From a virus, in the IMG/VR virus record IMGVR_UViG_3300037961_002813, positions 1-64,000 of that record: a stretch of 64,000 bases of DNA; one strand, given 5' to 3'. The notes below the pieces were generated by a model that had not been told where the DNA came from, searched no databases, and was given only the letters and a program-made list of their open reading frames with translations. Position numbers and translations under genes: made by a program. This document shows positions 1 to 64,000 of the stretch, piece by piece (within the stretch, counting starts at the first letter, position 1; the number at the start of each line of letters is the position of its first letter).

Positions 1-1
1 T

Positions 2-898
2 TGGGAAGGAATAAAATCAGTTGTAAATAAATATCTAATTGAACCACTAAAAGATTTCTTTGATTGGCTTGGTGGTGTTTGGGATGACATTAAGGCATTC
101 GGTAGTGAGTGTTGGGAAGGTATAGGTAACATTTTCCAAGAATGGATTGTAGACCCGATAGAGGGTTTCTTTGATTGGCTTGGTGGTGTTTGGGATGGTA
201 TCAAAGAGTTTGCAGATTTATGTTGGCAAGCAATAGGTATTATGTTTGATGAATATGTTTTACAACCTATAGATGGTTTTTTCAGTTGGCTTGGTGGTGC
301 TTGGGATACAATGTCCGAAGGGGCAAGTAATGCATATAGTGCCGCAAGTGATGCAATTAATGACTATTTATTAGAGCCAACAAGTAACGCTATAGATGCT
401 ATAAGTTCGGCATTATCTAGTGTGGCTGATGCTGTAGTAGGTGCTTTTACTACTGCATTTAATTTTATTAAAGACGGATTTAATAGTGCGATAAGTTTTG
501 TGATGGATTTGTTACAACCTTTGTTTGACTTTATTGAAGATATTGTAGACATGGTGGGTGATGTAATAGGTGGTGTTGGTGACTTTATAGGCGGAGGTAT
601 TAGTAAAGTAGGTGGGTTTTTGGGCTTCTCCGAAGGTGGTATTGCTACCGGTCCTAAGAGTGGTTACCCTGCTATGCTTCACGGTACAGAAGCCATAGTG
701 CCTCTATCGGGTGGTCGTTCTATACCCGTTGAATTAAAAGGCGGCGGGGGTGGTGGTAACAGTTTCAATATCACTGTAAATGCCGGTGGTATTACTGATA
801 GAAGCGATAAGAGAACTTTGGCTCGTGAAATTGGTAATATGATTCAACAAGAAGTTGCTCGTTCTATTGGTGGCTCTACACACAGGGGGCGATTCTAA
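2..898 (+). CDS. tail tape measure protein, C-terminal part (5' truncated by window)
   Basis: Frame of ORF 242..898 is open back to position 2 (WEGIKSVVNKYLIEPLKDFFDWLGGVWD...). Trp/Phe-periodic amphipathic repeats; C-terminal FSEGGIATGP...HGTEAIVPL motif typical of TMP C-termini; lies upstream of tail genes. Confidence 0.85.
   Translation, partial: WEGIKSVVNKYLIEPLKDFFDWLGGVWDDIKAFGSECWEGIGNIFQEWIVDPIEGFFDWLGGVWDGIKEFADLCWQAIGIMFDEYVLQPIDGFFSWLGGAWDTMSEGASNAYSAASDAINDYLLEPTSNAIDAISSALSSVADAVVGAFTTAFNFIKDGFNSAISFVMDLLQPLFDFIEDIVDMVGDVIGGVGDFIGGGISKVGGFLGFSEGGIATGPKSGYPAMLHGTEAIVPLSGGRSIPVELKGGGGGGNSFNITVNAGGITDRSDKRTLAREIGNMIQQEVARSIGGSTHRGRF
55..310 (+). repeat. 111-bp (37-aa) tandem coding repeat in tape measure protein
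   Basis: TTTCTTTGATTGGCTTGGTGGTGTTTGGGATG at 55-86 and 166-197, degenerate third copy from ~277 (FFDWLGGVWD / FFSWLGGAWD). Confidence 0.85.
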
Positions 899-2283
899 TG
901 TCACAGAACATTCCTGTTAGGTTAGTTAGAGTAGATGGACAAACTATACAATTACCCGTTACTACAGTTACTTTAGATGTAGATAGAAATTTTAATGCTA
1001 CACCTTTAATTTTCACAGGTAGTGATAGATTTGCTACTGACTTTAATTTATCAAGGGCAGTTATAATATTAGAAGGTGTATTTACTGATGATGATTTAAT
1101 GAATGTAGGCAGTGCAATACAGTCTAGTTGTGTAATTGATTTTTCAAGAATAGAAACCGCACCCGGATTGGGTTATTTAGGTACGGGCTATACTGTAAAT
1201 ACAAGATTCGATGATGAACAAATAATAACAGATGGTTTTGATGGTCTCACAATAGGTGATATTGCTAATCTTGATACCCCGATTAAATTAAAAAATACAG
1301 CAGGTACTACTTTTGAATTATACGCATCAAAAAGTGAACTTTCTCATGCTTTAGATAGTGGAAGTAGTAGGTATCATTTTTCAATAGCAACTACCAATGG
1401 TGTACAAACAACCAACACACTTGTTGGTGGTAGTGGTTATAGTATTGCAAATGATGTTGCGGTGAGTGGTGGGGCAGGTAGTGATTGTAAAGTAAACATT
1501 ACAGCAGTAGATGGTAGTGGTGCAATTACAGAATTCAACATCGCTCACCCCGGTAAGAATTTTGTTGTAGGAAATACATTAACAATAGCCGGTGGTAGTG
1601 GTGGAACATTTAATGTAGCATCTGTTGGCACTGCTCTAACGGCTAAACAAATGGCAACAAATCTTGTTAAATTAATTAATGATGGTACATTATCAACTCC
1701 TATTACGGGTTTTAGTGCTACTCTAACAACTTCACCAAATTCCGGTGAGGCTAATACTGCTGTGAAAATTACACAAACTGTAGCAGGTAAAGATGGTAAT
1801 AGCGGTACACCTAAGTTTAATGATTTTAAATTTGGTGCTATAAGTATAAAACCTCGATTTACCACATTTAGTGGAGGCACTGACCAAGGTGGATTGTTCC
1901 ACGGTATGAGTGCGGGTGATAAAGTCATGACATTATATGGTACACTAAATAATTCTAAAAATAATAAAGGGATACAGAAAAAAGATAAATTTGGTGATTA
2001 TATTATTGGTATACAAATACCATTTAACTCAAGCATAAAGGCTACTAATGGAAATAAATATGAACCTGTAAACTTTTTTATGCCTACAGGTAGATTTGAA
2101 ACTTTAGATAGTAAAAGCGTAAACGATGCAGTATCGGCTTCTACTAAACCCGACGAACCCGATAGTAACAATGACAGGTCATTCATTAAAGGTGGTGTAA
2201 CTAAGGCTACTTTTGTACAAATAGGTGGTGAACCTGTTTATTCTTTTAACATTCAATTTATTCCGGCTAGTTTCATAATATGA
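898..2283 (+). CDS. putative tail/baseplate (distal-tail-like) protein
   Basis: 461 aa, TAATG-coupled to TMP; G/T/S-rich beta repeats (GGSGYS...GAITEFNIAHPGKNFVVG) seen in virion proteins; position after TMP. Confidence 0.55.
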   Translation: MSQNIPVRLVRVDGQTIQLPVTTVTLDVDRNFNATPLIFTGSDRFATDFNLSRAVIILEGVFTDDDLMNVGSAIQSSCVIDFSRIETAPGLGYLGTGYTVNTRFDDEQIITDGFDGLTIGDIANLDTPIKLKNTAGTTFELYASKSELSHALDSGSSRYHFSIATTNGVQTTNTLVGGSGYSIANDVAVSGGAGSDCKVNITAVDGSGAITEFNIAHPGKNFVVGNTLTIAGGSGGTFNVASVGTALTAKQMATNLVKLINDGTLSTPITGFSATLTTSPNSGEANTAVKITQTVAGKDGNSGTPKFNDFKFGAISIKPRFTTFSGGTDQGGLFHGMSAGDKVMTLYGTLNNSKNNKGIQKKDKFGDYIIGIQIPFNSSIKATNGNKYEPVNFFMPTGRFETLDSKSVNDAVSASTKPDEPDSNNDRSFIKGGVTKATFVQIGGEPVYSFNIQFIPASFII

Positions 2284-2292
2284 GGGAAAGAC

Positions 2293-5200
2293 ATGGTAGC
2301 AATAGGTAGGTCAAGCCACGCTTTCTTCTTTGATGGAGTGAGTGAATCTATTGTAATACCACAAGGTAGATTTACTAAGTTAGGTGATGAGTCATCTGTT
2401 GGAACTACAAACACTAAAACAAAGAAAACACCATCCGATATTCTATCAAAAACAGGTTACGGTAAAGATGAAACAACAAAAATAAACAGTAGATTTGAAA
2501 ATCAATTTACTGTTGAGGCTTGGGTTATACCCGACTGTGGTGGTATAATTGCAGAAAGAGAAAATCAATTTATGTTAGAACTAGGTACAGTAGATACACC
2601 CGGACCGGCTAAGTTTACTGTTTTCTTAGATACTACTGATGGAACTAAGCCATTCACACTTACTACTGCTAGTGATGCAACTACAAGGTGGAGTGGTGTC
2701 GTATACCCCGAACAAGATTATGGCAGTGTACATGACTCTTACAATCGTTACGATTTAAGTAATTATAATGATGCTACAAATTTAAATTTCAATCACAGAC
2801 CATTGTACCACATAGTAGGTGCTGTATCCGATAGTGCTATTTCTTTATTTATTAATGGACAGGTTGTAATATCTCAATCTTTACCGAATGATGCTTCTAT
2901 AACTGACTCTACTGCTCATGTATATATCGGCGGAAAAGGTGGAGATTTTAGGGGTGCAATAGAATCTATACATTTTGCAACTGAATTTGATGACCAAATT
3001 ATCACACCTAATGTTCCTATGGATGACGGAGAAACGACTACAGCATTATATCGTTTTGAAGAACCGCTAGATATTATAGAAGAAGAATATGAATTTACCG
3101 CTTTTACTGCCGCTTCTAATGGTACAACTACCACTTTAACTATACCCGCTACTAATGCTCAAGCCTTGATTAAAAGATTAACAGGTAAAGAATACGATTC
3201 AACTAGCCCCACAATTGATTTTACTCAATCACCTTACAGCATGGGTAACTATGAAATAAATAATAATTTTACTACCCCCAATACAGTTGCTACATCATAC
3301 TTACCACATGTTCCTTACAACTTAATTATCAACCCCGGTGCTATCAATAGAAATACACAGAAACCTAACCAAAGCCCACCGGAAAGATTGCGTATTTTAA
3401 GCATTAATGGGTCTAGTGGAGTCATTACAGTAAACAGTATACACATTGATTTCAATATTGCTTCAAGTGGCTCAAGAGGTATTTTACATTCAAGAACTGC
3501 TAATGTAGATAACTACTTTGTAATTATCCCTGCTGACTTAGTTATTGATTTGGTTACCGGTAAACCTTACCAACCGCCTCATTTTAACACTCAAATCATA
3601 GATAAAACAGGTCAAATGGTATTAGATGAAACTGCTAACGAACAACACGGTATAGTATATTCATCTCAAATGGCAACAACTACATCCCATCCTAGTAACC
3701 CATTTGCAGTTACATGGCCTAGTACTTTAGATGTTAATTATCAAATTGGTCACAGTGGTAGACATAAGTTTTCACACATCAAAGGTCATGAATATATGCG
3801 AAGATACCCTAGACCCACATCATTACAAATAGACCAAGTAATTACAGGTTCAGCAGATATTGTTCAAATGGATTTTTCAAATACTGCAAAAGGTGTACAT
3901 CGTTTATTTAATCCAAACGAATTAGCAGATTTTTATAGTGAAAATTCTCAAGCACCTATAACTAATGTAGTAAATAGCGCAAAAGCATCACTTGTAGTTA
4001 CAAACGGACTTCCTGCATCGAAAGAAGAAATTATAGCAATAGATGTAAGTGACCACAAACCGTTTATGCTAAAAGGACCAATACCCGAAAATTACACAAG
4101 AGACACTTTAACTACTGATGAAAGAGATTACCACATTCGCCCCGAAAGTGAAAGTAGAATTGCATTGTTACATGTGCCTACATTACGCACTACTCATAAC
4201 TTAGCACCTTATGTAGAAATACATTACAACGCTTTAGACTTGTTAGGAGATTCAATGCAAGCCGCATCAGCGTCACCAACACCTATGTTAATGGTTGAGA
4301 AAACTATCCCAAAAGGTAGCACTGTATTGACCGGTACTACTACAGTATTAGATGTCATAAAAGCAGACTTAGCAGACGCTAATAAAGATAGTACTATATT
4401 TTCTGCGGGTGGGTATATTGATTTAGAAAGTTCTGTTGCAAATCAAACCGAATACTTTGAAAAAACTAATAGTTTAATCGGAGACAATGCCGGTGGTGCA
4501 GAATATGATTTTGAGATTAGTTATGCTACTACTCCTAGAAAAGCAGATAATTCAGTAGGATATACACCACCAAGTGATATTAATGCTCAACCTGCTACTA
4601 CTCCACAAGTAATCGCTAGTTCACATAATAAAAGCACACATCAATCTGTTTATCATAAATTGTGTATAGAACCTATGAGTGTAGACAAAGTAAACAAGTT
4701 AGAAGATTTAGGTAATAATCAGTTTAAGAAAAAGGCTGAAAAAGTAAATTCATCTACAGGAGTATTTGATGTAGGAGGAATACATCAAGGTAGTCCTATA
4801 TTTGAAATGTTTGATATTATTGATAATGAATATATTGGTGATGCACATACATCTGCTCGTATTTATATCCAACCGTCAAATAAGAGTAGAACAAATCAGT
4901 TAGCAAAACTGCGTGATGGTGTAGATAAAGGCGAAACAGCAAACATAATTTCTTTGTTTTACTTAATGAGTAGAACTAGAATAAGGTCAGTTAAACAAAT
5001 AGACTCTAATCAAGATAATAGTGTTATAACTCAAATTACTGCTAGTGGTGTAGCAGAAGAAGCCATAAACGAAAATGTTACTTTTACAGGTAGTGGCTCA
5101 CCGGATTCTCATGTAGTAAAGGAAGTGGATGTAGATGCACCCGTAGTATCTGTGACACTCGGCGGTCCGGGTCAAGGTGCTATTAACACTAAACCAACAT

Positions 5201-8200
5201 ACGACCCTAGCCCATTAATGCGTTTGCCCGGTTCTACAAGAAGAAATTGTGCGGTACAGGCAATATCAGTTTGTACATTAGATGCCGCTAAAACAATATC
5301 GGTTCAACCTCTTAATAATAAATCCGAGGATATACAATCTTGGGGTACATACGCATTCCCGAAAAAAGGTAGAATATTTTTACAAAGTGGGGGTAGTGCT
5401 GAATACGCAAGTAAAGTAGGTGCAGGTTTTGTATTTGATGATACTGATGCTATTGCACAAAGAAAATATCTTTCAGCAGGTGATGAAGTCTTTTCAACAT
5501 TCAACGAATGGTGTATAGGTGTAGGACTAATTAATAATGCAGTTAAAGATACATACAGCATCAATGAAATTTTATTTAATGATGATAATTTTAATCTTGA
5601 AAATATGTGTGAAGATGGAAGCACAATAAATGATAGATTGTTCCAAGCAATAGATGATGTAACTCATGATTATCAGTTGGGTACTCAATACGCAAGTACT
5701 CGTGCGATGGTAGAAATACCTATATTCCCTCAACAGTTCTTTAGTCAAAAAAATGACGGTATATTCCCCGGCCCGGATAACAGTATGAAATTACATTTGG
5801 ATGCTACATATACTGCTCATACATGGAATCCATCACCTGTAGGTAGAAGAGTAGATGATTTACCTCCTAATGATAGAGAGGTGGTTTCTGCTTATGATAA
5901 CAAAAATTCACCAACTAAAACATTCATTACTAAAATAGTAAAAGACGGTGATTTCTTACAGTTACATGTAGATAATGTAAACATATTCCCTACCCCTGTA
6001 TCGGGTAATTTTAATAATTTTAAAAGTATTAACATAGAAAGCAAGGTATTTCTTGAAGATGGCTCTTGGGCTTATATTAGTGCTATAGGAAGCGATTTCA
6101 TAAAAATTCGTGATGCACCTATAACTATTGGTGATGGTGGTTATCATGGATTTTCTAGCGATGACTTTGTAAACAAACTAACTACCGGATGTACCCTTAC
6201 TACAGGTAGAAGTTTATCTGCTTTACAATCTATTAATTCGGATGTTAATACACCAACTTCGGATTATGAAGGTCGCTCTATATTTTATCATGATAATGCA
6301 AATATGCAAACTCAAGGTGGTAATCTTGACTATGGACTACGCCAATATGTAAGTGCGGTAGAGTTCAAAGCCGGTCCACTTTCTAATCCACACGCACCTC
6401 GTACAAAAACTAAAAGAGCATCTGCTACAATTATACAAGCAAAACAAGTATCTAGTCAAGTATATGCTTTAGAATTAGATAATGTAGATTCTTTTATAGA
6501 TACTAATTATACTTTAGATATTAGTGGTAATCCCGATATAGGAATAGGTGATTTATTAGTTGTAGGTAAAATACTTACAACAACTCCGATAGAAGTGTTA
6601 TATTTAGGAACTCAATTTAACAATCAATATTCTTTTAGTAGCACAACTAATAATACAGTATTAGTTCATTTTGGCACAGGTGTCACAGTTCCAAGTCTAA
6701 AAGACATAGAGTTTAGATTAGAAAAAATAGGCAGAAGTCATTTGGCTTTATCGAGTTTTGCTCAAACAACCATTCAAGAATTAACAGTCAGTACTTTTCG
6801 CCCTGTTGTGGATGATGAAGTGTATGAATTTGCTAGTACTTATACAGCAGGTAGCACTGATGAAATAGCCTTTGATAATGGTCCTTATCGTAATCCGGCG
6901 GCAAATAGTTTCGGTGTGAATATAAGACCCGGTGATATGATTTACAGGGAAGATGGTACTAGTGGTGCTATTGCTTATGTAGGAGTAGTAAAATATGTCC
7001 ATTCGGAACATTATAGAGATGTAACTTCGGGTAGTGATTGTTTAATAAAACTAACAACAAACAATGTAAGTGCTATTAATAATAATGATATTTTAAGAAT
7101 AGGTATCAATAGTGTTATTGCTAATGATGCCGATGCAATACTAAACAGAACTTGGTGTAATCCTTACGCCGCAGGTGGACTAAGAAATGGTGATACTGTT
7201 TGGATGAATATGACCATGAATAATGCTCATGCTGTAGAAGGTTTATTTTGTAAAAGTCGTGGAGTATTTAATGAAGGACAAGTCTACAAAGCATTTAATG
7301 GTGGTCAAGGGCAACTAGCAAATCGCCCTCGTGATTCTATTCCTCTTGAAAACTTCTTAATTGGTGATACATGTTTAGAAACTGCAATTAATTTTGTACA
7401 ACATGTAAACAAGACAATTGAGTTAAATTATGAAGCGATGGGATTATCGGCTTCTCAAGCACCTACGGTAGCATATATTGACCCTTACCTGTCATCCGAT
7501 AGTCATGCTCGTGTTTTACTTTATGATGTAGCACATGATAGAGAATTCATTTCATTCCATGACATACACATGCAAGTACAAACAAGTCCATCTGTTCCTG
7601 TTATTGGTCACACAAGAAATTTAGTTACTGAAACAGGTTACTATTCTTTAGATGAAGTATTAGTAAAATGGAATGGCGGTGCGCCTCACTATCTTACAAC
7701 TCAATTAGATGTAGCAAATGGCTTCCCATCGGAAAATAAATATCTAAGAAGCACTCAACAATCTAAATTTATTGAAAGTGCTTACGCACACAATGTTCCT
7801 AATATGTATTATAATGGTGAAAATATTTTTTCATTAGAAAATCCGTTAGATGAAATAGATTCAGCCACTCTTGCTTCTCCAATAAGTAGTATAAACACTT
7901 TAACAAATTTACAGTTTATGGGTAAAGGGCATGGACATTTTGTACATTCAAATGGTTATCATGGCAGTAGTACATATCATCCTTCTGCTAGTAGTTTACC
8001 TCGTACTGAACCCGCTACTCAATCATCATTTTATGCTAGTAAAAAACACAACGAATTAAGAATAACTTTAGGAGATAAAAATATTTCTCCAATTGTAAGA
8101 ACACTAAAACAACATAGGTTAGACCAAAGCGGTAGTACATTTGAAGATAACAGTACATTTTTTGATACTCCCGATGGAACAAGAGTGATTTCAGCCTTTT

Positions 8201-11200
8201 TGTGTTTGAAGGGTATTCGTAATGAAAATTTAAATTTAGTTAATCATGAAGAAAGCAGATTGCAACATTTACCACAATGGACACAAATGGATTATATTCG
8301 TCGTCAAACTATTGACTTTGGTGAAGTAGGTGTAAAAGTAGGCGGTACAGATATAGAAGCGGCGGCAAGAGAAATAGTCCGTATGATAAATCAAGGTGCG
8401 GCTAAAAATGGTAGAACACATGCTAGACGACCATCTAGTAACTACCCCGGTGAAAGTGAAAGAATGGATTTAACTCGTATAGGTGTAAGAGAAGATGTAT
8501 TAAATCCTAACAAAGACCCGGCAAGCGCACATGTAAATGCTGATTTTGCCGCTACCGGTTCTACTCACGACCCTGCGCCGTTTTGGTCAGTAGAACACGC
8601 TATGACTTCCCAAGATAGAGGTAGTCACATGGGTTACTTGAGAGCGCACTTAGGTAGAATCGTAGAAGATAATAATGGTGTAATTGGGTATACTATTGTG
8701 ATACATTCTACTGTTCCGGGTGCTAGTGGTCGTAATTTCTGTGTTTGGTTAGATAATAGTAAAGGTCAATCACCATATCAACCTAAATTTTTGATTGGTC
8801 ACGGTGGCCGCTTCCGAAACTTTTGGTGTCAGCAAGATGAACTGATGGGTGAAAATATGCATCCTGCACCTATGCCACTAAATAAAGACGGTAGACCTTT
8901 TGCACCTATAACATCGTTAAGAGAATTAGTAAAACAAGATAATAGATTTGGTGATATTAGTAATAACAATGATGATGTAGACGGAATAATAGGTAGCGGT
9001 TCTTATTCTAATACTGTATTTACAGAATCTTTTGAAGGGCAAAGTCAAACATCTAGTATAGTAGAAGGATTAAGAGTAGGTACAAGAGCGATTGGAAGGA
9101 TAAACTTTGGTGGTTTAGTAGCAAGTGGTATTCCGGGTTTTGCACCGACAGATGGTGAATTTGGTGTAGGTAATGTACTAGGTGGTTCATCAGCATATCT
9201 TCAATATACCAATGTATCCCAATATAATTCATCTTTAGGTGAGGGTCAGTTATACGGGTTTAGATTAACCGACCACAGGGGTAAATCATACGGTGTTAGA
9301 TATGTCTACAAACAGTTAGGAGAGGAATTTTTTAATGACAATACATTTGTTCCTAATACACTTAGTGAAGAAGTTGGTATTTTTATTAATCATAAAGATA
9401 TTTCCGAAGGTGGATTTACCATTAAAAATAATATTACAGGTTTGGGTGATGTAACAGGTCAGTTATCTAATTCGGGTATCACTACTGTTAAATCGTATAA
9501 TGGTAACAGGTTTAACGGTGTTTATTCTCCCGATTCAGTAATCAATGCTTCTGTTAAATGGGAAAGCACTAATAAAACTTTAACAGTTAAATTTTATGTT
9601 GGTAGTATCTACAATCCAAATAGTGCTAGTGAATTGCAAAATGTAGATGACATATTAGGTTACTTGGGATTCCCAAAAACTAACGGTGTTATACAATTAA
9701 ATGATACACACATCAATACTACATTAGGTGCAGGATTCTTAGGTCATACTCTTTCATACACTTCAAGAACACAATTAGGTGTTGGCACAAGCAGTTCTTC
9801 AACTCATATATTCTATGGAGTTAAAGGCTCTAACATGACAGTCAATCATCAAGTCACAAATGCCGGTGGAGAAGTAGGTACTACTACCCCTACAGGAATT
9901 ACATCAATTGGTACATCAGTTTCTCATCCATCGAGTAGTGGTAGTTGGGCTTACCTTGCTATATCATCCCGTATGAATTGGACTACGCTACTTACTGATG
10001 AGGTACTAGCGGCGGCTACAGAAGCGGCAATTAACGCAACTAATGTAACTACAGAAGAAGGTATATCTTTTGATTGTAGACATTTGCTTGCGGCTGATGG
10101 TCGTACTTTAGGTGATTGGGGTGTTAGTGCTGATGCTATTAGAATAAGAGCGTTTGATGTTACTAATGAAAAATTAATCCCTCCCTCAACTATGTTTGAA
10201 TGTGTTTTAGATAAGGATAGAGGGATAGAAGCGGCTCATCAAGAATATGGACTTTATACCACATTATCACCTACAACCATTACAGCATCTACAGGTACTA
10301 ATAAACCATTAAGTGATATAGACATAGGGAATAATAAATTTTTATCTTGTGGTTACATTCCAAAAACTGTATTACAAATTGTATCAAAGGGTCGAGGTTT
10401 CCACGCAAATACCCCAACTCCAATCTTAGTAGATTCAACTAACAACCCAATTGATATATCTAATTGGAGTAATAATTTGAAGGGAATTTCTTATACTAGA
10501 AATCCCGGTGACCACATACTTCCATGTGTAAATGAGGTAAGTGTAGGTGTCATTAGTGATGTTAAATGTAAAACATCTGTATCAACAGTTTCAGTGGTAT
10601 TCGGTGGTAATAAATATCCAAGGGATATAAATTTACAATCTCGTGGTATAGGTGGGGCTAAAAGACTTCAAACTACAGCATTCGGAACAGGTTTTGTTGC
10701 CGGAACTATATACGAAGCGACAGGTGGTACAGGACATGGGCTTAAACTTCGTTTTCCTTATGTAGATGGTTCGGGTAGACCGGTTACTACAAGTGGTGGC
10801 TCGACATTTTTAGGTTTGAGTAATGGTACTAACAATCAATTCTTTGAACTTTGTATTATTGATACAGGAGAGGGTTATACTGTTGGAGATACTTTATCTG
10901 TTACTCCTGCATCCGGTACACCTCATAATTTTACAGTGTTACAAGTAAGTAATATTAGTGGTTTCCAAGCCAAAGCAACTAATACTACTTTAGGTGGTAC
11001 GATAACCGCTATTAGTGTTTCCAATCGAGGAACAGGTGCAAGTACGACAGGAACTATTACTACTGATTATATTACTTTAAAATCGAGAGAAGAAGATTTC
11101 TTAAGACCTTGTGTACTAAAAGTTACTGCGGTTTTAAATGAAGATTTAGAAGGATTATGTACATTTAGTTATAATCAAAATTTACACGGAACATTAGTTC

Positions 11201-14200
11201 CTACTTCAATAGATACTAATACAGATTTTACTCGTATAGCACCTAAAGGGGAAACAGGAGTATTTTTTATTGGTAGTCAAATGAATGCAAGACTTAGAAA
11301 TGATGGTAATGAATTACAGGCTCTACAAGGTAATACAGCATTTGTTAATAAATTTGCAAATCCGGTATTTGTAGATACTAATGTTATATTTGTAAAATCT
11401 AATCAGTATCAAATTAATGGTAGAAGATTTTATGGTAGCGTAGACTCCGAACCTATAGTCTACTTTAGAGGTGCTAAAGACAGTGTAGACCATAGTGTAC
11501 CACTTTACTTCGGTGGTGGTTTTACCGGTGTAACTATGGACATTAATGATGGTACACAAAACGACTATTCATCATTTTATACTCATCCGTATTCTAATGG
11601 TCCTACCGGTACAGCAGGTATACAAAATGCAAATGAGATAAGCACATCGTTTGCTACAATAGACTGTAACGCTTTATTTGCTTTCTTCCCCGGTGCGGCA
11701 TTAGTAAATCAAAATAGAGGTTCATATACTCCACCTGTCTTTAATAAAGACAACATCTTAAGCCCGGATATTTTTGCAGGTCATCTTAGCGGTAATGATA
11801 GTCCTAATTGGCTTCAAAGTAAATATTCGGCAGGTGTTATTAAACAAAAACCTACACCATTAGTATTACAATTTGCACATCCAACAGCGAGATATGATGA
11901 TTATATTGACGCTAAGGATACTCAAACAACAGAATATACTCACAGAAATGTAAATGTCAAAAATAAAACATCGTATCACATTTATGGTCCGGGTCAAGCA
12001 ATACCGTTTTCGGAAAGTACTCATGATATAAGACCGTCAAGTGCTACCTATCCTACTAACACTATAGAGCCACATCCCGGTACTGTAGTTACAGTAGGTA
12101 ATTCTTGGAGTAAAGTACCTTATGGAATGAATCTACCCAATGAACTAATTAATGATGCTCTTAAGTTCGCACCCCCTACATCAACATATCAAGTTGATAG
12201 ACATAAATATCATTTCGCTGTACCTAGAGGTCAAGCACTTAATTGGTCACCACCGGAGGGAATACCTAATATCGGTAAATTAAAACAAAGACCTTCCCAC
12301 GGTTACCATTACGGGGAACATTTTATCCATCCTGTATCGGGTAAAGTAGATGCTAATAATTCTGCCGACTATCGGAAAGCCCACCCATACAAACATTGTG
12401 CCATGGCGCACTATGGTATCGCTATGTCTGCTGATATGACATGGCACATGGATGGTGGTTATCACCCCGGAGGTCATTGGTTAGATAACCAAGTTGCGGT
12501 GAATTTTAAAAACCATACATCGGGTGCTTTTACACCTAAATTTAATTGGACACCCACACACCCAACTGCGTTTAGAGTATCATCGAGATTAGTTAGCGAT
12601 GGTACAGGGCGAAGAGGTGGTGTGGCTTCGGGATACAATCTAGTAGATGGTAGTACAGTGGAAACGGAAAGTGACATAATAATTGTAGATGCAACACGCT
12701 GTCAAAACGGTGAAGAGTTAGCGACTATCATCGGCCAAGCAATTAATGAAAACCCCGGTAAAGGCGCATTAAAGGCTCTTGGTGGTACATTTATGCCATC
12801 TATGGGTAATGCTAATCGTCAAGATAGATACGGTTGGGTTGAATTAGAATTTGAATCTTATAATATCAATGGTGGGTATACATTACCTAATTCTAGTGGT
12901 GAATATTTTGGTGATGGTACGCATACCTTCCCGAATAACAGTTTTATGTATGTAGTAGCAAGAGGTTTTAGTCAATCACAAACTGCATTAGAACAAATAC
13001 CTATGAGTGGTTGGATAAGAACTGATAAAGGTGGAAGAGAAAAGTTTTTCGATGGTACTACTGATATACCCATGTTTGCACCATATCATACTAGAGAAAT
13101 AGTAAACATATCTAATAACGATTATAAAGTAGTATTTTGGTTAGCACCAAATAGAATTAGTGGCTTACCACTATTTGAAGATGGTTATACATTTTACGAT
13201 AAATGTGAAACTCCTACACAATTATCTTTCCCTTCACCCGGTACATCTGTTAGTGTAATAGAAAGGGGTGAAGCAACAACTGTAATTTTCCCGCAACCAA
13301 CAAAAGTATTTGTGTGGAGTAAAGCCGGTGTACATCGTTTTAACAACGAAAATGAGCCAACTCGTGACCACATGACACAGGTACACTTTAGCGGTCTTGT
13401 AGATGCAATAGACAGAACAAGACCTGTGGGTGCAGTAGGTTGGGCGGGAGAAAGATACTCTTACCTTAATTCATTAAAGGTAGAAACGGATGGTGGAGGA
13501 AATAAACTCTACGCCGCAGGTTTAGGTGCTTGGTATGAAAAATTAGGTTTCTCACCATACGGTTCATCTAATTCTTGTATGGGATTGTTTGGTGTAATAC
13601 CATCACAAGGAATTCAAAATAGCCCCGATGCGAGTCCAATTATTAACGGAAGAAGTAACTATCTTACCGGTGGTATGGGTAACCCGTATACAGTAAGCAA
13701 TATGTTTACTCCTACTTTAGCATTCAATAATTCATACTATAGTAATTACACATTCACTAACACTGTTGGTAGTCCTCATTTCAAGTCGGTGTTGAGTGAT
13801 GAAGGTGACCAAAATGCACAACTTGGTGTATATGGTCGAGCATTCTTGGTAGTAAGCCATGAGAGTGAATTACCTTTAGTGGCAAAGTATGATAGAGATG
13901 GCATAAGAGGTCTAGGAGATTGGTTAAATGTAGTAGCCGCTAAAACCGCACCGGGTATTGATGCAAGTACTGCTATCACATTCGCAGGTACAACACGATG
14001 GGATGAAAGATTCCACGGTAGTAATCGTTTCATAGCACCCGCTACAGCCGGTCCTAAAGTAGAAGCACTAATTACACCCAATTTACAAATACCTACAGAC
14101 GATATACCCGCATTGGGCGTACATGAATCATTCCCGTTACTTTCTAAAACAGAAGCGATAGACTTGAGCGTTACATTAACCCCTAGTAGTTCGGATGTTA

Positions 14201-17200
14201 CAACTTCGGATACTAAAGGTCTTGCTGTAGGTATGTATTTGTCACATGCTAATTTACCAATAAATACACAAATAGTATCTATTACTAACAGTACTACTTT
14301 TGTAATCAGCACAACTCCGACTTCTCTTTCTTCTCCTACTACTGTAACTGCTAGATTAATCGCATTTGGGGAAGATGATATATCTAATGCTACACCGTGT
14401 CTACACCCAACAGGTGATATATCTACTGATTCAAGAATAAGTCCGGCTACTAAATTATTAAACAATTCTAGTCTTTATCTTAATAGACAAGGCTTTCAAA
14501 GTGAGTTAAATACTCCATTTGGTCAAATGGTAGACCGAACAGAATTACAAGCAGACTACGGAACTATACATGATAATGCACATATTAGTAACACAAACGC
14601 ATTTAATGTAGGTAGAAAATCTGTATCAAGAAATTTTACAATTGAAAATATAGTATGGAAGCGTATGGATGGTGGTAACTTAAGTTTACCAAGTTTGAAT
14701 GCTAAAGGTCTAGGTGCAGTACCATTTATCACTCGTGTTAAAAATAACGCACCACTTACTATGGGAGAGAAAATATTTGGTAATAACAGATTTACTTTTG
14801 AAACTACAAACAGTTCTATGTTCCCAATTATTCAAGCACAAGAATTAATGCATCCGCAACTTGCAACTAAATTCCCAAGTGAAATTAAAAACGCTTTAAT
14901 TATACCAAATGAAGAAATACAATTCCAATCTATTTCAGTAGAAGATGATACAGGACAAGTACATACTATAGAGGGTGGTTCACCGTTTGGAACTATAATT
15001 AGAGGATTTAGAAAAGTATCGGATAGAGCATCGGAAGGTTTAGCACCGGCTGTAGAATCTAATGAAGAAAAGTATGTTGGTGTAGAGCCTAACTTAGAAA
15101 TTCAATTACCCGACCCTAATACTATACCGGGTAACATACTAGTTAGGTCGGGCTTTGATAGTATACAAGCCTATCAACATGAAACATTAGGTAGTGGAGG
15201 TATGATGAGACCTTCAAATAGAAATCATAATGGTGCAGGGCAAATATTTGATGAGGACTTTGATAAACTAAACGGGTTAAATCCGAGTGCAGTAACTATA
15301 GAATCACCACGATTAGGACCGACATACGAAGATTATGGTTGGGAACATATAAGTCAAGATTTAGATGGTGATATAAGATTCCCCGATAGTACTAAGAAAG
15401 GTTGGACTGAAACTACAGGTAATAATCCACTTAATACATCGTATAAATTACATGATAGAAGTTTATTTTTCCATATCACTAAGAAAGCAATAGGGTTTAC
15501 AGAAAAATTCCCTGTAGGATATTCTCATGCTAATGGTGTAGAAACACAAACTCCATCAGTAACTCAATACGCTTCCGGTGATTTTACACTTAGTGAAGCA
15601 TTGAATGTTAATGTATTTGCTTGGGGTAGTAAAGGAGATTTACATGATATAAATAGAAATGATGTAGATGGATGGGAAAATAATTATTTTAGAATTCGTG
15701 ATACTACTACAGGTAGAGAAGCACTTGTAAGTGGTGTTGTAACCGCCGCTAGAAGTTCTGCAAATGTTGTGAGAAATGTTGTATTAACAAAAGAAGCCGC
15801 TAGAATATTATTCAACAATGAGGACATTGAAAGTATTGATATTAATTCGGCTAATTTTACTTATAGTAACATACAAATTTTACCATCGTTCCCTGTTACT
15901 GCGGGTAACACTAGATTGTTTGCCGCAAGAAGAATGCGTGACCACTCCGAAGTAAGCGGTAACAGTCCCGATGCAAGGCATCAAATAATGAAACATAGTG
16001 AACAAGGACTTCAAGACACTATAGATAACATTCAAAGAAATAGGACAGTAGTATATCATAGATTTGAAGGTGGCGAGACACCTCTAGCGTATTATTTACA
16101 CAATATGAATTTGTCACCTATGGCGATACCAAGAATGGGCCATCACTTTGTGAATGCTACAATGGCAGTTATGCCGGGTCATTGGGCGCATCCTGCTTAT
16201 CAAAATCTGTACCATAAACATAGAGCATGTAGGTCGGCTACTTTAGGACTTAAAGAAAAATTACAGTATGAAATAGGTGTAGTAGATGCAGACACCCATG
16301 CTGTATACGACCCGTTGTTAGTATTCGGTGGTGTAACTGCTACACCAAGTGGACCGAGTGATATACATGGTGGTTCATTCTCACTTATGTTTGAAACCAA
16401 AATAAAACACGATGGTTACGGTATATTAGCAAGTGAGGGTGAAGCCGGTACGATTAATGCGGCAGGTGGTCACACTATAGTATTGAGAGCAGGAATGAGG
16501 CATACATTCAACAATCATTTCCCCGACCCAAGTAAAGTAGGTGCATATCAAATTATTATACAACCTAATGTATTTTCAAGTCAGTTTATTGGTTTCCACC
16601 AAAACGGTCCAAATAACGATTTACCAAATGGTAGTGTAGTTAGTCTAACAAGCCAACAAGTGGCATTAGTAGTTGGAATTAGAGAGTTAGATACCGATAC
16701 CGGTGGTATGGCATTAGTGCTTGCTAATGCTACTATGGCCGATGTTAGAGGTTGCGAAGTAATGATTAACGAAGTTATGTTAGACCACGACCCCGACCAC
16801 GGCGGGCAATTTACTAACATACCAAACTTGATGACTTACAATCCGTTTGGTGTTCAAAGTACAGAAGCACCGGCTTTTACTCGTCATTCATTACCATATC
16901 ACCCACAAATGTTTGTGCAATCTACACCGGGTATGACTACTAACATACCGTGGTGGTCTATAGTGCATCCACAAAAACCAACAATAACTACCGGTAGTAA
17001 TAGCGCAAAAGGATTTAGATTCTTAAGTCATCATAGATTAGATAATTATTATTTATTCATAAGAGCAAATGCAGGTAGTATAGGGGCGCAACTTACACTT
17101 GCGGGTTATCCGAGTACTTACCCTAATATGTATGACGAAGTGTTACGAAGTGTAAGTCTAAATCCTAATTGTAAATTTATTAGTGAAAGTAGTAATGTTC

Positions 17201-20200
17201 TAACCGTTGATGATGCAAGTGATTTCCCAATAGAACCTATGTACGGTGAGATGATTTACTACATAGATGCAAACGGTGTAAGAAGAACCTCTAATTGGTC
17301 TAGTCGTAGTGGTTTCGATGCCACTAATATGAATAAACCTAAACTTATCACTTTATCAAGCCCACCTGCGGGATTTGTAAGTAACCTTACAGCCGATACA
17401 ATTTTGCGTTTAACAAAACAAAATGACACAAGTAGAAATGCTAGTGAAATATTTACTGACTCCGAAAGAAGTATTATGACAAGAACATTACCCCAAACAC
17501 TACAAGGTAGTAGAGACACCAACAGTTTACATGTTCCCGATGCTTTTATTTGTACTTGGTCACCAAACTTAGAAAGACCAAATGCACCTTTCCTTGATTA
17601 TCGTAGGAATCCTACAAACCACATGTATAGTTCTTATGAAACTATACATTACCATGATAGCACATACTATGCAAGTTTAGGTCCATTTGCGTTAGATATA
17701 CAAACTCCAAAAATTATTACTTCAATAGCAACTAACAGATTAGTAGCATCTCATGCGACTAACACTATTACAACTAATAATACCGGTGTTAATCTTAGTG
17801 TTGGTGACAGAATATCAGTAGATGGTAGAATATATACAGTTCAATCGGATTCAAGTGGAGTTATAACTGTAAGAGAGGATACACCAAATGAAATTACTGT
17901 TGGTTCAGCCGTTATGATTGGTGGCATAGGAGATAGTATGCAGGGTGTTACAGGTAAAGACAATGCAGGTAATTCTTATCGTAACCAAGGTGGCTCAAGT
18001 TTTTACGGTCATTCAACTCTTGGTCAAGGTATGTCTATTCAATTAAATAATTATTGGCCTTGTGGAAGTAGAGGTGGACCGATAACAAGTAGATTAGATG
18101 GTTTTGGTTATGTATCTACAGGTTGGATGTTACCTACTGTTTATGCTGTAGATGATGCCGGGCCTATATGGCACGATGATGGTGATGACGGTTCTTATGA
18201 TGTAAACGCAGGTGTTGATGAGCGAGATTATGAAAACTCATTAATTAGTTGGGGAAGTTATACAAGTGGTGATATGCCAAATACAAGACCAAGACCGTTT
18301 GGTTACCGATTTGGTTTAAGGCAACCATATAATAAACCTCGATGGGCTTGGTATGGTATGAGAACATATTTAGAACAAGGTATTGGTCTCTCTTTCCTTA
18401 GTGTAGACTATAAACACGGTCCTTTGGTAGAGGCTAGGCATAGAACTAGCACTTGGATATATGCAGGTGGTGAAAGTTCACCATCGGGTGGTAATTCTAC
18501 TTTTGATACAACTTATGTAGGGATATTGGAGAGGCAAACAAACTTTGCCGGTATGGAAAATATGATACCAAACAATTTAACAAATACATACGGTAGAGTT
18601 ACAAGGTATTCCGATGGTATGCGAATGACAAGACCATTTGGTTGTCCTGTGAGAACCATAAGAAATGAATCCGATTTAAGTAATAATACAGAAACTAATT
18701 TAACACTTAAACCACACATAAGAAGAGAGTGGTTAGGTGATGATTATGGACATGGTTTAGTTGATGTTGCACACGCATCACAATACTATCTTGTAGATTG
18801 GTGGGGCAATACTCGTGGTGAAGATGTAAGAAGAATGCCTGTTCGTGGATTTGGTGTAAGCCCCGCTTGGTCACCAAAAGAAGGTATCAATGAGCATGGT
18901 TATAATGGGCCAAATAAATTTATTACAGGTGGTAGTGCTAATCCATATAATCCGTTTTATATGGGTCATTCTTTTTACAACTTTAAGAAAATTATATCTC
19001 CACATTTAGGTAACGGTCAAGGCTCGCCGGTTCTATATCAGTTAGTTTCCAATGCTCAAGGAACTGCTTGGTTTACATCTCCCTATGATACAATACCGTC
19101 ACAAGTAGGTAATTACAACGCAATAAATAGCGGAATACAAAATGAGATAGTAGATTTCTTTTTCCCGGCAACAGCAAGAAGAGTTGGTGACGAAGGCGGA
19201 GGTAGAGGTAATAGATACCCTACTGCTTTTAATCAACAATATTTTGGTGATTTAGATATACTTGATGAATTACCACACCGTGTAGGACAAGGTGTTGTAC
19301 CTAAAACGAAGGGTGCGGTACTATCTTACAATACAGCAGAACCTAACATTGGTGATGGTTACATAAGACCTAAGAACTCCTTACTAGGAACTGATGAAGT
19401 ACCTAGAGGTATAAGTGCTAGGTTACTAATAGATGACTACGGTTTGTTGAAGCCCGAAGCGACATTAGGTGCTAGGCAATTAGGAAGTTTAAGCGGTACA
19501 GGTTACTCTACTAATTTCATAACTACCCCTTATAGTGATGTAATTAGTAGAAGTAGTCCTAAGATTGGTTTAGATGTAGAAAACTTTGAAGGTATAGATA
19601 ATAACGCTATGATAGTAAATACAGAAGCGCATAGTCTACATACTAATCGTCAAGTAGGCCAAAGAGGTATATTACAACACGCCTATGTATCAGCAGATAT
19701 TAACCTCATTTCAGTAGGTTATTTGACGGGTGCAGTAAGCCATATTTACAATAACACATCTATGTTCAAAAATATTGGCGGTACAAATATATTAGACTTA
19801 AAGAATTATTCTGCCCCTGTTGATTTGGGTAGTTGGGGTAATCTCATACCAACTAATGGTTTAGTATTATGGCTTGATGCAGAAAGTTTACAATTAAATA
19901 ACGGTGATAATGTTGCAGAATGGAAAGACCAAAGTGGTAACAACAGACATGTTACACAATCTGTTACTGCTGACCAACCAACTTATGTTGCTTCCGATGC
20001 GGCATTTAACGGAAAATCTGTAGTTAATTTTGCTACTGATGATGTTTTAACAACTCCATTTGATGCTGAATTGAATACTAATGAATTTACTACTTTTGTT
20101 GTAATGTGTACAAATAATGATAATAGTAACTATCAAGCAGGTTTTGAAAGTAGAACTTTCAGTGGGGGTAGTAGAAGAGGTTACAATATATATGCTAATA

Positions 20201-21228
20201 TGACAGGTAGTAATAATAGATGGGAGTTTTGGGTCGGGCAAGACGGAAGTTGGAATAATATAAATTCAGCAAATGGAAGTGCTGTAGTCAATCAACCGAA
20301 TATTCTTACTATGTTTATTGAAGGTGGTAACGGTGCAGGTGCTTCGGTTACGGCACAGACATTAAGAGTTGATGGTACACAAGTAGCAACAGCAACTCCA
20401 AATTATTACAAAAACGCAACTGAACCGACTCAAGTAGGTAGAGTAAATGATATTGGTTCGGGTTCAACATTCTCTCTTATAGGAAAAGTTGCCGAAGTAA
20501 TCAAATATAACAGACATCTTACTGATGCTGAAATGGGTACTGTGGAAGGTTACCTTTCATTAAAATATAATATAAGCGGTCCAACTCAAAATAAATCATC
20601 TAATCCGTATGTTACATCATTGTATAATACTGACAGTAACAAAACAGAAAAAGAAATATCTCTTATGTTAAGACCGATAAAGAAAAATGAAAAAGATAGA
20701 TTACAATTCTTTTCATTCAATATATTACATACCACTAGCCCGCAATACATTGGTTTTACATCTACTAGAAACTATAACCATGCTACTGTCGGTGGTAAAT
20801 ATGGTATATTTGCTTATGATATGCCTAATGCTAGGGCATCCGAAGGCTTCTACTTGAGAGCAACTAACCCCGATACTAACCCACCTTATGCCCCTATGTA
20901 TAACGATACAAACTTGTATGGTGAATTAGAACTCAAAGGACATAGAAGTGGATTAGCAGATATTGGTACAAACGGAATCACCTTTACAAGCACTGTATTA
21001 GGAGTGCCATCAATTAACAACGACATTGGTAGAGTAGTGATAACTGAAAACACCCTTCAACATTATAGAGCAGATGCGAGTAGAAAGAAAACTATCAATG
21101 AAGATGGCACTAAGATAACAAGAAAAGACTATACTGTGCAACCAAGATTTAGTCAGTCACTACATCCTAAAGGGCATAAAGGTGATGTATCGTTTAATGA
21201 AGGTGACCATACAAATGACGGGAGTTGA
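2293..21228 (+). CDS. giant virion/tail protein (6311 aa) with N- and C-terminal LamG/concanavalin-A-like domains
   Basis: Uninterrupted 18.9-kb ORF. N-terminal FDG...FTVEAWV...YHIVG...LFING...YIGG...FRGAI LamG pattern; C-terminal LVLWLDA...WKDQSGNNRHVTQ...QPTY...GKVAEVIKYNRHL...VEGYL pattern; within tail module. Confidence 0.8.
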   Translation: MVAIGRSSHAFFFDGVSESIVIPQGRFTKLGDESSVGTTNTKTKKTPSDILSKTGYGKDETTKINSRFENQFTVEAWVIPDCGGIIAERENQFMLELGTVDTPGPAKFTVFLDTTDGTKPFTLTTASDATTRWSGVVYPEQDYGSVHDSYNRYDLSNYNDATNLNFNHRPLYHIVGAVSDSAISLFINGQVVISQSLPNDASITDSTAHVYIGGKGGDFRGAIESIHFATEFDDQIITPNVPMDDGETTTALYRFEEPLDIIEEEYEFTAFTAASNGTTTTLTIPATNAQALIKRLTGKEYDSTSPTIDFTQSPYSMGNYEINNNFTTPNTVATSYLPHVPYNLIINPGAINRNTQKPNQSPPERLRILSINGSSGVITVNSIHIDFNIASSGSRGILHSRTANVDNYFVIIPADLVIDLVTGKPYQPPHFNTQIIDKTGQMVLDETANEQHGIVYSSQMATTTSHPSNPFAVTWPSTLDVNYQIGHSGRHKFSHIKGHEYMRRYPRPTSLQIDQVITGSADIVQMDFSNTAKGVHRLFNPNELADFYSENSQAPITNVVNSAKASLVVTNGLPASKEEIIAIDVSDHKPFMLKGPIPENYTRDTLTTDERDYHIRPESESRIALLHVPTLRTTHNLAPYVEIHYNALDLLGDSMQAASASPTPMLMVEKTIPKGSTVLTGTTTVLDVIKADLADANKDSTIFSAGGYIDLESSVANQTEYFEKTNSLIGDNAGGAEYDFEISYATTPRKADNSVGYTPPSDINAQPATTPQVIASSHNKSTHQSVYHKLCIEPMSVDKVNKLEDLGNNQFKKKAEKVNSSTGVFDVGGIHQGSPIFEMFDIIDNEYIGDAHTSARIYIQPSNKSRTNQLAKLRDGVDKGETANIISLFYLMSRTRIRSVKQIDSNQDNSVITQITASGVAEEAINENVTFTGSGSPDSHVVKEVDVDAPVVSVTLGGPGQGAINTKPTYDPSPLMRLPGSTRRNCAVQAISVCTLDAAKTISVQPLNNKSEDIQSWGTYAFPKKGRIFLQSGGSAEYASKVGAGFVFDDTDAIAQRKYLSAGDEVFSTFNEWCIGVGLINNAVKDTYSINEILFNDDNFNLENMCEDGSTINDRLFQAIDDVTHDYQLGTQYASTRAMVEIPIFPQQFFSQKNDGIFPGPDNSMKLHLDATYTAHTWNPSPVGRRVDDLPPNDREVVSAYDNKNSPTKTFITKIVKDGDFLQLHVDNVNIFPTPVSGNFNNFKSINIESKVFLEDGSWAYISAIGSDFIKIRDAPITIGDGGYHGFSSDDFVNKLTTGCTLTTGRSLSALQSINSDVNTPTSDYEGRSIFYHDNANMQTQGGNLDYGLRQYVSAVEFKAGPLSNPHAPRTKTKRASATIIQAKQVSSQVYALELDNVDSFIDTNYTLDISGNPDIGIGDLLVVGKILTTTPIEVLYLGTQFNNQYSFSSTTNNTVLVHFGTGVTVPSLKDIEFRLEKIGRSHLALSSFAQTTIQELTVSTFRPVVDDEVYEFASTYTAGSTDEIAFDNGPYRNPAANSFGVNIRPGDMIYREDGTSGAIAYVGVVKYVHSEHYRDVTSGSDCLIKLTTNNVSAINNNDILRIGINSVIANDADAILNRTWCNPYAAGGLRNGDTVWMNMTMNNAHAVEGLFCKSRGVFNEGQVYKAFNGGQGQLANRPRDSIPLENFLIGDTCLETAINFVQHVNKTIELNYEAMGLSASQAPTVAYIDPYLSSDSHARVLLYDVAHDREFISFHDIHMQVQTSPSVPVIGHTRNLVTETGYYSLDEVLVKWNGGAPHYLTTQLDVANGFPSENKYLRSTQQSKFIESAYAHNVPNMYYNGENIFSLENPLDEIDSATLASPISSINTLTNLQFMGKGHGHFVHSNGYHGSSTYHPSASSLPRTEPATQSSFYASKKHNELRITLGDKNISPIVRTLKQHRLDQSGSTFEDNSTFFDTPDGTRVISAFLCLKGIRNENLNLVNHEESRLQHLPQWTQMDYIRRQTIDFGEVGVKVGGTDIEAAAREIVRMINQGAAKNGRTHARRPSSNYPGESERMDLTRIGVREDVLNPNKDPASAHVNADFAATGSTHDPAPFWSVEHAMTSQDRGSHMGYLRAHLGRIVEDNNGVIGYTIVIHSTVPGASGRNFCVWLDNSKGQSPYQPKFLIGHGGRFRNFWCQQDELMGENMHPAPMPLNKDGRPFAPITSLRELVKQDNRFGDISNNNDDVDGIIGSGSYSNTVFTESFEGQSQTSSIVEGLRVGTRAIGRINFGGLVASGIPGFAPTDGEFGVGNVLGGSSAYLQYTNVSQYNSSLGEGQLYGFRLTDHRGKSYGVRYVYKQLGEEFFNDNTFVPNTLSEEVGIFINHKDISEGGFTIKNNITGLGDVTGQLSNSGITTVKSYNGNRFNGVYSPDSVINASVKWESTNKTLTVKFYVGSIYNPNSASELQNVDDILGYLGFPKTNGVIQLNDTHINTTLGAGFLGHTLSYTSRTQLGVGTSSSSTHIFYGVKGSNMTVNHQVTNAGGEVGTTTPTGITSIGTSVSHPSSSGSWAYLAISSRMNWTTLLTDEVLAAATEAAINATNVTTEEGISFDCRHLLAADGRTLGDWGVSADAIRIRAFDVTNEKLIPPSTMFECVLDKDRGIEAAHQEYGLYTTLSPTTITASTGTNKPLSDIDIGNNKFLSCGYIPKTVLQIVSKGRGFHANTPTPILVDSTNNPIDISNWSNNLKGISYTRNPGDHILPCVNEVSVGVISDVKCKTSVSTVSVVFGGNKYPRDINLQSRGIGGAKRLQTTAFGTGFVAGTIYEATGGTGHGLKLRFPYVDGSGRPVTTSGGSTFLGLSNGTNNQFFELCIIDTGEGYTVGDTLSVTPASGTPHNFTVLQVSNISGFQAKATNTTLGGTITAISVSNRGTGASTTGTITTDYITLKSREEDFLRPCVLKVTAVLNEDLEGLCTFSYNQNLHGTLVPTSIDTNTDFTRIAPKGETGVFFIGSQMNARLRNDGNELQALQGNTAFVNKFANPVFVDTNVIFVKSNQYQINGRRFYGSVDSEPIVYFRGAKDSVDHSVPLYFGGGFTGVTMDINDGTQNDYSSFYTHPYSNGPTGTAGIQNANEISTSFATIDCNALFAFFPGAALVNQNRGSYTPPVFNKDNILSPDIFAGHLSGNDSPNWLQSKYSAGVIKQKPTPLVLQFAHPTARYDDYIDAKDTQTTEYTHRNVNVKNKTSYHIYGPGQAIPFSESTHDIRPSSATYPTNTIEPHPGTVVTVGNSWSKVPYGMNLPNELINDALKFAPPTSTYQVDRHKYHFAVPRGQALNWSPPEGIPNIGKLKQRPSHGYHYGEHFIHPVSGKVDANNSADYRKAHPYKHCAMAHYGIAMSADMTWHMDGGYHPGGHWLDNQVAVNFKNHTSGAFTPKFNWTPTHPTAFRVSSRLVSDGTGRRGGVASGYNLVDGSTVETESDIIIVDATRCQNGEELATIIGQAINENPGKGALKALGGTFMPSMGNANRQDRYGWVELEFESYNINGGYTLPNSSGEYFGDGTHTFPNNSFMYVVARGFSQSQTALEQIPMSGWIRTDKGGREKFFDGTTDIPMFAPYHTREIVNISNNDYKVVFWLAPNRISGLPLFEDGYTFYDKCETPTQLSFPSPGTSVSVIERGEATTVIFPQPTKVFVWSKAGVHRFNNENEPTRDHMTQVHFSGLVDAIDRTRPVGAVGWAGERYSYLNSLKVETDGGGNKLYAAGLGAWYEKLGFSPYGSSNSCMGLFGVIPSQGIQNSPDASPIINGRSNYLTGGMGNPYTVSNMFTPTLAFNNSYYSNYTFTNTVGSPHFKSVLSDEGDQNAQLGVYGRAFLVVSHESELPLVAKYDRDGIRGLGDWLNVVAAKTAPGIDASTAITFAGTTRWDERFHGSNRFIAPATAGPKVEALITPNLQIPTDDIPALGVHESFPLLSKTEAIDLSVTLTPSSSDVTTSDTKGLAVGMYLSHANLPINTQIVSITNSTTFVISTTPTSLSSPTTVTARLIAFGEDDISNATPCLHPTGDISTDSRISPATKLLNNSSLYLNRQGFQSELNTPFGQMVDRTELQADYGTIHDNAHISNTNAFNVGRKSVSRNFTIENIVWKRMDGGNLSLPSLNAKGLGAVPFITRVKNNAPLTMGEKIFGNNRFTFETTNSSMFPIIQAQELMHPQLATKFPSEIKNALIIPNEEIQFQSISVEDDTGQVHTIEGGSPFGTIIRGFRKVSDRASEGLAPAVESNEEKYVGVEPNLEIQLPDPNTIPGNILVRSGFDSIQAYQHETLGSGGMMRPSNRNHNGAGQIFDEDFDKLNGLNPSAVTIESPRLGPTYEDYGWEHISQDLDGDIRFPDSTKKGWTETTGNNPLNTSYKLHDRSLFFHITKKAIGFTEKFPVGYSHANGVETQTPSVTQYASGDFTLSEALNVNVFAWGSKGDLHDINRNDVDGWENNYFRIRDTTTGREALVSGVVTAARSSANVVRNVVLTKEAARILFNNEDIESIDINSANFTYSNIQILPSFPVTAGNTRLFAARRMRDHSEVSGNSPDARHQIMKHSEQGLQDTIDNIQRNRTVVYHRFEGGETPLAYYLHNMNLSPMAIPRMGHHFVNATMAVMPGHWAHPAYQNLYHKHRACRSATLGLKEKLQYEIGVVDADTHAVYDPLLVFGGVTATPSGPSDIHGGSFSLMFETKIKHDGYGILASEGEAGTINAAGGHTIVLRAGMRHTFNNHFPDPSKVGAYQIIIQPNVFSSQFIGFHQNGPNNDLPNGSVVSLTSQQVALVVGIRELDTDTGGMALVLANATMADVRGCEVMINEVMLDHDPDHGGQFTNIPNLMTYNPFGVQSTEAPAFTRHSLPYHPQMFVQSTPGMTTNIPWWSIVHPQKPTITTGSNSAKGFRFLSHHRLDNYYLFIRANAGSIGAQLTLAGYPSTYPNMYDEVLRSVSLNPNCKFISESSNVLTVDDASDFPIEPMYGEMIYYIDANGVRRTSNWSSRSGFDATNMNKPKLITLSSPPAGFVSNLTADTILRLTKQNDTSRNASEIFTDSERSIMTRTLPQTLQGSRDTNSLHVPDAFICTWSPNLERPNAPFLDYRRNPTNHMYSSYETIHYHDSTYYASLGPFALDIQTPKIITSIATNRLVASHATNTITTNNTGVNLSVGDRISVDGRIYTVQSDSSGVITVREDTPNEITVGSAVMIGGIGDSMQGVTGKDNAGNSYRNQGGSSFYGHSTLGQGMSIQLNNYWPCGSRGGPITSRLDGFGYVSTGWMLPTVYAVDDAGPIWHDDGDDGSYDVNAGVDERDYENSLISWGSYTSGDMPNTRPRPFGYRFGLRQPYNKPRWAWYGMRTYLEQGIGLSFLSVDYKHGPLVEARHRTSTWIYAGGESSPSGGNSTFDTTYVGILERQTNFAGMENMIPNNLTNTYGRVTRYSDGMRMTRPFGCPVRTIRNESDLSNNTETNLTLKPHIRREWLGDDYGHGLVDVAHASQYYLVDWWGNTRGEDVRRMPVRGFGVSPAWSPKEGINEHGYNGPNKFITGGSANPYNPFYMGHSFYNFKKIISPHLGNGQGSPVLYQLVSNAQGTAWFTSPYDTIPSQVGNYNAINSGIQNEIVDFFFPATARRVGDEGGGRGNRYPTAFNQQYFGDLDILDELPHRVGQGVVPKTKGAVLSYNTAEPNIGDGYIRPKNSLLGTDEVPRGISARLLIDDYGLLKPEATLGARQLGSLSGTGYSTNFITTPYSDVISRSSPKIGLDVENFEGIDNNAMIVNTEAHSLHTNRQVGQRGILQHAYVSADINLISVGYLTGAVSHIYNNTSMFKNIGGTNILDLKNYSAPVDLGSWGNLIPTNGLVLWLDAESLQLNNGDNVAEWKDQSGNNRHVTQSVTADQPTYVASDAAFNGKSVVNFATDDVLTTPFDAELNTNEFTTFVVMCTNNDNSNYQAGFESRTFSGGSRRGYNIYANMTGSNNRWEFWVGQDGSWNNINSANGSAVVNQPNILTMFIEGGNGAGASVTAQTLRVDGTQVATATPNYYKNATEPTQVGRVNDIGSGSTFSLIGKVAEVIKYNRHLTDAEMGTVEGYLSLKYNISGPTQNKSSNPYVTSLYNTDSNKTEKEISLMLRPIKKNEKDRLQFFSFNILHTTSPQYIGFTSTRNYNHATVGGKYGIFAYDMPNARASEGFYLRATNPDTNPPYAPMYNDTNLYGELELKGHRSGLADIGTNGITFTSTVLGVPSINNDIGRVVITENTLQHYRADASRKKTINEDGTKITRKDYTVQPRFSQSLHPKGHKGDVSFNEGDHTNDGS

Positions 21229-21232
21229 TTAG

Positions 21233-22633
21233 ATGGGTAGATTAATAAAAAATATTTTTGATGGGAGAACTGAAACTTTTTCTCATATTATGAAACACGC
21301 CCGTAAACCTGTGTTTGTAGACAATGCTGTGCATTATGTAAAAATAAATAAGAGTGAAACTAATAATTTAACTTATGATGCTGATAGATATTATCAAGAA
21401 ATACAAGTTATGCCCGATACCACATTTAGGATAGTAGAAGGACAATCATTCGTAGAAATATTATACAAAGGTGGTGATGGTCATTCATCAACAGCCGTTC
21501 CTTTCTTTAACACTGATATTATTTCAAGCACTAATATGCCTTCTTTGTTGTATAACCCGAATATACCTAGTGAAAGATTACTACCTTCTACTGTAGATGG
21601 TAACAAAATAAATCTAACTAATATGAAAAATAAATCTTTGAGTGATATAGGTTTTTCCAACAATGAAGTAAGATTAGGTCAGCCTATAGATGTCGGTTTT
21701 AGAACTACAGATTTAGCAATAAGGTTAGGTGAGAAAGTTACTAACAGTAACATTACTAGTTTCAATATATCAAAAGTAAATAGTAAGAAAAGTGAAGATA
21801 GAAAACACTCCACACGATTTGTAGCAAAAGATTTCAATAAAATAAATATTATGACGGCTCTAAGATTCTTAGGTAGACATGATACTAGAATGGCTATGTT
21901 AGATAGATTCGGTAATATGCTCTATGTGCCTATAAGTTTTAGCGAATCTAATAGATATGTAGACCCTAACTTAAAAACAGGTTCGGGTTCAAGTGACAAA
22001 GTACAGAACATACCTAACAGAATTACTATACAAGGAAAACCACTCGCATTAAATGATTCTGTAATTGTTACTTTAGATGATACTGAAAGACAAAGCGGCT
22101 TGAATGGTGAAGTAATAGAAGGAGATGTATTGTTTGATGCTACCGTTAATACTTCAATGGCCGCAAGAAGAGTGGGTAGACAAATTCTTCGTGCTAACTC
22201 TTTAGAAAGTGGTACAATAACAAGTGAAGGTCACATAGATTTGAATGATGTAAGACCGGGTATGGCGATAGATTACGGTGGTACTCAACATGTTATCACC
22301 GAGGTTATTCACCATCCTTTGAGGAAGAGTGCTGATTTAGTACTTTTGACAATTGATACGGGCTTAGAGGGGGTATTGCAGGGTATAAACGAGGGAATTA
22401 CTATGGAAGGTAATGAAACGAATCCGAATAACTTAATTCAAAACTTAAAAGAAAATATTACTATGTTTGGTCGAATACAAATTAGAACTATAGTTAGGGT
22501 TAGTCAAAGATTAGTTTCTACTACTGCCTTCCTTATAGGTGGTGTTAAAGGTAATAACACAAGAGGACTAATAGGTAAGAGTGGTTTACCAATAGGTATG
22601 AACAAATCACAAGAAGCGGAAGGTGAATATTGA
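21233..22633 (+). CDS. putative tail/baseplate hub-like structural protein
   Basis: 466 aa in tail operon; MLDRFGNMLY...NRITIQG...DVRPGMAI...ITEVIH layout resembles baseplate hub proteins. Confidence 0.5.
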   Translation: MGRLIKNIFDGRTETFSHIMKHARKPVFVDNAVHYVKINKSETNNLTYDADRYYQEIQVMPDTTFRIVEGQSFVEILYKGGDGHSSTAVPFFNTDIISSTNMPSLLYNPNIPSERLLPSTVDGNKINLTNMKNKSLSDIGFSNNEVRLGQPIDVGFRTTDLAIRLGEKVTNSNITSFNISKVNSKKSEDRKHSTRFVAKDFNKINIMTALRFLGRHDTRMAMLDRFGNMLYVPISFSESNRYVDPNLKTGSGSSDKVQNIPNRITIQGKPLALNDSVIVTLDDTERQSGLNGEVIEGDVLFDATVNTSMAARRVGRQILRANSLESGTITSEGHIDLNDVRPGMAIDYGGTQHVITEVIHHPLRKSADLVLLTIDTGLEGVLQGINEGITMEGNETNPNNLIQNLKENITMFGRIQIRTIVRVSQRLVSTTAFLIGGVKGNNTRGLIGKSGLPIGMNKSQEAEGEY

Positions 22634-22980
22634 TGCCCGTATCTACAAAAATAAAATCTACATTATTGAATACATTAAAATCATCTATCAATAGTATGGT
22701 TTTAGGTTTTGATGGTACACCTGCAACAAATGATGATGGTAGTGCAGGTAGACCTGCTATTACTTTAACTCCTATAGTAACTGTAGTAGACGATACTACT
22801 CTATTAGTAGAGGCGAGTTTACCAATAGCGAATTCTTTTACAGATACAATAAAAGAAGTAGTGTTGCTAAGTAAAGATTCAAACGGTGTATTTTCTTGCA
22901 TAGCGAGATATAATACAAAACCAATAATAAAAACAACACAGAATGAAGTAAAAATAGAAATTAGTATAGAGGTGATATGA
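22630..22980 (+). CDS. small tail/baseplate structural protein
   Basis: 116 aa; IKEVVL...IARY...PIIKT...EVKIE pattern of tail-fibre attachment proteins; coupled to neighbours. Confidence 0.5.
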   Translation: MMPVSTKIKSTLLNTLKSSINSMVLGFDGTPATNDDGSAGRPAITLTPIVTVVDDTTLLVEASLPIANSFTDTIKEVVLLSKDSNGVFSCIARYNTKPIIKTTQNEVKIEISIEVI

Positions 22981-24104
22981 TGACAGGAAATCCATTATCG
23001 GGGCATACAAACCACAATATGACACTTAGCGGAACGGCTCAACCGGTAGACGGTTTAGCAGATGGTGACCATATAACATCACCTACACTAACTAATTTGC
23101 TAGAAGGTATACACGGAAATGGTATTATCTTAGAAGAAGATACTGCTAAAACTGCGAGTAACAGATTACAGCCGGAAAATCTACCCGGTATATGTGAAAG
23201 AACGGGTAATAATACTTTTACTGTTAAAGGTGGTCTTGCTGTTTTAGATGGATTAATTTACACATTTGCAGGTGGTGTAGGAAGTAGTGCTACATACACA
23301 ATTACTCAAGCAAATACCGAAGGTAGTAATACACCTTTAATAAGTGGACAAGAAGCGTTAGTTGTTGTATATCTATCTGCCAACTCCGGTACTAATCATG
23401 TAAAGATGGAGATGGGAACAGCGAGTACAGTAAGCACTAATCTATATCCTACAACACCACATGCGTTTCTAAATAACCCATCCGGTACTAGTAATGACCA
23501 AAGTGTAGTGCTGTGTGTCTTAAGAGTAATTTATAGCGGTAGTGGTGGTGATTTGAATGTAAATATAACCGAGGTAAATGATAAAAGAATATTCATAAGA
23601 AACTCACCAATTTACTTTACACCACTTACAACAAACAATGTTGGTGACCCACAAGCAATAGACTCACACACTGATTTAGATGCATTCCATACAGGAACAG
23701 GTGCAGGTAGTTTTTCAGCAACTAGACTAGGTGGATTATGGTTGAGTTATGGTTCACAACTCTCAAGCACTACCGCAGGTGACTTGTTCAAAAATGTGCT
23801 TTATTTTAGCGGCTCAAGCGGTGGCAGATATACTCGCTCGGTGTTCGATAGAGTGCTAACTACAGCATTAACATCACTTACAATCTCATCAGCAGATGCA
23901 AATATACTAATTCTAACAGCAAGAAGCGGAACATGTGTTATATCTACAACAGGCACATTCCCTACCGGCTACATAGTAGAAATAAAAAATCAAGATACAG
24001 GCGACACTGCTACTTTCGCAGGTGAAACTATAGCCGCAAGCGGGTATGGTAGATTCGTATGCGTAACAGGTGGCACGAGTCCGACATTTGTAAGACTGAT
24101 ATGA
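22977..24104 (+). CDS. putative tail fibre/structural protein
   Basis: 375 aa T/G/S-rich; GAGGTGA SD; DKRIFIR motif; last gene of + strand module. Confidence 0.5.
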   Translation: MMTGNPLSGHTNHNMTLSGTAQPVDGLADGDHITSPTLTNLLEGIHGNGIILEEDTAKTASNRLQPENLPGICERTGNNTFTVKGGLAVLDGLIYTFAGGVGSSATYTITQANTEGSNTPLISGQEALVVVYLSANSGTNHVKMEMGTASTVSTNLYPTTPHAFLNNPSGTSNDQSVVLCVLRVIYSGSGGDLNVNITEVNDKRIFIRNSPIYFTPLTTNNVGDPQAIDSHTDLDAFHTGTGAGSFSATRLGGLWLSYGSQLSSTTAGDLFKNVLYFSGSSGGRYTRSVFDRVLTTALTSLTISSADANILILTARSGTCVISTTGTFPTGYIVEIKNQDTGDTATFAGETIAASGYGRFVCVTGGTSPTFVRLI

Positions 24105-24269
24105 TTACTTCATAGCGGAGTCTTGCCAAAAGTGACCGCACTTACGACACTGTAATAGAGTGATTCTTTTTCTATCATCATCAAGATAACGAGCCGATAA
24201 TCTTCGTGCGATATGCCTGTGACTACAGGCTCTACACTTGACCTTTAGCCTATCAAGTAAACGACCCAT
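24105..24269 (-). CDS. 54-aa C4 zinc-ribbon protein, TFS/TFIIS C-terminal-like (not in ORF track)
   Basis: Manual translation MGRLLDRLKVKCRACSHRHIARRLSARYLDDDRKRITLLQCRKCGHFWQDSAMK*; starts 3 nt after thermosome stop; CxxC-x25-CxxCGHxW with acidic tip. Confidence 0.7.
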   Translation of the reverse strand: MGRLLDRLKVKCRACSHRHIARRLSARYLDDDRKRITLLQCRKCGHFWQDSAMK

Positions 24270-24271
24270 GC

Positions 24272-25774
24272 TTACTCCAACGGCCTTCTTGCTACTATGT
24301 CATCTATCCTTAGAATAGAGTTAGTGACTTCACTTGCACTTAGAACTGCTTGCTTGATTAATTCTGTAGGTTCAAAGACACCTAGAGCAGAAAGGTCAGT
24401 TACGCCCCCATCCTCTACATTCGGTCCATAATTAGTATTACCACGCAGTATCTCATGTCGCATAGCAAGTATGGTATCTAGTGGGTCATGTCCGGCATTC
24501 TCCGATATAGTAGCAGGGATTACCTCAAGTGCGTCAGCGAAGGCTTCTATTGCCATCTGCGCCCTACCCCCTATTTGAGCCGCATGTTGTCGCAAATGTG
24601 CCGCCATACGAGCGTATGCGATACCACCACCCACGACAAAGTTGTTATTCTTTAACACTAAAGATACTACACCAAGTGCATCATCAAATCCTCTCTCTAC
24701 TTCATCAAGTGTATGACTTGTTGCACCACGAAGAACTAAAGATGCTTCGCTGTGTTTGTTGTCACTAGATACGAATAGATACCAAACATCATTGTGTTTC
24801 TGTCTTGATACAGTCGCCTTGCTTGCTGACTCTACTTCTTCGGGTGTTTGACACACTACACTATCAGTAACCTTCGATAATGCCTTTAGAGTAGATTCCG
24901 GTGTATGTCTAACTACCATAATATTATTCTTCTTAAGATAAGCACATACATGGTCATTGACTTTATCACGAACAAACACTACACCACCGTTAGGTAATAC
25001 ATCTACTATGTTCTTCGCAAGAGAAATAAGATTTGTTTTACCGGATGCTTTGTAAGTTTGATATGACTTAGCATCTAGTTGTACCTGTACATTGTCCTCA
25101 CTCTTTTCATTTTCAAGTCCTGTGTTGATTAGTAGCACATCAGTATAACCATCTTCTCCATCTAACACATAGTCCTTATTGACAATGACACCTTCATACA
25201 AATAAGAATCCTCTAGTGAACCTCCGGGGAATGATACCACCTTTACACTTTCAGCATCACCGGCAGTTTCTACTGCTGATACACATAGTTCAGCCACCGT
25301 ATCTATTGCGTTCTCCAATGTCTTACCTGTGATAGCCGTCTTTGCTACTGAAACTAAGACATCTCTTTTCTTACTTGATTGAGAAATTTCAGCCTTAAGA
25401 TAATTTACAGCCATTTGAGTTGCTTCATGGTAACCACGACATATCACATTCGGGTGTAACCCACGCTCGAACAAAGCCTCACTGTTAGCCAACAATTGAC
25501 CGGCTAGTATAACTGTGCTAGTAGTACCATCATAACACAAACTCTCTTGCGTCTTTGCTACCTCTACAATCATCTTACCACCCGGATGAGACACATCAAG
25601 TTCACGCAAGATAGTAGCCCCATCGTTAGTAACGATGACATTACCACCACCGTCTAACATTAGTTTGTCCATACCCATAGGGCCGAGTGTAGACTTTACC
25701 GTTTCCGATACAATTTTTGCCGCCCTTATGTTGTGTATCTGTGCTTTACTTTTACCGTTATCTATTTCTGCCAT
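24272..25774 (-). CDS. ths: thermosome subunit (group II chaperonin)
   Basis: STLGPMGMDKLM, VTNDGATILRE, DGTTS, ERGLHP, VVGGG, ILRIDD motifs; start at 25774 TAATG-coupled to upstream gene. Confidence 0.95.
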   Translation of the reverse strand: MAEIDNGKSKAQIHNIRAAKIVSETVKSTLGPMGMDKLMLDGGGNVIVTNDGATILRELDVSHPGGKMIVEVAKTQESLCYDGTTSTVILAGQLLANSEALFERGLHPNVICRGYHEATQMAVNYLKAEISQSSKKRDVLVSVAKTAITGKTLENAIDTVAELCVSAVETAGDAESVKVVSFPGGSLEDSYLYEGVIVNKDYVLDGEDGYTDVLLINTGLENEKSEDNVQVQLDAKSYQTYKASGKTNLISLAKNIVDVLPNGGVVFVRDKVNDHVCAYLKKNNIMVVRHTPESTLKALSKVTDSVVCQTPEEVESASKATVSRQKHNDVWYLFVSSDNKHSEASLVLRGATSHTLDEVERGFDDALGVVSLVLKNNNFVVGGGIAYARMAAHLRQHAAQIGGRAQMAIEAFADALEVIPATISENAGHDPLDTILAMRHEILRGNTNYGPNVEDGGVTDLSALGVFEPTELIKQAVLSASEVTNSILRIDDIVARRPLE

Positions 25775-26379
25775 TACCAATCAACCTCTATTTTATTTAT
25801 CTCGCCTGTTTCTAAATTTCTCGAATTAATATAACCCTCACTTTTTCCAAAATTATACAAGTCGAATGTAAGTTGTGCATCGCTCAAGCAGTACTTAGCA
25901 ACATCGTCGTACTGTCCTGCTCTCCATGCAATAGGTGCATCTTCGCTGTTCATTAACTTATTGTCCTCTAAAGTGGTCTTTATCAATATTCCTAATGATG
26001 TATCCACTTTACCAACTGATACAGCCGCCCTTTGTATGAGGTGTTTAGTATCTATGACACTATCAGCCTTACCTAACAAATCACCGGCTGTCCAACAGTC
26101 TAGGGCATCCCGTAGTACAGGTAAATCGAATCCTTTGATATTATGACCTATGATTACTCCACCTTTCTCTACATGCTTTGCTAAGTCATCACCTAGTGTT
26201 CTAGGGTGTAATGCCTTTACAGTAGCATCTATGTCTAAACTTTTGTTACAGTAAACTGTAGCATCTTGACCATCCCATGTGGCTACTACAGTTGGGTCAA
26301 ACGATGCGGTTTTATCCCAACCACCTATCTCCCAAGAGAAATTACTTGTTTCAATATCTAATGCTAATATGTCACTCAT
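25774..26379 (-). CDS. DEDD/RNase H-like 3'-5' exonuclease (YprB/RNase_H_2-like)
   Basis: LDIETS (ExoI), GHNIKGFDLPVL (ExoII), YCLSD (ExoIII); likely start MSDIL at 26379. Confidence 0.8.
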   Translation of the reverse strand: MSDILALDIETSNFSWEIGGWDKTASFDPTVVATWDGQDATVYCNKSLDIDATVKALHPRTLGDDLAKHVEKGGVIIGHNIKGFDLPVLRDALDCWTAGDLLGKADSVIDTKHLIQRAAVSVGKVDTSLGILIKTTLEDNKLMNSEDAPIAWRAGQYDDVAKYCLSDAQLTFDLYNFGKSEGYINSRNLETGEINKIEVDW

Positions 26380-27775
26380 AATTCTTCGCACCCTTTCTAC
26401 GGAAATAAACTCTCCCACCACTCTTCTTGATGTTAAACAACCCATTAGCGTAATCTTTAATGTGCCTTCTTACAGTGCTTTTCGATACTCCGGTCATGTT
26501 CATGTATTGAGCCTCGAATGAAGATTGCCTTCTCCATCCATCACCTTGTCCTTCTATTTCATAGCCCGTACAATCATCATATACTTTCAAGAAATCTTCT
26601 TGAATTTTATTCTCTTTAGACTTGTTAGAGTTAATCTCTACCGAATCTTCTAACCAAGATATTAAATTTTTAAATAAGTCTAAAAGTACATCAAAAGCCA
26701 TGTCTACATGTTGTGCTGTAATAGTCCACTTCTTATCTAATACAGCCATGTGAAGTGATATGATTGCCAAATAGTTTTCAATAGCAGGTGTAAAAGATGC
26801 TACGATTTCGGACATACTTGCTGACATGTTCCTCAATAAATCAAACACTTCATCACTTGCTTGATACAACGCAGTTTCATAGTCATCATCTGCACTGAAC
26901 ATATCCCACATGTATTGTTGTGCTATCTCTTCTTGTTCTTCACGATTCATTTCTGTCCATTGTGTAAATGTTAATTCTGCAAAGTTGAGTAATCTATCTC
27001 TTACTCTCTTTTCAGTGTCTTTAAAATAATCATATATGTCATCCTTAGTTAAATCTGTTTCAATTGGTTTCTTCCAAAAAGTTCCAAGTCTCGTATTACT
27101 TACTTCTTGTCGCATATCCATATCCCAATGCGACCAATAAAGTAATACACGCTGAAAAATACCTTTGGTGAGTACATATTCCTTTACACCCTTTGGGGGG
27201 TAAGTAGTAATCCACAATGAAACTAAAGATTCACATTTAATTATATCACCCTTCATTGGTTTAGTCAATATGTTACCACCGCTACCTACAGCGTTACAAG
27301 CAGTTTGTAAGTAGAGTACAGTTTCTTGAGAATGTTTACCGGGATTTAGAATAATAGAACCTTCATCTACATTCAGTCCCTTCTTACCCGATAGTAGACC
27401 GTCAATTTTTTCAGTTTCTCCGGTAGGTTTGTTGTTCTCATCAAGCACAGGTTTGTTAGAACCTATCAACCCTGCGTCTGTACCTGTGGAATATAATTCA
27501 TAATCTAGTTCAGCCTCCTTCATTACATCCCCAATAAAGTTCCATGCTACCGATTTACCTGTTCTTGAAGGTTGAATCCAAAATACATGCACTCTAGGGT
27601 CAAGGTGCGTATCTCCTGTAGGTATTCTTACATAAGGAAGTAGTGCTTGTCCTTGTATGAAAAAGAATGATAGTAAACCCGGTATCTCATTCTTCATTGA
27701 AGTTTGAGAAAAGTGATGTAGATATGCTTCTAATGTGTCAAATTTCTTGACCGCTTGATAATTTTTATAATTCAT
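26372..27775 (-). CDS. mcm: MCM-like AAA+ helicase (minimal, C-terminal wHTH)
   Basis: HVFWIQPSRTGKS Walker A, STGTDAGLIG and GLLSG..GLNVDE (MCM-like box/Walker B), GIFQR arginine-finger region; C-terminal helical-turn segment (TGVSKSTVRRHI). Confidence 0.65.
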   Translation of the reverse strand: MNYKNYQAVKKFDTLEAYLHHFSQTSMKNEIPGLLSFFFIQGQALLPYVRIPTGDTHLDPRVHVFWIQPSRTGKSVAWNFIGDVMKEAELDYELYSTGTDAGLIGSNKPVLDENNKPTGETEKIDGLLSGKKGLNVDEGSIILNPGKHSQETVLYLQTACNAVGSGGNILTKPMKGDIIKCESLVSLWITTYPPKGVKEYVLTKGIFQRVLLYWSHWDMDMRQEVSNTRLGTFWKKPIETDLTKDDIYDYFKDTEKRVRDRLLNFAELTFTQWTEMNREEQEEIAQQYMWDMFSADDDYETALYQASDEVFDLLRNMSASMSEIVASFTPAIENYLAIISLHMAVLDKKWTITAQHVDMAFDVLLDLFKNLISWLEDSVEINSNKSKENKIQEDFLKVYDDCTGYEIEGQGDGWRRQSSFEAQYMNMTGVSKSTVRRHIKDYANGLFNIKKSGGRVYFRRKGAKNYE

Positions 27776-27787
27776 ACTAACACCCTA

Positions 27788-27815
27788 CATTTCTTAATTG
27801 GTTTATATATCATTT
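27788..27815 (-). promoter_or_regulatory. conserved TATA promoter motif copy 1
   Basis: Minus strand AAATGATATATAAACCAATTAAGAAATG just upstream of 27775 start. Confidence 0.8.
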
Positions 27816-28517
27816 ACTTCGCCTCACTTTTCTTTCTTGTCTTACCGGTTCTTCACTTGTTAATACTTTAATAATTAAATTTCTTCTCACTTCGCCAAGC
27901 CCTTTAATTTGTTTTAACGATTCGGGGAAGCACATCTCTTCTATACTGCCGCACTTCTCAAGTATCCTTTCTGCCATTTCACGACCTATACCCGGTATAG
28001 TCATGATAATATCTAAGCGTAAATCGTTACTACCTACTCTACGAATCGTTTGCGCCCCATGCTTACTAGCGGGTTTATGCAACTTATCATGTAACTTGAC
28101 TATGAATTGTGCCGCTTCGCTTGTAGTATTAGTATAGAATACTTGGCAATCAAAGTCGGCCATTATTCTTGCCATAAAACCTGTAAATGTTTCTTGTAGT
28201 TTGGATATGGGTATGTTAGCATTGAATTGTTCTCTTATGAATCTAGCATGTTTACTTATATCCCCATGCACTACAAGAAAGAATCTTTCATAATTAGCAT
28301 CCATATTATCTAATTGTCTTTGTAGATGTCCATTAAACATAGATTGGTAGAAGTCTGTTACACTCTTGGCTTCTACTAATGCGCCACCTAGTTTGTAATC
28401 ACCTACTACCAATGACTGTCTAATCACAGTCATACCTGCGCTTTTAGCCCTTCTTTCGACAGCCTCACAAAGAATACCTCTTTCGTTACTATCAATAATT
28501 AAATCAATCTTTACCAT
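27810..28517 (-). CDS. ERCC4/XPF-family endonuclease with HhH (Hef/resolvase-like)
   Basis: IIDSNE, LVVGDY, LVEAKSVTDF..S..NGHLQRQL ERCC4 motifs; HhH IPGIGREMA and IKGLGEVR. Confidence 0.85.
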   Translation of the reverse strand: MVKIDLIIDSNERGILCEAVERRAKSAGMTVIRQSLVVGDYKLGGALVEAKSVTDFYQSMFNGHLQRQLDNMDANYERFFLVVHGDISKHARFIREQFNANIPISKLQETFTGFMARIMADFDCQVFYTNTTSEAAQFIVKLHDKLHKPASKHGAQTIRRVGSNDLRLDIIMTIPGIGREMAERILEKCGSIEEMCFPESLKQIKGLGEVRRNLIIKVLTSEEPVRQERKVRRSK

Positions 28518-28779
28518 TACTTTCACCTTGTTTTTTATGTTGAGCGCAATAATCATCTAAAGTTAATTTTCTACAGCGTTTACCTGTACCTTTAGATATA
28601 CCTTTACAAAAGAATTTGTCCGGTAAATTATCCTTATCATTTACACATGTGAAACATAAGTTAAGTGCTTTACCTCTTCTTTTTTTATTAACTGCTTTCA
28701 TTCCTTTACCACAATTTACACACTTAGATGCGTGAATTGTGTGTTGTTTTTCAAAATACTTATCAAATATATTACTCAT
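28504..28779 (-). CDS. small zinc-finger protein
   Basis: CVNC, CFTC, C..KGTGKRC...YCAQH; likely start MSNIF. Confidence 0.6.
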   Translation of the reverse strand: MSNIFDKYFEKQHTIHASKCVNCGKGMKAVNKKRRGKALNLCFTCVNDKDNLPDKFFCKGISKGTGKRCRKLTLDDYCAQHKKQGESNGKD

Positions 28780-29857
28780 TCCAATCTCCACTTCCATCAT
28801 AAAATTTACATTTCCCAATACAGAATCCTTCATCATACAAAGTAGTACATGTAGCGTGAGGGTAACCTGCCATAACTATACTAGCAACTTGGTGTTCTGT
28901 AACCTCGCTCTTGTAATCAACCCAATTTTGCCCTGCACAAAATTTAGATATAATTTTTACATGCTTTTCTTTTTCTTCATTAGATATTTTCCAAGCAGGG
29001 AAGAACATACGAAATCTATCTGCTAAGTAAGAAACCAAATGGAATCTTGCACGATGGGTAGGATTGCCCCCACCCAATGCCGCTTGTGACAAACACGGAA
29101 GTATAACTATATCATCTAAATACACAGTTGGTATCTCAATAGGTTTGATGTCACGCATCGTCATTAGTTTACTTTGTATTACTTTAAATTGTAATTTATT
29201 TTCTCCTAGCGGTTTGTAACCCGATTGACTTTCCTGTGCTATATCCATGTAATAATCAAAGTCACCACTCAAAATATCGTTGCTGTCTAACGGTATAGAC
29301 CAACACTCTCTCCTTGCATTGTAAGAATTAGGTATGCGTATCATACCGCTTGTATCAAATGCTACAGTAGGGTCATTACATCGTAGAGTACCTATCTTCT
29401 TTTCCCATGAATTCACAAGCACTCTACCCGAATGCTTTATTCTCGATAACTCATTACCGTTCTTCGGATTGAGTGTTTCATCTATAGGTATCCATACATG
29501 GAATCCGCCACCACTAAACCATACATAATGTAAGATGTTATCTTCTAGTAGCATCTTATGTAATCGTTTTACTTCTTCATGTGGTTTCTCAAACTCGACA
29601 TCTTCTCCACCGCTTTTGAAATCTTTACAATCAAAGTCCATCACAAAGTGATGTATCAAAGGAGTGTTGTAGTCTACTCTATGATGTTTAGGTGCTTTAG
29701 TCTTAGTATAACCATAAGCGGTAAAGTATACATTACCACTACCGTTCTTACCACGCCAATATCTTTCTAACTCATTTGCATCATGAACTATTCTACGCCA
29801 ACCTCTAGCACCATTACTTGGTAATTCGAGTACTTCCCTCGGGAAGTCTATTGGCAC
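28772..29857 (-). CDS. priS: archaeo-eukaryotic primase, PriS catalytic domain fused to PriL-CTD-like Fe-S domain
   Basis: MDFD, FSGGGFHVW, D...MIRIPNSYN AEP motifs; C-terminal LPC...H.AR..L...YPHATC......FCIGKC cysteines. Confidence 0.85.
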   Translation of the reverse strand: MPIDFPREVLELPSNGARGWRRIVHDANELERYWRGKNGSGNVYFTAYGYTKTKAPKHHRVDYNTPLIHHFVMDFDCKDFKSGGEDVEFEKPHEEVKRLHKMLLEDNILHYVWFSGGGFHVWIPIDETLNPKNGNELSRIKHSGRVLVNSWEKKIGTLRCNDPTVAFDTSGMIRIPNSYNARRECWSIPLDSNDILSGDFDYYMDIAQESQSGYKPLGENKLQFKVIQSKLMTMRDIKPIEIPTVYLDDIVILPCLSQAALGGGNPTHRARFHLVSYLADRFRMFFPAWKISNEEKEKHVKIISKFCAGQNWVDYKSEVTEHQVASIVMAGYPHATCTTLYDEGFCIGKCKFYDGSGDWNE

Positions 29858-29870
29858 GAATGGGATAAAA

Positions 29871-30167
29871 TCACCTCATCGAGTAAATTTGTTTATCCAC
29901 TTCTTCCTTCAACTCTTTGTATGTTCCAACAATATTTTCAGCGTTAAGTAAAGTAGGATGGATGTCAAAGATAATTTCCTTTGGGTGTTTTACTACCATA
30001 GATTCATCTATATCCATTCCAAATTCATCGAGCGTAGTTTGGCGCATAGTCCTCACTTGCCAAGATGAACTTCTTAATCCTCTCGATAGGTTTACTTTAA
30101 CACTTACATTAAGCACCCCTACATATTCATTCAATACTGCTTCCATCAATAATATATTTGCATTCAT
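29871..30167 (-). CDS. hypothetical protein with PIP-box (QTTLDEF)
   Basis: 98 aa in replication block; contains QxxLxxF. Confidence 0.55.
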   Translation of the reverse strand: MNANILLMEAVLNEYVGVLNVSVKVNLSRGLRSSSWQVRTMRQTTLDEFGMDIDESMVVKHPKEIIFDIHPTLLNAENIVGTYKELKEEVDKQIYSMR

Positions 30168-30170
30168 TTT

Positions 30171-31175
30171 TCATACCTCTATTTTGTCTAATACTTCATC
30201 CGTTAGTGACCAAAACTCACAATGTTCTTGATAGTCACACCAATTACATTTTAGTTTCTGTTCTTCTAATGGAATACCCTCTTTCAATCTCCCCATAAAA
30301 GGAGTAGGTGGAAACTCCATATCTATGTGGGCTTTTACTAATTTAACTAATTCTTTTTCCGTTGCACCAACTTTTCTAACACCTTCGTAATATATAGTTG
30401 GCCCTACACCACCGTTGATGCCACCGCCCGGAAACTCCCATCCCCAATGTGTGATAGGAAGGAACTCTTCGTGTGGGCTGTGGTCTAACATCATTTTGTA
30501 AAATGCCATTTCTTTTCTCATTGAATTAACTTTATACTTATTGTATTTACCTGTCTTTAACTCCATCAAAGCGAAGCCGCCTTCTCCTGTAGCAAACAGT
30601 GTATCAATAAATCCGTTCATGTGAATGGGTATCTGTTCACCGTCTACTGTTACAAAGCGTGTAGACTGAATGTTGGCTTCTATACCAACAGGTCGCCAAT
30701 ACCTACCGTCAGTGCTTTTCAATCGTAAGAACTGCCAACGCAACCACTGTTCTATTTGCTCATCTTCACCGAACTCATAAGGTGATGGAGGGGTAGGAAC
30801 AACACTGAAAAACAATTTCATCGCTTCCCTTTCCTGTCCTTCATGAATTAAATTTAACACTGAATCTTCCTGTTCTCTAGTGAAGTTAGCCCAAAACCAC
30901 TCCATCATATCGTGAACATTGAGTCCTCTAATGTGATGGTCTACTTGTTCTCCACGCAATCCTTTGAACTTCTCAAGGTAATACTGCTGTGGACACCAAC
31001 CGAATGTACCAATGCTTGACTTAGTTACCCTTAGAATAGAACCATCTTGTAGACTAGGATTCCATGCGTATGTGCTACGCTTATAGGATTCAGCCTCAAG
31101 TTCATTACCTGTTTCTTTTAGGTAATCTTCTATCTTAGGGCGAGGACTATCATCACCATTGGGGTTATATCTCAC
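30171..31175 (-). CDS. Cas4/AddB-like PD-(D/E)XK exonuclease
   Basis: CPQQYY...RGLNVH...GFID...MELKTG...CNWCDYQEHC (1+3 Cys Fe-S staple pattern). Confidence 0.8.
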   Translation of the reverse strand: MRYNPNGDDSPRPKIEDYLKETGNELEAESYKRSTYAWNPSLQDGSILRVTKSSIGTFGWCPQQYYLEKFKGLRGEQVDHHIRGLNVHDMMEWFWANFTREQEDSVLNLIHEGQEREAMKLFFSVVPTPPSPYEFGEDEQIEQWLRWQFLRLKSTDGRYWRPVGIEANIQSTRFVTVDGEQIPIHMNGFIDTLFATGEGGFALMELKTGKYNKYKVNSMRKEMAFYKMMLDHSPHEEFLPITHWGWEFPGGGINGGVGPTIYYEGVRKVGATEKELVKLVKAHIDMEFPPTPFMGRLKEGIPLEEQKLKCNWCDYQEHCEFWSLTDEVLDKIEV

Positions 31176-31405
31176 TCATTCAACTCCCTTAGTAAATCTA
31201 CTATTTCTTTTCTGTTAGCGTGTTTTTTGTAATCTTGAATAAGACGCTCAACATATACTGATGCATCCATCAACTCTTCCTGTAAATGCGTAAGCCACTC
31301 TACGATATTCAAATCTGTTCTTTCCATAGTTACACCGTACTTGGCTTTGCCAACTTTCGCTCTAGCCTGTATTTTCTTACATACTTCATCTTCATGTTTA
31401 CTCAT
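31172..31405 (-). CDS. small all-alpha protein, possible MazG-like NTP pyrophosphatase fold
   Basis: KYGVTMERTDL...WLTHLQEELMDASVY, EExxD motif. Confidence 0.45.
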   Translation of the reverse strand: MSKHEDEVCKKIQARAKVGKAKYGVTMERTDLNIVEWLTHLQEELMDASVYVERLIQDYKKHANRKEIVDLLRELNE

Positions 31406-31414
31406 CTTATCACC

Positions 31415-31531
31415 TCAATCAATTAAATCTAAAAATAATTCAGCCTCAACCCTTGCTTCTTCTGCACATCTTTTACAATTATATTTACCTTCAAATTCCG
31501 GTCTACATCTCATAGGGGTTTTGCACTTCAT
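31415..31531 (-). CDS. 38-aa Cys-rich microprotein (not in ORF track)
   Basis: MKCKTPMRCRPEFEGKYNCKRCAEEARVEAELFLDLID*; GGTGA SD; fills the gap between PolB and next gene. Confidence 0.55.
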   Translation of the reverse strand: MKCKTPMRCRPEFEGKYNCKRCAEEARVEAELFLDLID

Positions 31532-31535
31532 TTTA

Positions 31536-33935
31536 TCACCAATATTTCTTAGGTATCCGCCTCTCGGTTAATCTATTTAAATCCCAATCAAGGGTTTCAT
31601 AGACAAGTTTCAGTTTCTTAGTAATCCACTTCTCTACAGCAGTGTTCCAATCTATCTCATAACCATCAAGTTGTGACTCATCCTCATACGCTATCACATT
31701 ACATGGCGGTTGCCCTTCCGGTACACCTTCGATGAAAACCCACTTGATACCTTCACCTTTACCAAAGTCGGTATCAAGATACTGATTAGAATACCTTGCC
31801 GCTTTAGCAGGGTTAGGTACTACCTTATCATACTCATCTAAGCGTTTAGACAAACGCCCGTATGCACTCACATCCTCTATTGAAACTTCTCCGTTGTATA
31901 CTGATTTTACTATAGGTCTTACTTTATTCCATACATCATCTTCATCCTTACCTGTAGCAATCATAGTGAATGCTGTCTTTTGTACAGTTTTACAGATAGG
32001 TGTGGCGTTAGATGCTTTCACTTCAAAGCCTGTCACTTTCATTTGACCTGCATCTTCTTTAGGCCATACTTTAATTCCAAAGTTTCTATTCTTCGTAGCC
32101 GCAGTAACCCAATAGTCAAAGTATGCTTCTAATTCCACATCAAGATACTTTAGATTCATTTCGTTCTGCGCTACATCTGTAAGATACCCTGCAATCTCTT
32201 CTGCTTTATCGAATGGTACTTTGATGTATGCTGAATCAGTATGCCCCGCTAATGGTATGAATCCTTTTTCTGCACTCTTTTCAGTCAGCATAGTAATTGA
32301 TTCTCTACCTAAGTATGTGATACATTGGGCGATTGGGTAACTACTCCATTGACCCGCTACTACTTTACTTCCTGTCATACCATATATCGCATTGACCGCA
32401 ACCTTCACAGCCATTTGTAGCATGTTGTATCCTAGTTTAGTATCAGCATCATCAGCCTCACGCATGAGAGTTTTGTACTTCTTTCGCAGGTCTAACATAT
32501 CTTTGACTACAGAAGGTAACAATCCCATCTCATCTTGTTTCCAATGGAAAGTACCCCCTGTACCCGGTATAGCATTACCTGTTTTATCGTCATACTTTGG
32601 TGGTACTTTAATAGTTAAAATATTTTCACCCGGCGAATCAGTCAATGTTGTATAACAAAGATTGGCGGAGAGTATGATATTAGGATATAGAGATGCAAAG
32701 TCTACCAATGCTACTCCTTCGTGTCTGCCCGCTACAGGAGGCATGACCCATGCGGCCTGTAGTTCGGGTCTTTGTTCCTTGTAGGAGGATGGTGCTTTCA
32801 AGTCTGTACGCCTACCCATCAATCCTCTAAAGTATCGTGTCACCTTGTGAGTACTATCAAATGATACTCCGGCTAATTGTTGCATGGCTATGTGATATGA
32901 AATACAATTTAGTTTCTCATCACAGTCACGCAAGAGAGTGGTATCTACAAGACAATAATCTACAAAGTCATCATAGTATTCTTTCCAACCATTGTGTACT
33001 GTCATACCTTCTATCTCATTAGTTAGTTTCCCACCAAACCCTAGTTCAGTAGCAAACCAATCTAACTTTCGAGATTGAGCCTGTCCTCTACCGGACTTCT
33101 GCCATATACCCTCAAAACCACTACCGTCTGTCCACTGTGCCGCAGTATCGAATATGAGTCTACCCTTGATAGGTTGTGCTGTACTTCTGTATGCACCGGT
33201 CTTTTTGTTTGGTGCAATCAATCTATTGACAGGTGACAGTCTTTCTCTTAGCGCACCCAACTGATGATACAGATGTGGTAAGTCAGCCCAAGCAATAGCG
33301 TGTGCTACTAACATATCGGGATTACACTCATCAAGATAATCTAAGAAAGCCTCGTGCATCTTGTGTGCATTAGGATAAGTCCTAAGTTCATATCCATCAT
33401 ACCTATCTATCCATTCAGTCTTGGTAATGGTATCACGGATTGATTCTTCACTCCATGCGAATACAACAGGGTGTTCACTAAAGTTATCCGATACAGCCAT
33501 GACTGTAGTAGTTTGATTTTCAGTATCCCACTCAAGGTCAAAGTACCAAATGCGAGGTTTGAACTCCGGTATCTTATCGGGATAATTAGTAAGTAATATT
33601 TGGTCTTTGTAATTGACATCAGCCTCGTAAGTCCACTTAGGGCATTTGTCTTTTATCTCCCATAGTGTGTTTGGGTGTTGTACTGTTACCTTCACCAAAT
33701 CTTTACCATCAATACTTTTAGCCTTAATATTATGATGAATCTTAGCATGGTGACCTTTCAATCTATTCATCACCCAATTAGGTGCGTTTTCTGCTACCCA
33801 ACAATAAGGCACAACATAATCATCATCACCATCCATGATGTATCTTTCATGTAGTACACCGTCTGCACCTCTAGTTCTCTCGTAGATAACGGGAGGGTCA
33901 TAAGGGTCATCGGTGAACCAATCAATAATCATCAA
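31536..33935 (-). CDS. polB: family B DNA polymerase
   Basis: FDLEW, YCLVD exonuclease motifs; DFASLYPNII, KVAVNAIYG, GHTDS, KNRNFG polymerase motifs. Confidence 0.95.
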   Translation of the reverse strand: MMIIDWFTDDPYDPPVIYERTRGADGVLHERYIMDGDDDYVVPYCWVAENAPNWVMNRLKGHHAKIHHNIKAKSIDGKDLVKVTVQHPNTLWEIKDKCPKWTYEADVNYKDQILLTNYPDKIPEFKPRIWYFDLEWDTENQTTTVMAVSDNFSEHPVVFAWSEESIRDTITKTEWIDRYDGYELRTYPNAHKMHEAFLDYLDECNPDMLVAHAIAWADLPHLYHQLGALRERLSPVNRLIAPNKKTGAYRSTAQPIKGRLIFDTAAQWTDGSGFEGIWQKSGRGQAQSRKLDWFATELGFGGKLTNEIEGMTVHNGWKEYYDDFVDYCLVDTTLLRDCDEKLNCISYHIAMQQLAGVSFDSTHKVTRYFRGLMGRRTDLKAPSSYKEQRPELQAAWVMPPVAGRHEGVALVDFASLYPNIILSANLCYTTLTDSPGENILTIKVPPKYDDKTGNAIPGTGGTFHWKQDEMGLLPSVVKDMLDLRKKYKTLMREADDADTKLGYNMLQMAVKVAVNAIYGMTGSKVVAGQWSSYPIAQCITYLGRESITMLTEKSAEKGFIPLAGHTDSAYIKVPFDKAEEIAGYLTDVAQNEMNLKYLDVELEAYFDYWVTAATKNRNFGIKVWPKEDAGQMKVTGFEVKASNATPICKTVQKTAFTMIATGKDEDDVWNKVRPIVKSVYNGEVSIEDVSAYGRLSKRLDEYDKVVPNPAKAARYSNQYLDTDFGKGEGIKWVFIEGVPEGQPPCNVIAYEDESQLDGYEIDWNTAVEKWITKKLKLVYETLDWDLNRLTERRIPKKYW

Positions 33936-34681
33936 TCATCACTCTCATCTACAATCATAAGTAAAGTATTATCTTGCTCAAAGATTACACAGGTGCTTTT
34001 ACCCATGTGCATTCGAGCATCTTCGTCGTCAAGGAATTGTAGACACATAGGTAACTTCTCACTAAAGTAAGACTCTACCGTAGCCGCAGGGCCATCACTA
34101 TCCCATACAGGAAGCGTAGTGAATAAGCGACCACTCACAGCCTTACCTGCTACTATACCCATCTCATTCTCGCCACAGTGTATGCGTAGTTTGAATTGAG
34201 TATCCTTTGATACTAAACCCCGCATACCTGCAAGAGAAATCAAATCTTTAGTAGCAAGTGAAGCGTGTGTACTAAGAGAGGCATGACCAAAACTTGACCA
34301 TCCACCTTCCTGTGATTCCTTGATTAGTTTTCTAATCACCACAGTCTTTGATGCTGACTCTATTTCGTCTGTACTTGGTAGTTGTAGTTTGTTCCCACCA
34401 CCCTCAAGATACAATGGTTTAGTCTCTTGAGTTTGCCTCAATGTGATTTCATCTTGGTTACTTGACTTTAAGAATAAAAGTACTTTCTCTAAATCAGCGA
34501 TATGTAATACTCCTTCTTCATTGACATCGGTTACAAACTGCTTTCTCAAGTAATACCATGCGTATGCTACCTCTACAGTAAGACGACCACCGGCACAGTT
34601 GATTCTCAAGTCCGGTATTCCTTTACCAAATGATGTAAGGAAAGACATAAACTCTTTTCTTTTAACTGTTATTTTTGTCAT
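33932..34681 (-). CDS. probable divergent PCNA-like sliding clamp
   Basis: 249 aa (PCNA size), repeated beta-alpha-beta pattern, ATGA-coupled to PolB, RFC encoded nearby. Confidence 0.5.
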   Translation of the reverse strand: MTKITVKRKEFMSFLTSFGKGIPDLRINCAGGRLTVEVAYAWYYLRKQFVTDVNEEGVLHIADLEKVLLFLKSSNQDEITLRQTQETKPLYLEGGGNKLQLPSTDEIESASKTVVIRKLIKESQEGGWSSFGHASLSTHASLATKDLISLAGMRGLVSKDTQFKLRIHCGENEMGIVAGKAVSGRLFTTLPVWDSDGPAATVESYFSEKLPMCLQFLDDEDARMHMGKSTCVIFEQDNTLLMIVDESDD

Positions 34682-34952
34682 CCAACTCCCTCCAATAATA
34701 TGTGATAGGTGTAGTTTTATTTCTCATTTCGGGTAATGCTAAAGGATGTCTTTCTCTACGAGTTTCACTTGAGTAATTCTTACTTAGGTATTCGTGTAGT
34801 TCACCTTTCGTTGGTATGTATCTATTAGCACTGTGAGTTCTACTTTCATACAACTCATCGAGTATTTGGAAGGCATTACGAACTTCACCATCACTCATGA
34901 TAATGTCTATGTATTTCTTAGCAGTATCACTCATTGATTTTACATGTGCCAT
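34662..34952 (-). CDS. small winged-helix-like protein
   Basis: 96 aa; FQILDELY...PTKGELHEYLSKNY...YYW; resembles 47318..47569. Confidence 0.45.
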   Translation of the reverse strand: MAHVKSMSDTAKKYIDIIMSDGEVRNAFQILDELYESRTHSANRYIPTKGELHEYLSKNYSSETRRERHPLALPEMRNKTTPITYYWRELDDKNNS

Positions 34953-34964
34953 AGTATCACCTAC

Positions 34965-35049
34965 TTAGTGGGAAAGTGCGGGAAGGAAAACAAACGAAGG
35001 AACTCCCCTGTGATTTGAATGAAACACCTTTGCACTTATTACTCACTAA
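34965..35049 (-). other. intergenic multi-stem structure (candidate cis-regulatory RNA)
   Basis: TTAGTG/CACTAA (34965-70/35044-49) and AAGTGC/GCACTT (34974-79/35032-37) close two inner hairpins. Confidence 0.45.
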
Positions 35050-35068
35050 AACCCACCTCATAAGAGTA

Positions 35069-36025
35069 TCATAGAGTACCGTCGTAGAGGTCGGGTAGAC
35101 CGTACCACTTCGGTTCTTCTCCTGTAGTAGTTACCATAACTGTCTTAGTTTGATTAACAAGAGATGGATTAGTTTTACACTTAGTATATGTAGCAGTATA
35201 GGTAGTAGAAACTAGTTCATCCTCATCGTTATACTCATTAGTAGCATCCATACGAATTAATGTAGGCAAGTAGTTGTTAGTCTTTTTCTCCCACTCCGGT
35301 TGCCATACAACAGGCGCATCGTCTTTGTAAGAGAAGTTGGTTGAACGCATGTGGGTTTCCCAATAGACACGAACACCGAGTCTAACTAAATCACGACTTA
35401 ATTTTGTTAGTTGGTGAAATCGAGTGTTACGGATAGCCCAATCGGACTGTCGCTCTACACGCTTTGCTTCACCTGCACCACGATTGTCAGCCGCATCAAT
35501 ACCATCTTTAGCCAAACCTAAGTCAATGATACGCATGTTGTTAGTACATATCTCAAGCCACGAATCAAGTCCACTTACAAGAACACCCCATACTGCAACG
35601 CCTTTTTCTTTTTCGCTAATGATGTACTTCATGATGTCCATGACACGCTGATGTGTACCGGGGTAATCGTATGCTGTTCTATCTTTACTACCCATCTTCC
35701 ACGGATTCCATGATACAACATTTGGGTTGTCGTAGATAGCGGAGTTTAGCATACCCACACCATTATCAAAATCTACTGCATGTAAAAGTGAACCTTCTAC
35801 TTTAGTCTCATCTTTATTGAATGCGTCTAATACAATTGCTGATTTACCTGTACCATCGAAACCAAAGATACCTGCAAAACTATGAGTCTTAATTATATGA
35901 CTCATGGACTCTTGCTCGGCTCTCAATGCCGCATACGGGTCTTTGTTGGGCTTCTGTACCCCAACCTCATCTACGACCTTTTCAATCTCTTGCTGTAACT
36001 TTACTGTCTGTCCAAACCCTGCCAT
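35069..36025 (-). CDS. RecA-like P-loop ATPase, Sak4/AAA_24-type recombinase
   Basis: IFGFDGTGKS Walker A, AVDFDNG, LVSGLDS Walker B-like, VYWETH; adjacent to SSB-like gene. Confidence 0.65.
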   Translation of the reverse strand: MAGFGQTVKLQQEIEKVVDEVGVQKPNKDPYAALRAEQESMSHIIKTHSFAGIFGFDGTGKSAIVLDAFNKDETKVEGSLLHAVDFDNGVGMLNSAIYDNPNVVSWNPWKMGSKDRTAYDYPGTHQRVMDIMKYIISEKEKGVAVWGVLVSGLDSWLEICTNNMRIIDLGLAKDGIDAADNRGAGEAKRVERQSDWAIRNTRFHQLTKLSRDLVRLGVRVYWETHMRSTNFSYKDDAPVVWQPEWEKKTNNYLPTLIRMDATNEYNDEDELVSTTYTATYTKCKTNPSLVNQTKTVMVTTTGEEPKWYGLPDLYDGTL

Positions 36026-36034
36026 CTAATCACC

Positions 36035-37342
36035 TCACTCAAACTGACCTACGCCTGTATTCCCACCGCTTGCTCTCCTTCGGCATCTGCGTGGGTGTCC
36101 ATAGATACCCATGACTGTAATCTTAGGACTCATCAAACCATCACGGTCTTTCATACCTAGACGACCAAAGACAAACACTGTAGAGTTTTCAGCATAGTCA
36201 AATGCTTGCTCTCCCCAATGTGCTTGGAATGGATTAGTCATGATACCGACAGCACCGGGTATCCAACAGTCTACATCACCGTTCATGCTACTTAGTGACA
36301 TGAAGTAATTGAAGCCCTCCGGGTCATACTCGCTGTCTCTTGGCTCGGTATTCATGCTGTTGATTGTACCCTTAGTAATAATAAGTGGCCCGTATGTGAC
36401 ACTTCTACCACCGATGTTAGTTTTCTCTTTCTTACTCTCAAAGACATCTTCGATGTCATCAATTCTAACATACATGTCGTGGAACTCTTCGTTAGTCCAA
36501 TAACTTACAGGTTGAAGTAATGGTCTTACTTCTTCCGGTACGAAGTCATCCGAATAATTAATTTCAAAGTTAGAGTATGTACCCAAGACAGTCTTGAAGA
36601 AATCATTAGCATCTTCTCTTGGTGGTATAACGGGTATCTTACATGGTCGGCCTATGTCTAAGTTCATAGTATTGTTATCGTCAGTTAAGTCTACCTTCCA
36701 CACTGCTATGTTACTATTCTTAACGAAGTCACCTTCTTCGCCACCCAAGAAGTAAGCGTATCTACCCATCCTTGTTGGTGGTGATGGCATACCTTTGCGG
36801 GTGAGTAAACAGATGTACTCGTCACCGACCTTGATACCATGTAGCGGTTCACTGTCTGCTGATTCATCAAGTGGTTGTAGTCCGTCTTTGTTACGCACTG
36901 ACCACAAACCACCGTCTTTCTCATAGACACCTACTCTACCTGTACCAATTGCTTCGGCACGATTCTCTTTGAACAGTTTTACATTAGCATTTACAATATT
37001 TGTAAGTCTATCTTTTGTTCTATCAGCCACGCCTATGAAACAACCTACCCATGTAGATGTTCCCGATGTGCTTGCTGTTTGCTTTCTTGTTTGTACGAAG
37101 GCTTGTTCCGCCCAATCAATTAGAATATCCACATCTTCTTGTGTGTAGTCCTCAACACCGTATTCTTTCTTTATGTAATCCAAATACATCTGTTTGACTT
37201 CTTCGATGTTCTTTCCTGTTCTTTCAGCGTATGCTACCATTCTTTGAGCAACAGGCACAGGGAAACCATCGCTTGATTTCTTCTCCCCAAAACCTGTATT
37301 ACTTTCTTCGTCTATGTATTCATCTTCTTCTTTCCAACTCAT
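36035..37342 (-). CDS. putative RPA-like OB-fold ssDNA-binding protein
   Basis: 435 aa between RFC and recombinase; C-terminal GTINSM...VDCWI...STVFVFGRL...ITVMGIY OB-fold pattern. Confidence 0.55.
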   Translation of the reverse strand: MSWKEEDEYIDEESNTGFGEKKSSDGFPVPVAQRMVAYAERTGKNIEEVKQMYLDYIKKEYGVEDYTQEDVDILIDWAEQAFVQTRKQTASTSGTSTWVGCFIGVADRTKDRLTNIVNANVKLFKENRAEAIGTGRVGVYEKDGGLWSVRNKDGLQPLDESADSEPLHGIKVGDEYICLLTRKGMPSPPTRMGRYAYFLGGEEGDFVKNSNIAVWKVDLTDDNNTMNLDIGRPCKIPVIPPREDANDFFKTVLGTYSNFEINYSDDFVPEEVRPLLQPVSYWTNEEFHDMYVRIDDIEDVFESKKEKTNIGGRSVTYGPLIITKGTINSMNTEPRDSEYDPEGFNYFMSLSSMNGDVDCWIPGAVGIMTNPFQAHWGEQAFDYAENSTVFVFGRLGMKDRDGLMSPKITVMGIYGHPRRCRRRASGGNTGVGQFE

Positions 37343-38277
37343 TTCATTTCACCTATTTGTTTCTTTAGTCTTGCCACCAACACATCCACGAAAGCGTTAT
37401 CACTTCCCGGCCATTCATGTACTTTCTCCATCATGTCGCCCCAAACGGACATGATAGCGAATACAGTATCCGGGTCTTTGTCAAAGTACCCTCTAATGTA
37501 TTGGTGAAATTTATTCATAAAATATACACGGCTACCTGCGGTTTCCATGTTTTCATTAAGTTTCTCTCTAAGAGAATTATAATCATCATGTAACTTGAAG
37601 TCATCCCACCACGCCTCGGTGGTTTTGATAAAAGATAACTCTTGATTTTTTGGTCTACTTTCAAGGAAGTTCACAGCCGCCCTCAAGTCACCATTGAAAT
37701 GTTCTACTACATCTTCATAGGCTTGTTCCCATTCAACGGGTGCGCCACATGATTCTGTCGCTCTTAGCAAATGTCTAGCACCTTCTTTTGGAGTGACAGG
37801 AGTGAACTGATATATCTTACATCTGCTTTGTATGGCAGGTTTGATTTTTTCGGGATAGTTTGCTGTCAAGATAAACAAGACCCTGTGAGCATATTTCTCC
37901 ATGATACCCCTTAGTGCATCTTGGGATTGGGGAGTAAGCCCATCAGCCTCATCAAGTACTACTACCTTTCGTGCCGCATTGATACCACTAAGCCGACAGA
38001 ATTGTTTAATCTCCTGTCGGACATGCCCAATACCCCTATCGTCGCTTGCGTTAGTCCATAGAACATTCATATCATTATTCCATTGTCCTAACATTGTGTG
38101 TGTTATCGCATTTGCCGCACTAGACTTACCTGTACCCGGAGGACCGAGTATAAGTATGGCTGATGGGTACTCACCCGTTTTTTCCCATTCAAGGAAATCT
38201 TCGACAAAGACATTGTTACCTACTATCTCTACCGGTTTAGTAGGTCGTAGTAATTCGTTCCAATTCATCTTCATCAA
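37339..38277 (-). CDS. rfcS: replication factor C small subunit (clamp loader)
   Basis: W.E..RP, GPPGTGKS, NASDDRG, VVVLDEADGL, SQDALR, IQSRC, GDLRAAVN. Confidence 0.95.
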   Translation of the reverse strand: MMKMNWNELLRPTKPVEIVGNNVFVEDFLEWEKTGEYPSAILILGPPGTGKSSAANAITHTMLGQWNNDMNVLWTNASDDRGIGHVRQEIKQFCRLSGINAARKVVVLDEADGLTPQSQDALRGIMEKYAHRVLFILTANYPEKIKPAIQSRCKIYQFTPVTPKEGARHLLRATESCGAPVEWEQAYEDVVEHFNGDLRAAVNFLESRPKNQELSFIKTTEAWWDDFKLHDDYNSLREKLNENMETAGSRVYFMNKFHQYIRGYFDKDPDTVFAIMSVWGDMMEKVHEWPGSDNAFVDVLVARLKKQIGEMK

Positions 38278-38281
38278 CCTT

Positions 38282-38309
38282 CATTTCTTAGTTGGTTTAT
38301 ATATCATTT
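38282..38309 (-). promoter_or_regulatory. conserved TATA promoter motif copy 2
   Basis: Minus strand AAATGATATATAAACCAACTAAGAAATG immediately upstream of RFC. Confidence 0.8.
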
Positions 38310-38686
38310 TCAATATCATCCCATTTTTCGACCCAATCATAGAATACATTTGTGGGTGTGGATGGGTTTGCTCTAGGTATGGGATTATCAATTACCCATA
38401 ACATACGGTTGTAACCCTTCTTATCGTGTAACAATTCAGCGTATGGTTCTATCACACTCAACCACTTGAGTATGTCTGCATTACTTTTGGTACGATATTT
38501 AAGTGTTAAATTATTTTCATCGCACCACAGTTTTACAACTGCCTTCATGTTGTTATCTTGAATATCTATCTGTATGTACTTATCAACTCTAAAACCAAAC
38601 CCAAAGTGTACCTTTGATACTGATACTGAAAAGCGTAACTTAGAAAGTAAAATACCTAATCCTATGTTCTTTAGTGTATCACTCAT
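38297..38686 (-). CDS. hypothetical protein, possible degenerate LAGLIDADG fold
   Basis: 129 aa; FSVSVSK...GFRV..YIQIDIQD beta pattern without the LAGLIDADG acidic residue. Confidence 0.35.
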   Translation of the reverse strand: MSDTLKNIGLGILLSKLRFSVSVSKVHFGFGFRVDKYIQIDIQDNNMKAVVKLWCDENNLTLKYRTKSNADILKWLSVIEPYAELLHDKKGYNRMLWVIDNPIPRANPSTPTNVFYDWVEKWDDIENDI

Positions 38687-39893
38687 TGTCTACACCTACC
38701 ATAGATATGTAAGTAGTGTACTCATCAATCTCATTGATGGATGCGTCATCTAGCGTAGTAATGTAACGCCACCCCCACCCATCTTCTGCTCGCCATGAGT
38801 ATGCAACTTCGATAACCACAAACGGTATGTCATGGCTAGTGTGTGAATTTTGTACAGGAATACTATTTCTTTTCAACGCACTCTCTAACTCAAACGGTAG
38901 GTTTTCTACCGTCATCTTATCTACATCAATAATATCTACCCCATCTTTAACACCTAAAATAAATTCGTACCCTGCGTTTTTAATCTGTCTAACGGACAAG
39001 GCTTGAACAATCAAAGCGTTAGTACCTTTAGTGTACAAGTGATAATGATTATCATTAAGGATTAAGAAACCACCCTTTGGGTAATTGTAAAGAATCTTGT
39101 TAGCCTCATGCCATGAAATATCCATAGGCTCTTTGTATTTTGAAAACGGTATCTCTTGTTCTGTAGAGTGTAGTCTTGTTGTACCTAACACATCCACCCA
39201 ACACCAACAAGTATCAACTCCCTGCACTTGTGGTGTGTACTCTCGATTTATCTCACCGTTTCTATTTCTAGCAACACCGTTCTCTAAGAACATCAGCGTA
39301 CCGCAATCATTGACAAACCAATACTTGTCGGGTATGTCTATACCGTTCCATGCTTGTAACCGTTTGAAATCTGTAGCAGGTCGCTCTACTTCTTGCTTTT
39401 CTCTCAATCCGAATATAACATCTAACATCTCAAATGTACTAATTAGGTCATCATTAATTTTAGAATTAATTTTAGCCCACTTTCTCATTCGGTATCTAAG
39501 TGAACGCCAACGCTCATTCAAAGTCCACCGCCAAACAAACTCGGCTTCTGTAATATCCATCGAGTGACAGAATGGTATTATCCACTCTTCATCACTTGTC
39601 ACCGATTGAATTATACTCTTAATTTCTTTTAGTTTTAATTTACTTGTTTTGCTGTCCGACGATTCCATTATCAGCACTTCTGCTAGAGAAGCACCATTGG
39701 CTACTGCATCTAACTGTTCTACGAATACACCGCACTCTTTTGCTAAATTTATTTTCAGTCTTGTTTTTGTTATCGGTAGTTTTCTTTCTTCATCCAAGAA
39801 CTCCCATAGTTCGTATGCCTCTTCCTTAGTGATGTCTTTAACATCTAACTTAGGCATCTTTGAAACTAATACTATCGCTCTACCAAGTAACAC
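38679..39893 (-). CDS. divergent ATP-dependent DNA ligase-like protein lacking KxDG
   Basis: Ligase-like order of segments: EAEFVWRW (DBD), KGGFLIL...Y.KG (motif IV-like), LIVQAL...FILGVKDG and VVIEVAY (OB fold); no KxDG found. Confidence 0.5.
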   Translation of the reverse strand: MLLGRAIVLVSKMPKLDVKDITKEEAYELWEFLDEERKLPITKTRLKINLAKECGVFVEQLDAVANGASLAEVLIMESSDSKTSKLKLKEIKSIIQSVTSDEEWIIPFCHSMDITEAEFVWRWTLNERWRSLRYRMRKWAKINSKINDDLISTFEMLDVIFGLREKQEVERPATDFKRLQAWNGIDIPDKYWFVNDCGTLMFLENGVARNRNGEINREYTPQVQGVDTCWCWVDVLGTTRLHSTEQEIPFSKYKEPMDISWHEANKILYNYPKGGFLILNDNHYHLYTKGTNALIVQALSVRQIKNAGYEFILGVKDGVDIIDVDKMTVENLPFELESALKRNSIPVQNSHTSHDIPFVVIEVAYSWRAEDGWGWRYITTLDDASINEIDEYTTYISMVGVDNE

Positions 39894-40234
39894 TAATCCA
39901 CCCCGACTCCAACATAAAGAACATCGGGTGTACCTATCAAGGCTTCACTCTCAATCCACCCTTTACCAAGTTCGTCATTACCGTACTTAGCACCACCGTT
40001 ATCTACAGATATTAAATTAAATTTGAAAGTATTAGGTTTTTGCCTTTCGGACAAAATCAACTTACATCCTGTACGATGGGCTTTGCGATAAAGCACCGCA
40101 CCTAACTTCTCAAGTAATTTAGCAACTACTCTATCGAAGCCGTAGTATAGCGGCTCTCCCTTTAACGCCCCATCATTGAATATCCATACTCTATTAGGAT
40201 GATACCAATTAAGGTGATATATCTTTGTCGTCAT
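39893..40234 (-). CDS. DUF6717-like hypothetical protein
   Basis: WIFND..LKGEPL..GFD...LILS...GGAKY...GWI.S.AL...PDVLYV pattern. Confidence 0.5.
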   Translation of the reverse strand: MTTKIYHLNWYHPNRVWIFNDGALKGEPLYYGFDRVVAKLLEKLGAVLYRKAHRTGCKLILSERQKPNTFKFNLISVDNGGAKYGNDELGKGWIESEALIGTPDVLYVGVGVD

Positions 40235-40505
40235 GCCTCTCTTCTTCTTCTATCTTATCGTCTATGTCTTGTAGCAGTTCGTTAAGAATAGGAAGCATGG
40301 CTCTCACTTGTTCGGGTGTAAGTCTTATTCCTTCTTTCGTATGGGTGTACCCATCCTCTTCACGCCTAAGTATTCGCAGGTCTATCCAATAACGACCCGC
40401 CCACTTTACCCAAGCAAGTCGAACCTTCCCTTTACCGGAAGCCCACTTTTTTACTTTAGAATCATCTTCCCAATAATTTCTTTCAAAACTACTCATCTTC
40501 TTCAC
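40209..40505 (-). CDS. PC4-family ssDNA-binding/transcriptional coactivator
   Basis: WAGRYWIDLR...HTKEGIRLTPEQV PC4 signature. Confidence 0.8.
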   Translation of the reverse strand: MKKMSSFERNYWEDDSKVKKWASGKGKVRLAWVKWAGRYWIDLRILRREEDGYTHTKEGIRLTPEQVRAMLPILNELLQDIDDKIEEEERHDDKDISP

Positions 40506-41202
40506 TCTTAGTTAAGTTTCTCTTGATAGCATATATGCCCCACATCCACGGCGGCACTTTCTTATCTTCGTAGACACTTCCAAGAACTTCTCCATTCAAC
40601 ACACCTGCGTCTTGCATCTCTTTCATCTGCCCTCTTGTAAGAGCCATGAATTGGTGACTATCATCAACACGCCAACGCATGTAATACTCATCACCTGCTA
40701 GCAAGTGGTAATCATCGGGATTCATTTTTATTTCTTCCCCGCATTGAGTACAACTAATATTACAACTCCAAATTTCTATTTCAGTGCTGTCGCCCCCGGT
40801 AAGTTCTGCGTCTATTGTTTCTACGAATACATCAGTTCTTTCATCTAACTCACAGTTAGCAAGAGGGTACTCGCAAGAAGGACATAACCATCCTCTCGCT
40901 TGCTCTTGCTTCATCTCAAACTCTTGTTGCATTCTTTCCATAGGGTCGAGTGGTGGAGTAATCTTTTGAACTCCATCCCCTTCTTGAACCTCATACCCAC
41001 AGGCTGACATCAGTTCTCTATATCTTTCATGGTGGACTTCACATTCGGGATGGTTGTACATAAACATAAGTGCAAAAGTTTTCTCACCCATCTTTCTATA
41101 TTGTACTCCGCTACCCTCCGGTGACCATACACCATCAACGGGTATAGCCGCCAAATGTTCATTTCCCCAAGTTATCATTTCAGTTGTTGGTTGCCAATTC
41201 AT
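40489..41202 (-). CDS. zinc-finger hypothetical protein
   Basis: CPSC and CTQC pairs; likely start MNWQP with GAGG SD. Confidence 0.65.
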   Translation of the reverse strand: MNWQPTTEMITWGNEHLAAIPVDGVWSPEGSGVQYRKMGEKTFALMFMYNHPECEVHHERYRELMSACGYEVQEGDGVQKITPPLDPMERMQQEFEMKQEQARGWLCPSCEYPLANCELDERTDVFVETIDAELTGGDSTEIEIWSCNISCTQCGEEIKMNPDDYHLLAGDEYYMRWRVDDSHQFMALTRGQMKEMQDAGVLNGEVLGSVYEDKKVPPWMWGIYAIKRNLTKSEEDE

Positions 41203-41446
41203 TGTCCTCACCTTTGACCTCACACAGTCCGAACATGCCACAGCACACCCCTTTGTAAAGATACTGCCCGTTACTTAACAAATACATTTTATTTTTATTG
41301 TTATTTTTTCCACATGTCGGACAGTTGATTCCATAATCCCAAATGGATATTTCCATTACTACGGTATGGAACTCACCGTCTAACTTTATCTCATAGTTTC
41401 TCATATCGTCATCTACATCTGTGGTTACTATTTCCTCTTCCATCAT
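41180..41446 (-). CDS. small zinc-finger protein
   Basis: CPTC...CC; coupled to neighbours. Confidence 0.6.
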   Translation of the reverse strand: MMEEEIVTTDVDDDMRNYEIKLDGEFHTVVMEISIWDYGINCPTCGKNNNKNKMYLLSNGQYLYKGVCCGMFGLCEVKGEDNELATNN

Positions 41447-41568
41447 AATCTACCTCTCGCTATCAAATATCTATCAGCGATTATTCCATCTATCTCTATC
41501 TTGCATTCGTGGCACATGTCATCATACTCACCCTCGATGTCTAAGCAACCCGGACACTCATCAGTCAC
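41443..41568 (-). CDS. 41-aa zinc-finger microprotein
   Basis: GTG start in junction repeat; MTDECPGCLDIEGEYDDMCHECKIEIDGIIADRYLIARGRL*. Confidence 0.65.
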   Translation of the reverse strand: MTDECPGCLDIEGEYDDMCHECKIEIDGIIADRYLIARGRL

Positions 41569-41780
41569 GCCGTCACCTCCACCTTTTGACATCGTTCCCA
41601 TAGGTAGTCCATAGCCCAATCAATATCTTCTGCTGTGCAAATAATAGGTCTACCGAAAGTATCCATACCATTGTTATATGATTTGAACCAATCTCTTTCG
41701 TTTCCCTCAATACATGTGTATTGCATAATGCAAATGTTCAACGCTTGTATCTTTGCTTTTGATTTAGGAAATCGCTTCAC
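41565..41780 (-). CDS. hypothetical protein ending EVTA*
   Basis: GTG start overlapping upstream stop (GGAGGCGATACCGTGA); ends in junction repeat. Confidence 0.65.
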   Translation of the reverse strand: MKRFPKSKAKIQALNICIMQYTCIEGNERDWFKSYNNGMDTFGRPIICTAEDIDWAMDYLWERCQKVEVTA

Positions 41781-41935
41781 GGTATCGCCTCCCAATGGAG
41801 TAAAAACAATTCTTCACTCCAATTGTCTATGTCACCATTCTCTTTCTCTAGCATGTAGACTTTGCTACCGCTAACCATCTTATCGCCTTTCAAAGTTACA
41901 ATTACATTAGTATGTTTATTCTTATATTTCTTCAC
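41777..41935 (-). CDS. 52-aa microprotein
   Basis: MKKYKNKHTNVIVTLKGDKMVSGSKVYMLEKENGDIDNWSEELFLLHWEAIP*; starts in junction repeat. Confidence 0.65.
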   Translation of the reverse strand: MKKYKNKHTNVIVTLKGDKMVSGSKVYMLEKENGDIDNWSEELFLLHWEAIP

Positions 41936-42042
41936 GCCGTCACCTCCGCACAGTGAGGACAGGGTATTGTTTCATCAAGAGCATGTACACCATTACACAA
42001 ATTCATTTTACACATTAGCAAAGATAAATGAAATACCTTCAT
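41932..42042 (-). CDS. 36-aa Cys-rich microprotein ending EVTA*
   Basis: MKVFHLSLLMCKMNLCNGVHALDETIPCPHCAEVTA*; bounded by two junction repeats. Confidence 0.65.
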   Translation of the reverse strand: MKVFHLSLLMCKMNLCNGVHALDETIPCPHCAEVTA

Positions 42043-42200
42043 GCCGTCACCTCTTCATATTCTATCGCTTCTTCAATATTTTCTAAATGCTCTTGAATTA
42101 TATCGTATCTAAGTTGTAAATCATCAAGTGCTTTCTTCATTTCCTTCAATGATAGTTCATAGGCACTTTTCATTCCCTTTAATGCTATTAACTTACTCAC
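42039..42200 (-). CDS. 53-aa coiled-coil microprotein ending EVTA*
   Basis: MSKLIALKGMKSAYELSLKEMKKALDDLQLRYDIIQEHLENIEEAIEYEEVTA*. Confidence 0.65.
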   Translation of the reverse strand: MSKLIALKGMKSAYELSLKEMKKALDDLQLRYDIIQEHLENIEEAIEYEEVTA

Positions 42201-42352
42201 GCCGTCACCTCCACGCCATATTCATTTAGGTAATGACACTCACTACAAATACGCCCTGCTTGAACATCATGTAGTGGCTCATCTTTGATACAACAGGTCT
42301 TGGAACATACCTCGCAATCTTCGTAGCCGTCTGTCACTTTGTATTCACTCAT
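42197..42352 (-). CDS. 51-aa zinc-finger microprotein ending EVTA*
   Basis: MSEYKVTDGYEDCEVCSKTCCIKDEPLHDVQAGRICSECHYLNEYGVEVTA*. Confidence 0.65.
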   Translation of the reverse strand: MSEYKVTDGYEDCEVCSKTCCIKDEPLHDVQAGRICSECHYLNEYGVEVTA

Positions 42353-42894
42353 GCCGTCACCTCCCACCAACTAGGAACATCAGTACGCACATACCGCACC
42401 CCACCTTTACTGTATTGCTTAGACTTGTAGTAAGACCTGTAGGCTTGTACTGCAAATTTAGGATAAGCATGGTATACAATCTCACCGTCAATTGGTTCGG
42501 GTCTGTATTCATCGGGCATAGCCAATGCAAACTGTGTCAATCCACCTTCGGGAATGATGTAGTCTATACAAGACATAATGTGGATAGGTGCGCTACAAGC
42601 ATGCACTTTATCAAAACGATTTGAGTATTCAGTTAGTAGTGCTTGAGCATGGCGAGCCAACCACTGAAAGTTAGCACGACTGTCACCCGCCCATACTGTG
42701 CAAGGGTGATGTTTGTATCCTCCCTTGTATGGTTTACCTGCTTTGGTAAGTGGCATCTGCTCATCAGTAGCACCATGCCTACGCAAACTAGCGGCCATCA
42801 TCTGTGCTGACTCTACGCACATCTTAGGTAATCTAACATCATCCATGTACTTAGCCGCAGTAACAGGGTTTTCATCTAATACAAATATGTTCAT
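42349..42894 (-). CDS. pyrimidine-dimer DNA glycosylase/endonuclease V-like protein
   Basis: MNIFVLDENP...D..LPKM..ESAQM...HHPCTVW...EY..RF.KVH...FALAMPDEY...AVQAYR.YY family pattern. Confidence 0.75.
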   Translation of the reverse strand: MNIFVLDENPVTAAKYMDDVRLPKMCVESAQMMAASLRRHGATDEQMPLTKAGKPYKGGYKHHPCTVWAGDSRANFQWLARHAQALLTEYSNRFDKVHACSAPIHIMSCIDYIIPEGGLTQFALAMPDEYRPEPIDGEIVYHAYPKFAVQAYRSYYKSKQYSKGGVRYVRTDVPSWWEVTA

Positions 42895-43124
42895 TACAAA
42901 GCCTCCAACTTAGATTCTACATCTATAACTATAGTGTTAATGATACTTTCTAGCGTACTATTCCACCCAAAACCAAGTTGTTCTAAATCGCTCATTTTAT
43001 CTAAAACATCATAAATAATTTCTTTTGCTTGAGTAGCCAATCCGTGCAACTGTTCAAGTTGTTCGGCTTGGTATGCTTTTTCTTCTAGTCTTTCTATATC
43101 TGCTTGTATTTCTGCACTTTTCAT
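42894..43124 (-). CDS. hypothetical coiled-coil protein
   Basis: 76 aa, TAATG-coupled. Confidence 0.55.
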   Translation of the reverse strand: MKSAEIQADIERLEEKAYQAEQLEQLHGLATQAKEIIYDVLDKMSDLEQLGFGWNSTLESIINTIVIDVESKLEAL

Positions 43125-43127
43125 TAT

Positions 43128-43325
43128 CTATTCCTCCGCTAACAAAGCCCATTCGATTTTATCTTTCAAATCAAGGCCGAATCTGTGTTCATAGGCGGTA
43201 AGGAAATCAACTACGGTTTCAATACAACCTACTTGTTCTACCATACTTTCTATGTCTTGCTTATCCCAATCATAGAGATTGACAGCAACATAACAGGCTA
43301 AATTTTTCATTTGTCTATATCCCAT
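43128..43325 (-). CDS. hypothetical protein
   Basis: Likely start MGYRQ at 43325 after GGAGG SD. Confidence 0.55.
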   Translation of the reverse strand: MGYRQMKNLACYVAVNLYDWDKQDIESMVEQVGCIETVVDFLTAYEHRFGLDLKDKIEWALLAEE

Positions 43326-43327
43326 AT

Positions 43328-43489
43328 CTATTCCTCCTGTATGTCTACCTCTTCTGCCTCGAACAAGTAGTCCTCGTATGGTGCGCCAAATAATGTATGC
43401 ACTACCCACAACTTCTCTTCTAGTTCTTCTTCATTTTCTGCCTCTATCTCACCTGTATAGGTGACTCTTACTGTATATGTTTTTTTCAT
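43328..43489 (-). CDS. 53-aa acidic microprotein (not in ORF track)
   Basis: MKKTYTVRVTYTGEIEAENEEELEEKLW...EAEEVDIQEE*; directly downstream of promoter copy 3. Confidence 0.6.
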   Translation of the reverse strand: MKKTYTVRVTYTGEIEAENEEELEEKLWVVHTLFGAPYEDYLFEAEEVDIQEE

Positions 43490-43502
43490 GTTTCTCAATC
43501 CT

Positions 43503-43530
43503 CATTTCTTATTTGGTTTATATATTATTT
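43503..43530 (-). promoter_or_regulatory. conserved TATA promoter motif copy 3
   Basis: Minus strand AAATAATATATAAACCAAATAAGAAATG. Confidence 0.8.
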
Positions 43531-43849
43531 ATTCCGGTCTGTATTTTTTACCGTAGTCATACATCTCTTGCCATACCCCTACCAATGCAAAGTGGTAATG
43601 GTAATCATTTACACTCGCTTTGAAGTTGTCATAGTTTATACCCATCAACAGGTCACCGATGACAGTGCCTACAACATAGTTGTCTATGTCTGCCCTGTAT
43701 GGGTAGTCTGCATCTGCATCTTCATACACTTCTGCATTTGGAAAAATACTTTCAATGTGATTTTTATTTCTCGCTCGCACCAATAATGTATGTTCCTTAT
43801 CCCTGTGCTTTACGATACTCAACCATCCCTTATTGGTCGCTATCCACAT
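43529..43849 (-). CDS. conserved phage hypothetical protein
   Basis: MWIATNKGWLSIV...LLVRAR...DYPYRA...INYDNFK pattern. Confidence 0.65.
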   Translation of the reverse strand: MWIATNKGWLSIVKHRDKEHTLLVRARNKNHIESIFPNAEVYEDADADYPYRADIDNYVVGTVIGDLLMGINYDNFKASVNDYHYHFALVGVWQEMYDYGKKYRPE

Positions 43850-44153
43850 AGTCACCATCTTCCTCTATTAATCCTAACTCCTTACCGTTGTACATGATTA
43901 CGCTTTCTCCATCTTCGTTGTAATCAAGTAGCGGGTTTTCCCAATAAAATTCATCTATACCGGATTCAATGTGTAAACGCCAAATACTTAACAAGAAACC
44001 ATGTGGTGTAGACTCTACTGTAGGGTCAATCTCTATTTGCCGCAAAGCATCTTGGATTAGTTTATCCGCATGCCGTTTGTTTTTACATGGGTCTACATTT
44101 GCCCCATCTTCACTATATCCATATCGTGCTACATATTCTATTCTTTTACTCAT
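43830..44153 (-). CDS. hypothetical protein
   Basis: 107 aa, ATGA-coupled. Confidence 0.55.
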   Translation of the reverse strand: MSKRIEYVARYGYSEDGANVDPCKNKRHADKLIQDALRQIEIDPTVESTPHGFLLSIWRLHIESGIDEFYWENPLLDYNEDGESVIMYNGKELGLIEEDGDYVDSDQ

Positions 44154-44428
44154 TCTTCATCCTCCGATTGTATTGAATGTAATACCTTAGATGTTGCCTC
44201 GGACATTTTCATAACTTGGATAGTTTCACCATCCTTGTAGCCATCTATCTCAACCTCACTCTCATGTTTGCGACCTGTAACAAGATTGAACTGACCAAGC
44301 ATGAACAGTATCCCGTTAGTCGTGTAACCTTTGTTGATATACTTCACTATCTTGTTACGCATGATTTCTTCCGCTTCCATCTGTGCATCAGTCACAATCT
44401 CGTTAAGTTCTTTCAGTGTTAATTTCAC
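44150..44428 (-). CDS. hypothetical protein
   Basis: Probable GTG start overlapping DUF932 stop (GCGTGA); ends EDEE*. Confidence 0.5.
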   Translation of the reverse strand: MKLTLKELNEIVTDAQMEAEEIMRNKIVKYINKGYTTNGILFMLGQFNLVTGRKHESEVEIDGYKDGETIQVMKMSEATSKVLHSIQSEDEE

Positions 44429-45426
44429 GCTAACAACTCCATCGCTTTGTTCCATGCAATAACCTTTCTTCGTGCAAGTGGGCCGAACATGGCTGACTGT
44501 GTGCGCTTGATACTTGTCTCACCATTACGCAGTTGAGTGAGGCTGTGGTCAATCGCTTCTGTGATTGCATTGTAAGCCGCCCATACTGTGCCACTCATGT
44601 TACCGATGTTGTTAGTAGGTGACAGTAGTAGTTTGTTGGTGGAAGCAATAATGTTCTTACCTCTTGTCGCAAGTTCACCATCTTCATCACGCTTCAAGTC
44701 CATGACATCAATGAAGTATTCTTGCGTAGTTTCAAGATTAATTTTCGTATTCAACATACGCTCTACATCATTAGCCCATTGTGTGAAGTCCTCTTCTACA
44801 GCCTGTAGTGCTTTCTTTGCTTCTTCCATTCTCTCGTGCATCTTACCGGAGTGACGGATTGCATACCCTTGACCTTTACCTCGACCTAACGCCATTGACA
44901 AAGTATTGAAACATACCACACGGATAGGTGTCGGTAGTATTCTTACCGAGCCTGTGCCATCGTGTGTGTTGCTTATCAACAGATACTTGTGGACTGTATC
45001 TACATTATCGAACACGATACTTGTAGGTAGCCTCGCTAGTATCCAAACTGTCTGTCCTTCGCCTAGCGCACCACATACCTCAACCTTCGGCTTGTGGTCA
45101 CCTGTCAATTCGTCAAGGAATGAAAACGCTTCTACATTCTGTAGTGCTTTCCATACCTTGCCAACTGTTTGTCCGTTCTTTGTCAATGGAATCTTCTTGC
45201 CGCTTTCAGTACGGAACACACCGTATGTACCGGGCAGTACATCCATCTCATCATTGTCCTCATAGTACAATGGCTCTTTGGTAACCACCCAATTCAAGTT
45301 GGCCTTGATTAACGCATCATGCGTGGTCATCAATCCATCTGCTTGTGTTCCTAACTTGTGCCACGGAGTTGCCCCCGCCCATGCTGTCATCCATTCTCCT
45401 GTTTGTGTTTGTGCTATATTGTGCAT
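44425..45426 (-). CDS. DUF932 phage/plasmid-like protein
   Basis: PWHKLG, LQNVEAFSFLD, GALGEG..VWILA, NTHDGTGS, TPIRVVCFNTL, RHSG, GTVWAAYNAITE. Confidence 0.85.
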   Translation of the reverse strand: MHNIAQTQTGEWMTAWAGATPWHKLGTQADGLMTTHDALIKANLNWVVTKEPLYYEDNDEMDVLPGTYGVFRTESGKKIPLTKNGQTVGKVWKALQNVEAFSFLDELTGDHKPKVEVCGALGEGQTVWILARLPTSIVFDNVDTVHKYLLISNTHDGTGSVRILPTPIRVVCFNTLSMALGRGKGQGYAIRHSGKMHERMEEAKKALQAVEEDFTQWANDVERMLNTKINLETTQEYFIDVMDLKRDEDGELATRGKNIIASTNKLLLSPTNNIGNMSGTVWAAYNAITEAIDHSLTQLRNGETSIKRTQSAMFGPLARRKVIAWNKAMELLA

Positions 45427-45451
45427 TTTTTATCTCTCCTTTTCATCTCTC

Positions 45452-45486
45452 TTTTCTTTCTTGGTTTATATATCATTTCTTTCAGT
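45452..45486 (-). promoter_or_regulatory. conserved TATA promoter motif copy 4
   Basis: Minus strand ACTGAAAGAAATGATATATAAACCAAGAAAGAAAA. Confidence 0.75.
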
Positions 45487-45954
45487 CTTGTTTTTATTTT
45501 TGTTTTCGTGAATCATATTGTGTATTAATTCCCTCGCAATATTGTCGTACAACTCTTTGTTCTTCGGTAGTATGTCTTTCCACGGTATAGCCATAGATGG
45601 TCTTAGTTCAGCCATCTTCGCTCTTACTTCTTTGTCGTTAAGGTTGGCAAGTAAGCGTAGTACAACATACGCTACTCCGCCTGTCCTATCCCTACCGTGT
45701 ACACAGTGCAAGAGTACATCCTTACCTGTGTCGAGTAAGTCAATCACCAAGTCTACGGCATGCGCCCATATCTCCGGTGTACTATTTTTAGCCCTAAAGT
45801 AATAGTGGTGTCGCTCATGCTTGTCCGAGTCTATGTATCTAGGTGGGTAGCGACACAGTGTAACTATCGTGTGGTTCGGTTGTAGTGTATCACGGAAGTC
45901 ATTAAGGCCACACATAGTAAGTGAGCCATTACTTACTTTGATTGATTGGTTCAT
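45466..45954 (-). CDS. CX5R protein-tyrosine/dual-specificity phosphatase
   Basis: VLLHCVHGRDRTG active-site loop. Confidence 0.85.
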   Translation of the reverse strand: MNQSIKVSNGSLTMCGLNDFRDTLQPNHTIVTLCRYPPRYIDSDKHERHHYYFRAKNSTPEIWAHAVDLVIDLLDTGKDVLLHCVHGRDRTGGVAYVVLRLLANLNDKEVRAKMAELRPSMAIPWKDILPKNKELYDNIARELIHNMIHENKNKNKTERNDI

Positions 45955-46022
45955 TTGTCTCTCTCCTTAATTATTTGTTCACAAATCCAAATCCACATCA
46001 ATTCATTTAATGTCATTCTCAT
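45951..46022 (-). CDS. 23-aa micro-ORF
   Basis: MRMTLNELMWIWICEQIIKERDK*; ATGA-coupled at both ends. Confidence 0.4.
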   Translation of the reverse strand: MRMTLNELMWIWICEQIIKERDK

Positions 46023-46330
46023 TCTTCCTCGCCTCCATACATCATTTCGTAGCATTCCTTTGAACAGATGTGAATATCGTCATCATCTATCTCTTCTCTA
46101 AAGTGACCCTCACCTTGCATTTCTGTTCCGCACCAATCGCATTCATACACTTCATAGTGACCTTTTTCGGCTAAATCGTGGTATTCATCTATATCCCAAG
46201 AATAGTCAGTGGTTCTATGTTCTTCGCAGATTTTACAGTAAGCCTCAACAAACACATGGACTATACCATCACTGTCACTTGGTCTGTATGGCACGCTAAA
46301 TGTCCACTCATGATTACATTCTTTCTTCAT
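46019..46330 (-). CDS. zinc-finger protein ending GGEEE*
   Basis: CNHEW, CKIC, CDWC, CSKEC. Confidence 0.65.
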   Translation of the reverse strand: MKKECNHEWTFSVPYRPSDSDGIVHVFVEAYCKICEEHRTTDYSWDIDEYHDLAEKGHYEVYECDWCGTEMQGEGHFREEIDDDDIHICSKECYEMMYGGEEE

Positions 46331-46674
46331 TCAATCACCTTCCCATTTGTAATACTTCTGTGTAAGTCCTCAATGTAATCACTCATGTAATACCCATCAG
46401 CCGCCTCCATATTGTTAGCAATATCAGTAATCGCTTCACGCAACCGTTTGATTTCAGCAAGAAGTTTTGGTGCGTCTTGTATCAGTAAAGCATCTGCTTC
46501 AATTTTCTTCCTTGTTCTTTGTCCTACTTCTTCGGTAAACAATTTACATATTCCACCTACTGCTACCGAGCCATCCTCAAAGAAATGAGCCTTCCAATGT
46601 GTGCTATGTCCTTCGTAGTCATCTATGACGATACCACGAGGGCGAAAGAGAGAAAAGAGGGGAATCCAACTCAT
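46327..46674 (-). CDS. Ea22/Ead-like family member (DAPKLLAEIKRLRE), outlier of the 49.5-51.3 kb array
   Basis: YEGHSTHW...ADALLIQDAPKLLAEIKRLRE; degenerate repeat B at 46436-46456. Confidence 0.65.
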   Translation of the reverse strand: MSWIPLFSLFRPRGIVIDDYEGHSTHWKAHFFEDGSVAVGGICKLFTEEVGQRTRKKIEADALLIQDAPKLLAEIKRLREAITDIANNMEAADGYYMSDYIEDLHRSITNGKVIE

Positions 46675-46814
46675 TCTTCCTCGCCTCCTTCACATTCTTT
46701 ACACAAGCCTTGCTTGTTCATATCTACTAACGGATAGGCGTGGGAACACCCTAAGCAATAACCCATGAGTATTCCTTTCTTTACTCCCTCAATGTAATCA
46801 TCGCTGTGTATCAT
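46671..46814 (-). CDS. 47-aa zinc-finger microprotein ending GGEEE*
   Basis: MIHSDDYIEGVKKGILMGYCLGCSHAYPLVDMNKQGLCKECEGGEEE*; bounded by two identical junctions. Confidence 0.65.
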   Translation of the reverse strand: MIHSDDYIEGVKKGILMGYCLGCSHAYPLVDMNKQGLCKECEGGEEE

Positions 46815-47104
46815 TCTTCCTCGCCTCCTTCACGATACTCCGCCCATTCATCGAACAGCGTTTCATTATCTATTTTGAATACCCTCTTTGTTGAAAGCCC
46901 ACACACTTTACACAAGTATCTCAATTCCATTTCATTGTCTGCAACGGTAGGTGTAGCCAACGCTTGATGGTGAACCAATGTCCACTCATGCTCTACACAT
47001 GGTTTATCTGCGTAGCCGGACTCTTCCCAAAAGTTTAGTTTGTCCAACCTGTTCTGCAAGTCTATCATATCTTGTTTTATTTTATCTCTTAATTTATTTT
47101 TCAT
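46811..47104 (-). CDS. zinc-finger protein ending GGEEE*
   Basis: CVEHEW...CKVCG. Confidence 0.6.
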   Translation of the reverse strand: MKNKLRDKIKQDMIDLQNRLDKLNFWEESGYADKPCVEHEWTLVHHQALATPTVADNEMELRYLCKVCGLSTKRVFKIDNETLFDEWAEYREGGEEE

Positions 47105-47321
47105 CTTTCTTCACCGCCTCAAATAAGTCTTTATACAATTTAGCATACTCTTTCTTTTCATCATCGTCAAGCATATCGAGAACATAATCCCAATCTGTAT
47201 GTTCAAGGAAAATTCTCTTTGCTTTTTCTTCTAACTCCAATATCCTTTGCTTCTTTATTTTCAACTTGATTTCTTTCTGCTTGTTTATCCATTCGTTGTT
47301 CATATTACTACACCATGTCAT
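47094..47321 (-). CDS. hypothetical protein
   Basis: Start MTWCS coupled to upstream stop; ends EAVKKDEK. Confidence 0.55.
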   Translation of the reverse strand: MTWCSNMNNEWINKQKEIKLKIKKQRILELEEKAKRIFLEHTDWDYVLDMLDDDEKKEYAKLYKDLFEAVKKDEK

Positions 47322-47569
47322 TCTTTCTTCACCGCCTCTCTTAACGCCCATCTGCTTTGCTTGTGCTTATTGTCGTACCTAACTTTACGATAATAACGAC
47401 CAAGCACTGTGCTTAACTCATTCCTCGTTACACCTACTCGTAGGGGTTTGAAGTCTATCTCCGGTATCTTGACATTACCGTGTACTATATCGTAGATTTG
47501 TCCTGTGTATAAATTAGGTTTTACTTTTAGTAACTTAGTAATCCTGTTGCGTATAACTGTCTTGCTCAT
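47318..47569 (-). CDS. small basic winged-helix-like protein
   Basis: GQIYDIV...VTRNELSTVLGRYY...RW; ends EAVKKE. Confidence 0.55.
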   Translation of the reverse strand: MSKTVIRNRITKLLKVKPNLYTGQIYDIVHGNVKIPEIDFKPLRVGVTRNELSTVLGRYYRKVRYDNKHKQSRWALREAVKKE

Positions 47570-47570
47570 C

Positions 47571-47723
47571 TTAATCACCCATCAGTGTTTTTATGTCCTC
47601 TAAAGGTAAATGGTAATAAAAATCTTCACAAGCATATCTTGTACCGTCTGTATAGTTCAACTTCATTTGTTCTAATGAACAATAAGGGCATAACGGCATT
47701 GATAATCTACAATTTTTATTCAT
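47571..47723 (-). CDS. 50-aa Cys-rich microprotein (not in ORF track)
   Basis: MNKNCRLSMPLCPYCSLEQMKLNYTDGTRYACEDFYYHLPLEDIKTLMGD*; ATGA-coupled. Confidence 0.5.
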   Translation of the reverse strand: MNKNCRLSMPLCPYCSLEQMKLNYTDGTRYACEDFYYHLPLEDIKTLMGD

Positions 47724-49183
47724 CCAGTCACTTCCTTTGTACGGTTTAGTTTATCCTCCCTATAACCAAACGGCATTGTTGTAAATTTATCTTTGTGCAT
47801 TTCAAACCACATGTCACCTTTAGTTTGTAAGTTCACTAAACATTGTTGTGGAGTAGACATTGATTCAACTTCAACATTAGGGTGTAGATTTAATTCAGTG
47901 GTCACATTGTTAGTCTTGTACCTAATGGTAGGAGTAACAAACTGTAATTCTCCATTCTTGATTTTTCTATCTACACATACTTGAAGATTGTTTGGTCGCA
48001 TGGCATTATTTACTGCGGAACAATAATCAATAGCATCCTGTTCATTTAAGAATCTAACATTGTACCCAATAATGTCATAGGTATGTAACTTTTCTATCGG
48101 TTTCCAAACATAAGACACGATTTCCATACCGAATGATTTTTGCACATGACCCTTTGAATACACCCAACCGTTTACTTCATCACCTAACTTACGCTTCTTA
48201 GAATTAGATGCCATGATTTTTGTTCTTTTATCTTGAACTTTTCGCCACACACTGTCATACCACTTGAACTTACGACCTCTACCTTCTGTTGTTTGACACA
48301 CTACACCACGCTTCTTCATACGATTGACAGCCTTGTTGATTTGTTTAATTACCGTCTTGTCGTCAGCGTGTTTAGTGTAAGTGCGAGTAAACATTTTGTT
48401 GTATTCAATTGAGCCATCTAACACTAGCCTTTTTTGTAAGTAATCACTTGTCCACCCTACAGGTATGTTGGATGGTGATAAGATTTGTAAATCCGGCATC
48501 ATGACCCAAGCATTTCTTTTGGCTTCCCCGCCATGAATCGTACACATACTTTCCTTGTCTCTTGTACACAAACCATACCATGAAATTTCTCCATATTTTG
48601 ATTTAATCTTTGAAGTTCCTTTAGATGTAGTAAAGTAATAACTCGGCCAATTATATTCAACTGAATTACGACAGAAAGTTTCAAACTCTTTCTTTCTACT
48701 TTTTTGTGATTCACTTGAGATACTACTGTATCCCCCTTCAACTTCCCATCCGCATATTACATCTAAGTAATCACGATAGTCAATTTCATGTCTGTCTAAT
48801 ACACCTATTATGGAATTAATATACCCTACTCTTCTTTGTCTACCGTATTCATTGGACTCACGCTTTATGTGAACACCATCACACACAACTTTCTTTCTGT
48901 CTAATACACCTCTTACAATTCTCCCCGACTCAAACAATGAGGCGAGTCTTGTATGGTCATTGACTAAATCTTTAGCCGTGACCTCTACATTCTCGCCCAT
49001 ACTAACGATACTGTACAGTACCGCTATGTCCATTGGGTTAGCCTTGCCTACCGTATGTTTCACATACCCTAACGCTTGACTTGTCAGTACTTCTTCGTCA
49101 GTGTATGAAAGGGTATCACCCATCAGTCCTAATTCGTGCCATGTGTTCGCATCTCTATGTTTACTATATTGCATATTTCTCAT
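47720..49183 (-). CDS. hypothetical protein (487 aa, basic)
   Basis: Long ORF immediately downstream of promoter copy 5. Confidence 0.75.
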   Translation of the reverse strand: MRNMQYSKHRDANTWHELGLMGDTLSYTDEEVLTSQALGYVKHTVGKANPMDIAVLYSIVSMGENVEVTAKDLVNDHTRLASLFESGRIVRGVLDRKKVVCDGVHIKRESNEYGRQRRVGYINSIIGVLDRHEIDYRDYLDVICGWEVEGGYSSISSESQKSRKKEFETFCRNSVEYNWPSYYFTTSKGTSKIKSKYGEISWYGLCTRDKESMCTIHGGEAKRNAWVMMPDLQILSPSNIPVGWTSDYLQKRLVLDGSIEYNKMFTRTYTKHADDKTVIKQINKAVNRMKKRGVVCQTTEGRGRKFKWYDSVWRKVQDKRTKIMASNSKKRKLGDEVNGWVYSKGHVQKSFGMEIVSYVWKPIEKLHTYDIIGYNVRFLNEQDAIDYCSAVNNAMRPNNLQVCVDRKIKNGELQFVTPTIRYKTNNVTTELNLHPNVEVESMSTPQQCLVNLQTKGDMWFEMHKDKFTTMPFGYREDKLNRTKEVTG

Positions 49184-49187
49184 CTCT

Positions 49188-49223
49188 CATTTCTTATTTG
49201 GTTTATATATCATTTCTTTCAGT
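49188..49223 (-). promoter_or_regulatory. conserved TATA promoter motif copy 5
   Basis: Minus strand ACTGAAAGAAATGATATATAAACCAAATAAGAAATG. Confidence 0.8.
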
Positions 49224-49230
49224 GTCAATT

Positions 49231-49467
49231 TTATTCTAATGGATGGTCTATGTACTTGTCACCTAGTGTCCATCTAAGGGCTTTGACTACGCCCTCAAGT
49301 GCCTTGTAATTTCTCATGTGATAGATACGCTCTTTCTTCTTACCTATCTGCATCCTTGTGAAGTGCATGTTCTGTTTGCGCTCGGCTCTATCGAGCATAG
49401 CAAGGATAACTTTCTCATCCCTAACGCCCATGAATGATTCGCTGTCTTGGTGGTCGCTCATTGTCAT
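49231..49467 (-). CDS. hypothetical protein
   Basis: 78 aa, coupled to the last array gene. Confidence 0.65.
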   Translation of the reverse strand: MTMSDHQDSESFMGVRDEKVILAMLDRAERKQNMHFTRMQIGKKKERIYHMRNYKALEGVVKALRWTLGDKYIDHPLE

Positions 49468-49796
49468 TCTTTCATCACCTCACAGAAGTTATTGAACCAA
49501 TCATTTCTATCTTCGTGATTACAATTTTCCCACACATCAACTACTTGCTCTATCAAGTCACGCAACCGCTTGACTTCTTCAAGGAGTAATGGTGCGTCTG
49601 CTATCAAGTTTGCATCAGCATCGGAAAACTCAATGACCTTGTCCTCAAGGTCAAAATCAACTACGCTGAATGCTTGAACATAAGCGATGTATCTGTCATT
49701 AGGGCATTTACCATTTGACACGAAGTTGTTGGTTATTCTCCAACCAACTTCATTATCACCTTTAGTATGTCCTTCATATTTGTCTGTGTCAATCAT
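49464..49796 (-). CDS. MIDTDKY/EVKRLR array gene 1 (Ea22/Ead-like)
   Basis: MIDTDKYEGHT...ADANLIADAPLLLEEVKRLRD. Confidence 0.75.
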   Translation of the reverse strand: MIDTDKYEGHTKGDNEVGWRITNNFVSNGKCPNDRYIAYVQAFSVVDFDLEDKVIEFSDADANLIADAPLLLEEVKRLRDLIEQVVDVWENCNHEDRNDWFNNFCEVMKE

Positions 49797-50071
49797 TCAA
49801 TCATCTCCTTCTTGTATGTCATACCATCAATCGTGACTAAGCCATCTTCTTCTTTCCATTCTTCTATGAGAAGTAGTAACTTCCTACAAGTATAGTCGGC
49901 ATTCTCCATGAGCCAATCCCATACTCTTTCATATTCCCAATCAGCCATTCGCAAGATATGATTCTCTTCACGCAACCGCTTGACTTCTGCGAGCAGGTTC
50001 TCTACTGCATCCTCTAATTCATCGGATGGCGTTTCCCATGTCATTTCTTCGTATTTGTCTGTGTCAATCAT
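49793..50071 (-). CDS. MIDTDKY/EVKRLR array gene 2
   Basis: MIDTDKYEE...NLLAEVKRLREE...EMIE. Confidence 0.75.
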   Translation of the reverse strand: MIDTDKYEEMTWETPSDELEDAVENLLAEVKRLREENHILRMADWEYERVWDWLMENADYTCRKLLLLIEEWKEEDGLVTIDGMTYKKEMIE

Positions 50072-50265
50072 TCAATCACTCCCATTTCTCTCATTATCCG
50101 ACAGAACTCCAATGAATCCATGTCTAAATCTAAGTAAGCCTTGATGGTTTCACGCAACCGCTTGACTTCTGTAATCAAGTTCGTCAGTGTATCTCCAAGT
50201 GTTTCACCCTCAAACTCTACAAGTTCGGGATGGTCTGTTTCTTCGTATTTGTCTGTGTCAATCAT
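50068..50265 (-). CDS. MIDTDKY/EVKRLR array gene 3
   Basis: True start MIDTDKY at 50265; ...NLITEVKRLRE...GVIE. Confidence 0.75.
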   Translation of the reverse strand: MIDTDKYEETDHPELVEFEGETLGDTLTNLITEVKRLRETIKAYLDLDMDSLEFCRIMREMGVIE

Positions 50266-50564
50266 TCTTCCTCGCCCTCCAAAATATCTAAACATGAATA
50301 TTCTACATCATTAAAACCACAACGGTTTATAGCATCCTCCAGTTTCTTATTTTCTTCACGCAACCGCTTGACTTCTGCATCTAATTCTTCGCACTTCTCT
50401 ATCCACTTTAGTCCATCTTCATGCTTACCATCAAGTTCAAAGCGTAGTGACTCATTTACTCTAACAATATTACAGTAAGAGTGCATAACTTCTTCCCATT
50501 GGTGAGCCTTTAGGTTATGCCAATCGTCAATCGTTAGTTCTGCGTATTTGTCTGTGTCAATCAT
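50262..50564 (-). CDS. MIDTDKY/EVKRLR array gene 4
   Basis: MIDTDKYAE...LDAEVKRLREE...EGEEE. Confidence 0.75.
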   Translation of the reverse strand: MIDTDKYAELTIDDWHNLKAHQWEEVMHSYCNIVRVNESLRFELDGKHEDGLKWIEKCEELDAEVKRLREENKKLEDAINRCGFNDVEYSCLDILEGEEE

Positions 50565-50965
50565 TCAATCATCTCCAACATATCTTTCATGAAACCATCT
50601 ATCCAATCCGCTACTTCTTCATCAGCGAGGTGAGAAGAATATGCTTCAATGAGTTTTGCCATGTTGTCAGCAACTTTACCAATTCCTTCACGCAACCGCT
50701 TGACTTCTGCTAGAAGTTTTGGTGCGTCTGCCATCAGCATTTTGTTCGCCATCATTGTCGTGAACTCTTCATCGGAGAAATCTTCACCCTCCGGTAATGG
50801 TGTCATGGTAGCAATCGGCACTTCTTCGTAGCCTTTCTTGCCATAAGTGGAAGGGTCAGTAAAACTCTCTCCATTGTAAAGGCACTTCCATATTTCTCGC
50901 CCTTCCTCACTGTTGTAATTCCACGGTGCGGGTGTATGTCCTTCGTATTTGTCTGTGTCAATCAT
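50561..50965 (-). CDS. MIDTDKY/EVKRLR array gene 5 (Ea22/Ead-like HTPAPW)
   Basis: MIDTDKYEGHTPAPW...ANKMLMADAPKLLAEVKRLRE...EMIE. Confidence 0.75.
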   Translation of the reverse strand: MIDTDKYEGHTPAPWNYNSEEGREIWKCLYNGESFTDPSTYGKKGYEEVPIATMTPLPEGEDFSDEEFTTMMANKMLMADAPKLLAEVKRLREGIGKVADNMAKLIEAYSSHLADEEVADWIDGFMKDMLEMIE

Positions 50966-51294
50966 TCTTCTTCATCCTCCAAATCATCACCATAGACATT
51001 ACAACCCCACCCTTCTCTACAATAATCTTCGTGGTCTGCACCTGCATAACCTAAGTGTTCAAGTGCCATGTCCAAAGCACCGGAGTATTTGTCTATCTTT
51101 TGTTCAGCCTTGCTAAGTTCTTCACGCAACCGCTTGACTTCTGCTCGTAGTGTCGGTGCGTATTCAATCAAATATCTGTCATCATCGCTAAGTTCAATCA
51201 ACGACTTACTCAACTTACGCCACTCATCGGGTGAGTGCGCCCTTGTATAATGTAATATCATATCAATTTCTGTCGGTTCGTTTGTGTCACTCAT
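50962..51294 (-). CDS. EVKRLR array gene 6 (degenerate start repeat)
   Basis: MSDTNE...YAPTLRAEVKRLREE...EDEEE. Confidence 0.75.
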   Translation of the reverse strand: MSDTNEPTEIDMILHYTRAHSPDEWRKLSKSLIELSDDDRYLIEYAPTLRAEVKRLREELSKAEQKIDKYSGALDMALEHLGYAGADHEDYCREGWGCNVYGDDLEDEEE

Positions 51295-51517
51295 TCTCCA
51301 TCACCTTCTTCGATTTGCTTCGCCATGCCTCTAATCCATCATTCGATATAGGAAATACATTCATGTATTGCTCAACCCTCTCTATTGCTCGCTCAAGTGA
51401 AGAGTAACTATAGTTACCCATTAAGTCCACTACTTCTCTTAGGTCAGTGTCACCTAACCCATGTCTGTCCAACCATCGAAGGACATATACTGCTAATTGT
51501 TTTGTATCAGTTATCAT
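51287..51517 (-). CDS. hypothetical protein, first gene of the array operon
   Basis: Directly downstream of promoter copy 6. Confidence 0.6.
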   Translation of the reverse strand: MITDTKQLAVYVLRWLDRHGLGDTDLREVVDLMGNYSYSSLERAIERVEQYMNVFPISNDGLEAWRSKSKKVMENE

Positions 51518-51524
51518 CAACCAA

Positions 51525-51560
51525 TATTTCTTAGTTGGTTTATATATTATTTCTTTCAGT
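51525..51560 (-). promoter_or_regulatory. conserved TATA promoter motif copy 6
   Basis: Minus strand ACTGAAAGAAATAATATATAAACCAACTAAGAAATA. Confidence 0.8.
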
Positions 51561-51567
51561 GTTAATT

Positions 51568-52245
51568 TTAAGCAACTCTTCTCGCTATGTCGCCCACTCT
51601 TTGCTGTAATATACTCGCTGTGTTAGGGTTTTGAACTGCTTGGTCAATGGCACTACGCATAGCATCCTCGCCCCCGTATGTATCGTATGACCTACCTATG
51701 TCTTGTTCAGTTATGTGACCTAACTCATTAGGATTTTTCAGTCTTAAAGTATCGAGTTCACCTACGGTAGAACCAAACGCTGAACCTTTAGGTGCGCCCT
51801 GCGCTCTAAAAGCACCTGCCCCTCCAACATCAACATAGGATATACTACCATCGGGTAACACTATGGCATTGTCATTATCCAAACCTAGCATATCCCAATT
51901 AGCAATCATCGCATGCGGAACAATATCTCTCGCAGTATGCGCTCTATCTCTTATTGGTTGAATGTGGCGACCCTGCTGATACTCGGTTATCATGTGGTCA
52001 TCATCAAAGTGCGCTTGCGGAACGCCTACGCCTAATAGATTCAGTAAGCGATTCATCTCATACTCATTGCGAATATGAGCAGGACTACTACCACGCTTAG
52101 ATACGAAACGGCCTTGCGGTACATCGAATAGCCTTGCGCCTGTGCTACCGCCTAAGAACTGACCTCGTTCTCCCGCCTGTTGCCTCGCCCGAATCTCTTG
52201 CATGGCGAGTTCCATAGGCGACATGGATTCACCTATGAGTGTCAC
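51568..52245 (-). CDS. HipA/PI3-4-kinase-like protein
   Basis: GGSTGA glycine loop, FVSK, NEYE..RL..LLGVGVP, IANWD...DNDN, YVDVGG, FRAQG: atypical kinase motif order. Confidence 0.6.
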   Translation of the reverse strand: MTLIGESMSPMELAMQEIRARQQAGERGQFLGGSTGARLFDVPQGRFVSKRGSSPAHIRNEYEMNRLLNLLGVGVPQAHFDDDHMITEYQQGRHIQPIRDRAHTARDIVPHAMIANWDMLGLDNDNAIVLPDGSISYVDVGGAGAFRAQGAPKGSAFGSTVGELDTLRLKNPNELGHITEQDIGRSYDTYGGEDAMRSAIDQAVQNPNTASILQQRVGDIARRVA

Positions 52246-52262
52246 CTAAATAACGACTATCA

Positions 52263-52856
52263 TCATTTAGGGATGTACATATCATACTCATGTGAGAACT
52301 GCTTTAGGAAATCTTCGGGCGAGTCATACTCCATTGACTTGACTATCTCATTCAAGAACTCATTAGCCATATCAGTCATCGCCTTACTCTCATCTGTGCG
52401 TGAGAGAATGAATGAACCATCGGGGAACAACCCACGCTCTACACCATCAAGCCATGCCCCGTACACGATGTCGGGAACATTACCATCATCATCAAAGAAA
52501 CTGATTTGATGTACTCTCCAATAAGAACCCATGTGGTCAAAGACAGGTTGTATCTTTAGACATGCTATCCATGACATAGGTACATCATACTCACTCGCAA
52601 GGTAGCGATAAGTGTTCACCCAAAAGAATGAGTCTATCTTTTCTGCTTCCATCATCTCTTGAACATATCCCATCCAACCTGTGTGTAGGTGGTTCTGTAA
52701 CTGTGCCGCATTCTTCAATGCCTTCAACGCATCCTCTTTCGCTTTGATGTAATCATGTATCTCTTGCGGCCACATGATTTTTCCTTGACCTTTCAAATCA
52801 TGTTGTAAGATAGAAAGCGAACCTATGATGTCATCAGCCTTGTATGTATCATTCAT
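52263..52856 (-). CDS. hypothetical protein
   Basis: 197 aa, GAGGTG SD. Confidence 0.65.
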   Translation of the reverse strand: MNDTYKADDIIGSLSILQHDLKGQGKIMWPQEIHDYIKAKEDALKALKNAAQLQNHLHTGWMGYVQEMMEAEKIDSFFWVNTYRYLASEYDVPMSWIACLKIQPVFDHMGSYWRVHQISFFDDDGNVPDIVYGAWLDGVERGLFPDGSFILSRTDESKAMTDMANEFLNEIVKSMEYDSPEDFLKQFSHEYDMYIPK

Positions 52857-53017
52857 TGTACCACCTCATAAGATTTAAACTCCCAAGACTCTCTCCACTC
52901 ATGTCCTTCATGACATACATATACTACAGTTAAATGTGTATCTTCAAATATATCTTTCCTATCCATATCATCACTACCACATACAGGGCATACTAAAGGT
53001 GCGGTTTTCTCACTCAT
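52853..53017 (-). CDS. 54-aa zinc-ribbon microprotein (not in ORF track)
   Basis: MSEKTAPLVCPVCGSDDMDRKDIFEDTHLTVVYVCHEGHEWRESWEFKSYEVVQ*. Confidence 0.6.
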   Translation of the reverse strand: MSEKTAPLVCPVCGSDDMDRKDIFEDTHLTVVYVCHEGHEWRESWEFKSYEVVQ

Positions 53018-53351
53018 GCTTAAGCCTCCATTGTCGCCTCTCCATAAGTCTCTTCATGTGGTTCATTCTTTCTGTAACAATCTTCTCATCACCATTAGCC
53101 CACAGTATTGCCTTCTCAAGAAGAGGCTCTACATCTGTGAATGAATTGTTGAAGAACTTGATGTACTCTAAGTATTCTGCGAGTGTTTCAAAGTCATAGT
53201 GTTCTTGTTCGTAGATGTCGTTATCGTCGTATCTGTCATCATCTATACAGAAGTACTTGTGGTTCTCATGGTCTTTATGGTAATCAGTTGCGCCTTTTGG
53301 TATCTCGTAACTGATGTAGTTGTCTTTGGTATTCACGCTCATGTTAGTCAC
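53010..53351 (-). CDS. hypothetical protein
   Basis: 113 aa in coupled run. Confidence 0.55.
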   Translation of the reverse strand: MTNMSVNTKDNYISYEIPKGATDYHKDHENHKYFCIDDDRYDDNDIYEQEHYDFETLAEYLEYIKFFNNSFTDVEPLLEKAILWANGDEKIVTERMNHMKRLMERRQWRLKHE

Positions 53352-53529
53352 CTCTTGTAAATGGATTCTTGCGTGTGTCCTTCGTTGTGTCTTTGGGTAC
53401 TTTCATTACCAAAACTAAGTCATCCATGTCTACTGCTTCGGCAATAAAGGTGTGGTCGAAGTCCGGTTTAGTTGTGTATAGGTCACCATCAACATAAAAA
53501 TATATGTTGGCTAATTGTATGTCACTCAT
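53344..53529 (-). CDS. hypothetical protein
   Basis: 61 aa, ATGA-coupled. Confidence 0.5.
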   Translation of the reverse strand: MSDIQLANIYFYVDGDLYTTKPDFDHTFIAEAVDMDDLVLVMKVPKDTTKDTRKNPFTRGD

Positions 53530-53921
53530 TCTTCTGCCTCCTTGTATTCATCATCAACTATTTTCAGTAAGTCATTCTGTAGTGCGAAGTCTATCAGTTC
53601 CGAACACTTGACTGAACTTGCATTCAAGTGTAACACAAAGATGTCATCGTTATCTCTTATCTCAAAGGCTACGCAGTTTGTGTACTTGGTAAGAGTCACA
53701 CCACGAATGTAGTACTTCTCATTAGAAGCAAATGAGTTGTGTGTTGCACTACGGAAGGATAACCATTCAGTCATCTTCGTAGGCACGCTGAACTTTTCAG
53801 CATAACCATATTCACGATTCGCTGTCACCTCACCTTTACCCTGTACATGTAGTACTCCGTCACCGGCACTCACTCTTACTTGCAATACATTATCATTATC
53901 TTTTTTACTCATAATTCTCAT
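53526..53921 (-). CDS. hypothetical protein
   Basis: 131 aa directly downstream of promoter copy 7. Confidence 0.65.
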   Translation of the reverse strand: MRIMSKKDNDNVLQVRVSAGDGVLHVQGKGEVTANREYGYAEKFSVPTKMTEWLSFRSATHNSFASNEKYYIRGVTLTKYTNCVAFEIRDNDDIFVLHLNASSVKCSELIDFALQNDLLKIVDDEYKEAEE

Positions 53922-53925
53922 CTCT

Positions 53926-53952
53926 CATTTCTTATTTGGTTTATATATCATT
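53926..53952 (-). promoter_or_regulatory. conserved TATA promoter motif copy 7
   Basis: Minus strand AATGATATATAAACCAAATAAGAAATG. Confidence 0.8.
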
Positions 53953-54172
53953 CTTCTTCTTCATCGTTTTCTAACTTGGCTCTAGTGGGTATCACGAACT
54001 TAGGTGCATTCATGTTAGGTGGATTGAAAACTTCCCAACCCCTGTTGGTCTGCCGTATCAAGTCGCCTATCACTACCTCTATCCTACAGTTGTGTTCTTC
54101 TCTTACTTGGTAGATGTTCCCACCAATGTATTCTATGTCTATCCATTTGTTCTGTCCTAATACTAACCTCAT
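53948..54172 (-). CDS. hypothetical protein
   Basis: 74 aa, ATGA-coupled to helicase. Confidence 0.55.
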   Translation of the reverse strand: MRLVLGQNKWIDIEYIGGNIYQVREEHNCRIEVVIGDLIRQTNRGWEVFNPPNMNAPKFVIPTRAKLENDEEEE

Positions 54173-56733
54173 GCTTTCACTTCCTTTTTCTTTTGGATGA
54201 AACTTTTGGGTAGGTCTCCATCCTCAACCATTTGTTGTAAGAGCATAGTGGCTATACCCTTACGGTCATCCAAGTCACCACCATCAAGGATGGACTTGAT
54301 AACCTCACGCTTTGCTTCGACCACTGCGTTAAACTTCTCATCTATTGTTCCGGCTACAGTAAGGAACACTGCGTGTACACTGTTACTATCTTGACCGATA
54401 CGATTGACTCTATCTTCTGCTTGTTCCTCCCATGCCGGAGTCCACTCTCTCTCAACAAAGAGAACAGTGTCAGCCGCAGTAAGTGTGATACCTTCCTTAG
54501 CCGCAACAGTAGAACATAGAAGGACATCTAACTTACCTGCTTGGAACGCTTCGACTCTTATCTGTCTATCACTTGCTGATACTTGTCCGTTGATAACACC
54601 GCATCGCCACTGCTCTTTGCTGTTACCAAGTGCATCCCATATTCCTTTGAGTACATCTTGGTGGTGAGCAAAGACCACCACAGGCTTGCCTGTTATCTCT
54701 CGGTATTCAGTCAGCCATTCGACAGCCGACTCGACTTTGATTTTACCACACTCATGCCGCAAGTCTGTTAGCATGTTCAAGACGAAACCCTTTGGTGTAC
54801 TACCACTCATCAAGTGATACTCATACTCTTGTATCCATGACTGATGTAGAGCGTTGTAGTTAGTAAGTTGTTTCTTACTTGGCTTGACTGTGTGCATGGT
54901 GCGTATCTTGTCGGGTAGTTCATCGAGTACTTCCTTCTTGAGTCTACGGATACAGAAGTCTCTTGTGCGCTCATGTAACTCATCAGTGTTACTCGCACCG
55001 GAGTAGTCCCATCCCCAACCGTTGTCGAAAGCATCGCAGTATCTTTGTCCGTAGTTATAGAAACTATTGAACTCCGCAGGTCTAAGCAGGTTGAGTGTAG
55101 TAAAGAACTCCGATGGTCTGTTAGTGATAGCAGTACCACTCAAGCACAGGATTGATTCAGCATTAGAAGCAACCTCAAGCGTGGCTTGGGTACGCTTTGC
55201 TTTACTGTTCTTGACATAGTGTGACTCATCACAGATAACTATGTTGAACTCTTTGTCAAGTAACCCATCCATTCGCTTTGCCATTATCTCATAGTTACAG
55301 ATGACCACATCAGTATCCGGTATCACACCCTTACCACCTTCAAGTACACTCACTGTTAGATTAGGTAGCCACGCCATGAACTCCTTGCGCCAGTTATACT
55401 TTACATTAGAAGGACATACTACAAGAGCAGGTAACTTGTCTTGGTTAAGAGCAGTGTAAGCGATGGCTTGGATAGTCTTACCCACACCCATGTCATCACC
55501 TATCAAGGCACGACCTCCTGCTAACTGTGCAAACCTCACACCGACATATTGGAACGGGAACAACTCACGCCCTTCGGGGAAGTGGTTGGCTAACTCTTCA
55601 CGCATCTGTGTTACCATCTCTTCATCATCAAGTGCTGATGCACCACTGATGGAGATACGCTTGGCTCTCTCTTCCATCGCTGTGTGTATCTGTGGTATAG
55701 TCTCAAGAGCATCAACAAGTAACTTCGCTTCACTTAGGTTTTGTTTCTTTAGTCTGTCTATCAAAGCAGGTGCTTGATAGATACTGACTGACCATGACTT
55801 GTTATCGGGATTATACTTACGACCTTCTGTTGCTTTGACTTGTGCCATCACTCTCATACGCACATCCGGGTCAGCGATGTAAGGCCACTTCATTTCGATG
55901 GTAGTACCTTTGAGTGTGGCTGTGTAGTTAGTAACTTTCTTCACCACTTGTTTAGGTGTGAAAGTATGTTCACCTCTTAGTTGTGCAAGTGACTCATCAA
56001 AGAAACCTCCGGCTTCCTCAAGCACACGCACAGCAGTATCAAGAGTATCCTTGTCATCATTGAGTGTCCACTTCTTTCTTGAACCATCGAACTTAACTCT
56101 TGGAAACTGTAAGGCTTGCTTGAGTGCTTGGTTGAACTCATTGTTGTACGCATAGGTAAGAGCGATACGCTTGGTCTTGAACTCCTTGCCCCACTTGTTT
56201 TTCCACACATCATCTACAAGTTTAACACTGATAGTAAGTGAGAAAGGTGGAGTCCAACTGTTTACATAGTCCTCGATGAAAGCCTCCGCCTCATCTTTCT
56301 CAAGTCCGTGTGAGTACATGACAGCATTGACAACGAACTCATCAAAGACATTCTCCCTACCTCTAAGTTTAGTGTTAAGTAAACTCATGGTGCTTGCCTC
56401 TTTCTTTCTTTGTATAGACTGTAACTCTTGGAGTATCTCATACTTACGCTTGGCTTCTTCACCAACCATCTTCATCTCAAGTAAGAAAGAACTTACATCC
56501 GTATGACCATCGAGTAGTCCTGTGTCTGCAAGTATGCTTGGTAACTGTGTGTTCCTATATTTGTAGAGGCGTTCAGCCGCCTCAAGTAACTCATGCTTCT
56601 CCATCGTATCCTTGTGTGCTATCCTGTCGAAGAAAGGGAAGTCTGCTTTGTTAGCACCTATCCCATCATCCATTACAGGCGCACCATAACCAACGAAGGT
56701 TCGTATCATTCTGTGTACTATATCTGTGTTCAC
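54169..56733 (-). CDS. SNF2-family helicase, HARP/SMARCAL1-like
   Basis: GDDMGVGKTIQAI, VICDESHYVKN, LSGTAITNRP, RRLKKEVLDELP, VFAHH, EGITLT, QAEDRVNRIGQ; two N-terminal HARP-like segments (FDGSRKKW, YNPDNKSW). Confidence 0.9.
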   Translation of the reverse strand: MNTDIVHRMIRTFVGYGAPVMDDGIGANKADFPFFDRIAHKDTMEKHELLEAAERLYKYRNTQLPSILADTGLLDGHTDVSSFLLEMKMVGEEAKRKYEILQELQSIQRKKEASTMSLLNTKLRGRENVFDEFVVNAVMYSHGLEKDEAEAFIEDYVNSWTPPFSLTISVKLVDDVWKNKWGKEFKTKRIALTYAYNNEFNQALKQALQFPRVKFDGSRKKWTLNDDKDTLDTAVRVLEEAGGFFDESLAQLRGEHTFTPKQVVKKVTNYTATLKGTTIEMKWPYIADPDVRMRVMAQVKATEGRKYNPDNKSWSVSIYQAPALIDRLKKQNLSEAKLLVDALETIPQIHTAMEERAKRISISGASALDDEEMVTQMREELANHFPEGRELFPFQYVGVRFAQLAGGRALIGDDMGVGKTIQAIAYTALNQDKLPALVVCPSNVKYNWRKEFMAWLPNLTVSVLEGGKGVIPDTDVVICNYEIMAKRMDGLLDKEFNIVICDESHYVKNSKAKRTQATLEVASNAESILCLSGTAITNRPSEFFTTLNLLRPAEFNSFYNYGQRYCDAFDNGWGWDYSGASNTDELHERTRDFCIRRLKKEVLDELPDKIRTMHTVKPSKKQLTNYNALHQSWIQEYEYHLMSGSTPKGFVLNMLTDLRHECGKIKVESAVEWLTEYREITGKPVVVFAHHQDVLKGIWDALGNSKEQWRCGVINGQVSASDRQIRVEAFQAGKLDVLLCSTVAAKEGITLTAADTVLFVEREWTPAWEEQAEDRVNRIGQDSNSVHAVFLTVAGTIDEKFNAVVEAKREVIKSILDGGDLDDRKGIATMLLQQMVEDGDLPKSFIQKKKEVKA

Positions 56734-57761
56734 TCTTTCACCCCCACTGTCTTGTCACAGTTTCTACACTCAAGGTCACCGAACTGTGGGTTGATGCGAG
56801 TGATGTCTGTAACTTTGAAGAACTGTTTGCATGCACCACATTCAAACTTACCACCGTGTGACTCAACACCTGTCAAGTCAGCGAAGCATTGTATACACTC
56901 CGGCTCACCATCAGCGAACTCAACAAGAGGTAGGTATTCATGACACGCAGGACAGTGCTTTGTACCATCCACTACATCTTCATGGAAGGCATCTATCAAG
57001 TCATCGTAGTCCATGTCTAGGTCAGTAGTAGTAACTCCTTTTCCCTTATCAGCAACCTTGTAGTTTGGTGGGTCGTACAAAGTAGACCAACCACTGTAAC
57101 TACCACCCCATGATGGTTCGTGAACTTTGTTTTCACCAAGTGGTATCTCACACACATCAGCGATGTATTGCTGTTGGCTCTTGGCTTCTACCGCATGAGT
57201 ACAGTGTTGCTCACGCACCCACTCTACTAACTCACCTGCATCTTTCCATGTGTGTTGCTCGGTTGGTATTAGGTAGTGAGCAAGTATGGCTAACTGAACT
57301 CCGGTACGACCATGCCCGCCCGCACACTGTGTGGATATAACTTTGATGTCGAACTCCTTGATGTCATCAAGTAGTGCATACCAAAAGTACTTGCTGACTT
57401 TAGGTATGGAGAAGTCCGGCCAGTCTAAAGATACAAAGTGTGGCGGAGTACTGTTAGTAAGATGTTGCTCACATGACCAACCCTCCGGTACTTCAGTCTT
57501 GGAACTAAGTAAGTTCATACCTAGAGTCTCGCTTGGTGCTATCGCTAACTGTGGTAGTGGACTCATCAAGTGCCAACCACCGTTGCGGTTACGCCCGCCC
57601 GCCCATACTTCAACACCATCATCGGTCTTGAAGATAAGGTTGTGTCCTGTGTGGCAAGTCTGCTTGCTTACCCATGTGCCTGTATTTTTCTTTGCTTGTT
57701 TCATTTTCTTCATCTCCTTTTTCTTTGCTTGCTTTCGTTGTCTTGCTTTTCTCTTTCCCAT
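56730..57761 (-). CDS. CX5R protein-tyrosine phosphatase with C-terminal zinc fingers
   Basis: WPDF loop, QCAGGHGRTG active site, AVEAKSQQQY Q-loop; CPAC, CIQC, CGAC, CRNC. Confidence 0.85.
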   Translation of the reverse strand: MGKRKARQRKQAKKKEMKKMKQAKKNTGTWVSKQTCHTGHNLIFKTDDGVEVWAGGRNRNGGWHLMSPLPQLAIAPSETLGMNLLSSKTEVPEGWSCEQHLTNSTPPHFVSLDWPDFSIPKVSKYFWYALLDDIKEFDIKVISTQCAGGHGRTGVQLAILAHYLIPTEQHTWKDAGELVEWVREQHCTHAVEAKSQQQYIADVCEIPLGENKVHEPSWGGSYSGWSTLYDPPNYKVADKGKGVTTTDLDMDYDDLIDAFHEDVVDGTKHCPACHEYLPLVEFADGEPECIQCFADLTGVESHGGKFECGACKQFFKVTDITRINPQFGDLECRNCDKTVGVKE

Positions 57762-60418
57762 TACTCATCATCTCCTTCTGCGAACTCCCATACTCCCATC
57801 TCAACATCTTCTTCATTAGTTAAGTGTGAAGGTAGGTCAAGTTTCTCGGTAACTGTTAGGACACCCTCCATCACACAAGTAAGTACATACTGCATGCTCA
57901 CATTTTCAACCATCTGTTTATCCCATGCCGAGTGCATACCTAGTGGATTTAGTGGATACTTACCCAACGCTACATGGTAAAACATAAGAGGCTCAAAGAT
58001 ACTGTCATATAACTCCACACCATAACAGTTGCACAGTTCATACACCTCTTTCTCTAGTGCTTTCAAGTCTGTCTCACCTACCCATTGGTTCATCTTTAGG
58101 AACTCACCTGTGTTTTCTGTTGGCATCTGTGCTAACCATGCGGAGTAGTACTTGTTCAGTTTGTCAGTAACCCACTGCGGCATGTCAAAGTGTTTCTTCA
58201 AGAAGGCTGATGCTAGTAGGTAAGTGGTTTGGTTGTAGGTACTTTCCTTAGCCATGTTCTTGAAGGTAAAGATGAGTGAGTCTATCAAGGGAACACTAGG
58301 TGGGGAAGGAGGGGTATCACTAGGTAAGGACATATCAAGTTCCTTGTCCGGCACAGGTGGTGCTAAGTCAGTCTGCTTTTGCTGACCTAACATATCATGT
58401 GCATGAGTCTTGCATGTAGGACACTTGGTGTGACCACAAGGGATGAAGTAAGATGCGGAAGTATCACTGCCGTACTTACCGTGATGCCACTTGTTGAAGT
58501 CCTCCGGTAGTTGGTGGTACACTACCGGGAGGTCATCGTCAAGGAACATAGGATGCTTTGCCATGTACTCAAAGGAGTGACCAAGCCTGTTGTTGGCGTA
58601 GTTAGTAACTGCTGTGTAGTCATGAAGGTTGTTGAAGGTCATACCACGCTTGTCCCACGCATCCTTAGCGGCATAGAAGATGTTGAAGATGTTGTTCTTA
58701 CGCTCACGCATAGTGTTTGCTGTGATAACACCGATGTCAGTACCCATGTCGAAGGCTATCTTCTGTATGAACTTGTCAAGGAAGAAGCCGTTGTTGTGTA
58801 CGATGTTCTCACAGTCATTGGTAACACCACATAGGTAACTCATGTTCTCTTTGTTAGGAGTCTCTTGCATCTGCTTGATGGCCTTAGCAACAAGGAGTGC
58901 TTTGTTGGTAGCGTCGGCATACTTAGTGCCACCGTAGCCACCACTCCAACCTGTGTCGTAGACTTTCTTCAACCATGTTAGCCCACCGATGTAAGAGTCA
59001 AGAGTGATAGGTACTTGCTCGACAGTAGAGTAGAAGGCTTGCCTGTCTGTGGTTAGGTGGTTAGTGATGTTAAGAAGTTCAGCCTCACGGTCATGCCACT
59101 TGCCGTAGTACAAAGCGTGTAGTGTAGTCCAGTGCAAAGGAGTCTTGTTCTTCTTCTGTCCGTAGTGTCTTGCTTCACCAAGTGATACGGAGTAAGGTGC
59201 GGCTACCATGTAACCGGCAAAGACACCTGCAAGGTAAGCAGTTTGTTCCGGCTCATGAAGCATCTGTCCATCCATGTACTGATGGAACAAGTTAGACAAC
59301 CAACCGTACTGACGGGAGTGGTTGTATAAACCAACATCAACACCCTCCATGAAAGCATCTGCATACTCCATGATGTCATAAGGCACAGGCTCTATGGAAG
59401 GGTCGTCACATACCCAACCGCTAACGACTTGAACATAAGTGTCACCAACATTGACAGCACCCTTGATGTAAGGAACATTATACTTAACACACTGACCACA
59501 GTGATGAGTACCGTCAGTACCAAGAGGGTGAGATACTACAAGACCATCCTTGCCCGCATGCTCACGCAACTGTTCTTCAAGCCACGCTAACTCCGAGTCA
59601 TCAGCACACTTGACATGGATGATTTGCTTGACCTCGACCATACCATCGTCGCAACCAAAGAGGTTACCACTGTACAGGTTACCATCAAAGTCACTTGGCA
59701 TAGAAGGGGCAGGTGCTATTGGTGGTGCGCCATGAGAACCACGCAACTGAACTAAGTAAGTGTCACGAACCATGTAACCATTAGAGTTACGGGCATCCCT
59801 CGCTTGAGTGCTAACGAACTCTAACTCTATCTTGCTTGGGTCTATGTCTATCTTATCTAAGTCATGGGTGAGGTAGTTGTCATGTCCAACCTTGAGGATG
59901 ACTTTGAAACAGTCCTCACCTGCTGTGACACCTGCATTACCTTCACCGAAAACTATGTGAGAGTTGGGGTACATAACTGCTGATGCTACTGCATCAACGA
60001 AGGGTTGTACTATGAGCATACCTTGAGGGTCTATGTAACCATGCTTGTATGCGGGAGTTTCACTTGGGTCTTTGGACAACATAGTTCTAACTATGCGCTC
60101 TACTATCTCTCTTGCATCATCAAGAGTAGCGGCAGGAGAGGACTCAAGTACGCCCGGTCTAGGGTTGAGAGGGCATGCTCGTATGAACATCGGTCTATCT
60201 TCGGAGTAACTACGGCTACTCCATATCTTATCTATCGTTTCCAACGCTTCACTCACGAAGCGTTCCGTAGTCTCTTCGTCAAGGATGTCTCCCCACTGTA
60301 GACTCCACTTGATGTCATCAGTATCAAGCGTGGCGAGGTCTTGGTACAACCTACCATTGGTTTTTGCGGTCACATATTTTGCTAAGGCTTCTGCTTTTTG
60401 GCTCATCATATTTCTCAT
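57761..60418 (-). CDS. PEP-synthase/PPDK-like ATP-grasp plus phospho-His swivel domain protein with novel C-terminal domain
   Basis: FIRACP...PGVLES, LIVQPFV.AVASAV, GEG..GVTAG, IELEF, YLVQLR (ATP-grasp/PPDK_N pattern); LVVSHPLGTDGTHHCGQCVKYNVPYIKG (swivel GG.TSH....E.GIP.V.G-like). Confidence 0.65.
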   Translation of the reverse strand: MRNMMSQKAEALAKYVTAKTNGRLYQDLATLDTDDIKWSLQWGDILDEETTERFVSEALETIDKIWSSRSYSEDRPMFIRACPLNPRPGVLESSPAATLDDAREIVERIVRTMLSKDPSETPAYKHGYIDPQGMLIVQPFVDAVASAVMYPNSHIVFGEGNAGVTAGEDCFKVILKVGHDNYLTHDLDKIDIDPSKIELEFVSTQARDARNSNGYMVRDTYLVQLRGSHGAPPIAPAPSMPSDFDGNLYSGNLFGCDDGMVEVKQIIHVKCADDSELAWLEEQLREHAGKDGLVVSHPLGTDGTHHCGQCVKYNVPYIKGAVNVGDTYVQVVSGWVCDDPSIEPVPYDIMEYADAFMEGVDVGLYNHSRQYGWLSNLFHQYMDGQMLHEPEQTAYLAGVFAGYMVAAPYSVSLGEARHYGQKKNKTPLHWTTLHALYYGKWHDREAELLNITNHLTTDRQAFYSTVEQVPITLDSYIGGLTWLKKVYDTGWSGGYGGTKYADATNKALLVAKAIKQMQETPNKENMSYLCGVTNDCENIVHNNGFFLDKFIQKIAFDMGTDIGVITANTMRERKNNIFNIFYAAKDAWDKRGMTFNNLHDYTAVTNYANNRLGHSFEYMAKHPMFLDDDLPVVYHQLPEDFNKWHHGKYGSDTSASYFIPCGHTKCPTCKTHAHDMLGQQKQTDLAPPVPDKELDMSLPSDTPPSPPSVPLIDSLIFTFKNMAKESTYNQTTYLLASAFLKKHFDMPQWVTDKLNKYYSAWLAQMPTENTGEFLKMNQWVGETDLKALEKEVYELCNCYGVELYDSIFEPLMFYHVALGKYPLNPLGMHSAWDKQMVENVSMQYVLTCVMEGVLTVTEKLDLPSHLTNEEDVEMGVWEFAEGDDE

Positions 60419-60422
60419 CTCC

Positions 60423-60450
60423 TATTTCTTTCTTGGTTTATATATCATTT
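60423..60450 (-). promoter_or_regulatory. conserved TATA promoter motif copy 8
   Basis: Minus strand AAATGATATATAAACCAAGAAAGAAATA. Confidence 0.8.
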
Positions 60451-60581
60451 TCATTCAGTCTATCTTTCTTGTTTGGTATCTCGTGCATAGGTGGGGGTGT
60501 CCATTCACCCACGCCCATGATTAGTTCTTGGAACTCGTATGCTTTCACAAACGATATGGTGAAAACTATTTCGCTACTCAT
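60438..60581 (-). CDS. 47-aa micro-ORF ending in the promoter TATA
   Basis: MSSEIVFTISFVKAYEFQELIMGVGEWTPPPMHEIPNKKDRLNENDI*; ATGA-coupled. Confidence 0.45.
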   Translation of the reverse strand: MSSEIVFTISFVKAYEFQELIMGVGEWTPPPMHEIPNKKDRLNENDI

Positions 60582-61054
60582 AGTATCACCACCATAGCAT
60601 TGTCAAGTCTGTATTCCTTGCCACCATTATCAAGTGGCTCAAGCATAAAGTAAGTAACTCTTGTACCGTACATCTGTTTGGTCACACTCATAGCCTTGAA
60701 GTTCTTGGGTGTATCATAAGCAGGTTTAGTGATGTGCTTTGTCTGTATCCAAACAGATTCAGCATTCATGTAACTGCGTTTCAAGTTCACTTCAGTCTTG
60801 TTGTCTTTAGCATACACACGGATGCTTTGGGGAGTAAAACGATTTATGTTTCTGTGAGTAGACAGCGTAGGCCAACCACCATTACAAAGAAGTATCCTTC
60901 CGTCTAAGTACCAAGTGATGATGTCAGTATCATGGTAGCGTAGTGCATACTTGCCACCATCAAGCATGAACAGTCTAGTGTTAGAAGTCACAGGCTTGCC
61001 TTTGCTTGGGTCTCTTGCTCTACCAAAGAGATAAGCCACATCTTTGTACTTCAT
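60578..61054 (-). CDS. conserved phage hypothetical protein
   Basis: LRYHDTDII...ILLCNGGW.T.ST..NINRF pattern. Confidence 0.65.
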   Translation of the reverse strand: MKYKDVAYLFGRARDPSKGKPVTSNTRLFMLDGGKYALRYHDTDIITWYLDGRILLCNGGWPTLSTHRNINRFTPQSIRVYAKDNKTEVNLKRSYMNAESVWIQTKHITKPAYDTPKNFKAMSVTKQMYGTRVTYFMLEPLDNGGKEYRLDNAMVVIL

Positions 61055-61206
61055 TGTTCATCACACTCACTGCACAGTTCTGTGTACACATACTGTGTTC
61101 CTTTCCATTCATACTTGCATTTAAAACAGCGAGTGGGTAAGTTACTTTCGTAGTATGTAAGACCGCTTGCCATATCATATATTACTTGACCAATTTTGGG
61201 TTTCAT
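61051..61206 (-). CDS. 51-aa zinc-finger microprotein
   Basis: Start MKPKIG after promoter copy 9; CFKC...CSEC. Confidence 0.55.
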   Translation of the reverse strand: MKPKIGQVIYDMASGLTYYESNLPTRCFKCKYEWKGTQYVYTELCSECDEQ

Positions 61207-61213
61207 CAATTCA

Positions 61214-61241
61214 CATTTCTTAATTGGTTTATATATCATTT
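61214..61241 (-). promoter_or_regulatory. conserved TATA promoter motif copy 9
   Basis: Minus strand AAATGATATATAAACCAATTAAGAAATG. Confidence 0.8.
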
Positions 61242-61321
61242 GATTTCAGTCCACCGTTTTTCAATATCAGTCTTGTTAGTGTGGGTGCATATACTTTGAG
61301 GCTAAAAGTATCTTCGCCACT

Positions 61322-61476
61322 ATGTTCAATGTTCAAAATGTTCATCGCCATGTTCACTAAAATGAATAGTCATGTATTCACTAACACCTATGATAATAAT
61401 ATATTATTTATCTTAGAGAGAGTGTGAGTATGAGTATGTTCATTTCTTTGAACAACACTATGAGCAAAGTGAACAT
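61322..61476. repeat. ATGTTCA iteron cluster around an AT-rich palindrome
   Basis: ATGTTCA at 61322, 61329, 61338, 61350, 61436; inverted TGAACA at 61449, 61470; GATAATAATATATTATTTATC at 61392-61412. Confidence 0.7.
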
Positions 61477-61645
61477 TGACTATATCTTTCCTGTAGGTTA
61501 CAAGATGTAACTCGTACTCCCGTATAAGTATTTGAAAAGAGGGTACTGCGAGCAAGGGTCAGCCTCGCCCCTAAGAATAGTCACCCGCCCGTTAATATAC
61601 CGGGACTTAAATCTCGCTCTCGCTCGCACTAATGGAATTATTTTT

Positions 61646-61661
61646 CCAACCCATACGGGTG
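61646..61661. repeat. 16-bp inverted repeat, left copy (CCAACCCATACGGGTG)
   Basis: Exact reverse complement of 62913-62928. Confidence 0.8.
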
Positions 61662-61753
61662 TGTCGCAGTAACTCGCAAGGTGAACGGGTCAGCGAACCG
61701 CATGCGAGGCGACAACACCCCGACATCGCATGCGCTATGGCGAATTTGAAAAT

Positions 61754-61793
61754 AAAAAAAAGCCCCCACGCCCCCCGAAAGGGGCGCAGGGGC
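61754..61793 (-). terminator. intrinsic (hairpin + U8) terminator
   Basis: Minus strand GCCCCUGCGCCCCU-UUCG-GGGGGCGUGGGGGC then UUUUUUUU: 14-bp stem with GU pairs and UUCG loop, ~55 nt after the 61848 stop. Confidence 0.8.
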
Positions 61794-61847
61794 AGTTATA
61801 ACCCGCAGGTTATATCAGTTCATAAGTTTGCTAGGGTAGTCACCTAC

Positions 61848-62774
61848 TCAAGACAGGGACACATGACCGTTGGTCATTAGCCAAGTGATGCTGTTCATGG
61901 TTGCACCTGTGCCTGTGTAGACATCTTTTGGTGCGCCTTTGTCTTTGGCGATGTTTCTCACGGTTATGCTAGGCATGCTTGAGATGTTAGCGACGGTTAG
62001 TTTGACCTCTTCTTGCACAGGCTCGCTGACTGTTGGTTGTGGTGTTTCTGTTGCTTGCACTTGTGTAGGAGTGTTGGTTATGACCGCCATCTTCTTCATC
62101 TCTTTGCGCTCGGCAGATGTCTTGCCTTCATGCCACTGTGTGATGACCTTGCCTGTCTTTGGGTCTTTGATGTTGAACTCACATCTGCACCACTGCTTTC
62201 GTGCTTGACCTTCATACTCAAACGGCTTTTGTGTAGGGTCGTTAGCGGCGTAGAAAGCCTCACCCTTTTGCACAGCAGACATAACAGCGATGTCTTTTCT
62301 GTCCTCAAGCACCTTTTGGCGGATGTTACCCATTCCATGTGCTACAAGGTTGCGCTTGTTGCCTTTGTTCTTGCCGTTCAAGACCTCATGCTCATGGGAG
62401 AGCATGTCTAAGACTTGTGCTTCTGTGGCTGTGTAGGAAGGCACTTTCTCTTGGAACGCTTTGTTTGCATCCTCACGGAAACCTGCAAGGGCAACCATAG
62501 CGGTTACGACTTCTGCTCTTGTGTAAGTGATGTACTCACTTGGCATCCATGCGGTCTTTTCATTCTGCTTAGGGGCTTTACCTGTCCACTCAAGGTAACC
62601 GGCTTCTTCGTCGAAGGTCACAGGTAGGGACACAAACGCATGGTCACTTGCTAGGAAGTCATGCAGTTGGTTACATACAGGGGTAAACTGTTCACCTCTT
62701 GCGGCACTCCTGTCCACAGGAGTTGGGGTTACGGTCATAGGCTGGCTTGGGGTTTCTTGGCTTTGTTTGCTCAT
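61848..62774 (-). CDS. hypothetical early protein (~308 aa), GC-richer codon usage
   Basis: Own promoter (copy 10), GAGGTG SD before MSKQ at 62774, own terminator. Confidence 0.75.
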   Translation of the reverse strand: MSKQSQETPSQPMTVTPTPVDRSAARGEQFTPVCNQLHDFLASDHAFVSLPVTFDEEAGYLEWTGKAPKQNEKTAWMPSEYITYTRAEVVTAMVALAGFREDANKAFQEKVPSYTATEAQVLDMLSHEHEVLNGKNKGNKRNLVAHGMGNIRQKVLEDRKDIAVMSAVQKGEAFYAANDPTQKPFEYEGQARKQWCRCEFNIKDPKTGKVITQWHEGKTSAERKEMKKMAVITNTPTQVQATETPQPTVSEPVQEEVKLTVANISSMPSITVRNIAKDKGAPKDVYTGTGATMNSITWLMTNGHVSLS

Positions 62775-62792
62775 TTTTGACACCTCAACCAC

Positions 62793-62820
62793 CATTTCTT
62801 AGTTGGTTTATATATCATTT
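62793..62820 (-). promoter_or_regulatory. conserved TATA promoter motif copy 10
   Basis: Minus strand AAATGATATATAAACCAACTAAGAAATG. Confidence 0.8.
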
Positions 62821-62854
62821 GACTTCAGTAACTTGATTTTCAATATCGGAAAGT

Positions 62855-63340
62855 CATAGCATACACGCCATAGCACATAGCATCTAAGCACATGAAGGGA
62901 AGGTGCTATCCGCACCCGTATGGGTTGGGTCAAGGGTCGCTATTCATGGGGGTGCGAATGAGAGAAGGCTATGGGAGTAGGCAATACATGGGGGCGAGGG
63001 CGGGAGTGCCACTTAGGAATCTATAGAACGGCGCATGTGGGCGCAGGTAGGGGCGCAGTGTAGCGGTCTATAGAATGCCTGTGCCACACCCACGCCCCAC
63101 CCTCGCATAGCACGCACGCAAGGTTTAGCCATAGCACAAAGTGCTATGCCGTTCTATAGAACGGGGTACTGCGGCCATAGCATAGCCCATAGCACGCCCC
63201 ATAGCACGCCCCCTTAGAAGGAGAGATAGCCATAGCACACCCCATAGCACTTCTTTTAACCACGCACAGCATTTTAGAAAAAAAATTTTATAGAAAAAAA
63301 TTTACTGTAAAAGTAATTTTATAGCGAATATCTTTTATCC
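62855..63340. repeat. CATAGCA(C) iteron region plus AT-rich tract: candidate replication origin/packaging site
   Basis: CATAGCA at 62855, 62869, 62876, 63106, 63130, 63176, 63188, 63200, 63231, 63243; inverted at 63141; CTATAGAA at 63021, 63068, 63154; A/T tracts 63251-63340; at the divergent strand switch. Confidence 0.65.
62913..62928. repeat. 16-bp inverted repeat, right copy (CACCCGTATGGGTTGG)
   Basis: Exact reverse complement of 61646-61661. Confidence 0.8.
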
Positions 63341-63360
63341 TCATTGTTCTTAGCACCCGC

Positions 63361-63699
63361 ATGGTGGAGTATGACTTCTGTGATTGTTGTAGTCCTACCG
63401 AACTTGCTTTTGCAGTGATGAAAGCAAAGAAAAAGTCCAAGCCGTTTCACGGTTATAACCCAAATAGGCATCACCGAAAAGGTGGGCTAAACGCTAAAGG
63501 TAGGGCGGCGGCTAAGAGGAAAACCGGCGCAAACTTGAAGCCGCCTGTAACCACCAAACCGTCAAAACTCAAGCCCGGCTCTAAGAAAGCAAAGCGTCGT
63601 AAGTCTTTTTGTGCGAGAATGGGTGGTATGAAAGGGCCAACTTCTAAGAAGGGCAAATTGACACCAAAAGGTGCGGCATTGAAAAGGTGGAATTGTTAA
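63361..63699 (+). CDS. basic DUF6321-like phage protein
   Basis: GGLNAKGRA...GANLKPPV...RRKSFCARMGGMKG...GKLT...ALKRWNC pattern. Confidence 0.7.
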   Translation: MVEYDFCDCCSPTELAFAVMKAKKKSKPFHGYNPNRHHRKGGLNAKGRAAAKRKTGANLKPPVTTKPSKLKPGSKKAKRRKSFCARMGGMKGPTSKKGKLTPKGAALKRWNC

Positions 63700-64000
63700 T
63701 GACAGCGTTTAACCAAGCGTGGGATATATTAAAAATGCGCTTTAAAGATTTTCAAGGTAAAGCAAAAGGAATGCAAGATGATATTAAACATAGATATGCA
63801 AAAGAACACTCAATGGGTTATGGCGACTCAAATACAATGCCATTTCATGAACAAGAGACAGTTAATCAAAGCATAGTAGATAGATTAGTACATGATAAAA
63901 TGCAAGAAAACATGCAACAAGGTAGAGTAGGCGAGCAAACTACAGATGCATTAGCAAGTAATAAGCCTTTATTCGTACCTAGATATGATGCTCGTACAAT
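63699..64000 (+). CDS. hypothetical protein, 3' truncated (MTAFNQAWDILK...)
   Basis: TAATG-coupled ORF open to the end of the window. Confidence 0.65.
   Translation, partial: MTAFNQAWDILKMRFKDFQGKAKGMQDDIKHRYAKEHSMGYGDSNTMPFHEQETVNQSIVDRLVHDKMQENMQQGRVGEQTTDALASNKPLFVPRYDART

Follow-up and report, generated by a model that had tools for sequence, protein, structure and literature searches.

What is the role of an identical 16-nt sequence that joins a series of unrelated micro-genes in a viral genome? The question is raised by the window, the whole stretch of 64,000 nt of viral DNA analyzed here, in which the linker GGAGGTGACGGCRTGA occurs in five copies, all on the minus strand, and nowhere else. 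A motif search of this 64-kb window placed exact matches to RGAGGTGACGGCRTGA at 41565, 41932, 42039, 42197, and 42349, all (-), against 0.00 expected from dinucleotide shuffles, and the 10-nt core from spacer to stop had no occurrence in the window beyond the five copies. The five copies reported by an earlier, sequence-only reading are therefore real, and the ORF translations bear out the triple role that it gave to each, namely ribosome-binding site, last four codons and stop (EVTA*) of the upstream ORF, and start of the next. The linker consists of an 8-nt perfect Shine-Dalgarno (SD) sequence, a 4-nt spacer and a start overlapping a stop (RTGA), the RTG sharing bases with the TGA of the preceding ORF and serving as start codon of the following one. 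Many further junctions in the window are built on the same SD-N4-RTGA template. Archaea and bacteria are both known to couple translation through ATGA or GTGA overlaps preceded by an SD (PMC6728339), and termination-reinitiation of this kind is likely, by analogy, to be the expression role of the linker, whose SD likewise lies within the preceding gene and whose stop/start overlap is also 4 nt (Huber et al., 2019; PMC6728339). At the sequence level, the signature of termination-reinitiation is present as the RTGA overlap and GGAGGTGA ending 4 nt upstream of the start; since the linker holds SD, spacer and overlapping RTGA, the promoterless micro-genes would be translated in this way. Ordinary coupled gene pairs, however, have individual junction sequences, whereas the linker is repeated unchanged between genes that are unrelated.

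The ORFs joined in the window are a DenV-like gene (181 aa) followed by ORFs of 51, 53, 36, 52, 71, and 41 aa, all on the minus strand, as are all features located below. The DenV-like gene (42349..42894; Pyr_excise/phrog_624) usually heads such arrays and is a cassette in its own right, with the linker tail at its end. Compared with L001, one of the related loci described below, its 90% identity spans just the stretch between its ATG and the linker end, the flanks being unrelated. The first linker copy (42349..42364, ATG form) provides its stop and the start of the 51-aa protein of cassette F07 (42197..42352), which has two CxxC pairs, is 99% identical in L007 at another array position, and gives a dN/dS of 0.1 against L005. 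The second copy (42197..42212, GTG form) leads into cassette F01 (42039..42200), a 53-aa helical and charged protein that recurs beside other neighbors in L007 and L037 at 96-99% identity. The third copy (42039..42054, ATG form), with A as its first base, is followed by the 36-aa protein of cassette F11 (41932..42042), for which a relative in L069 gives a dN/dS of 0.11. The earlier labels for these products fared unevenly: the pyrimidine-dimer glycosylase stands (Pyr_excise, PF03013, E 2.4e-9), while "Zn finger" and "coiled coil" find nothing beyond CxxC pairs and weak matches.

From the fourth copy (41932..41947, GTG form) starts a 52-aa ORF (41777..41935), conserved in L004 and L007, which ends in a sixth junction of like build at 41777..41792 (SD, 7 nt and GTGA). 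This junction, overlooked by the earlier reading, is diverged, differing at 4 of 16 positions and giving the tail EAIP*, and the Atlas gene call places the start of the 71-aa ORF (41565..41780) at its GTG. The 71-aa ORF is absent from L004 and L007, and a protein Atlas search with the 71/76-aa ORF yielded no usable match. It ends in the fifth and last copy of the array (41565..41580, GTG form), exactly where the conserved downstream flank of L007 starts. The first gene of that flank is the 41-aa ORF (41443..41568; CPGC...CHEC, weak DZR_2 match), which starts in the fifth copy and has a different 3' junction. Upstream of the array, the nearest copy of a promoter-like element (a TATA-like box, then SD and ATG) lies at 43484..43547. 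It belongs to repeat family D4, with four copies, and such copies are also conserved in relatives; this element is likely to be the promoter, as predicted from sequence, of an operon containing the promoterless array.

Assembly error in a single sample does not account for the arrangement, as a Logan contig of run X3 (1715 nt, covering 40900-42482) and contigs of run X5 (0-1 differences), which overlap one another and come from a different study, together bridge all junctions. Assembly chimerism was also considered and rejected, because the repeat is shorter than assembler k-mers and independent metagenomes share identical arrays (L016/L017/L198, L009/L011, and L052/L054). Across about 85 related IMG/VR loci there are 187 linker copies (120 exact) on the coding strand and none on the other, with 0 to 11 copies per locus. 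Most inter-linker intervals (108 of 128) hold a single ORF of 29-248 aa, and these ORFs sort into 67 unrelated families in about 60 arrays, among them two DNA methyltransferases and the DenV-like glycosylase. The cassettes are promoterless, co-oriented, mostly single-ORF, and variable in content and order between relatives. Their dN/dS is mostly 0.02-0.3, so they are real genes under purifying selection. Origin of the arrays by tandem duplication and divergence was rejected, given unrelated bodies spanning 29-248 aa and enzymes of different folds. Two families, F06 (in L016) and F21 (in L035), are also found outside arrays with other tails, and the tail is absent from distant DenV-like homologues.

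Gain and loss of cassettes at the junction, which the sequence-only reading had proposed, is supported by the alignment of relatives. Between the conserved flanks there are five genes in the window, four in another order in L007, where F07 and F01 are swapped relative to the window, and one in L004. Cassette bodies are 90-100% identical between unrelated neighbors, with flank similarity at the random level; F04, for example, is 100% identical in L006 and L016 with differing neighbors. In 37 of 38 edge comparisons, homology stops within the 16-mer or its 7-nt upstream extension, being lost 12-27 nt from the 5' edge of the linker on the 3' side and 15-30 nt from its 3' end on the 5' side. Synteny breakpoints fall at 38 of 115 linker junctions vs. 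18 of 781 other RTGA junctions under a strict threshold, and at 112 of 115 vs. 339 of 781 under a calibrated one. Moreover, 17 locus pairs share a cassette at 90% identity or more, with the adjacent DenV-like genes at just 59-78%, which we take, from these identities, as probable recent cassette exchange. The start-codon base (A or G) is associated with neither flank (22/41 and 23/44; 50% expected by chance), nor are the other variable linker positions, and no crossover point was mapped within the linker. Logan contig joints were left out of this evidence: those at linker copies have sides of 20-24 nt and display only the same linker beside other sequence, and one in an X3 contig, with a 32-nt side, places a gene related to the 71-aa ORF immediately ahead of the DenV-like start.

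The explanation that we consider probable is that the linker is a standard connector for translational coupling and, at the same time, a site of short-homology recombination, within a hyperplastic accessory-gene array of magrovirus-type viruses. The 16-mer, often with about seven partly conserved upstream bases, would cap the 3' end of every cassette. In mRNA it would act as a coupling unit, the micro-genes being translated by termination-reinitiation off one upstream promoter at the cost of a four-residue EVTA "scar" per protein. In DNA it would be the site at which co-circulating viruses exchange, insert, delete, and permute cassettes. The most likely route would be short-homology recombination or template switching, and excision between two direct copies with re-entry at any other copy could produce the permutations. 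As the connector holds both stop and start, a crossover inside it would leave both genes intact and expressed. That the linker drives recombination, beyond the joints ending there, we infer from these comparisons; for classical homologous recombination, a length of 16-23 bp is low. Illegitimate recombination followed by selection would likewise place breakpoints at gene boundaries, and the high turnover of the arrays could reflect selection and not faster recombination, because array genes are accessory.

Is the linker conserved as peptide or as DNA? A conserved C-terminal (V)EVTA, serving for instance to tag the micro-proteins for degradation or sorting, would fit with all 67 families ending in EVTA and with V preceding it at two thirds of junctions (G-V at about half). 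However, EVTA is the forced reading of SD and spacer in the sole frame ending at RTGA, and linker variants that change the residue (K, M, V, E) are as frequent as synonymous ones. Synonymous sites are fixed as well: Thr in the linker is encoded by ACG in 120 of 139 cases (86%) vs. 14% in cassette bodies, a bias suggesting that the DNA is conserved rather than the peptide. A peptide tag is therefore barely credible.

Conservation of DNA could still mean that the linker was kept solely as the best coupling sequence and acquired independently, with shuffling by illegitimate recombination filtered by selection and the breakpoints a by-product. The 8-nt SD and RTGA do account for 12 of 16 bases, and the SD-N4-RTGA template is common among window junctions. 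Of 86 cases in IMG/VR contigs with 55% GC or more, 81 are genuine single-copy junctions, and the 16-mer also recurs in Streptomyces, Paraburkholderia, and Saccharopolyspora genomes; it can thus be reached by convergence, occurring as a single-copy junction in many high-GC phages and bacteria. The array-bearing viruses here, however, have 39-44% GC, and the spacers in their loci vary: 103 of 266 GGAGG-N7-RTGA junctions carry that of the linker and 163 have others, the next commonest (11, 8, and a few rarer) being one- or two-step variants and the remainder diverse. When the motif is counted against other SD-spacer combinations in this way, as the earlier reading had proposed, other junctions prove to use many spacers, and in each of five near-complete relatives (records of 74-109 kb) the linker is restricted to one array. 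Neither of the patterns that would speak against cassettes was found, gene content being variable instead of fixed and the motif occupying a single array instead of being scattered as a common coupling sequence. Nor would coupling call for the remaining conservation. The linker uses ACG six times as often as usual, and about 7 nt upstream of the 16-mer, which have no SD role, are 50-70% conserved, conservation being limited to these and the 16 nt. SD accessibility is no different between linker and other junctions (0.54 vs. 0.52), which gives no structural rationale for the spacer, and linker junctions are far more often breakpoints than other RTGA junctions. We regard retention for coupling alone as unlikely. 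Under the connector-and-recombination reading, spacer and upstream extension would have been retained by common descent and repeated exchange, with no need for them in translation.

A sequence conserved at the nucleotide level, always pointing the same way with respect to transcription (187 vs. 0) and sited at stop/start junctions, could also be the binding site of a viral or host regulator, either on DNA in the manner of stoperators or on RNA, where it would resemble the translational operators or nuclease targets of T4 RegA/RegB. Such a site would co-regulate the micro-genes, with recombination as a side effect. The stoperators of cluster A mycobacteriophages are likewise asymmetric 13-16 bp repeats at gene junctions, often over stop/start and in one orientation, but they are repressor sites spread genome-wide in 24-34 copies (PMC3029335), whereas linker copies are packed in one array of about 1 kb, at breakpoints of gene content. 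Furthermore, no co-varying regulator gene was seen, and the motif is unchanged across viruses whose DenV-like genes are about 55-60% identical, unlike the co-variation of site and regulator known from stoperators. Regulation would also leave the other tails outside arrays unexplained, and we give it a low probability.

Among known systems, the PeSL cassettes of T4-type phages offer a close parallel: in a hyperplastic region, small non-essential ORFs are separated by copies of a short expression signal (Arbiol et al., 2010; PMC2839356). Insertion, deletion, and replacement joints between relatives fall in the repeat there, as they do in the linker here, and recombination between nearby PeSL copies can excise a gene in circular form (PMC2839356). 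PeSL, however, is an intergenic early promoter plus terminator stem-loop of about 50 bp that acts on transcription (PMC2839356), whereas the linker is 16-23 nt within coding sequence, acts on translation through SD, stop, and start, leaves a peptide scar, and has no stable stem-loop. Its viruses also differ from the PeSL phages in having a probably archaeal host. More generally, modular theory holds that homologous recombination at short sequences common to unrelated modules yields mosaics (discussed in PMC3029335, refs 21-22), and boundary sequences have been reported as not identifiable at most phage mosaic joints (PMC3029335). In the present arrays, unlike most phage mosaics, such boundaries are visible, in that the 187 copies of one linker bound 67 unrelated families in about 60 arrays and joints map within this shared sequence or its extension at 37 of 38 edges.

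Integrons share with these arrays promoterless, mostly single-ORF, co-oriented cassettes, a recombination-associated element at the 3' end, one upstream promoter, and variable content and order. Integrons, however, have IntI, attI, and a structured attC of 57-141 bp and recombine site-specifically, whereas none of these elements is present here, the element is an SD/stop/start of 16-23 nt, and recombination is probably homology-based. The linker consensus folds weakly (-2.4 to -4.8 kcal/mol, with a stem of 3-4 bp) and has no inverted-repeat architecture. Pfam scans of window ORFs of at least 150 aa revealed no integrase, and PF00589 and PF00239 were absent from five related records (three at least 90% complete) in which positive controls worked; with no integrase found, the array is not an integron. 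The description "integron-like but without a visible integrase" thus holds as an analogy and fails on structure, there being nothing like attC. It is improbable, to a greater degree than retention for coupling alone, that the arrays form an integrase-free gene-capture system in which a viral or host factor recognizes the linker, excises cassette circles, and re-inserts them at any linker. If so, a single sequence would be both an RNA translation signal and a DNA recombination site, and a new class of cassette platform would stand beside integrons.

A catalyst encoded by the virus itself, either an unrecognized site-specific recombinase or a nicking or homing-type nuclease that recognizes the linker and makes the array a functional analogue of an integron, is very improbable. 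Sharp breakpoints and permutations would suit excision and re-insertion, and the viruses carry ERCC4-HhH, PD-(D/E)XK, many ORFs without a known family, and the DenV-like glycosylase heading most arrays. Arrays without an adjacent DenV-like gene nevertheless exist in L099, L172, and L126, on which ground the DenV-like protein was rejected as an array "integrase". No tyrosine or serine recombinase was seen in the five relatives or among window ORFs of at least 150 aa, the linker lacks an inverted repeat or hairpin, and its variable positions fail to segregate as a fixed cleavage point predicts. For the homology-based route that we favor, a Pfam search for Rad51 was negative in the five relatives, a result that divergent RadA-like ATPases could escape; those of magroviruses are said to need profile-profile searches (PMC5434244).

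Which viruses carry these arrays? Magroviruses are viruses of Marine Group II archaea, a group for which we know of no host in culture. Their published traits include PolB, RFC, ligase, ERCC4 nuclease, DNA glycosylase, and chaperonin, a marine source, and a genome of about 100 kb, and judged against these descriptions the window looks like a magrovirus-type archaeal virus (PMC5434244; PMC10160649). It encodes Cpn60/TCP1, ERCC4-HhH, PD-(D/E)XK, an RFC-like AAA protein, and the DenV-like glycosylase, and the nearest cultured relatives of its PolB are those of haloarchaeal tailed viruses. The source is marine metagenomes, the relatives span 74-109 kb, and a DNA search of INPHARED with the locus gave no match. 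Cellular genomes were tried as a route to the host and set aside, as the sole multi-copy matches were contigs with DenV plus array in Maricaulis and Opitutales MAGs, probably mis-binned virus.

Phage genomics has long been without clear examples of the "linkers" invoked by modular theory. In dozens of genomes from an abundant uncultured group of marine viruses, a single short connector delimits at least 67 gene families, and it would make gene shuffling safe, as a crossover within a stop/SD/start sequence always gives two intact, expressed genes. The linker would in this respect be a natural counterpart of the standard connectors of synthetic biology. It also marks an accessory-gene array that holds methyltransferases along with many Zn-ribbon micro-proteins subject to purifying selection. 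The two methyltransferase cassettes suggest a role in counter-defense or host takeover, for which both kinds of product would be candidates in viruses of Marine Group II archaea.

The window holds five matches to the 16-mer RGAGGTGACGGCRTGA, on the minus strand only (41565, 41932, 42039, 42197 and 42349), where a reading of the sequence alone had placed five identical SD-stop-start junctions, while shuffles predict none; the 10-nt core of this linker has no further occurrence anywhere in the 64 kb. In each copy, as that reading had also claimed, the upstream ORF ends in E-V-T-A-stop and the RTG overlapping the TGA starts the next ORF. The genes of the array locus (41443-42894) are on the minus strand throughout. 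First in the chain is a DenV-like pyrimidine-dimer glycosylase of 181 aa (42349-42894; PF03013 E 2.4e-9, phrog_624 1e-49), followed by ORFs of 51, 53, 36, 52, 71 and 41 aa. The same build recurs in a sixth junction (41777-41792, minus strand), which differs at 4 of 16 bases and separates the 52-aa and 71-aa ORFs; its GTG is the start of the latter in an independent gene call. Contigs of two further sequencing runs, of which one belongs to a separate study, span every junction with 0-4 differences, therefore the arrangement is real. The linker array is a real, well-delimited feature and apparently one so far undescribed.

An IMG/VR search with the DenV-like protein returned 80 loci (94-42% identity), to which a scan for the exact 16-mer added further multi-copy loci. 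Allowing at most two mismatches within the first 12 bases, these loci contain 187 linker copies on the coding strand, 120 of them exact, vs. 0 on the opposite strand. Copies number 0 to 11 per locus, the first usually at the DenV-like gene's stop codon, and five near-complete relatives have the motif only in a single stretch of a few kb. Exactly one ORF (29-248 aa) occupies 108 of 128 inter-linker intervals, and the single-ORF cassettes group into 67 families, including 27 with at least two CxxC-type pairs and two of DNA methyltransferases (one C5, one N6/N4). In family pairs with measurable divergence dN/dS is mostly 0.02-0.3, thus the micro-ORFs are real genes. Two loci from bacterial MAGs, L264 (NZMJ01000078.1, "Maricaulis") and L254 ("Opitutales"), have 5 and 2 linker copies, respectively, downstream of a DenV-like gene, with cassettes common to IMG/VR viruses; they are probably mis-binned virus contigs.

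Fixed gene content among relatives would have spoken against cassettes, but the content varies: between flanks 86-97% identical, the array has five genes in the window, four in locus L007 and one in L004. The 51-aa and 53-aa cassettes of the window recur in L007 at 98-99% identity in reversed order. Between L006 and L016, cassette family F04 is 100% identical while its flanks match no better than chance, and F01, F06, F09, F13, F14, and F19 likewise sit among unrelated neighbors. The DenV-like gene, too, is a cassette: its homology with L001 (90%) runs from the ATG through the linker end with both sides unrelated; in L001 linker variants lie on both sides of it. The sequence-only reading had suggested asking whether breakpoints fall in the 16-mer. 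At 19+19 cassette edges (identity at least 85%), homology stops within it or no more than about 14 nt past either side in every case but one, where the neighbor on that side is the same; on the 5' side it ends mostly in a conserved extension of about 7 nt. Synteny breakpoints, in comparisons that are not independent, fall at 38/115 linker junctions vs. 18/781 other RTGA junctions of the same loci under a strict criterion, and at 112/115 vs. 339/781 under a calibrated one. In 17 locus pairs a common cassette is at least 90% identical and the adjoining DenV-like gene just 59-78%, a sign of recent exchange. Separately, an F06 copy (92% identical) lies at L016:283-560, about 5.7 kb from the main array, preceded by a linker decayed through a 1-nt insertion and with an unrelated 3' end; it looks like an older array's remnant or a cassette in transit.

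We consider it fairly probable that the linker has a dual role. In translation it would couple neighboring ORFs by termination-reinitiation, a process already established at archaeal and bacterial ATGA/GTGA overlaps (PMC6728339); on the DNA it would serve as a short-homology site for cassette recombination. The joints lie in the linker; that it promotes them is what we infer. The leading rival holds that the linker is purely the optimal coupling sequence and that recombination is a side effect. Of the 16 bases, a perfect 8-nt SD and RTGA explain 12 and leave four unexplained, about 7 bases upstream are 50-70% conserved, likewise beyond SD/RTGA, and a comparison of RNA structure and accessibility gave the linker no advantage. 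Many different sequences use the same SD-N4-RTGA template inside the window. When the motif was counted against other SD-spacer combinations, as had been proposed, the linker's spacer was found in 103/266 GGAGG-N7-RTGA junctions, the main alternatives (two with 11 and 8 copies, and some rarer) being one- or two-step variants of it and the rest diverse; across 1723 RTGA junctions the exact 12-mer occurs 103 times and the runner-up 15. An operator site comes second among the alternatives. Least likely is a peptide tag: all tails read EVTA, but the Thr codon is ACG in 120/139 linkers vs. 14% in cassette bodies, hence conservation is at the nucleotide level. The tail is exchangeable: close homologs of array genes elsewhere end in other tails, and distant DenV-like homologs have no linker tail.

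A dedicated enzyme acting at the linker ranks third, after the operator. No tyrosine or serine recombinase was found in the larger ORFs of the window or in five relatives, the linker has no attC-like structure, and some arrays do not adjoin the DenV-like gene. These are therefore not integrons, nor do they depend on one neighboring enzyme; the "integron-like" of the sequence-only reading, which itself saw no integrase, is an analogy and no more. One array away from the DenV-like gene, of four cassettes (L172:1134-1724), lies upstream of an SNF2-type helicase homolog, thus arrays occupy more than one genomic site; the window's own SNF2-type helicase is at about 54.8-56.2 kb. The closest precedents are PeSL, the mobile regulatory cassettes of T4-type phages (PMC2839356), and the boundary sequences long postulated by modular theory (PMC3029335), and the array may be an unusually clean variant of recombination mediated by such sequences.

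Among high-GC phages and bacteria (IMG/VR loci L081-L199 and genome loci L200-L278, including Streptomyces, Paraburkholderia, and Saccharopolyspora), the exact 16-mer is common as a genuine stop/start junction present in one copy, and in high-GC phages a 20-mer that takes in the upstream extension is frequent in the same role. Such occurrences seem to reflect either convergence toward a perfect SD plus GC-rich spacer or the conservation of orthologous junctions. The 16-mer as such can be reached by convergence; what sets these low-GC viruses apart is that they repeat it letter for letter within local arrays. Three IMG/VR phage contigs of 56-67% GC (L113, L126, and L130), with almost nothing in common with the window, each have 2-5 closely spaced EVTA-type junctions, so small local clusters also occur outside the magrovirus-like group.

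The DNA of the locus matches no cultured phage. The nearest relatives of the family B polymerase are those of haloarchaeal tailed viruses, and the same arm carries several proteins characteristic of archaeal-type replication modules (Cpn60/TCP1 chaperonin, ERCC4-HhH nuclease, PD-(D/E)XK nuclease, and RFC-like ATPase). The stretch comes from marine metagenomes and relatives' records measure 74-109 kb. Magroviruses are presumed viruses of Marine Group II archaea (PMC5434244), and nearly all have PolB, ligase, ERCC4 nuclease, and DNA glycosylase (PMC10160649). Matched against published descriptions of this group, the virus is a probable magrovirus; cassettes, mosaicism, and recombination go unmentioned in three magrovirus papers. 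The carriers would be an uncultured virus group of ecological importance. The structural arm includes one ORF of 6311 aa (2293-21228, plus strand), and two early-arm ORFs (45466-45954 and 56730-57761, minus strand) have protein-tyrosine-phosphatase-type Pfam matches.

Other repeats occur in the window. The coding (minus) strand carries one of about 64 nt at 43484-43547, 45432-45495, 49169-49232, and 51506-51569, and also at about 38264-38309; L004 and L007 have it in several places. Its layout of TATA-like box, SD, and start codon looks like a reused archaeal-type promoter at the head of successive operons, and recombination could act on it as a second, PeSL-like substrate. A second junction family (46019-46041, 46671-46693, and 46811-46833) combines a purine-rich SD/stop/start with tails that end in GEEE-stop; under a relaxed pattern relatives have 96 copies on the coding strand vs. 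0 opposite, degenerate and scattered, not packed into one array. Finally, small paralogous genes stand in a row at 49464-51296, with two alternating conserved segments (D1 and D3).
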